64,000 nucleotides of DNA from Jatrophihabitans sp. (GTDB lineage Bacteria; Actinomycetota; Actinomycetes; Mycobacteriales; Jatrophihabitantaceae): NCBI GenBank assembly GCA_036559305.1, contig DATBTJ010000051.1, forward strand, positions 1,129 through 65,128, read 5' to 3'. This document shows positions 1 to 64,000 of the stretch, in pieces. How positions within the stretch are numbered: the stretch's first letter is position 1; every line of letters begins with the position of its first letter. Position numbers and translations under genes: made by a program. The notes below the pieces were generated by a model, which was given only the letters and a program-made list of their open reading frames with translations, searched no databases and was not told the DNA's origin.

Positions 1-57
1 CCTCGATCATCGGCTGTTCCCTCCGGGTTCGCGGCACAGGCCCCGCAGATACCTCGA

Positions 58-79
58 CCCCGGACCGGTGGGTCCGGGG
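58..79 (-). terminator. GC-rich hairpin downstream of the DUF3117 micro-ORF
   Basis: Perfect 9-bp stem CCCCGGACC / GGTCCGGGG with 4-nt loop GGTG, about 30 nt after the stop at 111-113 (minus strand). No clear U-tract. Confidence 0.3.
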
Positions 80-110
80 CCGCAGTATGTCCGGGACGAT
101 CTGCAGGCGC

Positions 111-278
111 TCAGCTGCCGACTGACTTCAGCGCGTCGCCCAGCGCTTCCGCCTCGTCCGGCGACATCTCGACGACGAGGCGTCCGCCGCCCTCGAGCGG
201 AACGCGCATCACGATCCCGCGCCCCTCCTTGGTGACCTCGAGCGGGCCGTCACCCGTCCGCGGCTTCATGGCCGCCAT
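111..278 (-). CDS. DUF3117-type conserved actinobacterial small protein (55 aa), not in the ORF track
   Basis: Hand translation of the minus strand: MAAMKPRTGDGPLEVTKEGRGIVMRVPLEGGGRLVVEMSPDEAEALGDALKSVGS*. GAGGAGG lies 5 nt upstream of the ATG. Closely matches my memory of the Rv1211-type protein that sits beside tag in mycobacteria. Confidence 0.8.
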   Translation of the reverse strand: MAAMKPRTGDGPLEVTKEGRGIVMRVPLEGGGRLVVEMSPDEAEALGDALKSVGS

Positions 279-369
279 GCGTACCTCCTCGGAAGGTGAG
301 CCGTGAGCTCACACACGTCGTTGCTGTGACACATTCTCCCTGATCGAGCGGCACACCCCAAACGCCGGG

Positions 370-1179
370 GTGGCGGTAGCCTCGCTGACCATGACCGACG
401 AGCTGCTGATCGACCGGGCCGACGGCGTCGCCACGGTGATCTTGAACCGCCCCGACAGCATGAATTCGTTGTCGACCGGCCTGAAGGAGGCCCTGGTCGA
501 CGGGCTCGACGCGCTCGCGCGCGACGACACGGTCCGCGCCGTCGTGCTCACCGGGTCGGGGCGCGGATTCTGCGTCGGCCAGGATCTGCGCGAGCACGTC
601 GCGGCGCTCGACGCGGGCGACCCGGCGCCACTGTCGACGGTCGTCGCGCACTACAACCCGATCGTGCGGACGCTCGCCACGATGCCGAAGCCGGTGATCG
701 CCGCGGTGAACGGGATCGCCGCGGGCGCGGGGGCGGGGTTCGCCTTCGCGTGCGACATCCGGATCGCGTCGAACAAGGCGGGTTTCCTGATCGCCTTCGC
801 CAACGTCGGGTTGAGCCTCGACAGCGGGGTGTCCTGGACGCTCCCCCGCCTGGTCGGCGCGGCGCGCGCCACCGCCCTGTGCCTGCTCGCCGAGCCGATC
901 AACGCCGAGGCGGCGCTCGAGATGGGCCTGGTCAGCGCGGTCGTGGAGCCCGACCGGTTGCTGCCCGCCGCCCAGGAGCTCGCGGCCCGCCTCGCGGCCG
1001 GCCCGACCGCCGCCTACGCGGCGATCCGCGAGTCGCTGGCCTTCGCCGCGACCGCCACGCTCGACGAGGCGCTCGAGCGCGAGGGTGAACTGCAGGCCCA
1101 CATGGGTCGCACCGACGACCACCGCAACGCCACCGCCGCGTTCGTCGCCAAGCAGCGGCCGGTGTTCACCGGCCGCTGA
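370..1179 (+). CDS. enoyl-CoA hydratase/isomerase (crotonase fold)
   Basis: ADGVATVILNRPDSMNSL..., GSGRGFCVGQDL and AAVNGIAAGAGAGFAFACDIRIA are classic crotonase motifs. The start could instead be the ATG at 391 (MTDELLIDR). Confidence 0.85.
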   Translation: MAVASLTMTDELLIDRADGVATVILNRPDSMNSLSTGLKEALVDGLDALARDDTVRAVVLTGSGRGFCVGQDLREHVAALDAGDPAPLSTVVAHYNPIVRTLATMPKPVIAAVNGIAAGAGAGFAFACDIRIASNKAGFLIAFANVGLSLDSGVSWTLPRLVGAARATALCLLAEPINAEAALEMGLVSAVVEPDRLLPAAQELAARLAAGPTAAYAAIRESLAFAATATLDEALEREGELQAHMGRTDDHRNATAAFVAKQRPVFTGR

Positions 1180-1183
1180 TCCC

Positions 1184-1747
1184 TCAGGCCGTTGCGCGCC
1201 AGCAGGTCGCGACATGGTCGTCGACCATGCCGGTGGCCTGCATGAGGGCGTAGGCCGTCGTCGGGCCGACGAAGCGGAAGCCGCGCTTCTTCAGCGCCTT
1301 CGCCATCGCCGTCGACTCGGGGGCGACCGCAGGGACGTCGGCCGGGGTGCGGGGACGGACGTGCTCGGCCGGCGCGAACGACCACAGCAGCTCGGACAGC
1401 CCCTCCGGCACCGCGTCGCGGACCGCGCGCGCATTGGCGATCGTCGCCTCGATCTTCGCCCGGTTGCGGACGATGTCGGCGTCGGCGAGCAGCCGGCTGA
1501 CGTCCGCATCGTCGAAGGCGGCGACCGCGTCGACGTCGAAGCCGGCGAACGCGGTCCGGAACGCCGACCGCTTGCGCAAGATGATCAGCCAAGAGAGCCC
1601 GGACTGGAACGCCTCCAGGCTCAGCCGCTCGAACAGGTCGCGCTCGCCGTGCAGCGGCGTACCCCACTCCTCGTCGTGGTAGGCGACGTAGTCCGGCGCG
1701 CTGGTCGCCCAGTTGCAGCGCGGCCGGTCGGCCGGCTCACTCGCCAT
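1184..1747 (-). CDS. tag: DNA-3-methyladenine glycosylase I
   Basis: YHDEEWGTP, LSLEAFQSGLSWLIILRKR and a C-terminal HxxxC region are typical Tag motifs. Confidence 0.9.
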   Translation of the reverse strand: MASEPADRPRCNWATSAPDYVAYHDEEWGTPLHGERDLFERLSLEAFQSGLSWLIILRKRSAFRTAFAGFDVDAVAAFDDADVSRLLADADIVRNRAKIEATIANARAVRDAVPEGLSELLWSFAPAEHVRPRTPADVPAVAPESTAMAKALKKRGFRFVGPTTAYALMQATGMVDDHVATCWRATA

Positions 1748-2078
1748 CGTCGGGCCCGTGCGGTTGCACCCGCTCCTGCGCCTCGTCGTGGCGCCCGCGC
1801 AGCCGCGCGATCTCGGCGTCGCGGCGGTCGAGTTCCTCGGCGAGGCGGTCCAGCAGCCGGTCGGTCTCGGCGAAGCGGTAGCCGCGGAGGGCGACCGGCA
1901 GCCGGGCCGAGGCGACGTCGGCGCCGGAGATCGTGCGACCGGACGGCAGGTCCCACACCGGTTCGTCGCGCAGCGCCGGGGCGATCTGCTCGCCCGCCGG
2001 CAGCACGTACGCGGCCAGCAGGAACAGCACTGCGGCCAGCACGATGGCGAGCAGTCCGTACAGCGCCAGGGTCAGCAC
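1737..2078 (-). CDS. DivIVA-domain small membrane protein
   Basis: N-terminal TM helix (LALYGLLAIVLAAVLFLLAAYVL), then RGYRFAETDRLLDRLAEELDRRDAEIARLRG, a DivIVA-type motif. Position next to tag matches mycobacteria. Confidence 0.75.
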   Translation of the reverse strand: MLTLALYGLLAIVLAAVLFLLAAYVLPAGEQIAPALRDEPVWDLPSGRTISGADVASARLPVALRGYRFAETDRLLDRLAEELDRRDAEIARLRGRHDEAQERVQPHGPDDGE

Positions 2079-2137
2079 CCGTCGATCGTGTCACGACCCC
2101 GGCCGGACATCCCACCGGGTGTGGTCAACTGACCGAC

Positions 2138-2857
2138 GTGTCTGCCCCCGTCCTCGAGGAACGTCGCGGTCCGGTCGCGATCGTGCGGCTGAACCGTCCG
2201 CAGAAACGCAACGCGCTCGACTCGGCGAGCCTGCGGCTGCTGGACGAGCTGTTCACCGAACTTGCCGCCGACGACTCGCTGCGCGCGCTCGTCGTGTCGA
2301 CCACCGATCCGGCCGCGCTGTGCGCCGGCGCCGACGTGAGCGAGCAGCTCGACCACGACGCCGGCATCGCGCGGATGGCCGCGTTCACCCGGATGTACAG
2401 CTGGCTGGACGAGTTCCCGGTGCCGATCGTCGTGGTCGCCGTCGGCAACTGCGTCGGCGCGGGCGCCGAGCTGGTGGCCGGTGCCGACCTGCGGGTCGGC
2501 GGGGACAACCTGCGGCTGGCCTGGGCGGGCGCGCGGCTGGGCGTCCCCGTCGGGCCGGCGCGGCTCGCGCCGCTGGTCGGCGTGGCCCGCGCCAAGGATC
2601 TCGTGCTGACCGGGCGGACGGTCGGCCTGGACGAGGCGCTCGCCCTCGGACTCGTCCAGCGCACTGCCGCCGCGGCCGAGGCGGAGGACGTCGCGCTCGA
2701 GCTCGCCACCCAGATCGCGGCGCAGCACCCGGGCGGCATCCGCACGCTGAAGCGGATGTTCCGCGAGCTGGACGACACGGCGCGCCGGGTGGGTTACGAG
2801 AACGAGCTGCTGATGCGCTTCCAGGAGCACGGCGCCGGAATCCCCCACAACCGATGA
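2138..2857 (+). CDS. enoyl-CoA hydratase/isomerase family protein
   Basis: C-terminal 239 codons of the 1085..2857 ORF starting at an in-frame GTG: VSAPVLEERRGPVAIVRLNRPQKRNAL... CAGADV... VGNCVGAGAELVAGADLRV. The upstream part of the ORF is Arg/Pro-rich shadow sequence. Confidence 0.8.
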   Translation: MSAPVLEERRGPVAIVRLNRPQKRNALDSASLRLLDELFTELAADDSLRALVVSTTDPAALCAGADVSEQLDHDAGIARMAAFTRMYSWLDEFPVPIVVVAVGNCVGAGAELVAGADLRVGGDNLRLAWAGARLGVPVGPARLAPLVGVARAKDLVLTGRTVGLDEALALGLVQRTAAAAEAEDVALELATQIAAQHPGGIRTLKRMFRELDDTARRVGYENELLMRFQEHGAGIPHNR

Positions 2858-3285
2858 CCCCCACCCGCTTCCGCAGCACCTCGCACCAGGTGCTCTGCCT
2901 GATCGGCACCGGCGCCTGCGCTGTGCTGCTCCTCGCCAACGTCGCGCTCGGGCCGAACCGCGGGGCCCAGCTCCTGGCGGAGGCGCTGCTGGCGGTGCTG
3001 CTCGCCACCTCGGTGCGCTTCGCGTTCAGCAGCATCGTGGTCGACCGCCCGAATCGGGTCCTCGTCGTCCGCAATCCGTGGCAGAAGCACGTCATCGGCT
3101 TCGATGCCATCGACCGCATCGCGCTGCGCGACTCGTGGGTGCCGAACACCTACCGCAACAACCGGCAGCTGCTCGTGGTGGTCCGCCGCGACGGCAGCCG
3201 GCTCACCATGATCGGCGGGTGCGCCGTCGGGACGCCCGCGGTGACCCGGATGCGCGACGACGTGCAGGACGCGCTCTACGGCTGA
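2854..3285 (+). CDS. membrane protein with bacterial PH-like domain
   Basis: ATG at 2854 overlaps the preceding stop (ATGA). Two TM helices, then VVDRPNRVLVVRNPWQKHVIGFDAIDRIALRD...LLVVVRRDGSRLTM, a bPH-like pattern. Confidence 0.65.
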   Translation: MTPTRFRSTSHQVLCLIGTGACAVLLLANVALGPNRGAQLLAEALLAVLLATSVRFAFSSIVVDRPNRVLVVRNPWQKHVIGFDAIDRIALRDSWVPNTYRNNRQLLVVVRRDGSRLTMIGGCAVGTPAVTRMRDDVQDALYG

Positions 3286-4070
3286 ACGGCTACGTCGTCG
3301 CGCGGCGCGTCGGCCCGGCTGCGCACGAGGTAGGCGACGATGGCGACGATCACCGCGGCCAGCAGCAGGCTGACCGGTCCCGCGCCGAGACCCAGGCCGC
3401 CAACACCGGTCGGCTTGCCCAGCCAGTCCGCGACCGACGCCCCGAGCGGGCGGGTCAGCACGTAGGCGCCCCAGAACGCGGCCACCGGGTTCAGACCGCC
3501 GAACCGGTACCACAGCGCGGGCACCGCGATCAGCGCGGCGAACAGCACCGCCGAGGCGAGGTAGCCGAGCCCGAACGTGTACGCGGTCAGGTCGCCTGCT
3601 GCTGTGCCGAGGGCGAAGGTCGCGACGACGGCCGCCCAGTAGAACAGCTCGCGCCGGGTCGTCACGATGCTGTGCACCGACAACGTGCCCTCGACGCGGT
3701 ACCAGCCCACGAACACCGCGGCGAGGGCGATCACGAACAGGACGGCCGACACCGGGTACGGCACCCCGAACCCCACGTGCAGCACGTCCGCCGCCATCGT
3801 CCCGAACACGCCGACCATGGCGACGGCGAACCAGTAGCACGCCGCGCTGTAGCGCGCGGCCCGCAGCTGCACGACCAGCGCCACGCAGAACGCGACGAAG
3901 CCGAGCAGCACCGCCGGGACCGGCGCGATCGCATGCACGAGGAAGTCCGAGGTCGACTCGCCGAACGCCGTGGTCAGCGCCTTGGTGATCCAGAAGACGG
4001 CAAGGACCTGCGGAACCTTGTTCAGGGACGCGGTAGCGGTGCCGGTCGTCGTAGAAGTCGCGATGCGCAC
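3276..4070 (-). CDS. polytopic membrane protein (COG4705-like)
   Basis: NKVPQVLAVFWITKALTTAFGESTSDFL motif followed by about 7 hydrophobic helices. Confidence 0.7.
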   Translation of the reverse strand: MRIATSTTTGTATASLNKVPQVLAVFWITKALTTAFGESTSDFLVHAIAPVPAVLLGFVAFCVALVVQLRAARYSAACYWFAVAMVGVFGTMAADVLHVGFGVPYPVSAVLFVIALAAVFVGWYRVEGTLSVHSIVTTRRELFYWAAVVATFALGTAAGDLTAYTFGLGYLASAVLFAALIAVPALWYRFGGLNPVAAFWGAYVLTRPLGASVADWLGKPTGVGGLGLGAGPVSLLLAAVIVAIVAYLVRSRADAPRDDVAVQP

Positions 4071-4124
4071 GCCCGGACGGTGTCAGGTGCCCGCTGAGCG
4101 CCGGTCATGCGACTTGGCGGCGCC

Positions 4125-4670
4125 TCATGTGGACAGGCTCGTGAAGACCGCGAACGCCTCGTCGACCGTTCGTACGCGAACCAGCGCGTCGATCGCGTCC
4201 TGGCGGACGAACCCGCGCTTCACCAGGTCTTCCAGCCAGTCCCAGAGCGGGCCGAACAGGCCGTCCGGGTCGAGCACGACCACCGGCTTGTCGTGCATCT
4301 CCAGCACCCGCGACGTCCACATCTCGAACAGTTCCTCGAGCGTGCCGATGCCGCCGGGCAGCGCGAGCACCGCGTCGCAGCGATCGTCCATGATCCGCTT
4401 CCGCTCGCGCATGGTGGCAACGACGATCAGCTCGTCCGCCTCGACGTCGGCGACCTCGCGCGCCATCAGGTGTTCGGGGATCACGCCGATCGAGTGCGCT
4501 CCGCCGGCCCGCGCGGCGCGCGCGACCGCACCCATCATCGACACCCGACCGCCGCCGGACACCAGGTCGAAACCGGCCTGCGCCAGCCGCGTGCCTACCT
4601 GCTCGGCAAGGGCGAGATAGGACGGGTCGATGCTGTCTGCGGACGAGCAGTAGACGCAGAGCGTGGTCAT
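4125..4670 (-). CDS. LOG-family cytokinin riboside 5'-monophosphate phosphoribohydrolase (short form)
   Basis: VYCSS..., GGGRVSMMGAVA and LPGGIGTLEELFE (PGGxGTxxE) motifs. Confidence 0.85.
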   Translation of the reverse strand: MTTLCVYCSSADSIDPSYLALAEQVGTRLAQAGFDLVSGGGRVSMMGAVARAARAGGAHSIGVIPEHLMAREVADVEADELIVVATMRERKRIMDDRCDAVLALPGGIGTLEELFEMWTSRVLEMHDKPVVVLDPDGLFGPLWDWLEDLVKRGFVRQDAIDALVRVRTVDEAFAVFTSLST

Positions 4671-5461
4671 CCGTTCATCGCGTCGCGCTCGGCGGCCATC
4701 GAGGCCGCCTCGGCCGCTTCGTGCTCGTTCGCCGCGACGATGCGTGACACGGCGTCGTCGACATCGTCGGTGAGGTGCACCAGGTCGAGATCGGGCGCGG
4801 CGATCTTGCCGCCGGGCAACGCCGTCGAGCGCAGCCAGTCGATCAGGCCGGACCAGTACTGCGTGCCGAAGAGCACCACCGGGAACCGGGTCACCTTGCG
4901 GGTCTGCACCAGGGTCAGCGCCTCGAACGTCTCATCGAGCGTGCCGAACCCGCCGGGCATGATCACGAACGCTTGCGCGTACTTGACGAACATCGTCTTG
5001 CGGGCGAAGAAGTACCGGAAGTTGATGCCGATGTCGACCCAGTCGTTGAGGTGTTGCTCGAACGGCAGCTCGATGCCGAGCCCGACCGACACCCCGCCCG
5101 CCTCGCAGGCGCCGCGGTTGACGGCCTCCATCGCGCCGGGGCCACCACCGGTGATGACCGCGTAGCCGGCGTTGGCGAGCGCCGCTCCGAGCGCGACACC
5201 GCTTGCGTACTCGGGCGAGTCGTGCGGCGTGCGGGCCGAGCCGAACACCGAGACGGCGGCCGGCAGTTCGGCGAGCAGGCCGAACCCCTCGACGAATTCC
5301 GCGGTGATCCGCTGCACCCGCCACGGGTCGGTGTGCACCCAGTCCGAGGAGCCCCGCGAGTCGAGCAACCGCTGGTCGGTGGTGCCGGCGCCGATCTGCG
5401 CACGGCGCAGCAGGACGGGGCCGCGCTGGTGCTCGCCAGGTTTGCGCTGTTGTTCGCTCAC
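4667..5461 (-). CDS. LOG-family protein (long, Rv1205-like form)
   Basis: VSVFGSART, ITGGGPGAMEAVNRGA and MPGGFGTLDETFE motifs. 4-nt overlap with the downstream LOG gene. Confidence 0.85.
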   Translation of the reverse strand: MSEQQRKPGEHQRGPVLLRRAQIGAGTTDQRLLDSRGSSDWVHTDPWRVQRITAEFVEGFGLLAELPAAVSVFGSARTPHDSPEYASGVALGAALANAGYAVITGGGPGAMEAVNRGACEAGGVSVGLGIELPFEQHLNDWVDIGINFRYFFARKTMFVKYAQAFVIMPGGFGTLDETFEALTLVQTRKVTRFPVVLFGTQYWSGLIDWLRSTALPGGKIAAPDLDLVHLTDDVDDAVSRIVAANEHEAAEAASMAAERDAMNG

Positions 5462-5470
5462 GAGCTAAAG

Positions 5471-6550
5471 CTAGCGAGCCGTAGATCCGCGCAGGAAGTT
5501 GACCAGCGCCACCTCGGTCGCGCCGATGCGCTCGATGACGACGTGTTCCTCGGGCTTGTGTGCGAGGTTCGGGTCGCCGGGGCCGAGGTTGACGGCCGGG
5601 ATCCCCAGCTCGCCGAAACGCGCGACGTCCGTCCAACCGAGCTTGGCCCGTGGCCGGCCGCCGACCGCGCCGACGATCGCCCGGGCCAGCTCGCCGGTGA
5701 GGCCCGGACGGGCGCCCGGCGCCGAATCGACGAGCGTCACCTCCTGACCGGCGAATACGCCCCGGACGTGCTCTAACGCGGCGGCCTCGGAGCGGTCCGG
5801 GGCGAAGCGGAAGTTCACCGTGACGACGCACTCGTCCGGCACGACGTTGCCGGCCACTCCTCCACGGACGAACACCGCGTTCAGGCCCTCGCGATAGGTC
5901 AGCCCGTCCACCTCGACCTCGCGCGCGGCGTACTCGGCCAACGTCGCGAGCACCGGCGCGGCGGCATGGATCGCGTTCTCCCCGAGCCACGAACGCGCGC
6001 TGTGGGCGCGCACGCCCGGTACCCGAACCTCGGCGCGCAGCGTGCCCTGGCAGCCGCCCTCGATCACGCCGTCGGTCGGTTCGAGCAGCACGGCGAGATC
6101 GCCCGCGAGCAGCTCGGGCCGGGTACGCGCGAGCCGGCCGAGCCCGTTGCGCGCCGCCTCGACCTCTTCGCAGTCGTAGCAGATGAAGGTCAGGTCGACC
6201 GTGGGATCGAGCTCGCCCGTCCCGACCAGATGCGCCACGCGCAGCAGCACCGCCACGCCGGCCTTCATGTCCGAGGTGCCGCACCCGTGCAGCAGCGGCC
6301 CGTCGATGCGCGACGGCACGTTGTCCGCGATCGGCACGGTGTCCAGGTGCCCGGCGAGCACCAGCCGACGCTCCCGGCCGAGCTCGGTGCGCGCCACCAC
6401 GACGTTGCCGTCACGCTCGACCGTGAGCGCCGGATAGCCGCGCAGCGCCGCGTCGACCAGCCCGGTGAGCTCGGCCTCGTCGCCCGAGACCGACGCCACG
6501 TCGACGAGTGCAGCGGTCAGGTCGACGACGTCCCCGGCGAGATCGAGCAT
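5471..6550 (-). CDS. dapE: succinyl-diaminopimelate desuccinylase
   Basis: M20 peptidase motifs LAGHLDTVP and [10 protein letters not shown]. Length matches and it is divergent from dapD. Confidence 0.9.
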
Positions 6551-6583
6551 GTGCTGAGCCTAGGGCGGGCCGAGACGGCCCCG

Positions 6584-7537
6584 ATGACTACTGTCTGTCC
6601 GGTGGACGCAACGGCTTGGGGTTTCGGCCTCGCGACGGTGACCGACGACGGTCGCCCGCTCGACACCTGGTTCCCCGCGCCCGCCCTCGGCAGCCCGGCG
6701 GACGGCGCCGCGCCCGACAGCGAGCTCGCCGCCCTCGCGGGCACGTCTCCAAGCGCCGCCGCGCGCCGCGTGCACACCGAGGTGCTGCTGACCGAGATCG
6801 ATCTCGCCGAGCCGCCCTCGACCACACCCGATGCCTACCTGCGGCTGCACCTGCTCTCGCACCGGATCGTGCGCCCGCGCGAGGTCAACCTGGACGGCGT
6901 GTTCGCCGTCCTGCCCAATGTCGTCTGGACCAACCACGGCCCGTGCGCCGTCGAGGGCTTCGAGACCGTTCGCGCGGCGCTGCGCCGGCTCGGGCACGTG
7001 CAGGTGCTCGGGGTCGACAAGTTCCCGCGCATGGTCGACTACGTGCTGCCCGACGGCGTGCGCATCGCCGACGCCGACCGGGTGCGCCTCGGCGCCCACC
7101 TCGCGCCCGGCACCACGGTCATGCATGAGGGCTTCGTCAACTACAACGCCGGCACGCTGGGCACGTCCATGGTCGAGGGGCGCATCTCGGCCGGCGTGGT
7201 CGTCGACGACGGCTCGGACGTCGGCGGCGGCGCCTCGATCATGGGCACGCTGTCCGGCGGCGGCCGGGAGCAGATCACCGTCGGCAAGCGGTGCCTGGTC
7301 GGCGCGAACGCGGGGATCGGCATCTCGCTCGGCGACGACTGCGTCGTCGAGGCGGGCACGTACGTGACGGCCGGGTCGAAGGTGACGTTGCCCGACGGCA
7401 GCGTGGTCAAGGCCGGCCGGCTGTCGGGCCAGGACGGCCTGCTGTTCCTGCGCAACAGTGTCACCGGCGCGCTCGAGGCACGGCCCCGGCAGGGCACCGG
7501 CGCCACCCTGAACGACGTCCTGCACGCCAACGCCTGA
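6584..7537 (+). CDS. dapD: 2,3,4,5-tetrahydropyridine-2,6-dicarboxylate N-succinyltransferase
   Basis: In-frame ATG at 6584 ([19 protein letters not shown]...). C-terminal hexapeptide-repeat region ([24 protein letters not shown]...GGGASIMG). 317 aa, as in actinobacterial DapD. Confidence 0.88.
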
Positions 7538-7553
7538 TCTCGCGCCCGCACAC

Positions 7554-8384
7554 ATGCCCGCCACGCGCAGCACCAAGCTGACCCTCGCCCTGAGCGCGGT
7601 CGCGCTTGTCGTCGTCGCCGCCGTGATCGGTGGCCGGATCATCGTGCACGCGTTCGAGACGCACTTCTCGTCGTCGTCGTGCACGATCGGCAGCTACGAA
7701 CTGGACACCGACCAGGCCTCGGTGGCGGCCCAGATGGTGGGCGCGGCCAGCGGATTCCGTCCGGCACTGCCGATGCACGCGAGCGTGCTCGCCCTGATGG
7801 CCGGACTGCAGGAGAGCAAGCTGACCAACATCGCGCCGGGACAGGGCGACCGAGACTCGGTCGGGGTGCTGCAGCAGCGGCCGTCGCAGGGCTGGGGGCA
7901 CCACAGCGCCGCCAGGCTCACCGACGTCACCGAGGCGACCCACGAGTTCCTCGCCGCCCTGATGAAGGTGCCGCACTGGCGCACGCGCGCGTCGGCCGAC
8001 GCGATCCAGGCGGTGCAGATCTCGGCCGACGGCAGCGCGTACGCCCGGCACGAGAGCGAGGCGACGACGCTGGCGCGCGCGTTGCTCGGTGTCGACCACG
8101 CGGCCATCAGCTGTTCGATCGGCAAGCCCACCAAGGTGGCCTCGGCGCAGCGGGTCGTCGGGCTGCTGCGTCATCAACTGCCGGTCAACCGTCCGACCAT
8201 GTCCGGCCGCACGATCCGCGTTCCCGGCGCGGGCTGGCAGACGACCGCGTGGTTCGTGGCGAATGCTGACCGGCTCGGCGTCGACTCCGTCGACTACGGC
8301 GGCAAGCGCTGGTCGCGAGCCGACGGCTGGCAGTCCGCGGCCACCGGCACGAGGGCCGTGGTCGCGACGATGGCAGGCGGCTAG
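7554..8384 (+). CDS. membrane-anchored/secreted conserved hypothetical protein
   Basis: N-terminal TM or signal anchor (LTLALSAVALVVVAAVIGG) and protein-like composition. No recognisable catalytic motif. Confidence 0.6.
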   Translation: MPATRSTKLTLALSAVALVVVAAVIGGRIIVHAFETHFSSSSCTIGSYELDTDQASVAAQMVGAASGFRPALPMHASVLALMAGLQESKLTNIAPGQGDRDSVGVLQQRPSQGWGHHSAARLTDVTEATHEFLAALMKVPHWRTRASADAIQAVQISADGSAYARHESEATTLARALLGVDHAAISCSIGKPTKVASAQRVVGLLRHQLPVNRPTMSGRTIRVPGAGWQTTAWFVANADRLGVDSVDYGGKRWSRADGWQSAATGTRAVVATMAGG

Positions 8385-8447
8385 GGCGCCGACCGGCTCC
8401 GCGGCGCAAAGCCGGCAGGTACGCCCGCGGCTGCGCCGGCAGCCTGC

Positions 8448-8777
8448 TCAGTGGCCGTCGTGCTCCTGCGGGGGCAGCGACTTGATGAAGTCCGGGTCGT
8501 GGTCGGTCTTGCCGACCTTCGACGCGCCACCCGGCGAGCCCAGCTCGTCGAAGAAGTCGACGTTGGCCTGGGTGTAGTCGTTCCACTTCTCGGGCAGGTC
8601 GTCCTCGTAGAAGATCGCCTCGACGGGGCACACCGGCTCGCAGGCGCCGCAGTCGACGCACTCGTCGGGGTGGATGTACAGCATCCGGGCGCCCTCGTAG
8701 ATGCAGTCGACCGGACACTCCTCGATGCAGGCCTTGTCGAGCAGGTCCACACAAGGCTCGGCGATCACATAGGTCAC
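8448..8777 (-). CDS. fdxA: 7Fe ferredoxin
   Basis: GTG start with GGAGGA upstream. [27 protein letters not shown] ... [12 protein letters not shown] are the [3Fe-4S]/[4Fe-4S] cysteine motifs. Confidence 0.9.
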
Positions 8778-8814
8778 TGCGTTCCTCCGGGGCAGATCAG
8801 CGGCGCCACCTAGT

Positions 8815-9756
8815 ATGCCGAACGTGCTTGAGGAACACTTGCTGGGTCGGCGGGTCACGGTGCGCCGGGTCCTCGGCCGCACTGAAGCGGGTCGTCAGCA
8901 GTACGGCGACGTCGTAGGCGATCTGGTCGGTCTGGACGCGTCGACCGCGGTCATCGACACCCGCCACGGACCGGTCGCCGTCGCACTCGACACGATCGTG
9001 ATCGGCAGGGTCGCGCCGCCCTCGACCGCGGACGAGCTGGCGCTGCAGACCGTCGCCGCGTCCGGGTGGCGTGCGGCCGACACCGGCCAGATCGGCGGTT
9101 GGCTGCTGCGCGCCAACGACGGCTTCACCTCGCGCGCGAACTCGGTGTTGCCGCTGCGCGCGCCGGGCCTGCCGCTGGAGGAGGCGCTGGCCCGGGCACG
9201 GGCGTGGTACGCCGAGCGCGGGCTGCCGTTGCGGTTGCAGGTGCCGAGCGAGGCGCGTCGCCTGCTCGACGCCGAACTCGGCGAGCGGGGCTGGCCGTTC
9301 TATGACAGCACGCTGATGATGGCCGCGCGCCTCGAACGCCTGCACACGCGCGTGCTCGAGGCGGACGTGCGCCTGGACGCTCACCCCGACGACGCATGGC
9401 TCGCCCGCTTCCGCGACGGCACCGCGCCATTCGAGGTCGCCCGCGCCTTGCTGAGCCGCCACGACGACGTGGTCTTCGCGTCCGTCCGCGACGGTGACCG
9501 CTGCGTCGCCGTCGGCCGCGGCGTGGTCGACGCCGGCTGGCTCGGCATCTCCGCCGTCGAGGTCGACCCGGCGCTGCGCCGCAGCGGGCTGGCGAGCGCG
9601 GTCATGGCGCAGCTGTGGGCCTGGGGCCGTAGCCGCGACGCCGCGCACAGCTACCTGCAGGTCAAGGCCGACAACGAGGGCGCCGTCGCGATGTACGAGC
9701 GGCAGGGCTACTGGGTGCACCACGACTACCTCTACCGCCTCGATCCGTCCGCCTGA
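8815..9756 (+). CDS. GNAT-family N-acetyltransferase (two-domain)
   Basis: C-terminal [29 protein letters not shown]...[20 protein letters not shown] is a GNAT acetyl-CoA binding motif. Confidence 0.75.
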
Positions 9757-9796
9757 CGCCGGCTCTGCGGACGGTGGGCTCGCCTAAGCTCGTGCC

Positions 9797-10339
9797 ATGG
9801 CCAAGACTCCGCCCGAGAACAGCAAGCTGCTCGTCATCAGCTTCACCGACACCTTGCGGGCGCAGGAGTTCCTGCTCGCCGTGGCCCGGCTGCAGCACCA
9901 GGACGGGCTCGAGCTGCACGACGCCGTCATCATCGCCCGCGACCCCGACGGCAAGTCGCACGTGCGCGAGACCAGCGACGTCACGCCGAGCCAGGCCGGG
10001 GTCGGCGCGGGCGTGTGGGGGCTGCTGCTGGGCACGCTGTTCGGCGGCCCGATCGGCGGCCTGGTCGTGGGTGCCGCCTCCGCCGGCGGCGGGGCGCTGC
10101 TCGCCCGGCTCATCGACACCGGGGTCAAGGACGAGACGATCGCGCAACTGCGCACCACCGTCCCGCCGGGACGGGTCGCGGTCGCGCTGCTGGTGAGCCA
10201 CGTGTCGGTCGCCGACCTGCAGCGCGAGCTCACCCGCTTCCCGCACGCCGAACTGGTCGAGACCGACCTCCCGGACGCCTCGGTCGCGGCCGTCCAGCAT
10301 GCCCTCGACGAGGCCAACCGCGAGCCGTTCACCGGGTGA
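9797..10339 (+). CDS. DUF1269-type membrane protein
   Basis: LLVISFTD...AQEFL..., a Gly-rich TM segment (GVGAGVWGLLLGTLFGGPIGGLVVGAASAGG), then IDTGVKDETIAQLR. Confidence 0.75.
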   Translation: MAKTPPENSKLLVISFTDTLRAQEFLLAVARLQHQDGLELHDAVIIARDPDGKSHVRETSDVTPSQAGVGAGVWGLLLGTLFGGPIGGLVVGAASAGGGALLARLIDTGVKDETIAQLRTTVPPGRVAVALLVSHVSVADLQRELTRFPHAELVETDLPDASVAAVQHALDEANREPFTG

Positions 10340-10342
10340 ACG

Positions 10343-10732
10343 TCAGCGGCGGCCCGGCGTGGTCGAGGTGATGACGGTGGCGAAACCCACGATGGCGCCG
10401 CCGAACAGCAGCCCGTAGTAGGCGTACTGCTGGCCGTGCGTCCCGAGCACGAGCAGGTCACCCTCGGGACGGTTGTAGACGGCCGGGATCAGGACGACCA
10501 CCAACCAGATCGCGACCGGCACGATCGCGCCCGCGGCCCGGCCCAGCGCGGCCAGGCCCAGACGCGGCAGCAGCAGGTTGCCGGCGATCGCGCCGAGGAT
10601 CACCACCGGGATGATCGCCTTGCCGTTGTAGAACTCGGTCAGGAAGAAGACCTCGAGCAGGGCTGCCAGGAAGGCGCAGCCGGCCACCAGCACGAACGTC
10701 AGCCAGTCCGCGGCGCCCGGCCGATCGGTCAC
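10343..10732 (-). CDS. small polytopic membrane protein
   Basis: In-frame GTG 5 nt after the mshB stop. Four hydrophobic helices. The upstream part of the 10343..11110 ORF is Arg-rich shadow sequence overlapping mshB. Confidence 0.6.
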   Translation of the reverse strand: MTDRPGAADWLTFVLVAGCAFLAALLEVFFLTEFYNGKAIIPVVILGAIAGNLLLPRLGLAALGRAAGAIVPVAIWLVVVLIPAVYNRPEGDLLVLGTHGQQYAYYGLLFGGAIVGFATVITSTTPGRR

Positions 10733-10737
10733 GGAGG

Positions 10738-11649
10738 TCAACTGCCGGTGCCGGCGAACAGGTCGGTCTCGTACCCGTCCGCGTCGCGCTCGCCCGCGGC
10801 CGTCCCGCGCACCAGTTGGTAGTACTCGACGCTCATCAGCTGCAGCCCGATGTTGTTCGACAGCGCGAAGAACGGCCCGTCGACGGCGATCTGGGTGGCG
10901 TGGGCGCGCATCGCGGCCTGCTTGTGCTCGGCGAAGCGGGTGCCGTCGACGGCGCTGGTGACGACGTCGTCGGGATTGCCGAGCGGCAGCTCGTCCGCGG
11001 ACTCGACGCCTTCGAAGAAGGTCTCGTCCCCCGCCGCGCGCAGCGCGTCGATGCCGCGCTGCAGCACCGATTTGGGCAAGACCGCCCAGTACACCTTCTC
11101 GACCGTCCACGCCGCGCCGCCGTCGCCCGGTTCGGCCGCCCGGTCGACGGCCGCCATCGCCACCCGGTGCGCCATGATGTGGTCCGGGTGGCCGTAGCCG
11201 CCGTTCTCGTCGTAGGTGACCACGACCTGGGGCCGCACCTCACGCAGGACCGCCGCCGCCTGGTCGACCGCCCGGTCGAAGCGCTGCGGGTCGGTGGCAC
11301 ACGACCAGAACGCGCGCGGGTCGTCGTTGCCGGCCGTGCCGATCATGCCGCTGTCGCGCCAGCAGCCCGGGCCGCCCAGGAAGCGGTGATCGGTGACGCC
11401 GAGCTCGCGCATGGCGGCGGCGAGTTCCGAGATGCGGTACCCACCCAGCTGATCACCCCGCTCGGCCGCGAGGCCCTCGAGCTCGGGTACGAGCACCTCG
11501 CCGAGCTCGCCGAGCGTGCAGGTCAGCAGCGTGACCTGCGCGCCGTCGGCCGCGTAGCGCGCCATCGTCGCGCCCGTTCCGATGGTCTCGTCGTCGGGAT
11601 GGGCGTGGACCAGCAGCATGCGCCTGTCGTTGTTCATCGCATGCGACAT
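10738..11649 (-). CDS. mshB: N-acetyl-1-D-myo-inosityl-2-amino-2-deoxy-alpha-D-glucopyranoside deacetylase (mycothiol pathway)
   Basis: LmbE motif [13 protein letters not shown], plus HPDH and GGYGHPDHI. Confidence 0.88.
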
Positions 11650-11716
11650 TACCGACAGCCGACCGGGGCTCCCGCGGGAACGCGGAATGCGTCATGCGGA
11701 GCGATTCGTGGGGTGG

Positions 11717-12979
11717 TCAGACGGTCTCGCCGGCGACGACGACCTGGCCCTCCTCGTCGACCTCTGCCTCGCGGCCGAGCCGGGTCGGCTCGCGCGGCAC
11801 GTCGTCCGGCATACAGACCATCGGCTTGGCTGCCTGCTCGTCCGACGGCGTGCCGGTCGGCCATTTCGCCAGCTCGGGATGGATCTCTTCGTCGCGGGCG
11901 CCGAGGTGCAGGATGTCCGAGCGCGCGCTGGCGAAGTGGCAGGCCGCGGTGTGGTTGTCGAACTTGGCCTCGAGCGGGGGCTCGACGTTCACGCACCACT
12001 CGCGCTGGGTGTTGTTGAGGTCGTTGGCGAACTTCGGGCAGCGGGTGCGGAACCGGCACCCGCTCGGCGGGTTCACCGGGCTCGGCACGTCGCCGGTGAG
12101 CAGGATGCGCTTGCGCTCCTGCTCCTTCCTCGGGTCCGGCAGCGGGATCGCCGACATCAGCGCCTGCGTGTACGGGTGGGCGGGACGCTGGAACAGCTCG
12201 TCCACCGTGGCCGACTCGACGACCTTGCCCAGGTACATCACGACGATCCGGTCGGCGATGTGCCGGATCACGGACAGGTCGTGCGAGATGAACATGAACG
12301 ACAGGCCGTACTCGGCCTGCAGGTCCTCCAGCAGGTTGATCACGCCGGCCTGGATCGACACGTCCAGTGCGGACACCGGTTCGTCGAGCACGATCAGCTT
12401 GGGACGCAACGCCAGCGCCCGGGCGATGCCGATGCGCTGCCGCTGCCCGCCCGAGAACTCGTGCGAGTACCGCGACCCGTGCTCGGGGTTGAGCCCCACC
12501 TGCGCGAGCAGATCGCGCACCTTGCCGCGGCCGTCGGCCTCGCCGCGGTACAGGCCGTGGATGCGCAGTGGCTCCGCGATCAATTCGTTCACGGTCATCC
12601 GCGGGTCGAGCGAGGCGAACGGGTCCTGGAACACGATCTGCATGTCGCGTCGCAGCGGGCGCATCTGCTTGGTCGACAACTGGGTGAGGTCGCGGCCCTG
12701 CCAGGTGACCGAGCCCGCCGAGGCCGGCAGCAGGTTGAGCACCAGGCGTCCGGTCGTCGTCTTGCCACACCCGGACTCGCCGACGATGCACACCGTCTCG
12801 CGCTCGTAGATGTCGAAGGACACGTCGCACACCGCGTGGACGTCGCCGATCCGACGCCGCATCAGGCCCTTGGACCTGATCGGGAAGTGCTTGGACAAGC
12901 CCTTCACGGACAGCACCGGCTCGCCCTTGGGCGCGGCCGCAGGCTTGTCCATGTCGATGCCGGAGGCAGTAGTGGTCAC
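11717..12979 (-). CDS. peptide/nickel ABC transporter ATP-binding protein (OppF/DppF-like)
   Basis: Walker A GESGCGKTT, signature FSGGQRQR, Walker B LIVLDEP, and an oligopeptide C-terminal Cys motif. Confidence 0.9.
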   Translation of the reverse strand: MTTTASGIDMDKPAAAPKGEPVLSVKGLSKHFPIRSKGLMRRRIGDVHAVCDVSFDIYERETVCIVGESGCGKTTTGRLVLNLLPASAGSVTWQGRDLTQLSTKQMRPLRRDMQIVFQDPFASLDPRMTVNELIAEPLRIHGLYRGEADGRGKVRDLLAQVGLNPEHGSRYSHEFSGGQRQRIGIARALALRPKLIVLDEPVSALDVSIQAGVINLLEDLQAEYGLSFMFISHDLSVIRHIADRIVVMYLGKVVESATVDELFQRPAHPYTQALMSAIPLPDPRKEQERKRILLTGDVPSPVNPPSGCRFRTRCPKFANDLNNTQREWCVNVEPPLEAKFDNHTAACHFASARSDILHLGARDEEIHPELAKWPTGTPSDEQAAKPMVCMPDDVPREPTRLGREAEVDEEGQVVVAGETV

Positions 12980-14088
12980 TGCGCGCTCACCTCGTCGTCG
13001 CCGCGCGGCGCGGCGGCGGTCTCGGACTCACTGCTGAACAGGTCGGACGCGCTGGCGTCCGCCGTGCGGTTACGGAAGTGGCAGGCCGCGGCGTGCCCGG
13101 ACCCGGCGACTTCCTCGAGCGCCGGCTCCTCGCGGTCGCAGATCTCCTCCGCGATCGGGCACCGCGGGGTGAACGGGCACCCCGGCGGCAGGTTCAGCAG
13201 CGACGGCGGCGAGCCCTTGATCGGGGTCAGCCGCTCCTGGCGCTGCTGGTCCATGCGCGGCAGGCTGCCGAGCAGCCCGAGCGTGTAGGGCATGCGCGGG
13301 CGGTAGAAGACGTCCTCGGTGCTCCCGGTCTCGACCAGCTTGCCGGCGTACATCACGCAGATGCGCTTGGCGTGGCCGGCGATGACCCCGAGGTCGTGGG
13401 TGATGAGCACCAGCGCCGCGCCGGTGGCATCACGCGCGGCCTCGAGCGCCTCGAGCACCTGGGCCTGGACGGTCACGTCGAGGGCCGTGGTCGGCTCGTC
13501 GGCGATGATGACGTCCGGGTTGTTCGTCATCGCGATCGCGATCACCACGCGCTGCCGCATGCCGCCGGACAGCTCGTGCGGGAAGCTGTCCACGCGCTGT
13601 TCGGGGAACGGGATGCCGACGATGCCGAGCAACTCGATCGCCCGTTTCCGGGCCTGGTCGTGGGAGACCTTGTTGTGGGCGAGAACGGCCTCGGCGATTT
13701 GGTAGCCGATCGTGTAGACCGGGTTCAGCGAGGTGAGCGGATCCTGGAAGATCATCGCGATCCGGTTGCCGCGCAGCCGCGAGTACTCGGTCTCGTCCAT
13801 GCCGAGCAGTTCCTGGCCGCGGAAACGCACCGAGCCGTTGATCCGCGCACTGCGGGGCAGCAGCCCCATCACCGCGAGCGAGCTCACCGACTTGCCGGAC
13901 CCGGATTCGCCGACGATGCCGATGGATTCTCCGGCGCGCACGGTGTAGCTGACGCCGCGCACCGCCTTCACGTCGCCGTCGTCGGTCGGGAAGGTGACGG
14001 TCAGGTTCTCGACGACCAGCAACGCTTCCTGGTCGTCGTCGCGGCGATCCGGCTTCTTCGTCGGGTCGACCTCGAGGTCGATCGTCAT
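12976..14088 (-). CDS. peptide/nickel ABC transporter ATP-binding protein (OppD/DppD-like)
   Basis: Walker A GESGSGKSV, LSGGMRQR and IIADEPTTALD. 4-nt overlaps on both sides. Confidence 0.9.
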   Translation of the reverse strand: MTIDLEVDPTKKPDRRDDDQEALLVVENLTVTFPTDDGDVKAVRGVSYTVRAGESIGIVGESGSGKSVSSLAVMGLLPRSARINGSVRFRGQELLGMDETEYSRLRGNRIAMIFQDPLTSLNPVYTIGYQIAEAVLAHNKVSHDQARKRAIELLGIVGIPFPEQRVDSFPHELSGGMRQRVVIAIAMTNNPDVIIADEPTTALDVTVQAQVLEALEAARDATGAALVLITHDLGVIAGHAKRICVMYAGKLVETGSTEDVFYRPRMPYTLGLLGSLPRMDQQRQERLTPIKGSPPSLLNLPPGCPFTPRCPIAEEICDREEPALEEVAGSGHAAACHFRNRTADASASDLFSSESETAAAPRGDDEVSAQ

Positions 14089-15029
14089 CGTCTCTCTCTC
14101 GTCTGCCGGGGGTCGAGGGCGTCGCGCAGGCCGTCACCGATGAAGTTGACGCTCAGCGCGATCAGAATGATGAAGATGCCCGGGAAGTAGAACAGCCAGG
14201 GCCGGCTGTCCAGCGCGCCCTGCGCGGTGGTGATCAGCACACCGAGCGAGGTGTCCGGCGGCTGGATGCCGAAGCCGACGTACGAGAGCGCCGTTTCGGC
14301 CAGGATGCCCTGCGCGATCAGCAGGGTTGCGTTCACCAGCAGCACCGGGACGGTGTTCGGTAGCAGGTGCCGCAGCATGATCCGCCAGTGCGAGGCGCCG
14401 AGGGCTCGGGAGGCCTCGATGAACTCACGCTCACGCAGCGAGAGCACCACGCCGCGCACGACACGCGCGACGTACGGCGCGGAGACCGCGGCGAGCACCA
14501 GCCCGATCAGCACCAGGGTGCCGCCGCCGCTACGGGCGAGCGCCGCGGCCAGCGCCAGCGCCGGGATGGTGAGGATCAGGTCCGCCACGCGCATCAGACC
14601 CGAATCGACCCACGTGCCGATGTAGCCGGCAACGACGCCCCACAGGGCGCCGGCCAACGTGCCGACGATGCCGATGATGAACGCCACCTTCAACGACTGC
14701 GCCGTCCCGCGCATCACGACCGCGAACTGGTCGAAGCCGGTGCTGTCGGTGCCGAACGGGTGCTTCAGCGTCGGCGGCTGGCTGATGTCGTTGGTGTAGT
14801 TGATGTAGTCGTACTTCCACACCAGCGGACCCACGAACGCGAACAGGATCAGCAGCAGGAACACGAACACGCTCGCCGTCGCCACGCGGTGCCGCAGGAA
14901 TCGGCGCAGCGCCATCCGCCACTGGCTGCGTTCCTTGACGGTGAACTCGCGCTCGGTCTTGCTCGGCGCACTCGGGGCCTCGACGTCGGACTTCTCGTTG
15001 ATCTCAAGCATGGCGGATCCTCGGGTCAA
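14085..15029 (-). CDS. ABC transporter permease (OppC/DppC-like)
   Basis: BPD_transp_1 EAA-like loop (IEASRALGASHWRIMLRHLLPN). Six TM helices. The start could be the ATG at 15011. Confidence 0.88.
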   Translation of the reverse strand: MTRGSAMLEINEKSDVEAPSAPSKTEREFTVKERSQWRMALRRFLRHRVATASVFVFLLLILFAFVGPLVWKYDYINYTNDISQPPTLKHPFGTDSTGFDQFAVVMRGTAQSLKVAFIIGIVGTLAGALWGVVAGYIGTWVDSGLMRVADLILTIPALALAAALARSGGGTLVLIGLVLAAVSAPYVARVVRGVVLSLREREFIEASRALGASHWRIMLRHLLPNTVPVLLVNATLLIAQGILAETALSYVGFGIQPPDTSLGVLITTAQGALDSRPWLFYFPGIFIILIALSVNFIGDGLRDALDPRQTRERR

Positions 15030-15993
15030 GGATGCCGTACAAGATGTCGGCGACCAGGTTGAACAGAATGACGATCGTCGCAGTCACGATGAGCCAGCCG
15101 AGCATCACGTTGAAGTCGATGGTGTTGAGCGCGGTCAGGAACAGCGTGCCCATCCCGTTCCACTGGAAGACGTGCTCGGTGATGATGGCACCGCCCAGCA
15201 GCGCGGCGACGTCGAGCGCGGTCACGGTCGTGAGCGGGATCAGCGCCGTGCGCAGCGCATGCCGCACCAGCACCCGTCGGCGCGACAAGCCCTTCGACCG
15301 CGCCAACCGTACGTAGTCACTGTTGAGCACCTCGAGCATGGAGGCGCGGGTGAACCGGCTCCATGACGCGTAGCCGACCAGACCGAGCACGATCACCGGC
15401 AGGATCAGGTGGCCCATGATGTCGCCGAACTGGGCGCCGAAGGAGGTGTCGGTGATCGGTGGGATGGAACGCTCACCGATCGTGCCGAAGAAGTGCGTCC
15501 CGGTCTTCGAGTTGAACCACAGTCCGCCCTGCTTGAGCAGGATCGCGAACCAGAAGACCGGCATCGACAAGAAGACGAAACCGATCGTGGTCGTCGTGTA
15601 GTCGGTGAGGCTGTACTGCTTCACCGCGCTGATGACGCCGGTCAGCACCGCGAGGACGAGGGCGATGACCACCGAGACGATGACCAGGCGGGCGGTGACG
15701 CCGAAAGCGCTCACGATCTCGCTGCCGACGTCGTTGTGACCCTGCACCGGGGGCCCCCAGTAGCCGTGCAGCAGCAGATTCGAGATCCAGTGCCAGTACT
15801 GGACCGGCCAGGACCGGTCGAGCCACAGGGTGTGCGCCTGCTGGTCGATGAACGACTGGGGCGGGCGGGGTTGACGTTGTTTCAGGTAGAGCAACGGATC
15901 GCCGGAGAGCTTGACGATGACGAAGGTGAGCACCGTCGACGCCAGGAGCACCGGAATGGAGATCAGCAATCTCCGGATCACGAATACCAACAT
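15004..15993 (-). CDS. ABC transporter permease (OppB/DppB-like)
   Basis: MLVFVIRRLLISIPVLL start and DYVRLARSKGLSRRRVLVRHALRTALIP loop. Confidence 0.88.
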   Translation of the reverse strand: MLVFVIRRLLISIPVLLASTVLTFVIVKLSGDPLLYLKQRQPRPPQSFIDQQAHTLWLDRSWPVQYWHWISNLLLHGYWGPPVQGHNDVGSEIVSAFGVTARLVIVSVVIALVLAVLTGVISAVKQYSLTDYTTTTIGFVFLSMPVFWFAILLKQGGLWFNSKTGTHFFGTIGERSIPPITDTSFGAQFGDIMGHLILPVIVLGLVGYASWSRFTRASMLEVLNSDYVRLARSKGLSRRRVLVRHALRTALIPLTTVTALDVAALLGGAIITEHVFQWNGMGTLFLTALNTIDFNVMLGWLIVTATIVILFNLVADILYGILDPRIRHA

Positions 15994-16022
15994 TGTGGAG
16001 TTGACCTCCGAGTCCCGCGAGC

Positions 16023-16053
16023 GGGTCCCCGGGGCGGTTAGCCCCGGGGACCC
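16023..16053 (-). terminator. intercistronic GC hairpin between the SBP and permease genes
   Basis: Perfect 13-bp stem GGGTCCCCGGGGC / GCCCCGGGGACCC with loop GGTTA. Lies 53 nt after the SBP stop and 30 nt before the permease start. Confidence 0.5.
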
Positions 16054-16105
16054 CTCGGTTAGCTGGGCTTGGCCAGTAGCCTAGCCCCGGTCAGCTGGGT
16101 GTGAC

Positions 16106-17854
16106 TCAGCCGGCCTTGACGCCCCAGTCCTTGACGTTGACCGGCGGGCCGGACGCGGTCGCGTTGTCGTGGATGTTGATGTACTGGTTCTGCACCGCCA
16201 GGTAGGTCGGCTTCTGGTACAGCGGCAGCTCGTACGCATCCTTGGTGATGAGCGTGTCGGCCTGGTTCATCAGATCCTGCACCTTGGCCTGATCGGTCTG
16301 CGTGGCCGCCTGGTTGATCAGCTTCTCCGCCGCCGGGTCGTTGTTGAACCCGTAGTCGGCGCCGCCCTTGAGCTCGTAGATCTGCTGAGCGCCGGCCACC
16401 ACGAACGGGGTGCCGACCCAGGCGAAGACGATCATGTCGAAGTTGCCCGTGCCGAGCTCGGACAGGTCGGTGGTCGTCTTGAGCGTCACGTCGATGCCGA
16501 GCTTCTTCAGCGTGGTCTGCGCGACCTGGCACTCCGTCTGCCGGTTCGCGTTGCCCGCGGAGTAGGTGCACCGGAACGCGACGTGCTGCCCGCTCGGGGT
16601 CATCAGGCTGGTGCCCACGCCCTTGTAGCCGGCATTGGTCAGCATCTTCTCCGCCGAGGTCAGGTCACCCGAACCCTGCTTGGTGCTGGTCACGTTGTCC
16701 TTGTAACCGGGCTGGCCGGGAACGTAGATGTGGTTACCGAGCGGCTGGGCGCCCTTGACGAAAGTGCCGATCGTGCGCGCGATGATGTCCTGCCGGTTGA
16801 TGGCGGTGAAGATCGCCGTGCGCAGGGTCTTGTCCTTCAGGAACACGTTCTTCTCGTTGAAGTCGAAGTGCTCCCAGACGAGACCCTTGCCGATGTAGGT
16901 GCTCACGTTCGGGATGCTCTTGACCGCGGCGACGAGGTCGGAGTTCGGCTGCGGATAGATCGCCTGGACCTCGTTGTTCTGCAACGCGGTCGGCTCCTGG
17001 GTCTGGTCGGTGATGATGCGGAAGACCAGCTTGTCCAGGGCCGGCTTGGGGGAGCCGTACCAGTTCGGGTTCGGCACCTCGGTGATCGAGGTGTCCTTGG
17101 TGTAGCCGCTGATCTTGTACGGGCCACCGGAGTAGGTCGGCACGTTCTTGTCGAACCACAGGAAGGAGGTCTGCAGGCCACTGGCGCCCGACGTGCCACC
17201 GTGCTGGGCGGCGATGTGCGCGGGCAGCAGCACGCTGAACATGCTCTGCCAGTCGGCGAACGCCGTCTTCATGACCACGGTGACGGTCTTGTTGTTGTCA
17301 CTGCCGGAGATCGACTTGATGGCGCTGTAACCGGCCGTCGACGACGGGCCGCACTTCGGGCAGGTCGTGCCGTCAGAGACGTTCTTCATGTACTGGAAGT
17401 CGGCGAAGTTGATCGGCGTGCCGTCGTCCCAGACCGCGTTCGGCTTGATCTTGTAGACGATCGTCTGCGGGTTGGCCTTGGTCTGCGTGGCCGACGCCAT
17501 GAGGTCGGTGTTCAGGAAGGGCTTCAGGTCGGAGCCGGCGAGGTAGACGCCGGGCAGGATGCCGTCCTCGGCCTCGGCCACCTCGAACACGTTCGAGGGC
17601 GAGTAGACCTGGTTCCAGCCCGGGATCGTCTTCTCCAGGACGTAGGTCAGGCTGCCACCCTGCTTGGTCTTGCCGGTGTTGCAGCCGTTGGGGTCGGTGC
17701 CGCAGTTCTTGAGGTTGCCGGTGCCCAGCGTGCCGGCCGCGTTCGTCGTGCCGCCGCCGCCCCCGCCGCCGCCGCTGCTCGTCGAACAAGCTGTGAGCCC
17801 GAGCGCGATCGCGGCCGCCGCCGCGATGAGCACTCTTCCCTTGTGGACCTTCAC
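16106..17854 (-). CDS. ABC transporter substrate-binding lipoprotein, family 5 (peptide/nickel)
   Basis: Lipobox LGLTAC followed by a poly-Gly linker. Family-5 SBP length and composition. AGGAGG lies upstream of the GTG start. Confidence 0.9.
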   Translation of the reverse strand: MKVHKGRVLIAAAAAIALGLTACSTSSGGGGGGGGTTNAAGTLGTGNLKNCGTDPNGCNTGKTKQGGSLTYVLEKTIPGWNQVYSPSNVFEVAEAEDGILPGVYLAGSDLKPFLNTDLMASATQTKANPQTIVYKIKPNAVWDDGTPINFADFQYMKNVSDGTTCPKCGPSSTAGYSAIKSISGSDNNKTVTVVMKTAFADWQSMFSVLLPAHIAAQHGGTSGASGLQTSFLWFDKNVPTYSGGPYKISGYTKDTSITEVPNPNWYGSPKPALDKLVFRIITDQTQEPTALQNNEVQAIYPQPNSDLVAAVKSIPNVSTYIGKGLVWEHFDFNEKNVFLKDKTLRTAIFTAINRQDIIARTIGTFVKGAQPLGNHIYVPGQPGYKDNVTSTKQGSGDLTSAEKMLTNAGYKGVGTSLMTPSGQHVAFRCTYSAGNANRQTECQVAQTTLKKLGIDVTLKTTTDLSELGTGNFDMIVFAWVGTPFVVAGAQQIYELKGGADYGFNNDPAAEKLINQAATQTDQAKVQDLMNQADTLITKDAYELPLYQKPTYLAVQNQYINIHDNATASGPPVNVKDWGVKAG

Positions 17855-18006
17855 TGGTTAGTGACCTCCTGTGATGCGCCCGCCGACGATCTGTCAGCGG
17901 GCCATTGTGGAATGCAAGTCGCTGGCGCTCGCTCGTGGCAAGACGGCCCACCGATCGTTACCAACTGTTGATACTGGTGATATTCGGGCGTGTCGCGACC
18001 GCCCGG

Positions 18007-18780
18007 CTAGCCACGCGGCAGAACCGGACGCCGGTCACGCAGGAACGGCAGGGTGCGTCGCGTGTGCGACACCGTAGCGGCATCGATCTCACCGACCATC
18101 ACCGACTCCCCCACCGGGCACTCCGCGACGTATCTGCCCAGCGGATCGACGATGGCCGAATCACCTTGGTACACAAGGCCGTCTGCCGTCCCCACCCGGT
18201 TCACGGCGATCACGTACGCCTGGTTCTCGATCGCGCGCGCCTGCAGCAGCACGCGCCAGTGCGCACTGCGCGCCTGCGGCCAGTTGGCCACCACGACATA
18301 GGCGTCGGTCTGCTCTGCACGGACCCAGAACTCGTCCGCGAACCGCAGGTCGTAACACACGAAAACCGACATCCGGAGCGAATCGACCTCAACGGTCAGG
18401 TAGTCGCTGCCGGCCAGGTAGTGCTCGTCCTCGTGCGCGTACCCGAACGGGTGGATCTTGGCGTACCGGCGCACGGTGCCGTCGGGCGCGGCGACGACCG
18501 CGTTGTTGCGGTACGCCTCGTCCGGGCCGCGCTGGGCGAGCGAACCGATCAGGTAGGCGTCGTGCTCGGCCGCCTGCTCGCGGAGGAACTGCTCGCTCCC
18601 GCCGCCCTCGTCCTCGGCGATGCGCTCGGGGAACATCGAGAAGCCCGTCGCGAACATCTCCGACAACACGATCACCCGCGCACCCTCGGCGGCCGCCTTG
18701 GCGATCATCGGACGGACGTGTTCGCGGGTGGCGGCAGCGTCCTCCCACACGATGTCGTGCTGGATCAGGCCGACCTTCAT
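18007..18780 (-). CDS. carbon-nitrogen hydrolase (nitrilase superfamily, omega-amidase-like)
   Basis: In-frame ATG at 18780 (MKVGLIQHDIVWED...). Catalytic-triad contexts VLSEMF, RRYAKIHPF and VFVCYDLRF. Confidence 0.85.
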   Translation of the reverse strand: MKVGLIQHDIVWEDAAATREHVRPMIAKAAAEGARVIVLSEMFATGFSMFPERIAEDEGGGSEQFLREQAAEHDAYLIGSLAQRGPDEAYRNNAVVAAPDGTVRRYAKIHPFGYAHEDEHYLAGSDYLTVEVDSLRMSVFVCYDLRFADEFWVRAEQTDAYVVVANWPQARSAHWRVLLQARAIENQAYVIAVNRVGTADGLVYQGDSAIVDPLGRYVAECPVGESVMVGEIDAATVSHTRRTLPFLRDRRPVLPRG

Positions 18781-19916
18781 AGCGCGCCTTTCAGTCGGGT
18801 CAGTGCCTCGTGCAGCACCTCGGGTCGCTTGCAGAAGGCGAAGCGGACGTAGTGGTCGCCCGCGTCCGAGTCGTAGAAGACGCTGCTGGGGATCGCGACG
18901 ACCCCGGCCCGGTCGGGCAGTTCGCGGCAGAAGGTCACGGCGTCGCGTCCGACGTCGACGGTGGCGAAGTAGGTGGCCTGCGGGCGGACGACGTCGAAGC
19001 CGAGTTCGGCGAGCCCGTCGCACAGCAGGTCGCGCTGCGCCTCGAGCCGGATGGCGATGTCCGGCGGCACGTGGTCGAGCGCCGCCGCGACAGCCGGTTG
19101 GAACGGCGCGCCGTTGACGAACGTGAGGAACTGCTTGACCGTGCGGACCGCGGTGAGCAGGTGCGGCGCCGCGCACACCCAGCCGATCTTCCACCCGGTG
19201 ACGCTGAACGTCTTGCCCGCGCTCGAGATCGTCACCGTACGGTCGCGCATCCCCGGCAGCGTGGCGATCGGGACGTGCGCGCGGCCGCCGAAGGTGAGGT
19301 GCTCGTACACCTCGTCGCTGATGACCGTCAGGTCGTGCTCGCGGGCGAGCGCGGCGATCGTCTCCAGCTCTGCCGCGGTGAAGACCTTGCCGGTCGGATT
19401 GTGGGGGGTGTTGAGCAGGATCGCCTTGGTGCGCGCGGTGATCGCGTCACGCAGGTCGTCCGGGTCGAAGGCCCAGTCGCCGCCGTCGCGGCGCAACGTG
19501 ACGGGCCGGCGCGCCGCGCCGCCGAGCGCGATGCTCGCGGTGTAGGAGTCGAAGTAGGGCTCGAAGACGACCACCTCGTCGCCGGGGCCGGCGAGCGCGA
19601 GCAGGCTGGCCGCGATCGCCTCGGTGGCGCCGGCGGTGACCAGCACCTCGGTGTCCGGGTCGAAGGCCAGCCCGTAGTGCCGTTGCTGGTGCCGGGCGAT
19701 CGCCGCCCGCAGCTCCGGGATGCCCGGGCCGGGCGGGTACTGGTTGTGGCCGGTGTGGATCGCGTCGGCAGCCGCCGCCAGCAACTCGGGCGGCCCGTCG
19801 GTGTCCGGGAAGCCCTGGCCGAGGTTGATGCTGCCGGTGCGCACGGCCAGCGCGGACATCTCGGCGAAGATCGTCGTCCCGAAGCCCCGCATGCGTTCGA
19901 CCAGAGGGTTGGTCAC
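18777..19916 (-). CDS. PLP-dependent aminotransferase (class I/II, MtnE/kynurenine-aminotransferase-like)
   Basis: GTG start VTNPLVERMRGFGTTIFAEMS...INLGQGFPD...NQYPPGPG...NTPHNPTG...SSAGKTFSVTGWKIGW (PLP lysine context). Confidence 0.85.
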   Translation of the reverse strand: MTNPLVERMRGFGTTIFAEMSALAVRTGSINLGQGFPDTDGPPELLAAAADAIHTGHNQYPPGPGIPELRAAIARHQQRHYGLAFDPDTEVLVTAGATEAIAASLLALAGPGDEVVVFEPYFDSYTASIALGGAARRPVTLRRDGGDWAFDPDDLRDAITARTKAILLNTPHNPTGKVFTAAELETIAALAREHDLTVISDEVYEHLTFGGRAHVPIATLPGMRDRTVTISSAGKTFSVTGWKIGWVCAAPHLLTAVRTVKQFLTFVNGAPFQPAVAAALDHVPPDIAIRLEAQRDLLCDGLAELGFDVVRPQATYFATVDVGRDAVTFCRELPDRAGVVAIPSSVFYDSDAGDHYVRFAFCKRPEVLHEALTRLKGAL

Positions 19917-20087
19917 GCCTGCGACCCTAACCCCCGTCTGCGGCTGCCACCTTGCCCCGCCAATGTCGGCGATCCGCGCCGCCGAGCCCACATCCGCAGG
20001 GCAAGCCCGCCGTCCACAGGCTGCGCCGGCATCCACAGGGCGCCGATTCGGAAGCCGGACGCCTGTCGGAACGGCCAGGCTGCCGAC

Positions 20088-21087
20088 GTGATCCGCACGT
20101 TGCCAACCTCACGGCCGGAGCACTGCGGGGTGTTCACGGCCGCATCAGCCGCTGCCGACGGGTGGAACGCTGCGGCGCTGCTCAATGCCGTCAAGCACGG
20201 CCGGCTCACCCGTGTCGCACGCGGGGTGTACGTCGCGTCCGAGCTGCTGGCCGAAGACGGACCGGAGGGCGACCGGCGCCGGATGACCATCTACGCCGTC
20301 GCCGCAACGCTCGCGGTCGCTGCGGTTGCCAGCCATACGTCTTCCGCGCTGCTGGACGAGCTGCCCGTCTGGACGCTGCCTGACCGCGCCTGCATCACTG
20401 TGGCCCCGAGGTTCACCGGCGACTCGCGATGTGCGCATCTGCATCGTGCGTCGATACTTCCCGAGCACCTTGCTCCTGACGTCGCTGTCCCGCGGACGTG
20501 CGCGGCGCGGACCGTTCTCGACACAGCGCGCGAGCACGGCGTCGAGGATGCCGTTGTGATGGGCGACTACGCGTTGCGATACGGCTTGTCGGACGAGCCA
20601 GAGCTCCGTCGAATCGCCGGCTATTGCCGGCGTTGGCCGGGGATCGGCCGGGCTCATGAGGTCCTCGAGCTACTCGAGCCGCGCTCGGAGTCGCCGCTGG
20701 AGTCGATAAGCCGCCTCCGCATGGCCAGGACGCGGCTTCCGCTACCGGAGCCGCAGGTGCGCATCTACGACCTGAGCGGACATTTCCTGGGACGCCTCGA
20801 CTTTCGAGGACTTCGGGGTGGCCGGCGAAGTGGACGGCAAGGTGAAGTACGGCGTCGATCCGCGAGAGGCCGTGTGGCGCGAGAAGCGTCGTCAGGGCCC
20901 GATGGAGGACACCGGACTCCTGTTCATCCGGTGGGGTCGGCCCGACATCGAGAACATGCCGATGCTCGCCAGGCGGATCGAGACGGTGTTGGCTGGCGGC
21001 GCGCGCCGGCCCCGATCGGATCGGGCCTGGATCGCTCGCCCGACGGCGCGCGACTCCGTCATTGGTTTGCCCCGTCAAAGTCGCTGA
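20088..21087 (+). pseudogene. frameshifted AbiEi-N / DUF559-type protein gene
   Basis: The frame of 18810..21194 gives GVFTAASAAADGW...RLTRVARGVYVAS...RSESPLESISRLRMARTRLPLPEPQVRIYDLSGHFLGRLDF. The homology then continues in the +1 frame (20818..21087 ORF) as EDFGVAGEVDGKVKYG...FIRWGRPDI. The junction is near 20802-20808. Confidence 0.7.
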
Positions 21088-21144
21088 ACCGCGCCGCCCG
21101 GCCCACATTCTCGGGGCAACGTCGCGCGACGGCGACCCTGAGGC

Positions 21145-23019
<1,875 letters not shown>

Positions 23020-23049
23020 TGGATTCCTCCTGATCGACTTCAGCGAATT

Positions 23050-24462
23050 CTACGAGCGACGCCCGCGCGGACGGTTGCGTCCGGGGCGGCGCTGCTGCGG
23101 GCGGTCGGCGGGCTTGCGGGCGACGACCGGAACACCGCTGGGGGTACGCGCCCCGGTCGTGCGGGCGACGTCGGCATCGCCGGCGCTCGCATCGCTCTGC
23201 TCGGCCTGCACGCCCGCCTTGCCGAGCATGCTGCGGGCAGCGCGCTCCTCCTTCGGCGTGGCGAGCAGCACGACCGTGCCGGTCGCGCCGGCGCGCGCGG
23301 TGCGCCCGGAGCGGTGCAGGTAGTCCTTGTGGTCGTTCGGCGGGTCGACGTGCAGCACCAGCGACACGCCGTCGACGTGAATGCCGCGCGCGGCGACGTC
23401 GGTCGCGACGAGCACCGGCGACGAGCCGGCCCGGAAGGCCTCGAGGGCGCGGGTGCGCTGAGCCTGGGTCAGCCCGCCGTGCAGCGCCACGGCACCGATG
23501 CCGGCGTTGGCGAGATTGCGGGCGAGCCGGTCGGCACCGTGCTTGGTACGCACGAAGCACAGCGTGCGGCCCTCACGTGCGGCGATCGAGGCGACCAGGT
23601 CGAACTTGGCCTCGAACGGCACCCGGTACAGGTGGTGGCTCATCGTGTCGACGGACGCGATGGCGGTCGCGAGCGCGTGCACCACCGGGTCGGTCAGGTA
23701 CTCGCGCACCAGCGTCGCCACGTCGCCGTCCAGCGTCGCCGAGAACAGCAGTCGCTGCCCCTGGGCGGGGGTCATGTCGAGCAGCCGGCGCACGACGGGC
23801 AGGAAGCCGAGGTCGGCCATGTGGTCGGCCTCGTCCAGCACGGTCGTCTGCACGAAGGCGAGGTCGACGGCGCCGCGCTCGATCAGGTCGATGAGCCGTC
23901 CCGGGGTGGCGACGACGACGTCGACACCGCGGCGCAGCGCGTTGATCTGCTTGGCGATCGGCAGGCCGCCGGCGACCAGGCAGGTGGTCAGATTGCACGC
24001 CCCGGCGATCGGGTCGATGCTGTCGCGCACCTGCATGGCGAGCTCGCGGGTCGGGACGAGCACCAGCGCGCGCGGCCGGCGGGCGGCCGAGCCGTTGGTG
24101 TCCAGCCCGGCGAGCAGCGGCAGGCCGAACGCGAGCGTCTTGCCCGCGCCCGTTGCGGCTCGCCCGAGCAGGTCGCGACCGGCCAGGATGTCCGGCACCG
24201 TGGCCGCCTGGATCGGGAACGGCGTCGCGATGCCGCGCCGCTCGAGGACGTCGACGATGCGCTTGGGCAGGCCCAGCTCGCCGAAGCTCGGCAGGTTCTC
24301 GCTCTGGACGACCTGGACCGGCAGCTCGTCCCAGATCGAGTCGTGCGGACGGACCGGGCGGGTGTTGCGGGCCGGGCGAGGCTGACGGGCCTGCGTCGGG
24401 CGGTTGGTGTGGTGGGCAGGACGACGGCGCGCGGCAGCACCGCGCGCAGAACTGGTTGTCAC
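23050..24462 (-). CDS. DEAD-box ATP-dependent RNA helicase
   Basis: Q-motif region, AATGAGKT, PTRELA, DEAD (VLDEADHM), SAT, HRSGRTARAG, and an Arg-rich C-terminal tail. Confidence 0.92.
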   Translation of the reverse strand: MTTSSARGAAARRRPAHHTNRPTQARQPRPARNTRPVRPHDSIWDELPVQVVQSENLPSFGELGLPKRIVDVLERRGIATPFPIQAATVPDILAGRDLLGRAATGAGKTLAFGLPLLAGLDTNGSAARRPRALVLVPTRELAMQVRDSIDPIAGACNLTTCLVAGGLPIAKQINALRRGVDVVVATPGRLIDLIERGAVDLAFVQTTVLDEADHMADLGFLPVVRRLLDMTPAQGQRLLFSATLDGDVATLVREYLTDPVVHALATAIASVDTMSHHLYRVPFEAKFDLVASIAAREGRTLCFVRTKHGADRLARNLANAGIGAVALHGGLTQAQRTRALEAFRAGSSPVLVATDVAARGIHVDGVSLVLHVDPPNDHKDYLHRSGRTARAGATGTVVLLATPKEERAARSMLGKAGVQAEQSDASAGDADVARTTGARTPSGVPVVARKPADRPQQRRPGRNRPRGRRS

Positions 24463-24605
24463 GAGGATTCCTTCGGGAACAGCGGCACGTCCCGAGAATC
24501 ACCTGGTGTGAGCGGTCCGAGCCCGACGCGCCGATGTGGTCGCGCGTCGCATGAGATTCCGAGTCTACCGGGACGCGTCGGGGCCGATGACCATCTGAGC
24601 GTGGG

Positions 24606-25028
24606 CTACGTCTCGCTGCGCTGCGCGATCCGGATGTTGTTGCCGGACGGATCGCGGAACGCGCAGTCCAGACCGTAGGGCTGCTGCTCCGGCGGCCCGG
24701 TGAACTCGACCCCGCGCGCCGAGAGCTCCTCATAGACCTTCTGCACGTCGTCGGTCTCGAGGAACACGGTTCCGGCGAACCCGAGTGCGGTCAGCTCGCG
24801 AACCCGGTCGGCGACCTCGGCCGGCATGACCGGCGGGCCCGGGACGGCCATCAGCACGACCTGGGTGTCCTGGCCGCCGGGCGGCGCCACCGTCACCCAC
24901 CGGAAGTTGCCCATCTCGGGCAGTGTGACGTCCTCGCGGATCTCCCACCCGACCTTGCGGGTGTAGAAGTCCACGGCGGCGTCCTGGTCGAGTTGCCACA
25001 GCTGTGAGGTGGCGATTCGTGTCGTCAT
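24606..25028 (-). CDS. VOC/glyoxalase-family protein
   Basis: In-frame ATG at 25028 overlapping the AraC stop (ATGA). FYTRKVGWEI...FRDPSGNNIRI is the glyoxalase-fold pattern. Confidence 0.8.
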   Translation of the reverse strand: MTTRIATSQLWQLDQDAAVDFYTRKVGWEIREDVTLPEMGNFRWVTVAPPGGQDTQVVLMAVPGPPVMPAEVADRVRELTALGFAGTVFLETDDVQKVYEELSARGVEFTGPPEQQPYGLDCAFRDPSGNNIRIAQRSET

Positions 25029-25474
25029 GGCAAGGACGCTAACGACGCCTCGCGCGCCCCGTCTTCTCCAAACGTGCTGTCTCGCGCGGGCCGTCCGTAG
25101 GCCCGCAGGACGCATTCCGGGACGCGCACGTAGATCCGCGCCGGGGGGAAGCTCGCGCGGTAGGCCGTCGGGGTCCGCCCGTAGGTGCGCTTGAAACTGG
25201 ACGTGAACGAGCCGACGCTCTCCAGCCCCACCGCGATGCAGATGTCGGCGACCGAGCGGTCGGTGGAGCGCAGCAGTGCGGCCGCTCGCTCGAGGCGCCG
25301 GGTGAGCAGGTAGGCGTGTGGCGACTCGCCGAAGGCGGCGCGGAAGGCGCGGCTGAAGTAGGCGCGTGAGAGGCCGGCCGCACGGGCCAGGTCGTCGACA
25401 CCCAGCGGCTCGCTGTAGCGCCAGTCCGCGAGGTCCTTGGCCCGCAGCAGGTGCCGGGCGATGCCTACACCCAC
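25025..25474 (-). CDS. AraC-family HTH transcriptional regulator (DNA-binding domain only)
   Basis: LGVDDLARAAGLSRAYFSRAFRAAFGESPHAYLLTRRLERAAALLRSTDRSVADICIAVGLESVGSFTSSFKRTYGRTPTAYR. No N-terminal sensor domain fits before the MBL gene. Confidence 0.75.
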   Translation of the reverse strand: MGVGIARHLLRAKDLADWRYSEPLGVDDLARAAGLSRAYFSRAFRAAFGESPHAYLLTRRLERAAALLRSTDRSVADICIAVGLESVGSFTSSFKRTYGRTPTAYRASFPPARIYVRVPECVLRAYGRPARDSTFGEDGAREASLASLP

Positions 25475-26219
25475 AACTCCGCTCCGGCGGTGGCGACCTC
25501 GACCACCCCGTGGAAGGTCTCGGCGGCCTCTTGCGCCTGCACCTCGCGCGAGGTCCACGGCGGGACGTGCGTGACCACGAGCCGGTCGACCCCGGCCTTG
25601 TCGGCGTGCTCGCCGGCCTGCCGCCCGGTCAGGTGCAGGTCGGGCACGTACTCGTCGTCCGGGCCGAAGGTGGCCTCGCACAGGAACAGGTCGGCGCCGT
25701 GGGCGAGCGAAACAAGCGCCGGGCTCTCGCCGGTATCGGCGGAGTACACCAGCGACCGGTCACCCGCCGTGATGCGTACGGCCGAGGTCGGGATCGGGTG
25801 GTTGACCGTCGCGAAGGACAGGGCGAACGGGCCCAGCTCACCGGAGGCCGGGGTCGAGAATCCGAACAGCTCCTGCAGGCCGAGCTTGCGGGCCAGCGGG
25901 TCGTAGGCCGCGCCGATCCGGTCGCGCGTGCCGGACGGCCCGATCAGCGGGATCCGCGACTCGGGGCCGTTGGAGCGGTAGCCCTCGCCCCCGTAGCGCA
26001 GCGCGACGACGTAGGCGGTCAGGTCGATGCAATGGTCGGCGTGCAGGTGCGTGATGATCATCGCGTCGACGTCGGTCGGCGCGACGTAGCGCTGCAGCGC
26101 CCCGAAGGCCCCGTGCCCGAGATCGAGCACGAGCCGGTAGCCGTCCTCCTCGATGAGGTAGCCCGAGGCGGGCGAGTCGGGGCCGGGCAGGCTGCCGGAA
26201 CAACCCAGGACGGTGACCT

Positions 26220-26223
<4 letters not shown>
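25465..26223 (-). CDS. MBL-fold metallo-hydrolase (Rv1339-like)
   Basis: GTG start with GGAGG upstream. [11 protein letters not shown]..., HLHADHCID (HxHxDH) motif. Confidence 0.85.
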
Positions 26224-27047
<824 letters not shown>

Positions 27048-27052
27048 GGGCC

Positions 27053-27715
27053 TCAGCGTACGGGCGCGGGCCGCGCCGGTCGTCCGGTCGTGCCGGCACG
27101 GGGGTGCAGCACCCAGGCGACGGCCACGCCGACCACCGCGCCGCAGAGGTGCGACTGCCACGAGACGTTCGAGTCGGAGCTCGGCAGCAACCCGCCGAGC
27201 AGCGTGCTGAAGAAGATCAGCAACAAGACGGCGACCGCGATCCACTTCAGGCGCCGGGAGAAGAACGCGCGGGCGAGCAGGTAGCCCAGCCAGCCGAAGA
27301 CCATGGCGCTCGCGCCGACGATGATCTGCCCAGACGGCGCGACCAGCCAGGTGAGCAGGTCGCCGAGCACGACCACGCAGGCGGTGACGAACAGGAACAC
27401 CCGTACGCCGGACAGCAGCAGCACCCAGCCGATGCCGAGCAGCGGCACGGTGTTGGCGAGCAGGTGGGACCAGCTGGTGTGCAGGAACGGCTGGGTGAGC
27501 ACGCCCCAGAGCCCGTCCACCGCGCGGGGGCGCAGCCCGAACCGGTTCCACCCGTAGTCGTCCGCGGCGTTGAGGTACTGCACGACGTAGAGCGCGACGG
27601 CGAGTGCGCCGATGACGAGCAACGCGCCCGTCCAGCTCGTCGGGTCGAAGCGCGGCTCGGTCGTTCCGGCGCGGCTGCGCCGGAACGGCAGGGTGAACGG
27701 TTGCCGCGAGGTCAC
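27053..27715 (-). CDS. rhomboid-family intramembrane serine protease
   Basis: [18 protein letters not shown] (GxSx) and a downstream His in HLCGAVVG. Six TM helices. Confidence 0.85.
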
Positions 27716-27734
27716 CCGACGAGGGTAAGGGGCC

Positions 27735-29327
27735 TCAGGTGCTCGTCGCCCGGACGGTGACGGTGTCCCAGCCGGTCGCGCCGGACGGGAACACCGGCAC
27801 GCGCTGCTCGGGCTGCACCTGGCCGTGGCCGTCTACGGCGCGGACCCGGACGCGGTAGCTGCCGGCGCGCGGCGGGGTCCAGGACAGCACCCACTGGCGC
27901 CAGGTGTCGGTCGAGGGCACCGTGGCGAGCCGCGCACGCTGCCACGGGCCGTCGTCGACCTGCACCTCGACGCTCGACACGCCGACGTGCTGGTCCCAGG
28001 CGACACCGGCGATCGCGACCGGACGTCCGGCCGGCACGGTGCGTCCGGAGCGCGGGGTGTCGATGCGCGCCTGCAGGTGGATGCCGGTCTCGAGCTGCCC
28101 GGACGTCCAGCCGCCCTGCGGCCAGTACGCCTGCTCGGCGGCGAACGTGGTGGCCTTGATGTCGACGACCCATTTGCACGCCGACACGTAGCCGTAGAGG
28201 CCGGGCACCACGATGCGGGCGGGATAGCCGTGCTCGACCGGCAGCGGGGCGCCGTTCATGCCGATCGCGAGCAGGGCGTCCCGGCCGTCCATCACGACCT
28301 TCGTCGGGGCCCCGATCGTCATGCCGTCGGAGGACGTGAGCAGCAGCTGGTCGCTGTCGTGGTGGACACCGGCCTCGCGCAGCAGGTCGGCCAGCCGGGT
28401 GCCCTGCCAGTAGGCATTGCCGACGAGCGGGCCGCCGACCGGGTTGGACACGCAGCACAGCGTGATCCAGCGCTCGATCATCGGACGTTTCAGCACCTCG
28501 GCATAGCTGAGGGTCAACGGCCGGTCGACCAGGCCGTGGATGCGCAGCTGCCAGTCGTGGCTGCTCAGCTGCGGGACCGACAGCGCCGTGTCGATGCGGT
28601 AGAAGTCGCTGCTGGGCGTGGCCCACGGCTGGCCGCTCTTGCCCAGCTCGGCGCCGGCCGGAACGGCCGCGGTGTGCCGCCGGCCCGGCAGCGCGACCGT
28701 GTTGCGCTCGGCGGCGACGTCGTAGCGGGCGTGTTGCAGGGCACGTCCGCCGAACCCGGCGACCGCCGCCACCCCCGCGGCCGCCGCCCCACCGAGCAGG
28801 AAGGTGCGCCGCTCGACCGCACCCGCGGGCGGCTCGCTGTCGCGCAGCCGCCGGATCAGCAGCACCAGCGTCGCCGCCGCGGCGATCGCTCCGACGATGG
28901 TCGGGACGATGTCGGTGGGCCGGCTCGCGCGGGCGTACAGCGCGCAGAACACCCCGAACGCGGCGAACACGCCGATCCCGATCAGGCCGTAGCGCAGCCG
29001 GCGCGCAGCGAGGTCACCGACGACCAGCCCGAACACGGCGAGCAGCAGGTAGATACCGAACAGCAGGAAGGTCTTGTCGTTGGTCCCGGCGCTGCCGATC
29101 GCGGCGCGCTTGGCCCCTTCGGGCGTGAGCAGGATGACCGTGTTGCCGACCGCGATGACCGGCGCTGCGGCCGGACGCACGAACGCCGCCACCAGCTCGC
29201 CCACGCCGACCGCCACCGCGGCGCTGACCAGCCCGGCCAGGGCTGCGCCGGAACGAGCACCGTAACGCCTCACACACTCATGTTCGCGCGCCGGCCGTCC
29301 GGAGGTTTCCCACGCCGGCAAACCCAC
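27735..29327 (-). CDS. molybdopterin-dependent oxidoreductase (sulfite-oxidase fold) with N-terminal membrane domain
   Basis: WQLRIHGLVDRPLTLSYAEVL..., ITLCCVSNPVGG (Mo-ligand Cys context), and a C-terminal dimerisation/Ig-like domain. GTG start. Confidence 0.85.
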   Translation of the reverse strand: MGLPAWETSGRPAREHECVRRYGARSGAALAGLVSAAVAVGVGELVAAFVRPAAAPVIAVGNTVILLTPEGAKRAAIGSAGTNDKTFLLFGIYLLLAVFGLVVGDLAARRLRYGLIGIGVFAAFGVFCALYARASRPTDIVPTIVGAIAAAATLVLLIRRLRDSEPPAGAVERRTFLLGGAAAAGVAAVAGFGGRALQHARYDVAAERNTVALPGRRHTAAVPAGAELGKSGQPWATPSSDFYRIDTALSVPQLSSHDWQLRIHGLVDRPLTLSYAEVLKRPMIERWITLCCVSNPVGGPLVGNAYWQGTRLADLLREAGVHHDSDQLLLTSSDGMTIGAPTKVVMDGRDALLAIGMNGAPLPVEHGYPARIVVPGLYGYVSACKWVVDIKATTFAAEQAYWPQGGWTSGQLETGIHLQARIDTPRSGRTVPAGRPVAIAGVAWDQHVGVSSVEVQVDDGPWQRARLATVPSTDTWRQWVLSWTPPRAGSYRVRVRAVDGHGQVQPEQRVPVFPSGATGWDTVTVRATST

Positions 29328-29377
29328 AGCCGGCGGTCACGATCACGGGCGGCCCCGCCGCGATGTTCCCGGGCCAC

Positions 29378-29442
29378 ATTGCATTCGGCAACGTCGCTGA
29401 ACGGCGCCGAACATCCCCGAAGCACGACGGTGCCGAATGCAA
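29378..29442. repeat. 65-nt imperfect palindrome (12-bp perfect outer arms) in the cysM / Mo-oxidoreductase intergenic region
   Basis: TTGCATTCGGCA (29378-29389) and TGCCGAATGCAA (29431-29442) are exact reverse complements. Inner CGTCG/CGACG extends the stem after one mismatch. Confidence 0.6.
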
Positions 29443-29556
29443 AGTCGCGCGCAGCGACCCCGCACCCGGCTCGAGCGGCGGCGAGAGCGGCGCAACCGAG
29501 GCGCGGCCCCGAGCGAAGCGCGGGCCCGCCCGCGGCGCGCTTGACGGCGGGTCAGG

Positions 29557-30921
<1,365 letters not shown>

Positions 30922-30989
30922 TTATTCAGCGACAGCCGTAATAGAGGTCGGCGCCACGATGGCCGAGCAGCACGCGTTCGATCTGGATC

Positions 30990-31397
30990 TCACGCATCGA
31001 GCACCTCGACCGGTTCCTCGGTGACCGCGCCGTCGACGATGCGGAACGAGCGGAACTCGTCCTGCTCGGACCGGGTCGACACCAGCACGTAGTGCGCGTT
31101 CGGTTCGGACGCGTAAGAGACGTCGGTACGCGACGGATAGGCCTCGGTCGCGGTGTGCGAGTGGTAGACCACGACCGGTTCCTCGTCGTTGGCGTCCATC
31201 TCCTTGTACAGCTGGAGCAGGTCCGCGGAGTCGAACTCGTAGAACGTGGGTGAGCGCGCCGCGTTCAGCATCGGGACGAACCGCAGCGGACGGTCGGAGC
31301 CGGCCGGCCCGGCGACCACGCCGCAGGCCTCGTCCGGGTGATCGCGGCGGGCGTGCGCAACGATCGCATCGCGCGTCTGCCGGTCGATCCGCAACAT
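30990..31397 (-). CDS. mec: JAMM/MPN+ metalloprotease Mec
   Basis: DEACGVV glutamate and HSHTATEAYPSRTD (HxHx7Sx2D) JAMM motif. Confidence 0.88.
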   Translation of the reverse strand: MLRIDRQTRDAIVAHARRDHPDEACGVVAGPAGSDRPLRFVPMLNAARSPTFYEFDSADLLQLYKEMDANDEEPVVVYHSHTATEAYPSRTDVSYASEPNAHYVLVSTRSEQDEFRSFRIVDGAVTEEPVEVLDA

Positions 31398-31419
31398 GGC
31401 CCCGAGTTTACGGGGACGC

Positions 31420-31917
31420 CTACCCGTCGCCCGCCGCGCCCATCAGGCTCGTGACGAGCAGGTCCTGCAGCGCGGTGAGCCACACGTAGCGCGCCCGGTC
31501 CTGCACGTCGGGGTCGGCTGCGTCGAGGCGGCCGTCGTCGTCCTCGGAGATCTCCAACCGGGTCCCGATCGTCAGCCGGGCGTCGTTCAGGACGCGGATC
31601 CAGCGGTCCGCGGCCTCCGGCGCGAGCACGAGGTCGGTGCGCAGGATCGACCGCGCCTTGCGCAGCTCGGCGCGGCAGTGCTCGAGGCGTTCCGAGCGGT
31701 CCTGCCCCAGGCCGGCCTCGGTGAGCTCGCGGAAGGCGGCGGCATCGGCGTCGTCGCCGTAGGCCGGCGGATAGAGCCGCTGCCGCACCGGGTCCGACGG
31801 CGGCAGGGCGTCCGGGGTGAGCACGCCGTCCAGTTCGGCGAGCAACTGGTCGAGCAGATGCGCCTCGGGCAGTTGCAGCCGCACCCGCACCGCGGAGCCC
31901 TGTCGGGTGACTTTCAT
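31420..31917 (-). CDS. DUF2017-domain protein
   Basis: Acidic helical 165-aa protein immediately downstream of clpS, as in mycobacteria (Rv1332-like position). Confidence 0.7.
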   Translation of the reverse strand: MKVTRQGSAVRVRLQLPEAHLLDQLLAELDGVLTPDALPPSDPVRQRLYPPAYGDDADAAAFRELTEAGLGQDRSERLEHCRAELRKARSILRTDLVLAPEAADRWIRVLNDARLTIGTRLEISEDDDGRLDAADPDVQDRARYVWLTALQDLLVTSLMGAAGDG

Positions 31918-31920
31918 CCG

Positions 31921-32223
31921 TCAGTCGTTCTTCTGCAGCGTCGCCCACAGGCCGTACCCGTGCAGGGTGTTGACGTCGAGTTCCATGCGCTCGCGGGTGC
32001 CGTGGGACACCACCGCCTTGCCCTTGCGGTGCACGTCGAGCATCAGCTTCTCGGCCTTGGCCTTGTCGTAGCCGAACACCGTCATGAAGACATGGGTGAC
32101 GTAGGTCATGAGATTGATCGGGTCGTTCCAGACGACGGTGATCCACGGCAGGTCAGGGGTCACCTGCGATTCGGTGACCTCCTCGACGCCCGCGCTGCGC
32201 TCGGGTGCGATCGTGCCGGCCAT
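31921..32223 (-). CDS. clpS: ATP-dependent Clp protease adaptor ClpS
   Basis: [49 protein letters not shown] at 32223. Confidence 0.9.
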
Positions 32224-32248
32224 GACCCCATCGTGACACGATCGCCAC

Positions 32249-33535
32249 GTGGCCGTGCCTCCCGCAACCTCCGCGCTGTTCACCGACCGCTACGAGCTGA
32301 CGATGCTCGGCTCGGCCCTGCGGGACGGCTCGGCCGGCCGGCAGTGCGTGTTCGAGGTGTTCGCCCGCCGCCTGCCGGACGGGCGGCGCTACGGCGTCGT
32401 CGCCGGCACCGGCCGGGTGCTCGAGGCGATCCGCGACTTCACCTTCGACGCCGACACGCTCGAGTTCCTGCGCACCAACGAGATCGTCGACGAGGAGTGC
32501 GTCGACTACCTGGCCGGCTACCGGTTCCGCGGTGACGTGGTCGGCTACGCCGAAGGAGAGCTCTACTTCCCCTACTCCCCCGTGCTCACCGTCTCGGCCA
32601 GCTTCGCCGAGGCTGTCGTGCTGGAGACGGTGGTGCTGTCGATCCTCAACCACGACTGCGCGATCGCGTCCGCGGCGGCACGCATGGTGTCCGCGGCGGG
32701 CGAGCGGCCGATCATCGAGATGGGGTCGCGCCGCACCCACGAGCAGGCGGCGGTGGCCGCGGCGCGGGCCGCCTACCTGGCCGGCTTCGCCTCGACGTCC
32801 AACCTCGCCGCGGCGCGCCACTACGGCGTCCCCACGGCCGGGACGGCGGCGCACGCGTTCACGCTGCTGCACGACGACGAGCAGGACGCCTTCCGCGCGC
32901 AGCTGGCCACGATGGGCTCGGACACCACGCTGCTCGTCGACACCTACGACATCGCCCGCGGGATCGAGCACGCCGTCGCCGTGGCCGGCCCGGACCTGGG
33001 GGCGGTGCGCATCGATTCCGGCGACCTCGGCGTGATGGCCCGCCATGCGCGCGAGCAGTTGGACGGTCTCGGCGCGACCAAGACCCAGATCGTCGTCAGC
33101 GGCGACCTGGACGAGTTCGCGATCGCGGCGCTGGCCGCGGCCCCGGTCGACGCCTACGGCGTCGGGACGTCGGTGGTGACCGGGTCCGGCGAGCCGACCG
33201 CCAACATGGTCTACAAACTCGTCGAGGTGGACGGCCGGCCGGTGTCCAAGCGGTCGGAGCACAAGCAGAGCCAGGGCGGACGCAAGACGGCGCTGCGGGC
33301 GCACCGCGCCAGCGGCACCGCGGTCGAGGAGATCGTCGTCGCCGGCGAGGCGCCCCGCCCGGGTCCCGGCGAGCGGTTGCTGCAGGTGCCGCTGATCACG
33401 GCCGGCGAGCCGGTGGTCGAGGTGGACGGGCTGGCACACGCCCGCGAGCGGCTGCGGGCGGCGGCGGTGACCCTGCCGTGGGACGGGCTCAAGCTCTCTC
33501 GCGGCGAGGCGGCCATCCCGACCCGCCTGGGCTGA
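32249..33535 (+). CDS. pncB: nicotinate phosphoribosyltransferase
   Basis: [10 protein letters not shown]..., [10 protein letters not shown] and RIDSGDL motifs. 428 aa. Confidence 0.9.
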
Positions 33536-33551
33536 CCCGTAGCCTCGGCCC

Positions 33552-34118
33552 ATGCGTGCAGTCATCGTCGTCGACGTGCAGAACGACTTCTGCGAGGGCG
33601 GCTCGCTCGCCGTCGCGGGCGGCGCCGGCGTCGCCCGCGCGATCTCGGCCCGCCTCGCCGAGCGCGACTTCGACCACGCCGTCGCGACCCGCGACCATCA
33701 CATCGACCCCGGCACGCACTTCTCGGCCCACCCCGACTTCGTCGACAGCTGGCCGCGGCATTGTGTGGTCGGCACCGGCGGTGTCGACCTGCACCCCGAG
33801 CTGGCGACGGACGCGCTGGAGGCGGTCTTCGACAAGGGCGAGTACGCCGCGGCCTATTCGGGCTTCGAGGCACGCAGCGACGGTGTCCTGCTCGGTGACT
33901 GGCTGCGCGATCGCGATGTCACCGACGTCGAGGTCGTCGGGATCGCCACCGACCACTGTGTCCGCGCAACTGCGCTGGACGCCGCCGCGCAGGGTTTCGC
34001 GGCCACGGTCCGCCTCGATCTCACCGCGGGCGTCGCCAGATCGACCGTCGACGCGGCACTCGTGCAGCTCGCGGCAGCGGGCGTGAGCCTGGTCGGCGAG
34101 CCGGTCGTGGCCGACTGA
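33552..34118 (+). CDS. pncA: nicotinamidase/pyrazinamidase (isochorismatase family)
   Basis: VVDVQNDFCEGGSL (catalytic Asp), metal-binding DHHIDP..H, and GIATDHCVRATA (catalytic Cys). Confidence 0.85.
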   Translation: MRAVIVVDVQNDFCEGGSLAVAGGAGVARAISARLAERDFDHAVATRDHHIDPGTHFSAHPDFVDSWPRHCVVGTGGVDLHPELATDALEAVFDKGEYAAAYSGFEARSDGVLLGDWLRDRDVTDVEVVGIATDHCVRATALDAAAQGFAATVRLDLTAGVARSTVDAALVQLAAAGVSLVGEPVVAD

Positions 34119-34143
34119 GGACCCGGACGGCTACGGTCGAGAC

Positions 34144-34791
34144 ATGACGTACGGCCCACCCCCGGACGACGGGCAGCCGACCACCCGGTTCGGCAGCCCC
34201 TATCGCGACGAGTCCTACGGACAACCGGGCTACCCCCAGCAACAGGGCTACCCCCAGCAACAGGGCTACCCGCCGCAGCAGCGCCCGCCGCAGGGCCGGC
34301 GCGGCGAGCAGTACGCGAACGCCTACGGCGCGCCGGTCGGCAGCGGGGCGCAGTTCGGCGTGGTCGGCGCGACCCTCGCCGGCATCGGCTTCATCCTGCT
34401 GATCATCGCGCTCACCGCGGTGACGTGGTTCAAGCAGGGCGGGGTGTCGGCGAGCTTCAGTGACCTCAGCAGCACCCTGAGCAACAACACCAACGCGGCC
34501 GGGGTCGCCGGCGCCTACTTCGGCTGGCTGGCCTGGACCCTGGCCGTCGTCGGGCTCGTCGTCGCGGTGGCCGCCAACCTGCCCTCGCCGGCGTCGGGTC
34601 CGCTGCGCGCGCTCGGCGCCGTGCTCGCCGCGGCGGCGATCGCGTTCACCTTCCTCGCGGTCAAGCTCACCTCGTCCAGCACGGTGGGCTATTTCGACTA
34701 CTTCAAGCACGTCAACGTAGGCTTCTACCTCGCGGTGCTCGGGTTCCTGCTCATGGGGATCGGCGCCCTGGTGGGTCCCAAACGCAGCTGA
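34144..34791 (+). CDS. membrane protein with Q/P/G/Y-rich N-terminal tail (paralogue 1)
   Basis: N-terminus GYPQQQGYPQQQGYPPQQ followed by four TM helices. Similar topology to the next gene. Confidence 0.7.
   Translation: MTYGPPPDDGQPTTRFGSPYRDESYGQPGYPQQQGYPQQQGYPPQQRPPQGRRGEQYANAYGAPVGSGAQFGVVGATLAGIGFILLIIALTAVTWFKQGGVSASFSDLSSTLSNNTNAAGVAGAYFGWLAWTLAVVGLVVAVAANLPSPASGPLRALGAVLAAAAIAFTFLAVKLTSSSTVGYFDYFKHVNVGFYLAVLGFLLMGIGALVGPKRS
34228..34281 (+). repeat. 18-bp in-frame tandem repeat x3 (GYPQQQ units)
   Basis: GGCTACCCCCAGCAACAG twice exactly, then a diverged third unit GGCTACCCGCCGCAGCAG. Confidence 0.8.
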
Positions 34792-34866
34792 TCGCGACGT
34801 TCGAGCCGGTTACGCCACGCGGTTGATGCTGTGAGATCGCCGATCGGTCCGATAGCGTCGACGAAC

Positions 34867-35667
34867 ATGACGCAGCCGTACGGACAGCAGCCCCAGGAGC
34901 CCGGTCAGGGCCAACCGTCCAGCAACCCCCAGCAGCAGCCGTCCACCCCGCAGCAGCGTCCGCCCCAGCAGGGGCAGCCGGGCTACGGGCAACAGAACCA
35001 GCCCGGCTACGGGCAACAGAACCAGCCCGGCTACGGGCAGCAGAACTACGCGCCGCAGGGGTACCCGCCCGGTGCCGCCGCGACGACCAAGGGCCGGCCG
35101 AACGTCGCCGGGCTGGTCTTCGCGGTGATCGCGGCGGTGCTCGGCATCTTGTCGCTGTTCGTGTTCGGCTGGTACCGCAAGAACTACAGCAGCGTGAGCG
35201 GCGGCGCGCACACCAGCACCAGCTCGAAGTTCCACAACGTGCACGACGTCTTGACCCAGTTGCAGAACGCCATCGACGCCCACCCCGGCGCGGACAAGCT
35301 GATCCACCTCGGCGTCGCGCCGATCTATTTCAGCTGGCTCGGTTACCTGCTGATCCTCGCCGCGGTCGCGCTCGCGATCATCGCGTCGCTGCCGACCGGC
35401 GGGCTGGTCATGCTGTTCAAGGTGCTGACCGCGATCGTGTCCCTCGCCGGCATCGCCATCACCCTGTGGGCGATCAACCTGTTCTCCCTCGAGCCCGCCG
35501 CGCGCAGCCAGGTCACCGGCGGCACGCCGACCAGCTACGGCGCGTGGCTCAAGCACACCAGCTTCGGGGCGTGGGCGATGGGGCTGGCGTTCCTGCTGTG
35601 CCTGATCGCCGCGCTGATCCCGCCGAAGCGGGTCGCCGTGCTCACCGAGCCCGCCGGGCGGTACTGA
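34867..35667 (+). CDS. membrane protein with Q/P/G/Y-rich N-terminal tail (paralogue 2)
   Basis: MTQPYGQQPQEPGQGQ... QPGYGQQN x3, then four TM helices. The track ORF starts at 34831; the ATG at 34867 is preferred. Confidence 0.7.
   Translation: MTQPYGQQPQEPGQGQPSSNPQQQPSTPQQRPPQQGQPGYGQQNQPGYGQQNQPGYGQQNYAPQGYPPGAAATTKGRPNVAGLVFAVIAAVLGILSLFVFGWYRKNYSSVSGGAHTSTSSKFHNVHDVLTQLQNAIDAHPGADKLIHLGVAPIYFSWLGYLLILAAVALAIIASLPTGGLVMLFKVLTAIVSLAGIAITLWAINLFSLEPAARSQVTGGTPTSYGAWLKHTSFGAWAMGLAFLLCLIAALIPPKRVAVLTEPAGRY
34975..35046 (+). repeat. 24-bp in-frame tandem repeat x3 (QPGYGQQN units)
   Basis: Units at 34975-34998, 34999-35022 and 35023-35046 differ at only 1-2 positions. Confidence 0.85.
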
Positions 35668-35669
35668 CC

Positions 35670-36827
35670 TCAGGACCGTTCGTCGCCGGTGATCCCGAGC
35701 ACGAACAGCACGTCGTCGAAGAAGGGCACGTCGGGCCGCGCCGTCACCGCGACGGCGAGCCCGGCCGACGAGAGCAACCCGCGATCGTGTCGTCCGTCGC
35801 CGATCGCGACGGTCTGCGAGCGCGGTACCGCCTGCTGGTCGGCGTAGCGGGCCAGCGCGTCGACGGTCGTCCTGTCGTCGACGATCTCACCCACCAGGGC
35901 GCCGGTCAGCACGTCGTCGACGATCTCGAGCTCGTTGCCGGCGATCAGGTCGACGCCGAGTCCGCCCAGCACCGGTAGCGCCACGGCGCCGACACCGGTG
36001 GTGACCGCGCCGACCTGGTAGCCCAGCCGGCGCAGGGTGCTCACGAAGCGCTGCGCTCCGGGAACCGGACGGGCCCGATCGCGGATCGCGTCGAGGTGGT
36101 CGGCGGGCAGCCCCGCCAGCAGGCCGGCATGCGCGCGCAGCGCCTCGGACCGGCTGAGCTCGCCGGCGGCCGCGCGAGCGGCGAGCGCTGCCGACTGGGC
36201 CGCGAGCCCGTGGTGCTCGGCCAAGCGCTCGAGCGGGTCCGGCGCCTCGACCAGCAGGCCGAGACCGACGGCCACCAGGCGTTTGGCACTGCGCCGCAAC
36301 CGGACGTGCTCGACGGCGAGGCCGACCCCGGCGTGCGGGGCGGCTTCGACCAGCGCTGCCTGCAGGGCCCCGCCGTCGTCGGGCGTGCGAACCACCAGCT
36401 CGAGCGCCGAGACCGGCGCGGTCGAGAGCTGGCTGACGGTCTCGATGTTGCCGCCGGTATCGGCGATCAGTTGCGCGATGTGCCCGACGGCCCCCGAGCG
36501 CAGCGGGTGGCCCAGGACCACCACATGGCTGCGCGAGCCGTTCAGGCCGGCGAACAGGGCGCTGCCGGCCCGATCGGCGTCGTCGGCCACCACGATCTCG
36601 CACGCCATGCCCAGCGCCTCGGCGGCGCGGGCGATCGACTTGCGCAGCGCGGCGGAGTCGCCGCGCAGGTCGACCAGCACCGACAGGGTCAGCCGCTCGC
36701 GGATCACGCCTTGCTCGACGTCGCGCACGTCGACGTCGTGGGCGGCGAGCGCGGCGAAGAACGCCGCGGTGACGCCGGGACGGTCTCGGCCGGTCAGGGT
36801 CGCAAGGACGGGGGTCGGCCGCATCAC
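35670..36827 (-). CDS. serB: SerB2-like ACT-ACT-HAD protein (phosphoserine phosphatase homologue) with degenerate catalytic motif I
   Basis: N-terminal ACT (LTGRDRPGVTAAFFAALAAHDVDVRDVEQ). HAD motif IV retained as IGDGRHD. The expected DxDxT position reads GLGLL. Adjacent to ctaD, as serB2 is in mycobacteria. Confidence 0.8.
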   Translation of the reverse strand: MMRPTPVLATLTGRDRPGVTAAFFAALAAHDVDVRDVEQGVIRERLTLSVLVDLRGDSAALRKSIARAAEALGMACEIVVADDADRAGSALFAGLNGSRSHVVVLGHPLRSGAVGHIAQLIADTGGNIETVSQLSTAPVSALELVVRTPDDGGALQAALVEAAPHAGVGLAVEHVRLRRSAKRLVAVGLGLLVEAPDPLERLAEHHGLAAQSAALAARAAAGELSRSEALRAHAGLLAGLPADHLDAIRDRARPVPGAQRFVSTLRRLGYQVGAVTTGVGAVALPVLGGLGVDLIAGNELEIVDDVLTGALVGEIVDDRTTVDALARYADQQAVPRSQTVAIGDGRHDRGLLSSAGLAVAVTARPDVPFFDDVLFVLGITGDERS

Positions 36828-36890
36828 GCGTCCCTGCTCACGCCGGCCCCAGTGGGTCGGGCGACCGTCGCCGCGGCGGCGGTCGTCCGA

Positions 36891-38693
36891 TCACTCGGGG
36901 TCGGTGTCGCGCGCGCCTTCGCGCGGGCCGTGCGAGGAGACCGAGGAGCCGACCAGCTGCTCGGCGCGGGACGGGTGGCGGCGACCGGCGTGCGCTTCTT
37001 CCTCCAGCCGCGCCAGCAGGTGCGGGTAGTGGTGCTCGAAAGCCGGCCGCTCGGAACGGATGCGCGGGATCGACAGGAAGTTGTGCCGCGGCGGCGGGCT
37101 GGTGGTCGCCCACTCCAGCGAGTTGCCGTGACCCCACGGGTCGTCGGCGTCGGCGACCTCACCGAAGCGGTAGCTGCGGTACATGTTGTAGACGAACGGC
37201 AGCAGCGAGATGCCCAGGATGAACGCGCCGATGCTCGAGACCGTGTTCAGCGTGGTGAAGCCGTCACTGGGCAAGTAGTCGGCGTAGCGGCGCGGCATGC
37301 CCTCGGCGCCGAGCCAGTGCTGCACCAGGAAGGTGGTGTGGAAGCCGATGAAGGTGAGCCAGAAGTGCACCCGCCCGAGCTTCTCGTCGAGGTAGCGGCC
37401 GGTGAACTTCGGGAACCAGAAGTAGATGCCCGAGTAGACGGCGAACACGATCGTCCCGAACAGCACGTAGTGGAAGTGCGCCACCACGAAGTAGCTGTCC
37501 GACACATGGAAGTCCAGCGGCGGGCTGGCGAGCAGCACGCCGGTGAGGCCACCGAACAGGAAGGTCACCAGGAAGCCGAGAGCGAAGATCATCGGCGTCT
37601 CGAAGGTGACCGCACCGCGCCACATCGACCCGATCCAGTTGAAGAACTTGATGCCGGTCGGCACCGCGATCAGGAACGTCATGAAGGAGAAGAACGGCAG
37701 CAGCACCGCGCCGGTGGTGAACATGTGGTGGGCCCACACCGCGAGCGAGAGCGCCGCGATCGACAGCGTGGCGAAGACCATCCCCTTGTAGCCGAACAGC
37801 GGCTTGCGACTGAAGACCGGGATGACTTCGGTGATGATGCCGAAGAACGGCAACGCGATGATGTAGACCTCTGGGTGGCCGAAGAACCAGAACAGGTGCT
37901 GCCAGAGGATCGCGCCGTTGTTCTGGACGTCGAACACCTGCGCGCCCATGTGCCGGTCGATCCACAGCACCAGCAAGGCAGCGGTCAGGATCGGGAACGC
38001 GAGCAGGATCAGCAGACTGGTCACCAGGATGTTCCAGGTGAAGATCGGCATCCGGAACATCGTCATGCCCGGCGCCCGCAGCGTGATGACCGTGGTCACC
38101 ATGTTGACCGCGCCGAGGATCGTCCCGAGGCCCGCGACGGCCAGACCCATGATCCACAGGTCGGTGCCGGCTCCGGGCGAGTTCACGTCGTTACTCAGCG
38201 GTGTGTACAGCGTCCAGCCGGCGTCTGCCGCGCCACCGGGGGTGAGGAAACCGCCGACGGCCATCAGCGCGCCGAACAGGTAGAGCCAGTAGGAGAACGC
38301 GTTCAACCGCGGGAACGCGACGTCGGGCGAGCCGATCTGCAGCGGGAGCACCAGGTTCGCGAACGCGAACACGATCGGCGTCGCGAAGAACAGCAACATG
38401 ATCGTGCCGTGCATCGTGACCAACTGGTTGTACTGCTCCGGCGCGAGGAACTGCATGCCGGGACGGGCGAGCTCGCCTCGGATCAGCAGCGCCATCACGC
38501 CGCCGACCGCGAAGAAGATCAGCGACGTCACCATGTACATCCGGCCGATCATCTTGTGATCGGTCGTGCGGAGCATCCTGCTGAACAGGGAGCCCTTCTG
38601 GAACTCGGCCACGGGGAACGGGCGCGAGACGATCGGTTCGGGACCGGACCCCTCGGGCGAAGCGGCCGGGGGCCGCTCTGCGGTTGTCGTCAC
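36891..38693 (-). CDS. ctaD: cytochrome c oxidase (aa3) subunit I
   Basis: [19 protein letters not shown] and HFHYVLFG haem/Cu ligand motifs. In-frame GTG at 38693 chosen as the start. Confidence 0.92.
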
Positions 38694-38735
38694 TGCTGAA
38701 AACCTCGCTGTTCGACGCGGTCTCGTGATCAGCGT

Positions 38736-38765
38736 TGTCCCGCTTGATCGGCGGTGTCCCGCTTG
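38736..38765. repeat. 11-bp direct repeat pair upstream of ctaD
   Basis: TGTCCCGCTTG at 38736-38746 and 38755-38765, 19-bp spacing, 40-70 nt upstream of the proposed ctaD start. Confidence 0.5.
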
Positions 38766-38969
38766 GGCCGAGGATAGTCGCCCGCCCGGACCCGCCTTCA
38801 ACCGGTCGCGGGCGGACCGCGGTGCGGCCGGGCGAACTGCCCGCCTGATCGACATCCCCTAATGTGACGAGACATTTCCGGATATGCGCCGGTCATGTCA
38901 AAATTGTGTCAAGTCTCGTTCGGCGTGGCAGCCGAGAAGATCCGTGAGCCGTACTGAGGGGGAACGTCA

Positions 38970-41900
38970 GTGGCCGGACCACGCCGGCGCGCCCGCCCCC
39001 AGGGTGCGGGCAGTGCGTTTCGTCCCAGCGCCCCCAACCCGGCCGCGGGACACGCCCCGTCGCGCACCCAGACCATCGCGCTGCTGTGCGGGCTGGTGCT
39101 CGTGGCGGCCGGCATCGCGGCGGTGTCCTACCTCGTCAAACCGGCCACGGCCCGCTCGTTCAACCTCTTCTACGGCTCGGTGTACCTCGACGACAACACC
39201 TCGCCGGTCGCGGTCGACCTGGCCAGCGGCAAGCCCACCGTCCGGCTAGCCAACGCCTTCACGGCGGTGTCGGCCAAGGCTCCCGAGGACATCAACGCCT
39301 ATCCGCTCGACGGTGGCAACACCCTGCTGCTCGACCCGGCCACCGGCGAGTTCAACATGGTCGACAGCACCGGTTTCGTGATCAAGTCCAGCGACGGCGG
39401 GGTGCCGTTGCCGAAGGCGGACGGACCGACGACCTCGACGGCCGTCCCCGCGGGCTCGTCGGCCTACATCGTGCGGCGCAGCAGCGACGCGACCTCGGTC
39501 TACCTCGTCGGGGCAGCCACCGTCTCGGCCTCGTTCGGATCCCGTTCGGGCACCAAGGCCCGCGCCTACGCGACCCTGCCCGCGCCGGTGTCGACCGATC
39601 CGGTGCCCGTCGCGGACGCGGGCGGCGCGCTGTGGATGCTCACCCGGGACGGCGGCCAGACGCGGCGCATCACCGAACTCACCGTCCCGCCCGGCAGCAA
39701 CGCCGGCGTCACCCTCACCGCGACCGCCCGCGGCACCGTCACCGGCCCGGCCGCGGTCGCCTCGGCGACCAGCGACCCCCTCGGCACGGGCAGCTCGGGC
39801 GACGCGGCGGTCGGCGTCGCATCGGCGGACTCGGTCGCCGTCTTCCGCGGCTCGGACCGCACCCGCGTGCCGGTGTCGGCGGGACCCGGCGTGGACACGA
39901 TCCTGCCGGCCACCAACGCGCACGGCGCGCTGGTGTTCCTCTACCACTCGAGCACCGGCTGGAGCCTGGTCAGCGTGCCGGCCACGGCCGGCACGCTCGC
40001 GCAGGTCCATCCGTTGCGCGCGATCCCGGCCGACGCCCGGCTCGCGAGGCCGGCCGCCAGCGACGGCAGCACCTACACGATGGACACCGCGCGGGGCAGC
40101 CTCTGGCAGATCGGCGCCTCCGGCGCCGCCGAGCAGGTCCCGGGCGCGGCGAGCTACCCGCTCAAGCGCGGCGAGAAGGCGCAGTTCGACGCCACCGAGG
40201 TGCTCGCCGACGGCGGCCGGGTGATCTTCAACAGCCGTGCCAACCTGCAGGCCGAAGTCGTGTTCAGCGACGGCTCGCACGCGCCGCGCACGATCGACAA
40301 GCACGCCGCCGTCCAGGTCGACCCGTCCGGCGCGACGGCGCTGGCCGACGCCCACACGAAGGGCCAGAAGGCGCAGAAGGGCAAGACCCACAAGCCCGTC
40401 AAGGCGCCCAAGCAGCCCACCCAGACGATCAACGACAAGATCGACTGCAAGGTGGCCAAGCAGGTGCCCCGCGTGCCCACGCTGGTCGCCGGCGACCGCG
40501 CCGCGCGCTCGATCAGCCTGAACTGGATCTACCAGAAGCTCGACCCGTCCGACTGCTACCCCTCGACCTACGTCGTCGACATCAAGGTGCTCTCGTCCAA
40601 CGCACCGTCGCCGCCGTCCGGGCAGGTGACCGTCCAGGGCCAGGACGGCGTGACGCTCACGCACCTGTTCCCCGCGACCGAGTACGAGCTGACGGTCACG
40701 GCCTTCATCAACACCGAGCACACCACGTCCGCCCCGATCCGGGTCACCACCGGACCCGAAGGCCCGGCCGCACCGACCGGGGTGCGTGCCAGTGCCGACA
40801 GCTCGGGGAACTGGACGGTGTCCTGGAACTCCTGCGGCGGCATCGCGCAGGGCTGCGTGCCGAGCGCGACCTGGTACCTCATCCCGAGCTTCTGCGACGG
40901 ACGCGGGCTGTCCGGGGCCCCGGCGAAGGTCACCGTGCCCGGCGACCCGACCCAGCACTCGTTCAGCCACGTCTACACCGGCGGCACGGCGCTGCTCGGT
41001 CGGGCCATGTGTTTCCAGGTCCAGGGCGTGAGCCCGCAGGGCACGATCGGGACGACGAGCGCGACGTCGGCGCCGGCCTTCAGCTGGACCACTCCGCTGG
41101 CCGGCGCTCTGCAGCTGCACGCCTCGCAGCCGGCGAACACCACCTTCGGCGGGACCACCACCACCACCGTCGACCTCGACCTCGGAGCCGACCCGACCCG
41201 CGACGTCGGCGGCATCGGGGCGAGCATCACTCTCAAGCTGACCGGACCGGGCGGCGCGCAGACCAAGTCCGTCGTCTGGGACGGGCGCACCGACCGGGTG
41301 TCCGAGCAGTTCGCGGGCATCAAGGCCGGCGCGCAGTACACAGCCACCGCGACCATCGCTCCCCCGCGGCACCCGGCCGACGCCGTGAGCGTCGGCCCGG
41401 CCACCGTGACCACCCGCGCGAGCTGGCCGGCGCTGTCGGCCCAGGCGTCCTGCCCGGCCGGCAACGGCCCGGTGACCCTCAGCTGCACGCTGGTCGTGCG
41501 GATGTCCGGCCCGTCCAGCGCCCAGGCCGGCGGCGAGCGGTTCGACCTGACCAACAGCAGCCTGACCTGCGGTGGCGGCAACAGCGCCAAGCCGCTCACC
41601 AAGTACGGCTTCGACCCCGCCAACGAGGCGATCACCGCCTCGGTCGATCTGCTCACCTACAACGGCTCGTGCACGGTGACGGTGCAGCTGAAGGAGTCCG
41701 CGCATGGCAGCGCCCCGCTCGTGTTCGGCGGCACGTCCTCGCCCGTGGTGACCGAGCCGGTCGACCTCGGTCACGCGACCACCCTCGACGCCGGTCAGGG
41801 CGACTTCAGCGCGCAGTGGGACAGCCACGACGGCTCCAGCGCCCTCGTCCGCTACACCGGCAACCACAGCGACAGCGACCTGGCGCAGATCACCCAGGGC

Positions 41901-42524
41901 TGGCAGGAGTCGCTCGCCGCCCCGAACGGCACGCCCTGCGGTTCGGGGAGCCAGCAGCCCACCCACGGCGGCATCTACGTCGACGTGAACCCGGCCGGCT
42001 GCGTCAACCTCTACGGCAACCAGGGCGGCTGGCAGGTCACGATCAGCTACTACGACAAGGGCACGGCGAACCAACACTCCTTCACCTACACGCTGGACGG
42101 CACGCCACCGGGCTACATTCCCTGTCAGGTGTCCGGCTCGAACTTCGCCGCCGCCTGGGACCAGAACTCCGACCCGAACAACCCGACCGTGACCGTCGAC
42201 TACACCAAGAACAACGGTGACAAGCTCGACGGCTGTTCGAACTGGAACTACACCATCGTCAAGAACGCCGTGCAGGGTTGCGGTTCGGCCGAGCCCAACG
42301 GCGGCAGCCCGGACCACGGCAACGGCCAGACCACCGTGCAGTCGAACTGCGACACCCAAGCGCTCGGCCTGAACTTCTCGCTGCGCATCGACTTCACCCG
42401 TCCCGACGGCTCCGGCGATTCGTACACGATCAACGTGTCGGGCTCGCCACCCCAACCGACCCCGACCCCCACGCCGACCACCCCGACCCCCACGCCGACG
42501 ACTCCCTCCCCGACGCCGACGTGA
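38970..42524 (+). CDS. giant membrane-anchored extracellular protein with FN3-like and Cys-paired Ig-like domains and a terminal Pro/Thr tail
   Basis: GTG start with GAGGGGGA upstream. Single TM (IALLCGLVLVAAGIAAVSYLV). FN3 signature ISLNWIY...ATEYELTVTAF. Many paired Cys. Ends in PPQPTPTPTPTTPTPTPTTPSPTPT. Confidence 0.8.
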   Translation: MAGPRRRARPQGAGSAFRPSAPNPAAGHAPSRTQTIALLCGLVLVAAGIAAVSYLVKPATARSFNLFYGSVYLDDNTSPVAVDLASGKPTVRLANAFTAVSAKAPEDINAYPLDGGNTLLLDPATGEFNMVDSTGFVIKSSDGGVPLPKADGPTTSTAVPAGSSAYIVRRSSDATSVYLVGAATVSASFGSRSGTKARAYATLPAPVSTDPVPVADAGGALWMLTRDGGQTRRITELTVPPGSNAGVTLTATARGTVTGPAAVASATSDPLGTGSSGDAAVGVASADSVAVFRGSDRTRVPVSAGPGVDTILPATNAHGALVFLYHSSTGWSLVSVPATAGTLAQVHPLRAIPADARLARPAASDGSTYTMDTARGSLWQIGASGAAEQVPGAASYPLKRGEKAQFDATEVLADGGRVIFNSRANLQAEVVFSDGSHAPRTIDKHAAVQVDPSGATALADAHTKGQKAQKGKTHKPVKAPKQPTQTINDKIDCKVAKQVPRVPTLVAGDRAARSISLNWIYQKLDPSDCYPSTYVVDIKVLSSNAPSPPSGQVTVQGQDGVTLTHLFPATEYELTVTAFINTEHTTSAPIRVTTGPEGPAAPTGVRASADSSGNWTVSWNSCGGIAQGCVPSATWYLIPSFCDGRGLSGAPAKVTVPGDPTQHSFSHVYTGGTALLGRAMCFQVQGVSPQGTIGTTSATSAPAFSWTTPLAGALQLHASQPANTTFGGTTTTTVDLDLGADPTRDVGGIGASITLKLTGPGGAQTKSVVWDGRTDRVSEQFAGIKAGAQYTATATIAPPRHPADAVSVGPATVTTRASWPALSAQASCPAGNGPVTLSCTLVVRMSGPSSAQAGGERFDLTNSSLTCGGGNSAKPLTKYGFDPANEAITASVDLLTYNGSCTVTVQLKESAHGSAPLVFGGTSSPVVTEPVDLGHATTLDAGQGDFSAQWDSHDGSSALVRYTGNHSDSDLAQITQGWQESLAAPNGTPCGSGSQQPTHGGIYVDVNPAGCVNLYGNQGGWQVTISYYDKGTANQHSFTYTLDGTPPGYIPCQVSGSNFAAAWDQNSDPNNPTVTVDYTKNNGDKLDGCSNWNYTIVKNAVQGCGSAEPNGGSPDHGNGQTTVQSNCDTQALGLNFSLRIDFTRPDGSGDSYTINVSGSPPQPTPTPTPTTPTPTPTTPSPTPT
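42459..42500 (+). repeat. 21-bp direct repeat x2 encoding the PT tail
   Basis: ACCCCGACCCCCACGCCGAC occurs at 42459-42478 and 42480-42499. Confidence 0.75.
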
Positions 42525-42537
42525 CCAGGAGCCAGCC

Positions 42538-43509
42538 ATGACCAGCACCAGAACCGAGGCGGTCGCCCACGTCGCCCGCGCGGTGGAACGACTGTCGACC
42601 AACATCGGCTATGTCATCCAGGGCAAGCCCGAGGTGATCCACAACGCCGTCGTCTGCCTGCTCGCCGAGGGGCATCTGCTGCTCGAGGACGTCCCCGGCA
42701 CCGGCAAGACCTCGCTGGCCCGCGCGATCGCGACCTCGCTCTCGGTGTCGTGGAACCGCGTGCAGTTCACGCCCGACCTGTTGCCCTCCGACGTCACCGG
42801 CGTGTCGATCTACAACCAGGGCCGCAACGAGTTCGAGTTCAAGCACGGGCCGATCTTCGCCAACATCGTCGTGGCCGACGAGATCAACCGCGCCTCGCCG
42901 AAGACCCAGTCGGCGCTGCTCGAGGTCATGGAAGAAGGCACCCTCTCCAACGACGCGATCGTCTACCCGATGCCGCGGCCGTTCATGGTGATCGCGACGC
43001 AGAACCCGATCGACATGGAGGGCACCTACGTCCTGCCCGAGGCACAGCTCGATCGGTTCCTGATGAAGCTGACCGTCGGCTACCCCGACGCCGAGGCCGA
43101 GGCCGCGGTGCTGCGGACGCAGAAGATGGGCCCCACCGTCGACCAACTGCTGCCGGTGCTGTCGGCCAACGACATGACGTCCATGATCGACACGGTGCGC
43201 CACGTCGAGATCGCGCCGGCGCTCGAGCACTACATCGTGGCGATCGTCGCGGCGACGCGCTCGATGTCCGAGCTGCGGCTGGGCGTCTCGCCCCGCGGCA
43301 GCCTCGCCCTGCTGCGGGCGGCACGCGCCTACGCGGCGTCGATCGGGCGGGCCTACGTCATCCCCGAGGACGTCAAGCAGATGGCGCCGATCGTGCTCGC
43401 ACACCGCGTGATCCTGCAGCCGGACGCGGAGTTGCAGGGGCGCACCGGCCCCGAGCTCATCGCGCGTGCGCTGCAGACCGTCCCGGTGCCGCGCGGCCCC
43501 GAGTCCTGA
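42538..43509 (+). CDS. moxR: MoxR-family AAA+ ATPase
   Basis: Walker A EDVPGTGKTSLA, Walker B VVADEINRASPKTQSALLEVMEE, and the QNPIDMEGTY motif. AGGAG lies upstream. Confidence 0.92.
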   Translation: MTSTRTEAVAHVARAVERLSTNIGYVIQGKPEVIHNAVVCLLAEGHLLLEDVPGTGKTSLARAIATSLSVSWNRVQFTPDLLPSDVTGVSIYNQGRNEFEFKHGPIFANIVVADEINRASPKTQSALLEVMEEGTLSNDAIVYPMPRPFMVIATQNPIDMEGTYVLPEAQLDRFLMKLTVGYPDAEAEAAVLRTQKMGPTVDQLLPVLSANDMTSMIDTVRHVEIAPALEHYIVAIVAATRSMSELRLGVSPRGSLALLRAARAYAASIGRAYVIPEDVKQMAPIVLAHRVILQPDAELQGRTGPELIARALQTVPVPRGPES

Positions 43510-43534
43510 CGCGCGGACGACCGGGAACCCAGCG

Positions 43535-44680
43535 ATGACCAAGGCGGGGATTGCGGCGCTGATCGGCGGCCTGGTGGCGCTGGTGCTCGGGCTCGTGCTG
43601 CAGTGGACCGCGTTCGACCTGGTCGGGCTGGGCCTGCTCGCCATGGTCGCGGTCGCCGTGCTCGTGGTCGTGCGCCCGTCGCCGCTGTCGATCGACCGGG
43701 CCATCCAGCCGCCGCGGGTGCCGAAGGGGTCGCCCGCGATCGCGGTGCTCACCTTCGCCAACCGCGGCCGGCGCACCGTCGGAGTCACCGTCGCGAACCA
43801 GCCGTTCGGCGCCAGCATCGTCCGCACCGTCATCCCGCGGCTGCGGCGCGGCGAGCGCGGCCTACGCACCTACCGGCTGCCGACCCGGCAGCGCGGCATC
43901 TTCGACGTCGGCCCGGTCGAGGTGACCCGGCGCGACGCGTTCGAGCTGTGCCGCTCGTCGCGCCGCTACGGCGACGTCGAGAAGATCTGGGTCTACCCCC
44001 GGCTGCTCGACATCCGGGCGCTGCCGACCGGCAACACCCGCCACCTCGAGGGGCCGTCGTCGGACATCTCGCCGCAGGGCAACATCACCTTCCACCGGCT
44101 GCGCGACTACGTCGTCGGCGACGATCTGCGACTGGTGCACTGGCGCTCGTCGGCCCGCACCGGACGGCTGGTCGTGCGGCACAACGTGGACACCTCGCAG
44201 CCCTACACGGTCGTGCTGCTCGACCTGCGCCCCAGCCGGTACACGGCCGAGTCGTTCGAGGCTGCGGTGGACGTGGCCGCGTCGGTGCTCGTGGTGAGTT
44301 CGGCGAACAAGGCGCCGGTCGAGCTGCGGCTGACCGACTCGACCGTGATCGGCGGCCCGCGGGTACGTGAGGTCACCCCGCTCATCGATCACCTGACCGG
44401 CGTGCAGCCCGACACCTCCGGCGAGCTCAAGGGTCAGCTGCTCGCCCTGCGGCGCGCCCGGGGCGGCACGTCCCTGGTCGTGGTCACCGGCGTGCTCGAC
44501 ACCGGCGACCTGCCCTACGTGGCGGCGCTGCGGCGCCGCTTCGACCGCCTGGTGGTGGTCAGCCTGGACACCGAGACCAAGAACCCCGCGCCGGTCCGGT
44601 TCCCGGGCGTGCGGGTGATCGTGGCCGGCGACGCCGACGAGGTGGCCGCGGCCTGGAACGTCTCGGCGCTGACGCGGTGA
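43535..44680 (+). CDS. DUF58-domain protein (MoxR partner, vWA-like)
   Basis: Two N-terminal TM helices, then YVVGDDLRLVHWRSSAR, a DUF58 hallmark. ATG at 43535. Confidence 0.85.
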   Translation: MTKAGIAALIGGLVALVLGLVLQWTAFDLVGLGLLAMVAVAVLVVVRPSPLSIDRAIQPPRVPKGSPAIAVLTFANRGRRTVGVTVANQPFGASIVRTVIPRLRRGERGLRTYRLPTRQRGIFDVGPVEVTRRDAFELCRSSRRYGDVEKIWVYPRLLDIRALPTGNTRHLEGPSSDISPQGNITFHRLRDYVVGDDLRLVHWRSSARTGRLVVRHNVDTSQPYTVVLLDLRPSRYTAESFEAAVDVAASVLVVSSANKAPVELRLTDSTVIGGPRVREVTPLIDHLTGVQPDTSGELKGQLLALRRARGGTSLVVVTGVLDTGDLPYVAALRRRFDRLVVVSLDTETKNPAPVRFPGVRVIVAGDADEVAAAWNVSALTR

Positions 44681-44687
44681 CGACCCG

Positions 44688-47333
44688 ATGACGCTGCTGA
44701 CCCCGCCACCGGATCAGCGATCGGCGCTGTCGCCCGTCCAGCGCATCGTCCGGGATCTCGTGCCCTACGCGATGGTGCCGCTGTGCCTGGTCGCGAGCCT
44801 GCTCTCGGCCGCGCCGTGGCTGCGGTCGTTCCCCACCTCGCTCGCCGGCGCCCCGATGTACGGCGCCGCGGTGCTGAGCGTGCTGGTGGCGCTGGTCGTG
44901 GTGCGGATCCGACCCCGCTGGCTGTGGCTGAGCGTGCTCGTCGACGCCGTGGCGTTCACCGTCTTCACGCTGGTGCTGGTGCTGCGCGAGCCGCTCGGCT
45001 TCGACGCTCTCTGGAACGGCCTGCTGCACGGGCCGTCCCAGATCCTCACCTACGCCCTGCCGCTGGTCAGCCCGCGCAGCCTGATGGTGGCGCCGGTCGC
45101 GCTGGTCTGGCTGGCCGGGGCGCTCGCCGGTGAGTGCCTGGCCCGTCGCTGGTACACCCTGCTGCCCTACCTCGGCTTCCTCATCGCGTTCGGGCTGTCC
45201 TACGCCGCGACCCAGCGCGCCGCCGGGGCCGCGCTGACCAGCACGCTCACCCGCGAGAGCCTGCTGGCGGCGGCGCTGCTGGTGACCTTGCTGTTGCTGC
45301 GCGTCGCGCAGGCCTGGGTGCGCCAGGACCAGACGGCAGAGAGCACGCAGGCAGACGGCGTGCTGCCGCTGCGCGGGCTGGTGGTCGGCGTGGTCACCAC
45401 GCTGGTCATCGCCGTCGTCGCGGCGCTCGCCGTGCGGACCACCGCGTTCCCGAAGCGGGCCGTGGAGCCGCAACGGGTGCCGAGCATCGACCAGACCAAT
45501 CCGCTCACCCCGGTCGGTTTCGTGTCCGGCCTACGCCCGCGCAGCAACACCGACCCCGGACGGCCGGTGTTCACGGTGACGACCGACAAGCCGACGCCGG
45601 GGTACTTCTCGATCGCCAACGTCGACTTCTACGACGGCGCCGGCTGGTCGTTCGACCGCACGTTCCGCCCGTCCGGCGGGGTGCTCCCCGTCGACACCGA
45701 CCCGGCGCTGCAGGCGCACAGCACGCTGACCCAGCAGTACCGCATCGCGCCCGGCCCGCTCGCCGGGGCACCGTGGATGCCGTTCGTCTACCGCGCCCAG
45801 CGGGTCACCGGGGCCGCGGTGAACATCGACCCGGGCAGCGGCATGATCGTGCCGGCCGGGCCACTGGCGGCCGGGACGACCTACACGATGCGGTCCGGGG
45901 TGTCGCCGACGACCTTCGACCGGCTCAAGGCCCGCACCGCCTCGCCGGACACCGCCACCTCGACGATCGACACCCAGCTGCCGGGAACGCTGCGCACGAC
46001 GCTGGACAAGGTGATCCAGGCACTCTCGCAGGAGACGCACACCCCGACCTCGCCCGCGCTGCCGTTCCTCCAGGCGCTGCAGCGCGATCTGCAGGCGAAG
46101 TACACGCTGTCCAACGCAGCGCGTGCGGTCGCGAAGTCGACGGTGTCGGCAACGCCGTCGTCGTCGGCGTCCGCACCGCCGAAGTCGACGTCGAAGCCGC
46201 CGGCCAAGCACCACCCGCGCGACCGGACCCATTCACCGCTGCCGGGCCGCTCGCCCCACGCGTCGCAGACTCCGGCGCACCGCTCCCCTACCGCCGAGCC
46301 GACGCCGACGCCGGCACCGAGCCGATCCACCGATCTGGGCCCGGCGGGCGACCTCGCCGGCGGCACCGGGTTCGCCGACGTCCTGGCCTCCATCCTGGGC
46401 ACGAACCGCAGCGGCACCCCCGAGCAGTTCGCGACCCTGCTCGCCCTCATCGCCCGCGATCTCGGCGTCCCGGCCCGGGTGGTCACCGGGTTCCGGGTCG
46501 AACCGACCGGCGGAGCCGCCTGGCTCCCGGCCGGCCGCTACGACGTCACGACCGCCGACGCCTGGACCTGGGCCGAGATCCCGGTCAACGGCGTCGGCTG
46601 GGTGGTGCTCGACGGCGCCCCGGCCAAGTTCTCGGCCAATGCCAAGCAGACCGAGTCCGGCGCCGCGCCGCCGTCGAGCAGCTCGGCGCCGCCCAGCCAG
46701 AACGCGCTGATCACCCAGGGCGGCAACGGCAACGCGGTCGCGCCGAAGGGGAAGGTCCCGCACTCGACGGCCACACCGACCCACGCGCTGGTGATCGCGC
46801 TGGCCGTCGCGATCGGGGTGCTGCTCGTCCTGTTGCTGGTGGTGCTGCTCTCGCGCAAGCGCCTGCGCGCCGCCCGCCGGCGCAGAGTGCCGGACCCGCG
46901 CCTGCGCGTGGTCGGCGCGTGGCAGGAGAGCCTGGACCGGCTCGCCGAGGCCGGCCTGGCGGACCTGTCCGCCCTCACCAGCGCCGAGGTCGCCGCCCGG
47001 GTGGGTGAGCAGTTCGGCCCGGACGTCGCCGCCGACACCGCCGCGCTCGGCAGCGCGGCCGACGCGGTGACCTACAGCAGCGCGCCGGGCATCGACGCCG
47101 CGGTCGCCGAGGACGCCTGGCGGCGCCACCGCAACGTGCGCACCCAGGTCGGGCGTCGCCTCGGCCTGCGGGGCCGGTTGGCCGCGGGCCTGCGCTACCG
47201 CCGGATCGGCCGCACGGTCGCCCGGCCGGTCAGCCCGGCGTCCTGGGACCGCCCGGCCGCCGCGGAACCCAAGGCCGCGCGGACCCAGCGCCAAGGCCGC
47301 CGCGACTACGAGGGCCGGCGCCGCTCGCACTGA
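44688..47333 (+). CDS. TgpA-like transglutaminase-fold membrane protein (DUF3488 / TGase core / DUF4129-like tail)
   Basis: About 6 N-terminal TM helices. Core PEQFATLLALIARDLGVPARVVTGF ... WTWAEIPVNGVGWVVLDGAP. A late TM helix and a cytoplasmic tail. Confidence 0.85.
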   Translation: MTLLTPPPDQRSALSPVQRIVRDLVPYAMVPLCLVASLLSAAPWLRSFPTSLAGAPMYGAAVLSVLVALVVVRIRPRWLWLSVLVDAVAFTVFTLVLVLREPLGFDALWNGLLHGPSQILTYALPLVSPRSLMVAPVALVWLAGALAGECLARRWYTLLPYLGFLIAFGLSYAATQRAAGAALTSTLTRESLLAAALLVTLLLLRVAQAWVRQDQTAESTQADGVLPLRGLVVGVVTTLVIAVVAALAVRTTAFPKRAVEPQRVPSIDQTNPLTPVGFVSGLRPRSNTDPGRPVFTVTTDKPTPGYFSIANVDFYDGAGWSFDRTFRPSGGVLPVDTDPALQAHSTLTQQYRIAPGPLAGAPWMPFVYRAQRVTGAAVNIDPGSGMIVPAGPLAAGTTYTMRSGVSPTTFDRLKARTASPDTATSTIDTQLPGTLRTTLDKVIQALSQETHTPTSPALPFLQALQRDLQAKYTLSNAARAVAKSTVSATPSSSASAPPKSTSKPPAKHHPRDRTHSPLPGRSPHASQTPAHRSPTAEPTPTPAPSRSTDLGPAGDLAGGTGFADVLASILGTNRSGTPEQFATLLALIARDLGVPARVVTGFRVEPTGGAAWLPAGRYDVTTADAWTWAEIPVNGVGWVVLDGAPAKFSANAKQTESGAAPPSSSSAPPSQNALITQGGNGNAVAPKGKVPHSTATPTHALVIALAVAIGVLLVLLLVVLLSRKRLRAARRRRVPDPRLRVVGAWQESLDRLAEAGLADLSALTSAEVAARVGEQFGPDVAADTAALGSAADAVTYSSAPGIDAAVAEDAWRRHRNVRTQVGRRLGLRGRLAAGLRYRRIGRTVARPVSPASWDRPAAAEPKAARTQRQGRRDYEGRRRSH

Positions 47334-47361
47334 GCGGCAGCCGCCCGCTTCCGGGACCGGA

Positions 47362-47916
47362 CTAGAGCAGGAACGACGTCCCGGTGACCGCGACGCCGGC
47401 GGCGGCCGCGGCCTCTTCCAGCGCCAGCAGGGTAGCCCGCGAGCCACCGCCGTAGTTGATGTCGCCCGCGCCGGCATCGCCGGCGGTCTGCAGTTCGGAG
47501 GCCTTCTGGTCGTCGACCTGCACGTACGCCTTGTAGGTGTCGGCGATCTTGCACAGGTGTTCGGCCAGCCGCGCCGCGACCACCGACGCGGACTTCTTCA
47601 GGGTCCCGCCGCTGTAGATGTCCGGGGCCAGAGCCTGGACGACCGTCGTCTGCACCGAGTCGGTCACGCCCTGGATGCGGCTCACCTCGAGCACCTGCGA
47701 CGAGTACGGCTCCTGGGGCAGGTTCCTCAGCGCGGCCTGGAACTGCTCGTGGACGGCCTTGACCTTGAAGTAGTAGTCGTAGAGCGCCTGGAGATCGACC
47801 CGCAGCTGCTGACCATTGCCCGACGCGACTGCCAGGGCGAGGTCGGCATTGATCCCGGCCTCGATCCCCCCGGCGACCGCGCCGATCGAGCTGGCGGCGC
47901 TACCTGCATCCAACAT
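47362..47916 (-). CDS. ESX-associated hypothetical helical protein (184 aa)
   Basis: GGGAGA lies upstream of the ATG, which is 12 nt after the preceding stop. Last gene of the accessory operon. No recognisable domain. Confidence 0.6.
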   Translation of the reverse strand: MLDAGSAASSIGAVAGGIEAGINADLALAVASGNGQQLRVDLQALYDYYFKVKAVHEQFQAALRNLPQEPYSSQVLEVSRIQGVTDSVQTTVVQALAPDIYSGGTLKKSASVVAARLAEHLCKIADTYKAYVQVDDQKASELQTAGDAGAGDINYGGGSRATLLALEEAAAAAGVAVTGTSFLL

Positions 47917-47928
47917 CGCGGTTTCTCC

Positions 47929-49422
47929 CTACTCGCCGATCACCGGGGGCGCGGCGGTCACGCCGTCGCCCCAAACGTCCTCGGTCTCGACGAGGTAGTC
48001 CGGCACCCGCGCCTCTTCCTCGTCGTCGCGGCGCCGCGCGCCGCCGCCACCGGGGTAGCCGCCCATCCGGCCGGCCTCACCGGCCACCGGCTCACCCATG
48101 AAGCCCTCGGGGGCGCCCGCGCGCAGCACGCCCCGCCGCCCGGGCGGAAGTTCTTCCTGGGCCAGGCCGCCGCCGGGCAGCCGGCTGCTGCCTGCCTCGC
48201 CCTCGCCGAGGGCCCCGCTGCCGAGGCGACCGCGGCCGGTGCTCTCGCCCTCGGCGAGCCCCGACCCGCTGCCGGTGCCGGTGCCGGGACGGCTTTCGCC
48301 CTCGGCCAGCCCACCCGAGCGGCCGCGGCCGGTGCCCTCGGTGAAGCCCTCGCTCGCGCCGTTCGCGCCCCGCCCCAGCAGCGAGCCGCCGGTGAGCGCG
48401 CCCGCGCCGAGCAGGCCGGCCCCACCGAGCACGCCGCCCGCCGTTCCGACGCCGCCGCTCGGTGTCTCCGGCACGGCCTGACTCGGCGGCCCCGCCGGGG
48501 TCAGCGGGTTGGTGCCCGGGTCGGTGCTCTGCGGGGTGGTCGTCGTCGGGATGGTGGTCTGCGTCGGCGGCGTCGGGTCCTTGATCGCCTGCGGCGGCTT
48601 GCGGGTGTCGTGGCCCTTCACGCCGTCGGTCATGATCTGGTTGTCGGTGGAGTTCATCGCAACGCCGGCCACCGGCGTGCTGTAGCCACCGCCCGGGCCG
48701 CCGCCGTGAGGACCGCCGCTGTAGTGGCTGCCGATGTGGCCCGACCGGCCGCCCGAGCCCGGCACGGGCGGCAGGCTCGAGGGCGGGGTGTTGGCCCTGG
48801 TCGGGCCGTTGGGCCAGGACTGGGAGCGCATGGTGTCGGCCTGCGCGGTGCCGCCGGAGTCCATCCGGTTGGCGATCTGGACGGCCTGGGCGTGCGCCTG
48901 CTGATACTTCTGGTGCTGCTGGTACTTGGCCATGCCGATCCCGATGATGCCGCCCGGGGCGCCCGAGGTGATCGCGTGCCCCATCGAGTCGTCGACGTTC
49001 GGGATCGACCGCGATTTGGCCTGGTCGGCCTTGGCCTGCTCGTAGTAGGACTTCGACGCCGACGACGAGGCGGTCGAGGCCGAGTGCATCTGGGTGAACT
49101 GCTGATGGGTGGTCTGCGCGTCGGCTACCGCTGCACTGGCCGCCGGGCCCTCCCACGCGGCGCCGAGCGACTTGACCTGATTCATGAAGTCGTCGGCGGC
49201 CTGGGCGCAGGCCCGGGAGCCTTCGTCGAACTGGCGCGCGGACTGGTCGAGCCAGCTGATGTCGGCGTTCTCGATCTCCAGCTTGAGCGTCTTGAGATCC
49301 CAGCTGCTGTAGTCGTTGCTCACCGCGCTCCCCCTACGGCCAGGCGCAGCTGCGCCGTCCGACCGTGTCGTTGCGCCCCAATCGATGTGATTTGGGCGCG
49401 ATTCGTCTTGATCGTAGGACAC
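47929..49422 (-). CDS. putative ESX substrate: PPE-like/WXG helical N-domain, Gly/Pro-rich middle, acidic-Trp C-terminus
   Basis: YSSWDLKTLKLEI...VKSLGAAWEGPAASAA (W-x-G), Pro/Thr and Gly tracts, and the tail RRRDDEEEARVPDYLVETEDVWGDGVTAAPPVIGE. Confidence 0.7.
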   Translation of the reverse strand: MSYDQDESRPNHIDWGATTRSDGAAAPGRRGSAVSNDYSSWDLKTLKLEIENADISWLDQSARQFDEGSRACAQAADDFMNQVKSLGAAWEGPAASAAVADAQTTHQQFTQMHSASTASSSASKSYYEQAKADQAKSRSIPNVDDSMGHAITSGAPGGIIGIGMAKYQQHQKYQQAHAQAVQIANRMDSGGTAQADTMRSQSWPNGPTRANTPPSSLPPVPGSGGRSGHIGSHYSGGPHGGGPGGGYSTPVAGVAMNSTDNQIMTDGVKGHDTRKPPQAIKDPTPPTQTTIPTTTTPQSTDPGTNPLTPAGPPSQAVPETPSGGVGTAGGVLGGAGLLGAGALTGGSLLGRGANGASEGFTEGTGRGRSGGLAEGESRPGTGTGSGSGLAEGESTGRGRLGSGALGEGEAGSSRLPGGGLAQEELPPGRRGVLRAGAPEGFMGEPVAGEAGRMGGYPGGGGARRRDDEEEARVPDYLVETEDVWGDGVTAAPPVIGE

Positions 49423-49461
49423 ATCGTCCGTGCAGTTCTTCCCGAAAACCTCACAGAAGTC

Positions 49462-50262
49462 TCATCCCCCCGTCTCGTAGCAACTCGCGACCGCGTCGAC
49501 CGCGGCGCGGAACAGCGCGTCCGGGCCCGCGCCGGTCAGTAACACCACCGGCTGGCCCTGGCGCCGACCGCGCTCGACCTGCAGCAGCGTCCCGGCGTCG
49601 TACTCGCGCCAGGTCGCCGAACGCGCCGAGTGGCGCGGCGGCTCGTCCGGCCCGCCGTAGGCCATCGCGCCGAGCGCCCCCGAGGTCGCCGCCGCGTTGC
49701 CGACCCGTTCTCGCAGCAGGATGAGGTCCTCGGTGAGGCCGAGGTGCGACATCTGCGCGCGCAAGGTGCGAGCGCTCGCACCGGACTCGATCGCGGCATC
49801 GAGGTCGCGCAGCCCCGCCACGCTCACCTCGCACGGCTCGCAGCGCAACGGTGTCAGCGGTGGCAGCGCGCCGACCACCCCGGCGGCGAGCTCGGTATCG
49901 GCGATCTCACGAACGGCCACCTTCTGCGCGTCGAGCAGCAGCAGTACCGCGCGATCGTCGCGGCTCGCGACAGAGAAGAACTTCGTCTCGTCGGCGTCGG
50001 GGACCCTCGCCCGCACGGCGTAGACCGACAGACGCGGTGCGCTGAAGGCCGACGCCGTCGCCGCGAGCACCGGCGAGTCGGTCAGTTCGCGTTCGGCGAG
50101 CAGGCGGGTGAGCTGGTCACGGTCCGGGCCGGGGACGAAGCCGAGCGCGCCGCTGCCCAGCGGGAACGGCAGCGCCAGGCCACGCGCCCTGGTCCAGGCC
50201 ACGAACTCCGGGGTGGACAGCGACACCCAGTCGACACCGATCCCGGACCTGGTCTCGGTCAT
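49462..50262 (-). CDS. espG: EspG-family ESX secretion chaperone (putative)
   Basis: VSLSTPEFVAWTRARGLALPFPLG... N-terminal pattern and about 270 aa length are typical of EspG. GGAGGA lies upstream. It sits directly upstream of the PPE-like gene. Confidence 0.65.
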   Translation of the reverse strand: MTETRSGIGVDWVSLSTPEFVAWTRARGLALPFPLGSGALGFVPGPDRDQLTRLLAERELTDSPVLAATASAFSAPRLSVYAVRARVPDADETKFFSVASRDDRAVLLLLDAQKVAVREIADTELAAGVVGALPPLTPLRCEPCEVSVAGLRDLDAAIESGASARTLRAQMSHLGLTEDLILLRERVGNAAATSGALGAMAYGGPDEPPRHSARSATWREYDAGTLLQVERGRRQGQPVVLLTGAGPDALFRAAVDAVASCYETGG

Positions 50263-50264
50263 GA

Positions 50265-51275
50265 TCAGCTTCCTCCGAGGGTGAGGTCGCCGTCGATCCG
50301 GCGTTGCGACTCGTGCCCGTCACGGTTGCCGGTCCGGCCACCCTTGATCGTGTCGTCGCCGACTCCGATGGCGGTGTCGATGCCGGCGTTCTTGACGGCC
50401 TTCGAGATGCCTTCGTCGAGGGCCTTTCGCGCGGCGTTGCGGCCGGTCTGCGCGAACACGTCCGAGGCCGAGCGCAGGGCCCCTTCGGCCTGGCGCAGGG
50501 CGGTGGCCTGCTCCTGGACGGCCTGCGCCAGCGTGCTGAACTCGCCCTCGACGTGGCGGATCATGCTCGCGACGCGCTCGAGCATGGACGAGGTCTGCCC
50601 GACGGTCTCGGCTCCCTGCCCACAGGCCATCGCCGCCTCGCCGGCGACTGCGGCCTGGCCCGCGGCCTCGCTCGCGCCGAAGGTGAACAACGCCGACGCC
50701 GCGGCGGCCGCCTCGGTCAGGATCGCGTACTCGACCCAGCTCGCGATGATGCTCTTGATCAATCCCTGCGCGCCGTCCATCAGGGTGGCGCTGACCCGCA
50801 GCACGTCGGCGACGTGATCGGCCTGGCCCGCCACGCTCGCGACGCCGTGCTCGAAGGCCGCGATCTTGGCCCGGAAGGCATCGCCTGCGGCGCCGGCCCA
50901 GCTGCCCTGCGTCCGGGCCGCGTCCTGACCGACCGCGGGACCCAGCTCGCGCAGGCTCGCCCCGACCTCGTTCCACTGGTCGGCCTTGGCGTTGAGACCG
51001 TCCGGATCGCCGGTGACCAGGTCGAGGGCCTGCTTCAACGGCGCGACCAGGTCGATCAGGAAGCTCAACCCGGCCTCGATCAGCGCCTCGAGCGGATCGC
51101 CGAGCGCCGCGCCGGAGTGGCCGCCGACGAACGCGGACACATCCTTGGCCAGGCCGCCGATGTCCCAGACGTCCTTGCCGGCCGCGAGCAGGTTCCCCTC
51201 GCCGATGTCCTTGCCGAGCGACTTGCCCGACTCATAGCCCTTGACGCCGACGGCGAGGCCGTCCCCGGCGCTCAT
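50265..51275 (-). CDS. putative T7SS-secreted protein with WXG-like N-domain and hydrophobic Ala/Gly segment
   Basis: LVTGDPDGLNAKADQWNEVGASLRELG...GSWAGAAGDAF (W-x-G). AILTEAAAAASALFTFGASEAAGQAAVAGEAAMACG. ATGA overlap with the upstream gene. Confidence 0.65.
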   Translation of the reverse strand: MSAGDGLAVGVKGYESGKSLGKDIGEGNLLAAGKDVWDIGGLAKDVSAFVGGHSGAALGDPLEALIEAGLSFLIDLVAPLKQALDLVTGDPDGLNAKADQWNEVGASLRELGPAVGQDAARTQGSWAGAAGDAFRAKIAAFEHGVASVAGQADHVADVLRVSATLMDGAQGLIKSIIASWVEYAILTEAAAAASALFTFGASEAAGQAAVAGEAAMACGQGAETVGQTSSMLERVASMIRHVEGEFSTLAQAVQEQATALRQAEGALRSASDVFAQTGRNAARKALDEGISKAVKNAGIDTAIGVGDDTIKGGRTGNRDGHESQRRIDGDLTLGGS

Positions 51276-51607
51276 GAGCCACCGTCGGTCGTCGAGCTGA
51301 TGCCGGAGAACAGCCCCGCGGCCGCTTCGTCGGCGGCGTCGTAGTCGCGCGCGCTCGCCTCGACCGCGGTGCGGGCCGCGGTGAGGAAGGCCTGCACCTC
51401 GCCGATGCTGCGATCGGCGCTCGTGCGCGCGGAGGCGTAGCCGTCGTGGAGCCCCAGGCCGAGACCGAGCGCGCCCCAGGAGATGGTGTCGACCTCGGCC
51501 GCACGCGCCTTGCCGGCTATCGCGCCGGCGGTGTCGGCGTGCTCGCCCAGGCCGCCGGCGACCGAGCGCAACGCCGCGGTCGTGACGTGGAAGTGATTGC
51601 AGGTCAT
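51272..51607 (-). CDS. small helical ESX-associated protein (EspC/DUF2580-like, 111 aa)
   Basis: HVTTAALRSVAGGLGEHADTAGAIAGKA... helical pattern. Starts 1 nt after the YbaB-like stop. Confidence 0.6.
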   Translation of the reverse strand: MTCNHFHVTTAALRSVAGGLGEHADTAGAIAGKARAAEVDTISWGALGLGLGLHDGYASARTSADRSIGEVQAFLTAARTAVEASARDYDAADEAAAGLFSGISSTTDGGS

Positions 51608-51608
51608 G

Positions 51609-52073
51609 TCATTCCTCTTCGGGGGAGAATCGACCGCCGGGCGTGCCGGGCGTGCCGGACGCCGGGGCGGCCGGATCAGCCGAATCAGCCGGGGCCGCTG
51701 CCTCGGATGCGGTCGCGCCGGACAGGCTCGGGAGCCTGCCCTGCGCGATCGCGCCGACGTCGACGCGGCGCCCGGTCAGGGGCGCGACCTCGGCGCTGGT
51801 GCGCTCGGCGACCTCGGCGAGCCCGGAACGGATCGCCTCCAGGATCGTGCTCGCGAGCGTCTCGGGCGTCTTGGCCATCGCCTGGCTGGTCAGCTTGAGG
51901 TCGACGATCGCGCCGCCCGCGGCGAGCTCGACACTCACGCTGCGGTCGGTGGAGCTTGCCCGCACGCGCAACTTCTCGAGCACCTCCCGGATCTGGTGGT
52001 ACTGCGCCACCTGCGCGCGGCTTCGCTCACGCGCGGCAGCCAGCGGTGCCACCTCGTCCCGGGCAGCGGTCAC
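51609..52073 (-). CDS. YbaB/EbfC-like protein (EspL-like) with Ala/Pro-rich tail
   Basis: LRVRASSTDRSVSVELAAGGAIVDLKLTSQAMAKTPETLASTILEAIRSGLAEV fits the YbaB fold pattern. GTG start at 52073. Confidence 0.65.
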   Translation of the reverse strand: MTAARDEVAPLAAARERSRAQVAQYHQIREVLEKLRVRASSTDRSVSVELAAGGAIVDLKLTSQAMAKTPETLASTILEAIRSGLAEVAERTSAEVAPLTGRRVDVGAIAQGRLPSLSGATASEAAAPADSADPAAPASGTPGTPGGRFSPEEE

Positions 52074-52119
52074 GATCGGATCCTCTCGATGATTCGTCGG
52101 TTGAGTGGCGGTCGGTGGC

Positions 52120-52455
52120 TCAGCGCAGCCAGGTCTGGGAGAACTCGTCGTCGTCGGTGTCGTCGCGGGGCGCAGCCGCCGTGGCGGCCGGGCCGGGCTC
52201 GGTCCGGCGGACCGGAAGCTCCCACTCGTCCTCGGGGTCGAAGCGAGTGTCTCGCTCCGGCTCGACCGGCTGCTCGGGCGGGTCCGGCGCACGGGTGAGC
52301 GTGAGCCCACGCACGTGCTCGACGAGCGCGGCGTTGGCCGCCCGCGTCTGGCGCCCGACCGCGTCGAGGGTGTTGAACACCCCGTCGCGCGCCGACCGGG
52401 CGCCGGACACGAGGTCCTGCATCACCGCGGCCATCCTGCTCGCCGGCTCAGTCAT
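52120..52455 (-). CDS. small ESX-associated hypothetical protein with acidic/Trp C-terminus (111 aa)
   Basis: The ATG is 6 nt after the stop of the 849-aa gene. C-terminus ...DPEDEWELPV...DDTDDDEFSQTWLR. Confidence 0.55.
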   Translation of the reverse strand: MTEPASRMAAVMQDLVSGARSARDGVFNTLDAVGRQTRAANAALVEHVRGLTLTRAPDPPEQPVEPERDTRFDPEDEWELPVRRTEPGPAATAAAPRDDTDDDEFSQTWLR

Positions 52456-52461
52456 CGCCGA

Positions 52462-55011
52462 TCACTGCTCGCCGATGACAGGGCCCATCCGCTGCCATTC
52501 CTCGAGGTCCTCCTCGCCGACCAGGTCGCCGCGCTGCGCGTAACGGCGGGCCGACTCCTGCTCCTGAGCGCCCGCTCCCCCACGGGCGCCGCCCCCACCG
52601 AACGGGACGCCGCCGAGGCCACTGCCCTGCCCGCCGTGAGCCTGATCGCCCGCCGCCGCCCCGGCGACCGGGGAGGCCGGCGACGCCGCGGCCGAACCGC
52701 TCATCGCGTTGGCGGTCGTGTTGTCGGCCCCGACGTGGGTGCCGTCGGCGAGTTGGCTGCCGCCGCGGTGCGCCGCGGCCACACCGGCCGTCCCGCCGAC
52801 ACCGACACTGCCGACACCGCCGGAACCACCGCCGAGGTTCGCGCCACCTCCGACACCCGCTCCCCCGACACCCGCTCCGCCGCCACCGCCACCGCCGACG
52901 CCGGTCAGGTGCTGCGGCACGGTGCCGCCGGGCCGGGTCAGGCCGCTGGTGTTCATTGCCGGCAAGCCATGCGGGGTCGCTTCGGTGACGACCGGATTGC
53001 CGTGCTCGTCGAAGTGGACGCGGTAGGTGTGCGCGATCCCGTCGGCGCCGGTGTCCCGCAGCGTGAAGACGCCCTTCTTGCCGTGCTCCGGGCTGATCGT
53101 CAGGCCGCGGTCGCGGCCGAGGCTGACCGAGCCGTCCTTGTTCTGGTGGATGTCCTGCCGGGGATCGACCACCCCGGGGCCGGACAGTGCGGTGGACGGG
53201 TCGCCCGACCAGCCCTGCGGCACCGCCTGGCCGGTCGAGGGGTCCTGGCTCCAGCCGTGGGGCAGGGGCACGCCGGACGGGATCCAGGTGGCACCCGGGG
53301 GCAGGCCGGCCGGCCGGGTGGTGCCGGCGGCGGGAGCGCCGCCGGGCAGCCCGAAGCCGCTCGAGGTGCTCGGCGTCCCCTGCGGGGTGGTGAGCCCGGC
53401 CGGAACGGTAGGGGTCCCCGTCGCGATGTTCGGGGTCGCGGTGGGGATGGTCGGGCCGCCGCCAGGAATGCCGCCGCCACCGCCAGGAAAGCCGCCACCG
53501 CCGGCGCCGCCGGGACTGCCGGCGCCACCGCCGGTGCTGCCCGCCGGAGCGGTGCCGTGCGCGCCGTCCATGCCGGCGAACGGGTCGGCGATGTGCTGCA
53601 GCTGCCCGGTGAACTCGGCGAAGCCCTTCTGGATCAGCGAGGTGGTCTTGGTGTTGATCGAGTTGAGGGCGTTCTGCCGCGCGTCGTACTCGGGCACCAG
53701 CACCTGATTGCACCAGTCGGCGGCCGCCAGCTCGGCGGCCTTGCGGCTGTCGTCGCTGAGGGCGTCGCCGCTGGACCAGTCGTTGCCGGCGTCACCGGCC
53801 AGGAACTCGTGGCGTCCGGTCATGTCCATGCCGAGCAGGCCGAGCACGACCCGGCGCTCCGGATCCTCGGCCCGGCCCATCGCAACCTTGGCGAAGGTGT
53901 AGGCGATCCCGCCGTCGATCCGGTCCGGCAGCTGGGCCAGGAACAGCTGGTTGACCGCCTGCGCCTTGGCAATCACCAGCTCCTGCAGGCCCTGGACGAG
54001 CGCGTTGATGTCGCTGCCGACGACGGCCAGATCCTGCTTGACGGTGTTCGCGCCGGTGAACAGCACCTGCATCTTGGCGCCGAAATTCGCCGCCGCCCGG
54101 CCCTGCCAGCTCGACTCGAGGGTGCTCGCCGCACTGTTCAGCTTCCACGCCTCGTCGTCGATGCCCTGCGAGATCGAGGTCATCAGCGCGGCATCGGCGA
54201 CGAGGTCGGCGAAGCTCATCCCCTGCTCGGCGTGGTAGCTCTTCTCGAGCTGGTCGACGGGCTCGCCGCCGCCGGTGTAGAGGTGATAGGCCCGGTAGAA
54301 CCACCTGAAGAACTGCAGGCCCGGTTCGCCCAGCGCGAGCAGTTGGTCGGCGGTCGCGGCCGCCTTCGTGTCGCCCCCGCTGACCTGCTGCGCGTAGTGG
54401 GTCAGGTCGCTCGCGTTGTCGGTGTGTGCCTTGGCGGCGGTGGCGAGCTCGGCCGGGTCCAGGACGCCGGCGGCGATGCGTGCGCGGTCGTTCTCGGAGA
54501 TGCCGTCGACGCCGGTGTTGAAGTCGTCGTTCAGCAGCGAGGAGGCGTCCTTCGCGTCGGCCTTCTTCGCGAAGTCCTGGTTGTGGTGGTAGTCGGACTC
54601 GGTGAAGTTGTAGAAGTCCTTCTCGTTGCTCGTCGAGAACTGGTGGTGCGCCAGGTAGCGGCCGGTCTCGGCCGACTGCTGCACCGGCGGGGTGAGCTGC
54701 GGACCTCCGGAGGAGGTGGTGCCCAGTGCGGAGTTGATCCGGCTCGAGTCGTCCTGCAGCGGCGTGGTCGGGTCGCTCTGGCCTGGTTGCACCGCTTGCC
54801 CGGGCTGCCCTTGCGCCGCGGTCGTGGTCGGCGTCGGCGTGCCGGTCGGCACTGCCGTGCCGCCGGAACCCGTGCCGCCGGAACCCGATCCGCCGGAACC
54901 CGATCCGCCGGAACCCGATCCGCCGGATGTGGCCGCCGGGCGGCGACCCGGTGCGCCGGTGGGCGGGGCGGTGTGGTCGCCGGCATCGGTGTTGTCGGGC
55001 GGAACAGCCAT
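52462..55011 (-). CDS. large putative ESX substrate (849 aa): GS-repeat N-terminus, helical W-x-G domain, Gly/Pro-rich regions, acidic-Trp C-terminus
   Basis: GGSGSGGSGSGGSGSGGTGSGGT repeats. LESSWQGRAAANF (W-x-G). GWSQDPST/GWSGDPST. Poly-Gly tracts. Tail DLVGEEDLEEWQRMGPVIGEQ. Confidence 0.7.
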   Translation of the reverse strand: MAVPPDNTDAGDHTAPPTGAPGRRPAATSGGSGSGGSGSGGSGSGGTGSGGTAVPTGTPTPTTTAAQGQPGQAVQPGQSDPTTPLQDDSSRINSALGTTSSGGPQLTPPVQQSAETGRYLAHHQFSTSNEKDFYNFTESDYHHNQDFAKKADAKDASSLLNDDFNTGVDGISENDRARIAAGVLDPAELATAAKAHTDNASDLTHYAQQVSGGDTKAAATADQLLALGEPGLQFFRWFYRAYHLYTGGGEPVDQLEKSYHAEQGMSFADLVADAALMTSISQGIDDEAWKLNSAASTLESSWQGRAAANFGAKMQVLFTGANTVKQDLAVVGSDINALVQGLQELVIAKAQAVNQLFLAQLPDRIDGGIAYTFAKVAMGRAEDPERRVVLGLLGMDMTGRHEFLAGDAGNDWSSGDALSDDSRKAAELAAADWCNQVLVPEYDARQNALNSINTKTTSLIQKGFAEFTGQLQHIADPFAGMDGAHGTAPAGSTGGGAGSPGGAGGGGFPGGGGGIPGGGPTIPTATPNIATGTPTVPAGLTTPQGTPSTSSGFGLPGGAPAAGTTRPAGLPPGATWIPSGVPLPHGWSQDPSTGQAVPQGWSGDPSTALSGPGVVDPRQDIHQNKDGSVSLGRDRGLTISPEHGKKGVFTLRDTGADGIAHTYRVHFDEHGNPVVTEATPHGLPAMNTSGLTRPGGTVPQHLTGVGGGGGGGAGVGGAGVGGGANLGGGSGGVGSVGVGGTAGVAAAHRGGSQLADGTHVGADNTTANAMSGSAAASPASPVAGAAAGDQAHGGQGSGLGGVPFGGGGARGGAGAQEQESARRYAQRGDLVGEEDLEEWQRMGPVIGEQ
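54860..54927 (-). repeat. 15-bp in-frame tandem repeat x4.5 (GSGGS units)
   Basis: CCGCCGGAACCCGAT is repeated at 54875, 54890 and 54905, with a variant unit at 54860 and a partial unit at 54920. Confidence 0.85.
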
Positions 55012-55012
55012 G

Positions 55013-55342
55013 TCAGGCTCCCGTTCCCGAGCTGCGCAGCGCCGCGGAGTTGCTCGCGTCGTTGCTCTCGTAGTCGCGACCGTTGCTTGCGAGCTTGATG
55101 GAGGTCTCGTCGCACCGGTGCGAGAACTGCGAGATGATCATCGCGAGCACGCTGTTCGGACCGGCGATGGCGTCGTGATAGGCCGTGCCCTGCGCCTGGT
55201 AGTCGCGCCCGGTGGTCGACGCCGAGCCCTTGATGGTGGTGAGCCTGCGCCCTTGGGCGCTGATGGGTTCCACCTCGGCATGAAAGGCCGAGGCGGCCTG
55301 GGAGAACGCTGCGGTGTCAGCGGTGAAGCTGTCGCCGGCCAT
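55013..55342 (-). CDS. small helical ESX-associated protein (EspC/DUF2580-like, 109 aa)
   Basis: The in-frame ATG at 55342 has GGAGG upstream. MAGDSFTADTAAFSQAASAFHAEV... Its stop is 1 nt before the 849-aa gene start. Confidence 0.65.
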   Translation of the reverse strand: MAGDSFTADTAAFSQAASAFHAEVEPISAQGRRLTTIKGSASTTGRDYQAQGTAYHDAIAGPNSVLAMIISQFSHRCDETSIKLASNGRDYESNDASNSAALRSSGTGA

Positions 55343-55519
55343 GGGTTGCCTCCGAATGGAAGTGGTCGCCGGGCCCGAGTGGTCTATGCCGTCCGACCCG
55401 AGAACGGGGACGGCGAACACCCGGCGGGCCGGGCCTGCACCGACACCCGTCGCGAGACGGGGCGACGCGGTCACGCACCGCATGACCGCTCGGGAGATAG
55501 AGATCGACCGGGAAGAACG

Positions 55520-55562
55520 ACACGCGCCCAGCCCGTTGAGCTGCAACAGGCTGGGCGCGTGT
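55520..55562 (-). terminator. intrinsic-terminator-like hairpin after the WXG100 gene pair
   Basis: Perfect 14-bp stem ACACGCGCCCAGCC / GGCTGGGCGCGTGT with a 15-nt loop. On the minus-strand RNA it is followed by CGUUCUUCC. A second 8-bp hairpin lies at 55579-55598 (CGACCGGC/GCCGGTCG). Confidence 0.5.
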
Positions 55563-55606
55563 GGTCCCGAGATCTGATCGACCGGCCGGAGCCGGTCGGG
55601 GCCGCG

Positions 55607-55897
55607 TCAGCTGAAGCGGCTGGCGTTCTGCGACTCGGTGGTCTGGAAACCCTCGTTGGCCGACCCGAGCGCCCGCCCGATGGCGGAGAGCACCGCGTTG
55701 AGGTCGTTGGCAGCCTGGTCCCACTGGGCCTGCTTGGCGTTGTAGTTGGTCGCCGCCTGGCCTTCCCACGTGGACACCATCGGTGCCAGGTAGGACTTCA
55801 GGTCCTGCAGCGAGTTGTTGATGCTGGCGACGGTCTGCTGGGCGTGCTCCTGGGTCGCCTGCACCTGGGCAAACGTGACCTTGATCTGATCGCTCAC
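55607..55897 (-). CDS. esxA: WXG100-family protein (EsxA-like)
   Basis: VSDQIKVTFAQVQ...MVSTWEGQAATNY (W-x-G). About 96 aa. The GTG at 55897 has GGGAGAAGGA upstream. The track's alternative start is 55915. Confidence 0.88.
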   Translation of the reverse strand: MSDQIKVTFAQVQATQEHAQQTVASINNSLQDLKSYLAPMVSTWEGQAATNYNAKQAQWDQAANDLNAVLSAIGRALGSANEGFQTTESQNASRFS

Positions 55898-55981
55898 GGC
55901 GAATCCTTCTCCCATGATGAAAGTTCGAAAGCTTGTTGAGGAACGAGACCTGCGGACGCAGCGCGCCCGCCCGATCTGGCG

Positions 55982-56308
55982 TCAGATGTTCAGCCCGCTG
56001 CCGGCGGACTTCACGGCGTCCTGCGCGGCCTGGTCCTGCGCGGCGTAGGTCTGACCCGACGACCGGATCTGCTCGGAGATGTCGGTGAGGGCCTGCGAGA
56101 GCTTCTGCGCGTCCTCGTTGTAGCGGACCATCAGGGCCTGGAAGGTCGACGCGGCCTGACCGGTCCAATGCGCCTGGACGGCTTCGACCTGACTCTGCAG
56201 GCCGGACAGCTGCGCCCGGACCTCGTTGTTGACGTCGTCGACCTTGCTCGCAGCCTGCTGCATCTGCGCGGTCTGAGTAGTGAACGCACCAGTCACCTTG
56301 CGCTCCAT
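55982..56308 (-). CDS. esxB: WXG100-family protein (EsxB-like) with C-terminal YxxxD motif
   Basis: AVQAHWTGQAASTF (W-x-G) and a C-terminal GQTYAAQDQ (Y-x-x-x-D). Alternative GTG start at 56296, preceded by GGAG. Confidence 0.88.
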   Translation of the reverse strand: MERKVTGAFTTQTAQMQQAASKVDDVNNEVRAQLSGLQSQVEAVQAHWTGQAASTFQALMVRYNEDAQKLSQALTDISEQIRSSGQTYAAQDQAAQDAVKSAGSGLNI

Positions 56309-56333
56309 TCTTCGTGGTTTCGTGGAATGATTG

Positions 56334-56364
56334 AATATATAATCGACCGTGAACTAACACGGTC
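56334..56364 (-). promoter_or_regulatory. candidate esx promoter element: TATATT -10-like hexamer plus adjacent perfect palindrome
   Basis: Locally AT-rich island. The minus strand reads GACCGTGTTAGTTCACGGTCGATTATATATTC, with 7-bp arms GACCGTG/CACGGTC (56345-56364) just upstream of TATATT (56334-56339). It lies 25 nt before the ATG at 56308. Confidence 0.35.
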
Positions 56365-56534
56365 TGTATGAGTTGTTACTGATACCCCGCGGCCTACGTG
56401 GCGAAACTCATGCCATGAATGTCGCAATTCGGATGCTTCCGCATACACGGATCGAATGCAAGCGCAGCAGCCGAAATCTGTTCCGCCTGTGGACAACGGA
56501 CGAAAACGCCGCGGAACGGCCCACCGGGACCGGC

Positions 56535-59500
56535 TCAGACCTCGGCGATCTGGATCAGCTGCTGGCCGTAGCGACGCCCCACGATCACGCCGCGCCCGGG
56601 CGGCATCGCGGCGGGCCGGGTGGTGCCGAGCAGCACCCCTTCGTCCCGGCTGCCCGAACCGATCACGCCGGGCGACCCCAGTTCGCGGATGCGCTGGATG
56701 ACCGGTTCGAACAGCGCGCGTGCTGCGCCGCCGGTGCGCCGGCACAGCACGAGGTGCAGGCCGACGTCCTTGGCCTGCGGCAGGAATTCGGCCAGCGCGG
56801 CGATCGGGTTGCCCGAGGGCGAGGCCACCATGTCGTAGTCGTCGACGACGACAAAGATCTCCGGCCCGCTCCACCAGCTGCGATCGCGCAGCTGCTCCGG
56901 CGTGACCTCCGGGCCGGGCAGGCGCCCCTGCAGCACGGGGCGCAGGTCGTCGATGAACGCCTGCAGCGCGGGGCCGGCCGGTGCGTACCCGGCGAGGTAC
57001 TCCTGCGGGACGTACCCGAGCATGGTGCGCCGGTAGTCGACCAGCAGGATGCGCGCCTGCTCGTGGCTGTACCGCGACATGATGCCCCGCGCCACCACCT
57101 TCAAGAAGTTCGTCTTCCCCGACTCGGCGTCGGCGAACAGGATGAAGTGCGGATCGAGGTCGAAGTCGAGCAGGACCGGCGCGAGGGCGTCCTCGTTCAG
57201 CCCGATCGCGATCGGACGAGTGCCGTTCGGCTCGGGAAGCTGGGCGACCAGGTCGGCATAGGGCACCGACGCCGGCAGCATGCGCACCCGCGGGGCCGGC
57301 CGACCGGTCCATGCGGTGCGCACCTTCTCGACCAGATCGGCGTAGGCGACGGCGAGGTCGCCGGTCTCGGACGAGCCGTCGATGCGCGGGACGGCGGCGA
57401 GGAAGTGCAGCCGCTGCTGGGTGAGCCCCCGGCCCGGCCGCGAGCCCGGCACCGCGGCCGCCACCCGCCGGTCGATCTCGGACTCGGACGGATCGCCGAG
57501 GCGCAGCTCGACCCGGGTGCCGAGGGTGTCCTTGAGCGCGGCGCGGATCTCGGCCCAGCGGTTGGCGCCGACGACGACGTGGACGCCGAAGGACAGGCCC
57601 TGGCCGGCGATGCCGGTCACCCGCTGCTCGAGATCCTCGAACTCGGCGCGGAAGTTGGCCCAGCCGTCCACGACGAGGAACACGTCGCCGAACGGGTCGT
57701 CGTCGTGATGGCCGGCCTTCTTCAGCTGCCGGTAGGCCGCCATGCTCTCGATCCCGGCGGCCCGGAACCGCTCCTCGCGCTCGGCGAGCACGGTGCTGAC
57801 CTCGGCCACCATCCGGCGCACGAGATCGGGGTTGGACCGCGACGCGATGCCGCCGACGTGCGGCAGGCCGGCCGTGGTGGCGAGCGAGCCACCACCGAGG
57901 TCGATGCCGTAGATCTGCACCTCGCGCGGGGTGTGCGTCAGCGCCAGCGAGGTGATCAGGTCGCGCAGGACGGTGCTCTTGCCGCTCTGCGGTCCGCCGA
58001 CCACGGCGCCGTGCCCGGCCGCGCCGGAGAAGTCGAGCAGCAGCTGGTCACGGCGCTGCTCGTAAGGCCGGTCGACGATGCCGACGGGGACGATGAGCCG
58101 GCCGTTGCCGCCCCACCCGTCCGGGCCGAGGCCGCGGTCGGGGGTGGTCGTCAGTGGCGGCAGCATGCTGTCCAGCGACGGCGACTCGGCGAGCGGCGGC
58201 AGCCAGACCTCGTGGGCCGGCACGCCCCTGCCCAGCAGCTTCTCCACTACGACGTCCAGGACGGACTTCTCCAGGCCCTGCATGCGCTGCGCCGGCTCGG
58301 GGATCGGTACCGGCACGGCCTCGTCCGGGGTCTCCGGCGCGTCGATCGGGTCGGTGAGGAACGGCAGCGGCCGTCGCGCGAAGGCGGTACCCGGGCCGGC
58401 CGCGACGGTGTCGCGCCGGTAGGCCCCGGACACGTAGGCCGCCTTGAACCGCACCAGCGTCGACACGTCGAACTTCAGGTACCCCGAGCCCGGGATGGAC
58501 GGCAGCTCGTAGGCGTCCGCCACGCCGAGCACCGCGCGCGACTCGGCGGCGGAGAACGTCTTTAGCCCGATCCGGTAGGACAGGTGGCTGTCCAGCCCGC
58601 GCAGCTTGCCCTCCTCGAGACGCTGCGAGGCGAGCAGCAGGTGCATCGACAGCGACCGGCCGAGCCGGCCGATCGCGACGAACAGCTCGGCGAACTCGGG
58701 CTTCTGCGTGAGCATCTCGGTGAACTCGTCACAGACGATCAGCAGCGACGGCAGCGGATCGAGCGGGGCGCCCGCCTCGCGGGCCCGCTCGTACTCGCGC
58801 ACGTTGGCGTAGTTTCCGGCGGTCTTGAGCAGCTCCTGCCGACGATTCATCTCACCGGCGAGCGCGTCGTGCATGCGGTCGACCAACGTCAGGTCGTCCT
58901 GCAGGTTCGTGATCACCGCGGCGGTGTGCGGCAGATCGTTGAGCCCGAGGAAGGTCGCGCCGCCCTTGAAGTCGACGAGGATGAGGTTGAGCGCGCTGGG
59001 CGAGTGCGTCATCGCCAGCCCGAGCACGAGCGTGCGCAGCAGCTCGGACTTCCCGGAACCGGTCGCGCCGATCACCAGCCCGTGCGGGCCCATCCCCTCG
59101 AGCGCGGCCTCCTTGATGTCGAGCTCGACCGGCTCGCCGTGCTCGCCCACCCCGATCGGGATCCGCAAGCGGTCGCGGACGGTGCGCGGGCGCCACAGCT
59201 GTTCGGCGCTGACGTTCTCCGGGTCGCCCACCCCGAGCATGTCGACGAGCTCGGCCGAGGTGAGCAGCGGCTGCTCGTCGGTGGTCTCGGCAGCCCCGAC
59301 GCGCCACGGGGCCATCCGCCGCGCGACGGCATCGGCTTCGGTGACGCCGAGCCGGTCGGCGCGCCCGAGCACCTCGACACCGTTGCGGCCGACCGCGCCG
59401 ACCTTGCCGTCCTCGACGACCAGGCGCAGCCCCCGCCGGGCCGCGAGACGACCGATCGAGCTCGACAGGTCGATGATGGTGACGCCGACCAGGCCGTCCT

Positions 59501-60491
59501 CGAGCAGGACGCGCTCCTCGAGGCTCACCGCGCCGCCGTCGATCACGATGACGACGTGCGGCTGGTCCGGCGCCGGGGTCACGTCGCGGGCGAACCGCGC
59601 GCGGGTCGCCATCTCCGCGGAGAGCCATTCCTCCAGCTCGGCGAGCGAGCTCGCGACCAGCCGCCGGGTGCCGACCGCATCGCTCTCGCGCGGGTCCTGC
59701 GCGTGCGGCAGCCACTTGACCCAGTCCCAGTCGATGCGGCTCGGGCCGGACGTCACCACGCCCACGATGACGTGGTCGGGACCGTGGAACGTGGTCAGCT
59801 CGGCCAGCATCGCCCGGACGAGGTCACGCACCTCGGCGCGGGCGCCACGCACCTCGATCGCCGGGAACGAGCGCAGCTTGACCGCCACCGGCAGGTCGTC
59901 GACGAGGGCGTGGGCGCGGACCAGGCGGCGCAGCGCGACCGCGCCGATCGGGTCGAGACTTTCGATCAGCCCGGTCTGCGGCGGACGCAGCTGGCGGGCC
60001 AGCCGCTGCGGGCCGACCCCGACGCGCACCGTGCTGAAGTCGCGATCGCTCGGGCGGCGTTCCCACATCCGTCGCCCGCCCGCGATCGACCAGAGCGAGC
60101 GGGGGTCGGGATGTGACCAGAGCAGGCTGGTGCGCTGGCCGAGCCGGATCCGGTCGATGTCGCGGCGGACCTGCTCGATGTAGCGCAGATAGTCCTTGCG
60201 GTCGGTGTCGATCTGCGCCTTGCGGCCGGTCTTGCGCCCGCCCATGCCGCCGCCCATCATGCCCAGCGTCGAGAGCAGGATCAGCCCGCCCATCGCCATG
60301 GACGCCGCGCTCAGGCCGCCGATGAAGATGAAGCCCACCGAGCCGAGGATCATCACGCCGGGCAGCAGCGCGCCCATGATGTTGCCGGGCAGCATCCGCG
60401 GGATCTCCGGCGGCGGCTCGAGCTGCACCTCACCGGTCGGCATCGCGGGCACTGGCATGCGCGGCCTGCGCCGGAACGTGCGTGTCGCCAA
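56535..60491 (-). CDS. eccC: type VII secretion FtsK/SpoIIIE ATPase EccC (fused EccCa/Cb)
   Basis: Two N-terminal TM helices. Three P-loop domains (GATGSGKSELL, GGPQSGKSTVL, ADAESGKTNFL). 1318 aa. Confidence 0.95.
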   Translation of the reverse strand: MATRTFRRRPRMPVPAMPTGEVQLEPPPEIPRMLPGNIMGALLPGVMILGSVGFIFIGGLSAASMAMGGLILLSTLGMMGGGMGGRKTGRKAQIDTDRKDYLRYIEQVRRDIDRIRLGQRTSLLWSHPDPRSLWSIAGGRRMWERRPSDRDFSTVRVGVGPQRLARQLRPPQTGLIESLDPIGAVALRRLVRAHALVDDLPVAVKLRSFPAIEVRGARAEVRDLVRAMLAELTTFHGPDHVIVGVVTSGPSRIDWDWVKWLPHAQDPRESDAVGTRRLVASSLAELEEWLSAEMATRARFARDVTPAPDQPHVVIVIDGGAVSLEERVLLEDGLVGVTIIDLSSSIGRLAARRGLRLVVEDGKVGAVGRNGVEVLGRADRLGVTEADAVARRMAPWRVGAAETTDEQPLLTSAELVDMLGVGDPENVSAEQLWRPRTVRDRLRIPIGVGEHGEPVELDIKEAALEGMGPHGLVIGATGSGKSELLRTLVLGLAMTHSPSALNLILVDFKGGATFLGLNDLPHTAAVITNLQDDLTLVDRMHDALAGEMNRRQELLKTAGNYANVREYERAREAGAPLDPLPSLLIVCDEFTEMLTQKPEFAELFVAIGRLGRSLSMHLLLASQRLEEGKLRGLDSHLSYRIGLKTFSAAESRAVLGVADAYELPSIPGSGYLKFDVSTLVRFKAAYVSGAYRRDTVAAGPGTAFARRPLPFLTDPIDAPETPDEAVPVPIPEPAQRMQGLEKSVLDVVVEKLLGRGVPAHEVWLPPLAESPSLDSMLPPLTTTPDRGLGPDGWGGNGRLIVPVGIVDRPYEQRRDQLLLDFSGAAGHGAVVGGPQSGKSTVLRDLITSLALTHTPREVQIYGIDLGGGSLATTAGLPHVGGIASRSNPDLVRRMVAEVSTVLAEREERFRAAGIESMAAYRQLKKAGHHDDDPFGDVFLVVDGWANFRAEFEDLEQRVTGIAGQGLSFGVHVVVGANRWAEIRAALKDTLGTRVELRLGDPSESEIDRRVAAAVPGSRPGRGLTQQRLHFLAAVPRIDGSSETGDLAVAYADLVEKVRTAWTGRPAPRVRMLPASVPYADLVAQLPEPNGTRPIAIGLNEDALAPVLLDFDLDPHFILFADAESGKTNFLKVVARGIMSRYSHEQARILLVDYRRTMLGYVPQEYLAGYAPAGPALQAFIDDLRPVLQGRLPGPEVTPEQLRDRSWWSGPEIFVVVDDYDMVASPSGNPIAALAEFLPQAKDVGLHLVLCRRTGGAARALFEPVIQRIRELGSPGVIGSGSRDEGVLLGTTRPAAMPPGRGVIVGRRYGQQLIQIAEV

Positions 60492-60599
60492 GGTGCTGCG
60501 TCCCTCTCGATCCGGCTGGTGCCTCGCGGCTGTACACGATCATGTTCAGGGACCGCGCGCCATATAGTAAGGCCCACCCCTGCAGCTTGGAGTCGCCTC

Positions 60600-61973
60600 G
60601 TGACCTCGATCGAGTCGCGGTCGTACTGCCGTGTCGTCGTGATCGCACCGTCGACCCGGGTCGATCTTGCCCTGCCGGCCGACGTGGCGATCATCGACCT
60701 GCTGCCGATGCTGCTGCAGTACACCGGCGAGGCACGCGACGACGGCGGCGGCACCCACGGCGGGTGGAAGCTGACCCGGGTCGGGCACGGCGAGCGCAGC
60801 GAACTGGAGGGCGGACGCACGCTGCGCTCCCTCGACGTCGCAGACGGCGAGGTCCTGCGGCTGACCGCGCGCGAGGACCGCACCGTCGCGCCGGTGTTCG
60901 ACGACATCGTCGACGCGATCGCCACCACGCGGCGCGAGCGGCTCAACACCCGCGCCATCAATCCCGGTGTCGGCGCGGGCGTGCTGGCCGCGGCGATGTC
61001 GGTCGCGGCGTTCACGCTGTTCGTCCGCGGCCGCAGCTATGTCGACGCCTACATCGCCGGCGCTGTCGCGCTGGCCCTGCTCGGCCTCGGCACGGCCACC
61101 GTGAAGGGCATCGGCGAGCGGATCATCGCCACCACTGCAGCCGCGTCGGGTGTGCCGTTCGCAGTGGTGTGCGGGCTGAACGCGGTGCCCGGCACCTACG
61201 GCCGGTGGGGGGTGCTGCTGGGCTCGACCCTGGCGCTGGTCTACTCGCTGGCCGCCTCGCTCGCGCTCGGCACCGGAACGGTGGTGTTCGCCGCCACGGC
61301 GATCGCGTCGTTCTTCGCCGCCGGCAGCGCGCTGATCGGCGGCCTGACCCACGTCCACGTCGTCCAGATCGTCGCCGGGACGATCGCCATCGCGCTCGCG
61401 GCGCTGTCGATCCTGCCCCGCCTCGCGGTGCGGCTGGCCCGGTTGCCGCTCGCGACCGTCCCCACCACCAGCGAAGACCTGTCCGAGACCGACGAGGTGG
61501 GCGACATCGACGACGTGTCGGCACGCGCCCGGGTCGCCGGCGAGTACCTCACCGGCACCCAGATCGGCTGTGCCGTGACGGTGGCGGTCAGCGGCACGCT
61601 GCTGCTCGGTGACGCCCCGACCCCGCTGTCGGTCGCGCTGGCCGCGACCGCACTGGTGGCGATGGCGCTGCGCGCCCGGTCGGTCAGCGGGCTCGGCGCG
61701 CGGATCGCGCTGGTCACCTCCGCGGCGGCCTGCGCGTTCGTCGCCGCTCTGGTCGCCGCCCTGCGGCACCGGCTGGGGACCGGCCTGACGCTGCTGGTCG
61801 CCGAACTGATCGCCGGGGCGCTCACCCTGGTCCTGTCGACGTCGGGCAGCCGGCGCCGGCCCTCGCCACAGACCCTGCGCCTGATCGACTTCTTCGAGGC
61901 CGCAGTGGTGGTGGCCGTGCTGCCGCTGGCGGTCGGCGTCATGGGCCTCTACGGCGTGCTGCGTTCGCTCTAG
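60600..61973 (+). CDS. eccD: type VII secretion integral membrane protein EccD
   Basis: Ubiquitin-like N-domain (CRVVVIAPSTRVDLALPADVAIIDLLPMLL) followed by about 11 TM helices. GTG at 60600 preferred over the track start at 60519. Confidence 0.88.
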   Translation: MTSIESRSYCRVVVIAPSTRVDLALPADVAIIDLLPMLLQYTGEARDDGGGTHGGWKLTRVGHGERSELEGGRTLRSLDVADGEVLRLTAREDRTVAPVFDDIVDAIATTRRERLNTRAINPGVGAGVLAAAMSVAAFTLFVRGRSYVDAYIAGAVALALLGLGTATVKGIGERIIATTAAASGVPFAVVCGLNAVPGTYGRWGVLLGSTLALVYSLAASLALGTGTVVFAATAIASFFAAGSALIGGLTHVHVVQIVAGTIAIALAALSILPRLAVRLARLPLATVPTTSEDLSETDEVGDIDDVSARARVAGEYLTGTQIGCAVTVAVSGTLLLGDAPTPLSVALAATALVAMALRARSVSGLGARIALVTSAAACAFVAALVAALRHRLGTGLTLLVAELIAGALTLVLSTSGSRRRPSPQTLRLIDFFEAAVVVAVLPLAVGVMGLYGVLRSL

Positions 61974-61977
61974 TGCC

Positions 61978-63417
61978 GTGACCGTCCGTCCCCGCGCCCT
62001 GCGTACGGCCGCCGTCGCCGCCGTGTCGATCGCCGCGCTGGCCGCTGCGGTGACCCTGGCCGGGCCCAGCGCCGCCGCACCGAAATCCCCGACGCCCGGG
62101 GCCAGCCCGACCCCGCCGCTGCACTACGTGAACACGACCAAGTGCGTGCAGCCCGGCAACATCGCGCAGACGCTGCGCAACGGGGTCTCGTGGGCCCAGA
62201 CCCAGCTGAACTACCCCGCGATGTGGTCGCTGGCCGACAGCGGCGCCGGGCAGACGGTGGCGGTGATCGACACCGGCGTCAATCGCGAGGCCGCCTTCGG
62301 CGACCGGCTGCAGCCCGGCGCCGACCTGGTCGTCGCCGGCGGCGACGGGCGCGACGACTGCGACGGTCACGGCACGGTCGTCGCGGGTCTCATCGCGGCC
62401 TCGCCCGACGCTCAGACCGGCTTCGCCGGGGTCGCGCCCGGTGCGCGCCTGATCGCGATCCGGCAGAGCAGCCTCGACTACGGCCTGAAAAATGCCAAGC
62501 AGAACGCCGGGCAGAACGTCGCCGGCACGACCTCGAGCCTGGCCGATGCCATCCGCTACGCCGTCGGCCGCGGTGCGCGGATCATCAACATCTCCGAGGC
62601 GAGCTGCCGCAACGGCAATGCGCCCGCCGACGCCGGCACGCTCGCAGTCGAGTCCGCGGTCCGCTACGCAGTGCTCCGCGACACGGTGATCGTCGCGGCG
62701 GCGGGCAACGTCGACAGCGCGTCGGACTGCAAGACCCAGAACGTGCCCGGCGAGAATCCGGCAACGATTCCCGTGCCCGCCGGGTTGCCCGGCGTGCTGA
62801 CCGTCGGCGCCGTGGACTCGGTGGGCCAGCCGGCCGCGTTCTCCCTCGCCGGTCCGTGGGTGGGGGTCGCCGCGCCGGGCGTCGACATCATCTCGACCAA
62901 TCCGCTGCCGGACAGCACCGGCCAGATCAACCGGTTCGTCACCACCTCGGGGGTCTCGCCCGTGCAGGGCACCAGCTTGGCCGCGCCCTACGTCACCGGC
63001 CTGGTCGCCCTCGTCCGGGCCCGCTTTCCCGCACTGCGTCCGCCGCAGGTCATCGCCCGCATCGAGCGCACCGCCGAGCACCCGTCCGCAGGCGGCGGTC
63101 GCGACGACTACGTCGGCTACGGGATGATCGACCCGCAGGCGGCGCTCACCGCGGTGCTGCCGGGCGAGGCCCAGCCGTCACCGGCACCGCGGCACGGTCC
63201 GCAGACGCTGCCCGCTGCGCAGCCGCACACCGATCCCGAGCACGATCAGCGGCTGTTCGCGCTGCTCGGCACGCTCGGGCTGTTCGTCGCGATTCTGATC
63301 GGCGTCATCATCACGTCCACAAGTCGTCGTCGTGGCGATCGGACGGTGGGTCGGCTGCCGGCGGCGGCCGGTCCGCGATCAGCCCGCGGGGCTCGCGCCG
63401 CTGGTCGCGGTCGGTAG
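61978..63417 (+). CDS. mycP: mycosin, S8 subtilisin-like serine protease of the type VII secretion system
   Basis: Signal peptide. Catalytic triad contexts VAVIDTGV, DGHGTVVAGLIAA and GTSLAAPYVTGLVALV. C-terminal TM anchor. Confidence 0.92.
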   Translation: MTVRPRALRTAAVAAVSIAALAAAVTLAGPSAAAPKSPTPGASPTPPLHYVNTTKCVQPGNIAQTLRNGVSWAQTQLNYPAMWSLADSGAGQTVAVIDTGVNREAAFGDRLQPGADLVVAGGDGRDDCDGHGTVVAGLIAASPDAQTGFAGVAPGARLIAIRQSSLDYGLKNAKQNAGQNVAGTTSSLADAIRYAVGRGARIINISEASCRNGNAPADAGTLAVESAVRYAVLRDTVIVAAAGNVDSASDCKTQNVPGENPATIPVPAGLPGVLTVGAVDSVGQPAAFSLAGPWVGVAAPGVDIISTNPLPDSTGQINRFVTTSGVSPVQGTSLAAPYVTGLVALVRARFPALRPPQVIARIERTAEHPSAGGGRDDYVGYGMIDPQAALTAVLPGEAQPSPAPRHGPQTLPAAQPHTDPEHDQRLFALLGTLGLFVAILIGVIITSTSRRRGDRTVGRLPAAAGPRSARGARAAGRGR

Positions 63418-64000
63418 CGACTTCGCGGCCGTGCCGGTCTGCGGGTAGAAGTGCACCGCCTGCGTCGGGTCGAGCGCGGGTCCGGACGGCAACAGGCTGA
63501 GCAGCTCCGGCGCGGTCGGCGCGATGTCCCTGGCCGTGTAGCCCAGCGCGACGAGCGCCGCACCGCTGACCACCGGATAGGACACCCCGTCGTCGGTGAT
63601 GACGAACAGGCCGTGCAGGCCGCCCTTCTGTTTCGGCGTCGCCGCAGTGAGCACGGCACCCATGCCTGGCTGCACGTACACCTGGTCGGCGACCAGCGCG
63701 CCCGGCCTGGTGACCGTGACCGGCTTCGCCCCGGCCGGCAGCGGGTCGCGGTCGACGGCGAAGATCCGCGTCGTGTTCAGGCCGATACCGGACCTGAACA
63801 CACAGATTCCCCGGTGGGCGGTGTAGTCGATGATGCTCGGACGCACCGTCGGGTACCTGGACAGATCGATGTGGTTGGCGCGCGGTGCATCGCGCAGCAC
63901 CTTCGGCGAGACCAGCGGCAGTTGCTTGTCCTGGTTGAACTGGTCGCGGATGAGGTCGCCGACCAGTGGGGTGACCGGCTGCACGCCGTCCTGCAACGCC
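63379..64000 (-). CDS. eccB: type VII secretion protein EccB (C-terminal part; N-terminus beyond the window edge)
   Basis: GLFVITDDGVSYPVVSGAALVALGY...LLSLLPSGPALDPTQA is typical of the EccB C-terminus. The reading frame stays open to position 64000, so the initial M in the track is an edge artefact. Confidence 0.85.
   Translation of the reverse strand, partial: ALQDGVQPVTPLVGDLIRDQFNQDKQLPLVSPKVLRDAPRANHIDLSRYPTVRPSIIDYTAHRGICVFRSGIGLNTTRIFAVDRDPLPAGAKPVTVTRPGALVADQVYVQPGMGAVLTAATPKQKGGLHGLFVITDDGVSYPVVSGAALVALGYTARDIAPTAPELLSLLPSGPALDPTQAVHFYPQTGTAAKSLPTATSGASPAG

Follow-up and report, generated by a model that had tools for sequence, protein, structure and literature searches.

Three putative chaperone-assisted substrate cassettes adjoin an ESX-4-type secretion locus in Jatrophihabitans

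The analysed window, a stretch of 64,000 nucleotides, originates from a MAG of the soil actinomycete Jatrophihabitans, in agreement with the original prediction of a non-mycobacterial actinomycete as host. The core genes of an ESX secretion locus (Table 1) follow each other in the order eccB(-), mycP(+), eccD(+), eccC(-) and esx pair(-), with EccC encoded as a single polypeptide. This is the order and orientation which we take to be that of M. tuberculosis ESX-4 (Rv3450c-Rv3444c). Typed by gene order only, the adjoining secretion machine is classed as an ancestral, ESX-4-type T7SSa; the presence of an EspG gene (g7) is a departure from classical ESX-4. As its canonical WXG100 pair, the locus contains esxB/esxA, whose products are 90-98% identical across related MAGs.

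Table 1. Features of the locus; positions refer to the window
Feature	Position	Strand	Description
EccB	from 63379	-	ESX core gene; window ends inside eccB
MycP	61978-63417	+	ESX core gene
EccD	60519-61973	+	ESX core gene
EccC	56535-60491	-	ESX core gene; single polypeptide, 1318 aa
esxB	55982-56308	-	WTG aa 48, YAAQD aa 88; TIGR03930 70.8 bits
esxA	55607-55915	-	WEG aa 50; WXG100 70 bits
second hairpin	55579-55598		8-bp, in esxA-g1 spacer
stem-loop	55520..55562	-	perfect 19-bp stem-loop in esxA-g1 spacer
g1	55013..55342	-	109 aa, helical; YxxxD = YESND, aa 91-95
g2	52462..55011	-	849-aa WXG protein
g2 helical WXG domain	53542..54474	-	aa ~180-490; AF2 model
g2 small beta domain	52972..53169	-	aa ~615-680, '...TYRVHFDEHGNPVVTE'; amid low-complexity sequence
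g2 conserved C-terminal tail	52465..52584	-	'...QESARRYAQRGDLVGEEDLEEWQRMGPVIGEQ'
g3	52120..52455	-	111 aa (or 104 aa)
g4	51609..52073	-	154-aa YbaB-fold protein; starts with GTG, preceded by GAGAGGA as ribosome-binding site
g5	51272..51607	-	111-aa EspC/EspF-like protein; YxxxD = YDAAD, aa 89-93
g6	50265..51275	-	336-aa WXG protein; WAG aa 126-128
g7	49462..50262	-	266-aa EspG-family chaperone
g8	47929..49323	-	464-aa WXG protein; 497 aa with the start at 49422
g9	47362..47916	-	184 aa; YxxxD = YVQVD, aa 131-135

On the 3' side of esxB/esxA, nine co-directional ORFs (g1 to g9) occupy positions 47362-55342 of the minus strand. All nine are real genes, since the full order esxB-esxA-g1 to g9 is intact in five Jatrophihabitantaceae MAG loci (L004, L005, L006, L008, L009) and a separate gene caller called the same genes on metagenome contigs. 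ORFs and synteny thus agree with the nine same-strand genes downstream of the esx pair that had been predicted. The intergenic distances of -4 to +46 nt given at that time hold for most junctions, which are tight: 1 nt for g1-g2, 6 nt for g2-g3, 1 nt between the g4 stop and the g5 start, -4 nt for g5-g6 (an ATGA overlap), 2 nt for g6-g7 and 12 nt for g8-g9. The 46 nt separate g3 and g4, at the boundary of cassettes 1 and 2 as defined below, whereas the g7-g8 gap is probably 138 nt with the revised start of g8 (39 nt with the original one). Likewise, three W-x-G proteins had been announced as Gly/Pro-rich giants; g2 and g8 are rich in these residues (G+P content of 25-26%), whereas g6 contains only 15%. 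For the products of g1, g2, g3, g8 and g9, identity to the more distant MAG loci is mostly no more than 36-50%.

The spacer of 264 nt between esxA and g1 holds a conserved stem-loop, and the same inverted repeat is also found in L004, L005, L008, L009 and L010. Folding the RNA of positions 55500-55610 gave -69.7 kcal/mol (z -7.5), and none of 200 shuffles folded as well. The 19-bp stem-loop is probably a terminator, an attenuator or a processing site, which separates esxBA from the nine genes. Because 264 nt and this stem-loop intervene, simple co-transcription of the nine genes with esxBA is probably not to be expected. Their expression may be uncoupled from esxBA, which is a point against the main reading presented below.

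Judging from their sequences, the nine genes are best read as three cassettes, namely g1+g2(+g3), g4+g5+g6 and g7+g8+g9. Three modules, each composed of a small partner and a large substrate, had been proposed originally; the modular idea stands, whereas the grouping differs. In cassette 1, the protein g2 begins with a disordered Gly/Pro/Thr-rich N-terminus. Next come a helical domain of 300 aa and, after a linker, a small beta domain; a Gly-rich stretch then leads to the C-terminal tail, which is conserved. An exhaustive profile search yielded a g2 family of 190 representative clusters at E<=1e-3. The WXG100 (PF06013) score of g2 itself was 25.4 bits, slightly below the cut-off of 27.3; 41 of 70 family members matched WXG100 (best 2.7e-10), and hhalign related the esxA family to the WXG segment of g2 with a probability of 93.6%. 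In the AF2 model, which was based on a 70-sequence alignment, the pLDDT of the helical domain is above 90 throughout, and WQG (aa 302-304) lies in the turn between helices 267-299 and 305-354. A Foldseek comparison of the model with the PDB gave no significant match; the PPE41 chain 4kxr_B was found at rank 17 (target-normalised TM 0.51, probability 0.97, E 0.17, non-significant). For the small beta domain, strands were predicted with a pLDDT of about 86-92. Its motif TYxLxLDExGxPV occurs in many family members including Nocardia proteins; Pfam gave no match to this domain. The C-terminal tail is nearly identical among orthologues whose overall identity is only about 40%; across the family, there are tails akin to it, for example '...QWRTQGQLFDD...SVLGED'. 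The model contains a short helix in this tail (aa 833-841, pLDDT about 60).

The YxxxD motif of g1 is retained in all six orthologues. The g1 profile matches the small genes that immediately precede g2 homologues in Actinokineospora (40.8 bits), Gandjariella (24.8 bits) and Nocardia (16.3 bits), and these counterparts have YxxxE or YxxxD at the equivalent position. No Pfam family was found for g1, and there was no PE match at E<=1, orthologues included; we propose that it is the small partner of g2. According to the ortholog alignment, g3 has a helix at its N-terminus and a middle part rich in Pro; the sequence 'RFDPEDEWEL' is invariant, and 'DDDEFSQTWLR' is found at the C-terminus. The proteins encoded directly after the g2 homologues end with 'DDDFSDQSWLR' in Gandjariella, 'DDDDLSGHSWLRR' in Actinokineospora and 'YYRRSAWLE' in Nocardia. 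For g3, neither Pfam nor NCBIfam gave a family; we propose, as a guess, that it is a third member or an adaptor of cassette 1.

In cassette 2, the length of g4 (154 aa) was also given by the gene caller, and its long acidic C-terminal extension ends with '...RFSPEEE'. A YbaB-like protein had been predicted here, and g4 indeed passes the Pfam profile YbaB_DNA_bd (PF02575; 43.3 bits, cut-off 25.5), while it fails the NCBIfam housekeeping nucleoid equivalog TIGR00103 (14.5 bits, cut-off 49.45). In the loci L011 and L018, YbaB genes stand ahead of small-plus-large pairs as well, and the counterparts of g5 bear YxxxE or YxxxD. By analogy, g4 is proposed to be a chaperone of the EspL/EspD/EspH type. 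The small protein g5 marginally passes the Pfam profile T7SS_ESX_EspC (PF10824; 25.1 bits, cut-off 23.5, aa 6-98). Its YxxxD is retained in six of seven orthologues, the exception being a frameshifted MAG; no PE match was obtained at E<=1, orthologues included. We propose g5 as the small partner of g6, a protein with 44 homologues found, which is above the cut-off for both WXG100 (31.4 bits, cut-off 27.3) and WXG100_2 (29.2 bits) and whose WxG is retained in 10 of 10 sequences. Behind its WXG hairpin, g6 has a helical segment that is apolar and rich in Ala/Gly (aa ~172-215) and, at the C-terminus, a coiled-coil region. The sole 19-residue window with a mean Kyte-Doolittle value above 1.4 comprises aa 62-80 and is located outside this segment, so that a transmembrane helix is not implied. 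Membership of g6 in the EspA/EspE family (PF18879) was rejected, as there was no match at E<=1.

Cassette 3 contains the predicted EspG-like protein, g7, which passes the Pfam profile ESX-1_EspG (PF14011) with 67.3 bits (cut-off 27) over aa 21-252 of 266. It is a very divergent EspG, since phmmer gave no match to solved EspG sequences. The protein g8 had been described as PPE-like and 497 aa long, and both statements have to be revised. The true start is most likely the GTG at 49323, 33 codons downstream, resulting in 464 aa, because this codon has a ribosome-binding site (GGGGGAG), is chosen by the gene caller and agrees with the N-terminus of the homologue P0045 (MSNDYSGWDL). The N-terminus of g8 then reads (M)SNDYSSW and contains no Pro-Pro-Glu motif. 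There was no match of g8 to the PPE family (PF00823) at E<=1; three of its seven orthologues scored 14.4-19.8 bits, below the PPE cut-off of 26 and at model positions 21-88 only, which means that the WXG hairpin alone was aligned. WXG100 gave 19.9-23.6 bits for g8 alone and was matched by all seven orthologues (best 28.8 bits). In g8, a Pro-rich linker connects the helical N-domain with low-complexity sequence (Gly/Leu-rich and 'GLAEGE'); the C-terminal tail ('...VPDYLVETEDVWGDGVTAAPPVIGE') is conserved and resembles that of g2. In an AF2 model of low confidence (pLDDT 58), WEG is placed in the turn between two long helices; a Foldseek search with this model gave no significant match. The gene g9 follows g8 in every locus reaching that far, and its YxxxD is retained in seven of seven orthologues. 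The protein is presumably helical, judging from its sequence pattern only. Searches with g9 gave no Pfam, NCBIfam or PDB sequence match and, orthologues included, no PE (PF00934) match at E<=1; we propose it as the small partner of g8. With its 184 aa, g9 exceeds typical partners, its motif begins at aa 131 and its gene lies 3' of the large gene, which is a further point against the main reading presented below.

The two-part type VII secretion signal consists of WXG and YxxxD, as in EsxA/B, PE/PPE and EspA/C. Each cassette encodes one invariant WXG protein and, the frameshifted g5 case excepted, one invariant YxxxD protein; judged by sequence features, the products of adjacent genes thus carry WXG and YxxxD/E as a bipartite-signal pair. 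The large proteins g2, g6 and g8 have no canonical YxxxD/E of their own. In EsxB, g1 and g5, YxxxD begins at aa 88-91, and the chance of a position between 86 and 93 is about 2% per protein. When the long proteins were shuffled, a bare W-x-G arose by chance in 46-83%. The motif counts nevertheless because it is kept in every orthologue, coincides with WXG100 profile matches and occupies the hairpin turn in the models. The WXG regions of g2, g6 and g8 are true WXG100 hairpins according to Pfam matches, hhalign and AF2 turns. A recognisable chaperone family is present in two of three cassettes (YbaB-like g4 and EspG g7).

Cassettes 1 and 2 also occur in Pseudonocardiaceae, and cassette 1 in Nocardia; one unassigned metagenome contig carries both. 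In Actinokineospora and Gandjariella, cassette 1 (a small YxxxD/E protein, a g2-like and a g3-like one) lies between glmM and glmS and adjoins eccC-esxBA-rplM-rpsI. In Nocardia, it occupies the same rplM-rpsI-glmM...glmS position, and the stretch fetched contained no eccC or esx genes. The type of cassette 2 (YbaB, a small YxxxE protein and a g6-like one) was found twice in one Pseudonocardiaceae MAG and once in L018.

We consider it fairly probable that the nine genes represent three chaperone-assisted cassettes whose substrates are exported by the adjacent ESX-4-type machine. The tight junctions found in every cassette (1-12 nt or overlapping starts) and the recurrence of the cassettes as units elsewhere support this reading. 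From the features described, we infer the pairing, the chaperone-client assignments, secretion and the final location as follows. The C-terminal YxxxD proteins g1, g5 and g9 would pair with the WXG helix-turn-helix of g2, g6 and g8, respectively, and each pair would form a four-helix bundle that presents the two-part signal to EccC, as do EsxB/EsxA, PE/PPE and EspC/EspA. A cytosolic helper would keep each pair soluble and export-competent: the YbaB-fold protein g4 would serve g5/g6, as proposed for EspD, EspH and EspL in ESX-1, EspG g7 would serve g8/g9, as for PE/PPE, and the acidic-tail protein g3 would possibly be the helper for g1/g2. Export would cross the single membrane of a non-mycolate actinomycete. 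Once exported, g2 and g8 would most likely remain envelope- or surface-associated, since they are long, Gly/Pro-rich and mostly disordered and have a conserved tail; g6 may act on membranes via its apolar helical segment.

Cassette 2 can be compared with sets of ESX-1. EspD/EspC/EspA and EspH/EspF/EspE use YbaB-like chaperones (PMC6107294, PMC6109436); a chaperone role towards EspA/C and EspE/F has been proposed for EspD, EspH and EspL (PMC6107294, PMC6109436, PMC6319747). The sets in M. tuberculosis and M. marinum, to which EspL belongs as well, share with cassette 2 a YbaB helper, an EspC/EspF-type protein of ~100 aa and a partner of 300-400 aa. In contrast to them, g6 matches WXG100/WXG100_2 and not EspA_EspE, the order is helper-small-large, and the host is a non-mycolate with an ESX-4-type instead of an ESX-1 core. 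An acidic tail like that of g4 is unmentioned for EspD, EspH and EspL in PMC6107294, PMC6109436 and PMC6319747. Cassette 3 resembles the ternary PE/PPE-EspG systems of mycobacterial ESX-1, -2, -3 and -5, as its EspG gene stands beside genes for a larger WXG (g8) and a smaller YxxxD protein (g9). PE/PPE pairs use EspG. The weak PPE matches of three g8 orthologues belong to this likeness, as does the appearance of PPE15 and PPE41 chains, without significance, in the fold searches; however, g8 stays below the PPE cut-off and lacks a PPE motif at its N-terminus, and g9, at 184 aa, has no PE match.

The gene order of ESX-1 is espK-espL-espB. Like EspK, g2 is large, proline- and glycine-rich and encoded ahead of a YbaB-like gene; however, of the solved structures, sequence and profile searches with g2 matched only EsxB, and neither EspB nor EspK was among the top 50 Foldseek matches. 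EspB is similar to g8 in its layout, since both combine a WXG helical domain at the N-terminus with a long C-terminus rich in Gly and Pro. The sole matches of the g8 profile among PDB sequences were Esx proteins and EspB residues 133-216, the latter with non-significant E-values of 3.9-6.2, and the top 50 Foldseek matches of g8 contained neither EspB nor EspK. Moreover, EspB bears both WXG and YxxxD (PMC11217815), whereas g8 has no YxxxD of its own. Profile and fold searches, which had been suggested as a check of the original prediction, thus assigned none of the proteins to EspB, EspK or PPE.

In M. abscessus, SigM drives ESX-4, and the same three cassette types are predicted substrates within the SigM/ESX-4 regulon (PMC13491425, 2026). 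Mab_3747c (EsxB-like, YxxxD), Mab_3746c (WXG) and the uncharacterised Mab_3745c are six gene numbers away from esxTU (Mab_3753c/3754c); Mab_2773c (YbaB/EspL-like), Mab_2772c and Mab_2771c ('chemotaxis protein') are a set, and Mab_0147c (EspG-like) is grouped with a PPE and a PE (PMC13491425). The label of Mab_2771c is paralleled by a weak match of g6 to MCPsignal (Pfam). The M. abscessus cassettes, likened to ours by description only, are scattered over 15 loci, whereas three are concatenated directly behind esxBA in Jatrophihabitans; several of the former have enzyme domains, which were not seen in the nine proteins.

Alternatively, some of the nine proteins might be parts or regulators of the secretion system, for example structures outside the cell or associated with the channel, as has been suggested for EspB, EspC and EspE, or cytosolic sensors reporting secretion status to a sigma-factor pathway. 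The constant order in which five related MAG loci keep all nine genes next to the core and the conserved tails of the g2 family are in accordance with such roles. Also in favour is M. tuberculosis Rv3439c, which presumably lies at the syntenic glmM-proximal position, its likeness to g2 being one of position only. Under the name Ppr2, Rv3439c was identified as a PDZ-domain partner of the site-2 protease Rip1 (PMC6963305). Rip1 controls anti-SigM. SigM drives ESX-4 (PMC13491425). However, in the L010 lineage cassette 1 and g5 are missing and g6 is truncated, while esxBA, EspG, g8 and g9 are retained; therefore those cassettes are dispensable, unlike core parts. As the sequence divergence is also high for structural components, we regard this alternative as unlikely.

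Even less probable is the idea that the large proteins are LXG-like antibacterial polymorphic toxins delivered by the T7SS, and their small neighbours Lap-like targeting or immunity proteins. LXG toxins of the T7SSb of Bacillota have an N-terminal WXG-related helical domain, need small helical partners (Lap) and sometimes depend on a chaperone with the EspG fold, EsaE being the chaperone in question (PMC11217815). The N-terminal WXG-type domains, variable C-terminal regions and small helical partners at our locus resemble this arrangement (PMC11217815), evolution is much faster in the accessory proteins than in EsxA/B, and the apolar segment of g6 could act on membranes. In contrast, the core described here (EccB, EccD, MycP) is of the T7SSa type, and neither an LXG domain nor a membrane-type or other immunity gene accompanies it. 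As originally predicted for the large proteins, Pfam and NCBIfam searches detected neither a toxin nor an enzyme domain, in this case in all nine proteins, and 70 full-length g2-family members showed WXG100 only. The C-terminal regions are of low complexity with conserved tails and are not swappable globular domains; furthermore, cassette 1 keeps a fixed glmM-glmS housekeeping position across orders, unlike mobile toxin loci, and no plasmid copy was found. That g4 is an ordinary nucleoid-associated DNA-binding protein, clustered with ESX genes incidentally, is highly improbable: it passes the YbaB_DNA_bd cut-off, but it fails the housekeeping equivalog, has a long acidic extension and ends 1 nt ahead of g5, and in unrelated lineages YbaB genes immediately precede small-plus-large WXG pairs.

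With the three-cassette reading preferred, the originally suggested undescribed family has to be qualified. The design matches the ESX-1, PE/PPE and M. abscessus sets and is already known from mycobacteria, whereas most of these protein families are unstudied: the families of g1, g3, g8 and g9 are undescribed, and so are, within the g2 family, the helical domain of 300 aa, the small beta domain and the conserved tails at the C-terminus. The Jatrophihabitans locus physically links these cassettes to an ESX-4-type core.

The nine genes that follow esxB and esxA (g1 to g9, numbered from the esxA side; see the table) are genuine; the order esxB-esxA-g1...g9 is preserved in five Jatrophihabitantaceae MAG loci, and the same genes were called on metagenome contigs by an independent gene caller. 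Upstream of eccC lie eccD(+), mycP(+) and eccB(-), a core whose gene order and orientation we take to be those of M. tuberculosis ESX-4 (Rv3450c-Rv3444c). On the downstream side, 28 nt separate g9 from the end of a convergent MoxR-DUF58-transglutaminase operon. Immediately ahead of that operon lies an ORF of 1184 aa with high third-position G+C, for which no Pfam match was found at E<=1e-3. The G+C content of the window is ~72%; its lowest-G+C part (0.65 versus about 0.72) is an Opp-type peptide ABC transporter operon encoding a solute-binding protein, two permeases and two ATPases.

Coordinates of the ESX locus and its surroundings, with protein identities to related MAGs
Feature	Position	Strand	Identity	Remark
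eccC	56535-60491	-		directly ahead of esxB, esxA and the nine ORFs
esxB	55982-56308	-	90-98%
esxA	55607-55915	-	90-98%
Second hairpin	55579-55598	-		8 bp
Stem-loop	55520-55562	-		perfect, 19 bp, just past the esxA stop codon
g1-g9	47362-55342	-		nine ORFs, 3' of eccC and esxBA
g4			75-89%
g6			65-76%
g5, g7			about 53-64%
g1, g2, g3, g8, g9			mostly 36-50%	g8 and g9 up to 60-69% in L010, a shortened Jatrophihabitans MAG locus
g8 start	49323	-		GTG, most likely start
g8/g9 junction	47929-47916	-		stop codon plus four codons
1184-aa ORF	38970-42524	+
Opp-type operon	11717-17857	-

Several details of the original prediction had to be revised. The start of g8 is most likely the GTG listed in the table, giving 464 aa; it is preceded by the ribosome-binding site GGGGGAG, was picked by the gene caller, and the homologue P0045 begins at the same residue. 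The g8 and g9 genes share a reading frame and are separated only by the short junction listed there. The spacer between esxA and g1 measures 264 nt and contains a stem-loop with a fold energy of -69.7 kcal/mol (z -7.5), which the terminator scan missed because it lacks a T-tract. The long inverted repeat is kept in five related MAG loci, in some of them with base changes in the arms. A scan for the sigma-70 promoter consensus found none. The genes g1 to g9 probably form a separate or attenuated transcription unit relative to esxA. The large proteins had been described as three Gly/Pro-rich giants, which holds for g2 and g8 (25-26%) but not for g6 (15%). With these points, the separation from esxA and the weight of the W-x-G motif corrected, the description of the nine genes was essentially right, and their interpretation partly so. 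Since identity to related MAGs differs sharply by gene, the accessory proteins must change much more rapidly than EsxA and EsxB.

The nine genes fall into three cassettes (g1-g3, g4-g6 and g7-g9), a grouping that fits the junctions: gaps inside cassettes range from -4 to 12 nt, and both larger gaps lie between cassettes (g3/g4, 46 nt; g7/g8, 138 nt when counted from the revised g8 start). In each cassette a small protein with one invariant YxxxD motif, as judged from ortholog alignments (YESND at aa 91 of g1, YDAAD at aa 89 of g5, YVQVD at aa 131 of g9), adjoins one WXG protein (g2, g6 or g8). In g1 and g5 the position of the motif matches that of EsxB (YAAQD at aa 88), the chance of which is about 2% per protein. 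A W-x-G alone is weak evidence, as shuffled versions of these long proteins contain it in 46-83% of cases. The motif is meaningful here because it is kept in all orthologues (g2 6/6, g6 10/10, g8 8/8), because WXG100 profiles match, because the esxA family aligns with the g2 hairpin (hhalign 93.6%), and because it lies in the turn that joins two long helices of the predicted models. The third members differ. The g3 protein, which matches no family, combines a helix at its N-terminus with the invariant sequence 'RFDPEDEWEL' and ends in 'DDDEFSQTWLR'. The predicted YbaB-like and EspG-like proteins were both confirmed: g4 passed the YbaB fold model (43 bits) and failed the housekeeping YbaB equivalog, and g7 is a member of the EspG family (67 bits). 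Of the families compared, WXG100, EspG, the YbaB fold and EspC were matched, and the comparisons with PPE and EspB (g8), PE (g1, g5 and g9), EspA/E (g6), EspK (g2) and LXG toxins were negative. Apart from the shared WXG hairpin, BLAST and hhalign detected no close paralogy between the modules; therefore, the three cassettes are not recent duplicates.

An AlphaFold2 model of g2 based on a 70-sequence alignment comprises a helical domain (aa 180-490, pLDDT above 90) with the WXG hairpin at its centre, a small beta domain (aa ~615-680, pLDDT about 90) and a weak C-terminal helix (aa 833-841), the remainder being disordered. A Foldseek search of the PDB with this model gave nothing significant; PPE41 was at rank 17 with a target-normalised TM of 0.51 and an E-value of 0.17. 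The g2 and g8 models matched only generic long-helix bundles, BAR domains among them, and these matches were rejected as uninformative. Sequence searches of the PDB returned only linker artefacts for full-length g2 and weak Esx matches for its mid-domain, and tblastn of the g2 domain against plasmids found no match. In an exhaustive search of 1.84 billion proteins, the helical-domain profile detected 190 representative clusters (E<=1e-3), whose named members belong to Pseudonocardiaceae, Nocardia and a Mycobacteriaceae MAG. The sole Pfam domain identified among 70 family members was WXG100, in 41 of them, and no enzyme or toxin domain was seen. The beta-domain motif TYxLxLDExGxPV recurs in many members, and the C-terminal tails are conserved in a lineage-specific manner: one type reads '...QWRTQGQLFDD...SVLGED', the Jatrophihabitans branch carries '...GDLVGEEDLEEWQRMGPVIGEQ', and another subgroup ends in '...YNE...DDLW'. 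Many members, including those of Nocardia, end in a near-invariant '...(D/S)xGAxLAEAGPL' (for example '...GAELAEAGPL'; P0123-P0192; L017:9001-10743, a related locus), which is preceded by '(E/D)DGEH(R/Y/T)P'.

The N-domain of g8 is unlike that of g2, and its C-terminal tail, '...VPDYLVETEDVWGDGVTAAPPVIGE', is similar. The model of this N-domain, comprising a WXG hairpin and a third long helix, is of low confidence (pLDDT 58, almost no alignment), and a homologue search retrieved two near-identical fragments only. The designation of g8 as PPE-like was not borne out, the PPE profile matches being below threshold and confined to the hairpin; EspB matches in PDB sequence searches were not significant. 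The g6 protein, identical in sequence to a protein recorded for a Jatrophihabitans sp. MAG, passes WXG100 and WXG100_2 and combines an Ala/Gly-rich apolar helical segment with a coiled-coil tail; it did not match the EspA_EspE model, and a PDB sequence search gave only weak Esx matches. The same type of search returned nothing for g9, g7 and g4. With a concatenated profile of g1, g2, g3, g8 and g9, the matches listed contained g2 and one homologue only.

The cassettes also occur in other genomes. Actinokineospora pegani and Gandjariella thermophila share the order eccC, an Hsp70-like gene, esxB, esxA, rplM, rpsI, glmM, a triple of the cassette 1 type ([small, ~104 aa][g2-like][small]) and glmS; in Nocardia camponoti, too, a triple of this kind is flanked by glmM and glmS. 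The small proteins ahead of the g2-like ones are hit by the g1 profile and have a YxxxE or YxxxD motif around aa 90, and those behind end, like g3, in 'DDDFSDQSWLR', 'DDDDLSGHSWLRR' or 'SAWLE'. At the glmM-glmS position of M. tuberculosis we presume Rv3440c (103 aa) and Rv3439c (467 aa, Ala/Pro-rich), whose synteny suggests kinship with g1 and g2. A Pseudonocardiaceae MAG carries two tandem copies of cassette 2 (YbaB, a YxxxE protein of 122 or 127 aa, g6-like), and in the locus L018 the cassette stands directly behind a g1/g2-like pair. Among the loci compared and in the g8 N-domain search, cassette 3 was found in Jatrophihabitantaceae only. The shortened locus L010 (8600-13300) consists of esxB, esxA, YbaB (g4), a truncated g6 (match confined to aa 42-183), EspG (g7), g8 and g9; since g1, g2, g3 and g5 are missing and the rest is kept, the cassettes are separable modules. 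Fragments of g6 with 187-203 aa are also present as database proteins. In two Pseudonocardiaceae (L013:1-1803, L015:3921-5822), an Hsp70/MreB-like gene (612-633 aa) lies upstream of esxB/esxA, in L015 directly after eccC, and in L013 followed by a 162-aa protein with the acidic tail '...EDDDDYFADQQILLEGG'; the eccC-esxB interval of the window contains no such gene.

By analogy with T7SSa, we infer pairing, secretion and location as follows. The small YxxxD protein of each cassette would pair with the large protein next to it through the WXG hairpin of the latter, and the pair would constitute a two-part signal recognised by EccC. The YbaB-like g4 would have the role that is proposed for EspD, EspH and EspL towards EspA/C and EspE/F (PMC6107294, PMC6109436, PMC6319747), g7 would serve cassette 3 as EspG serves PE/PPE, and g3 may be a third helper. 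The bodies of g2 and g8, which are long, disordered and rich in Gly and Pro, suggest that these proteins remain within the envelope or at the surface. Two further-reaching readings are offered as unlikely. Cassette 3, with EspG, g8 (WXG, faint PPE-like signal) and g9 (YxxxD), may be a non-mycobacterial relative of PE/PPE-EspG on an ancestral ESX-4-type core. In the second reading, the acidic, Trp-containing conserved tails common to g2 and g8, with similar ones on g3 and the YbaB proteins, might act as a second, undescribed recognition signal, read for instance by EccC or by a PDZ protease such as Rip1, the latter being suggested because Rv3439c was recovered as Ppr2 (PMC6963305). The YbaB-like proteins of the tandem cassettes (L011:5363-11275) end in the acidic aromatic tails '...GFQGIGGSDEW' and '...EGYLRLYGSDE', echoing 'RFSPEEE' of g4 and the g3 tails; acidic C-terminal tails may be a feature common to helper proteins.

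In design, the cassettes resemble the ESX-1 Esp sets and PE/PPE-EspG, and in design they also match those reported for the M. abscessus SigM/ESX-4 regulon, which contains an EsxB-like protein with a WXG protein and an unknown, six gene numbers from esxTU; a YbaB/EspL-like protein with an unknown and a 'chemotaxis protein'; and an EspG-like protein with PPE and PE (PMC13491425). In mycobacteria, candidate ESX-4 cargo genes are scattered and tied to the machine only via a common sigma factor (PMC13491425), whereas here three such cassettes immediately follow the esxBA genes of a core of the ESX-4 type. According to a review, non-mycobacterial Actinomycetota have ESX-4 as their only T7SS, and some ESX-4 subtypes lack EspG (PMC11217815); on this basis, a core in ESX-4 order that is accompanied by EspG and three added cassettes is a notable variant and no new kind of system. 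Its practical use lies in guiding annotation and pairing experiments; it is not a new mechanism. It provides explicit test sets, namely three predicted pairs of a small and a large protein, two clear chaperones, the candidate new adaptor g3, and a family of 300-aa WXG domains, widespread and unstudied, that comes with a small beta domain and conserved tails. The arrangement behind esxBA, conserved across a family of soil actinomycetes, physically ties cassette families that are uncharacterised and widely distributed to an ESX core of ancestral type, and lends independent genomic support to the view that such cassette types are T7SS cargo. It bears on the ancestral ESX-4 cargo and on the role of EspG and YbaB-like helpers outside pathogenic mycobacteria; if cassette 3 should be related to PE/PPE-EspG, chaperone-guided secretion of the PE/PPE type would predate the mycobacterial ESX duplications.
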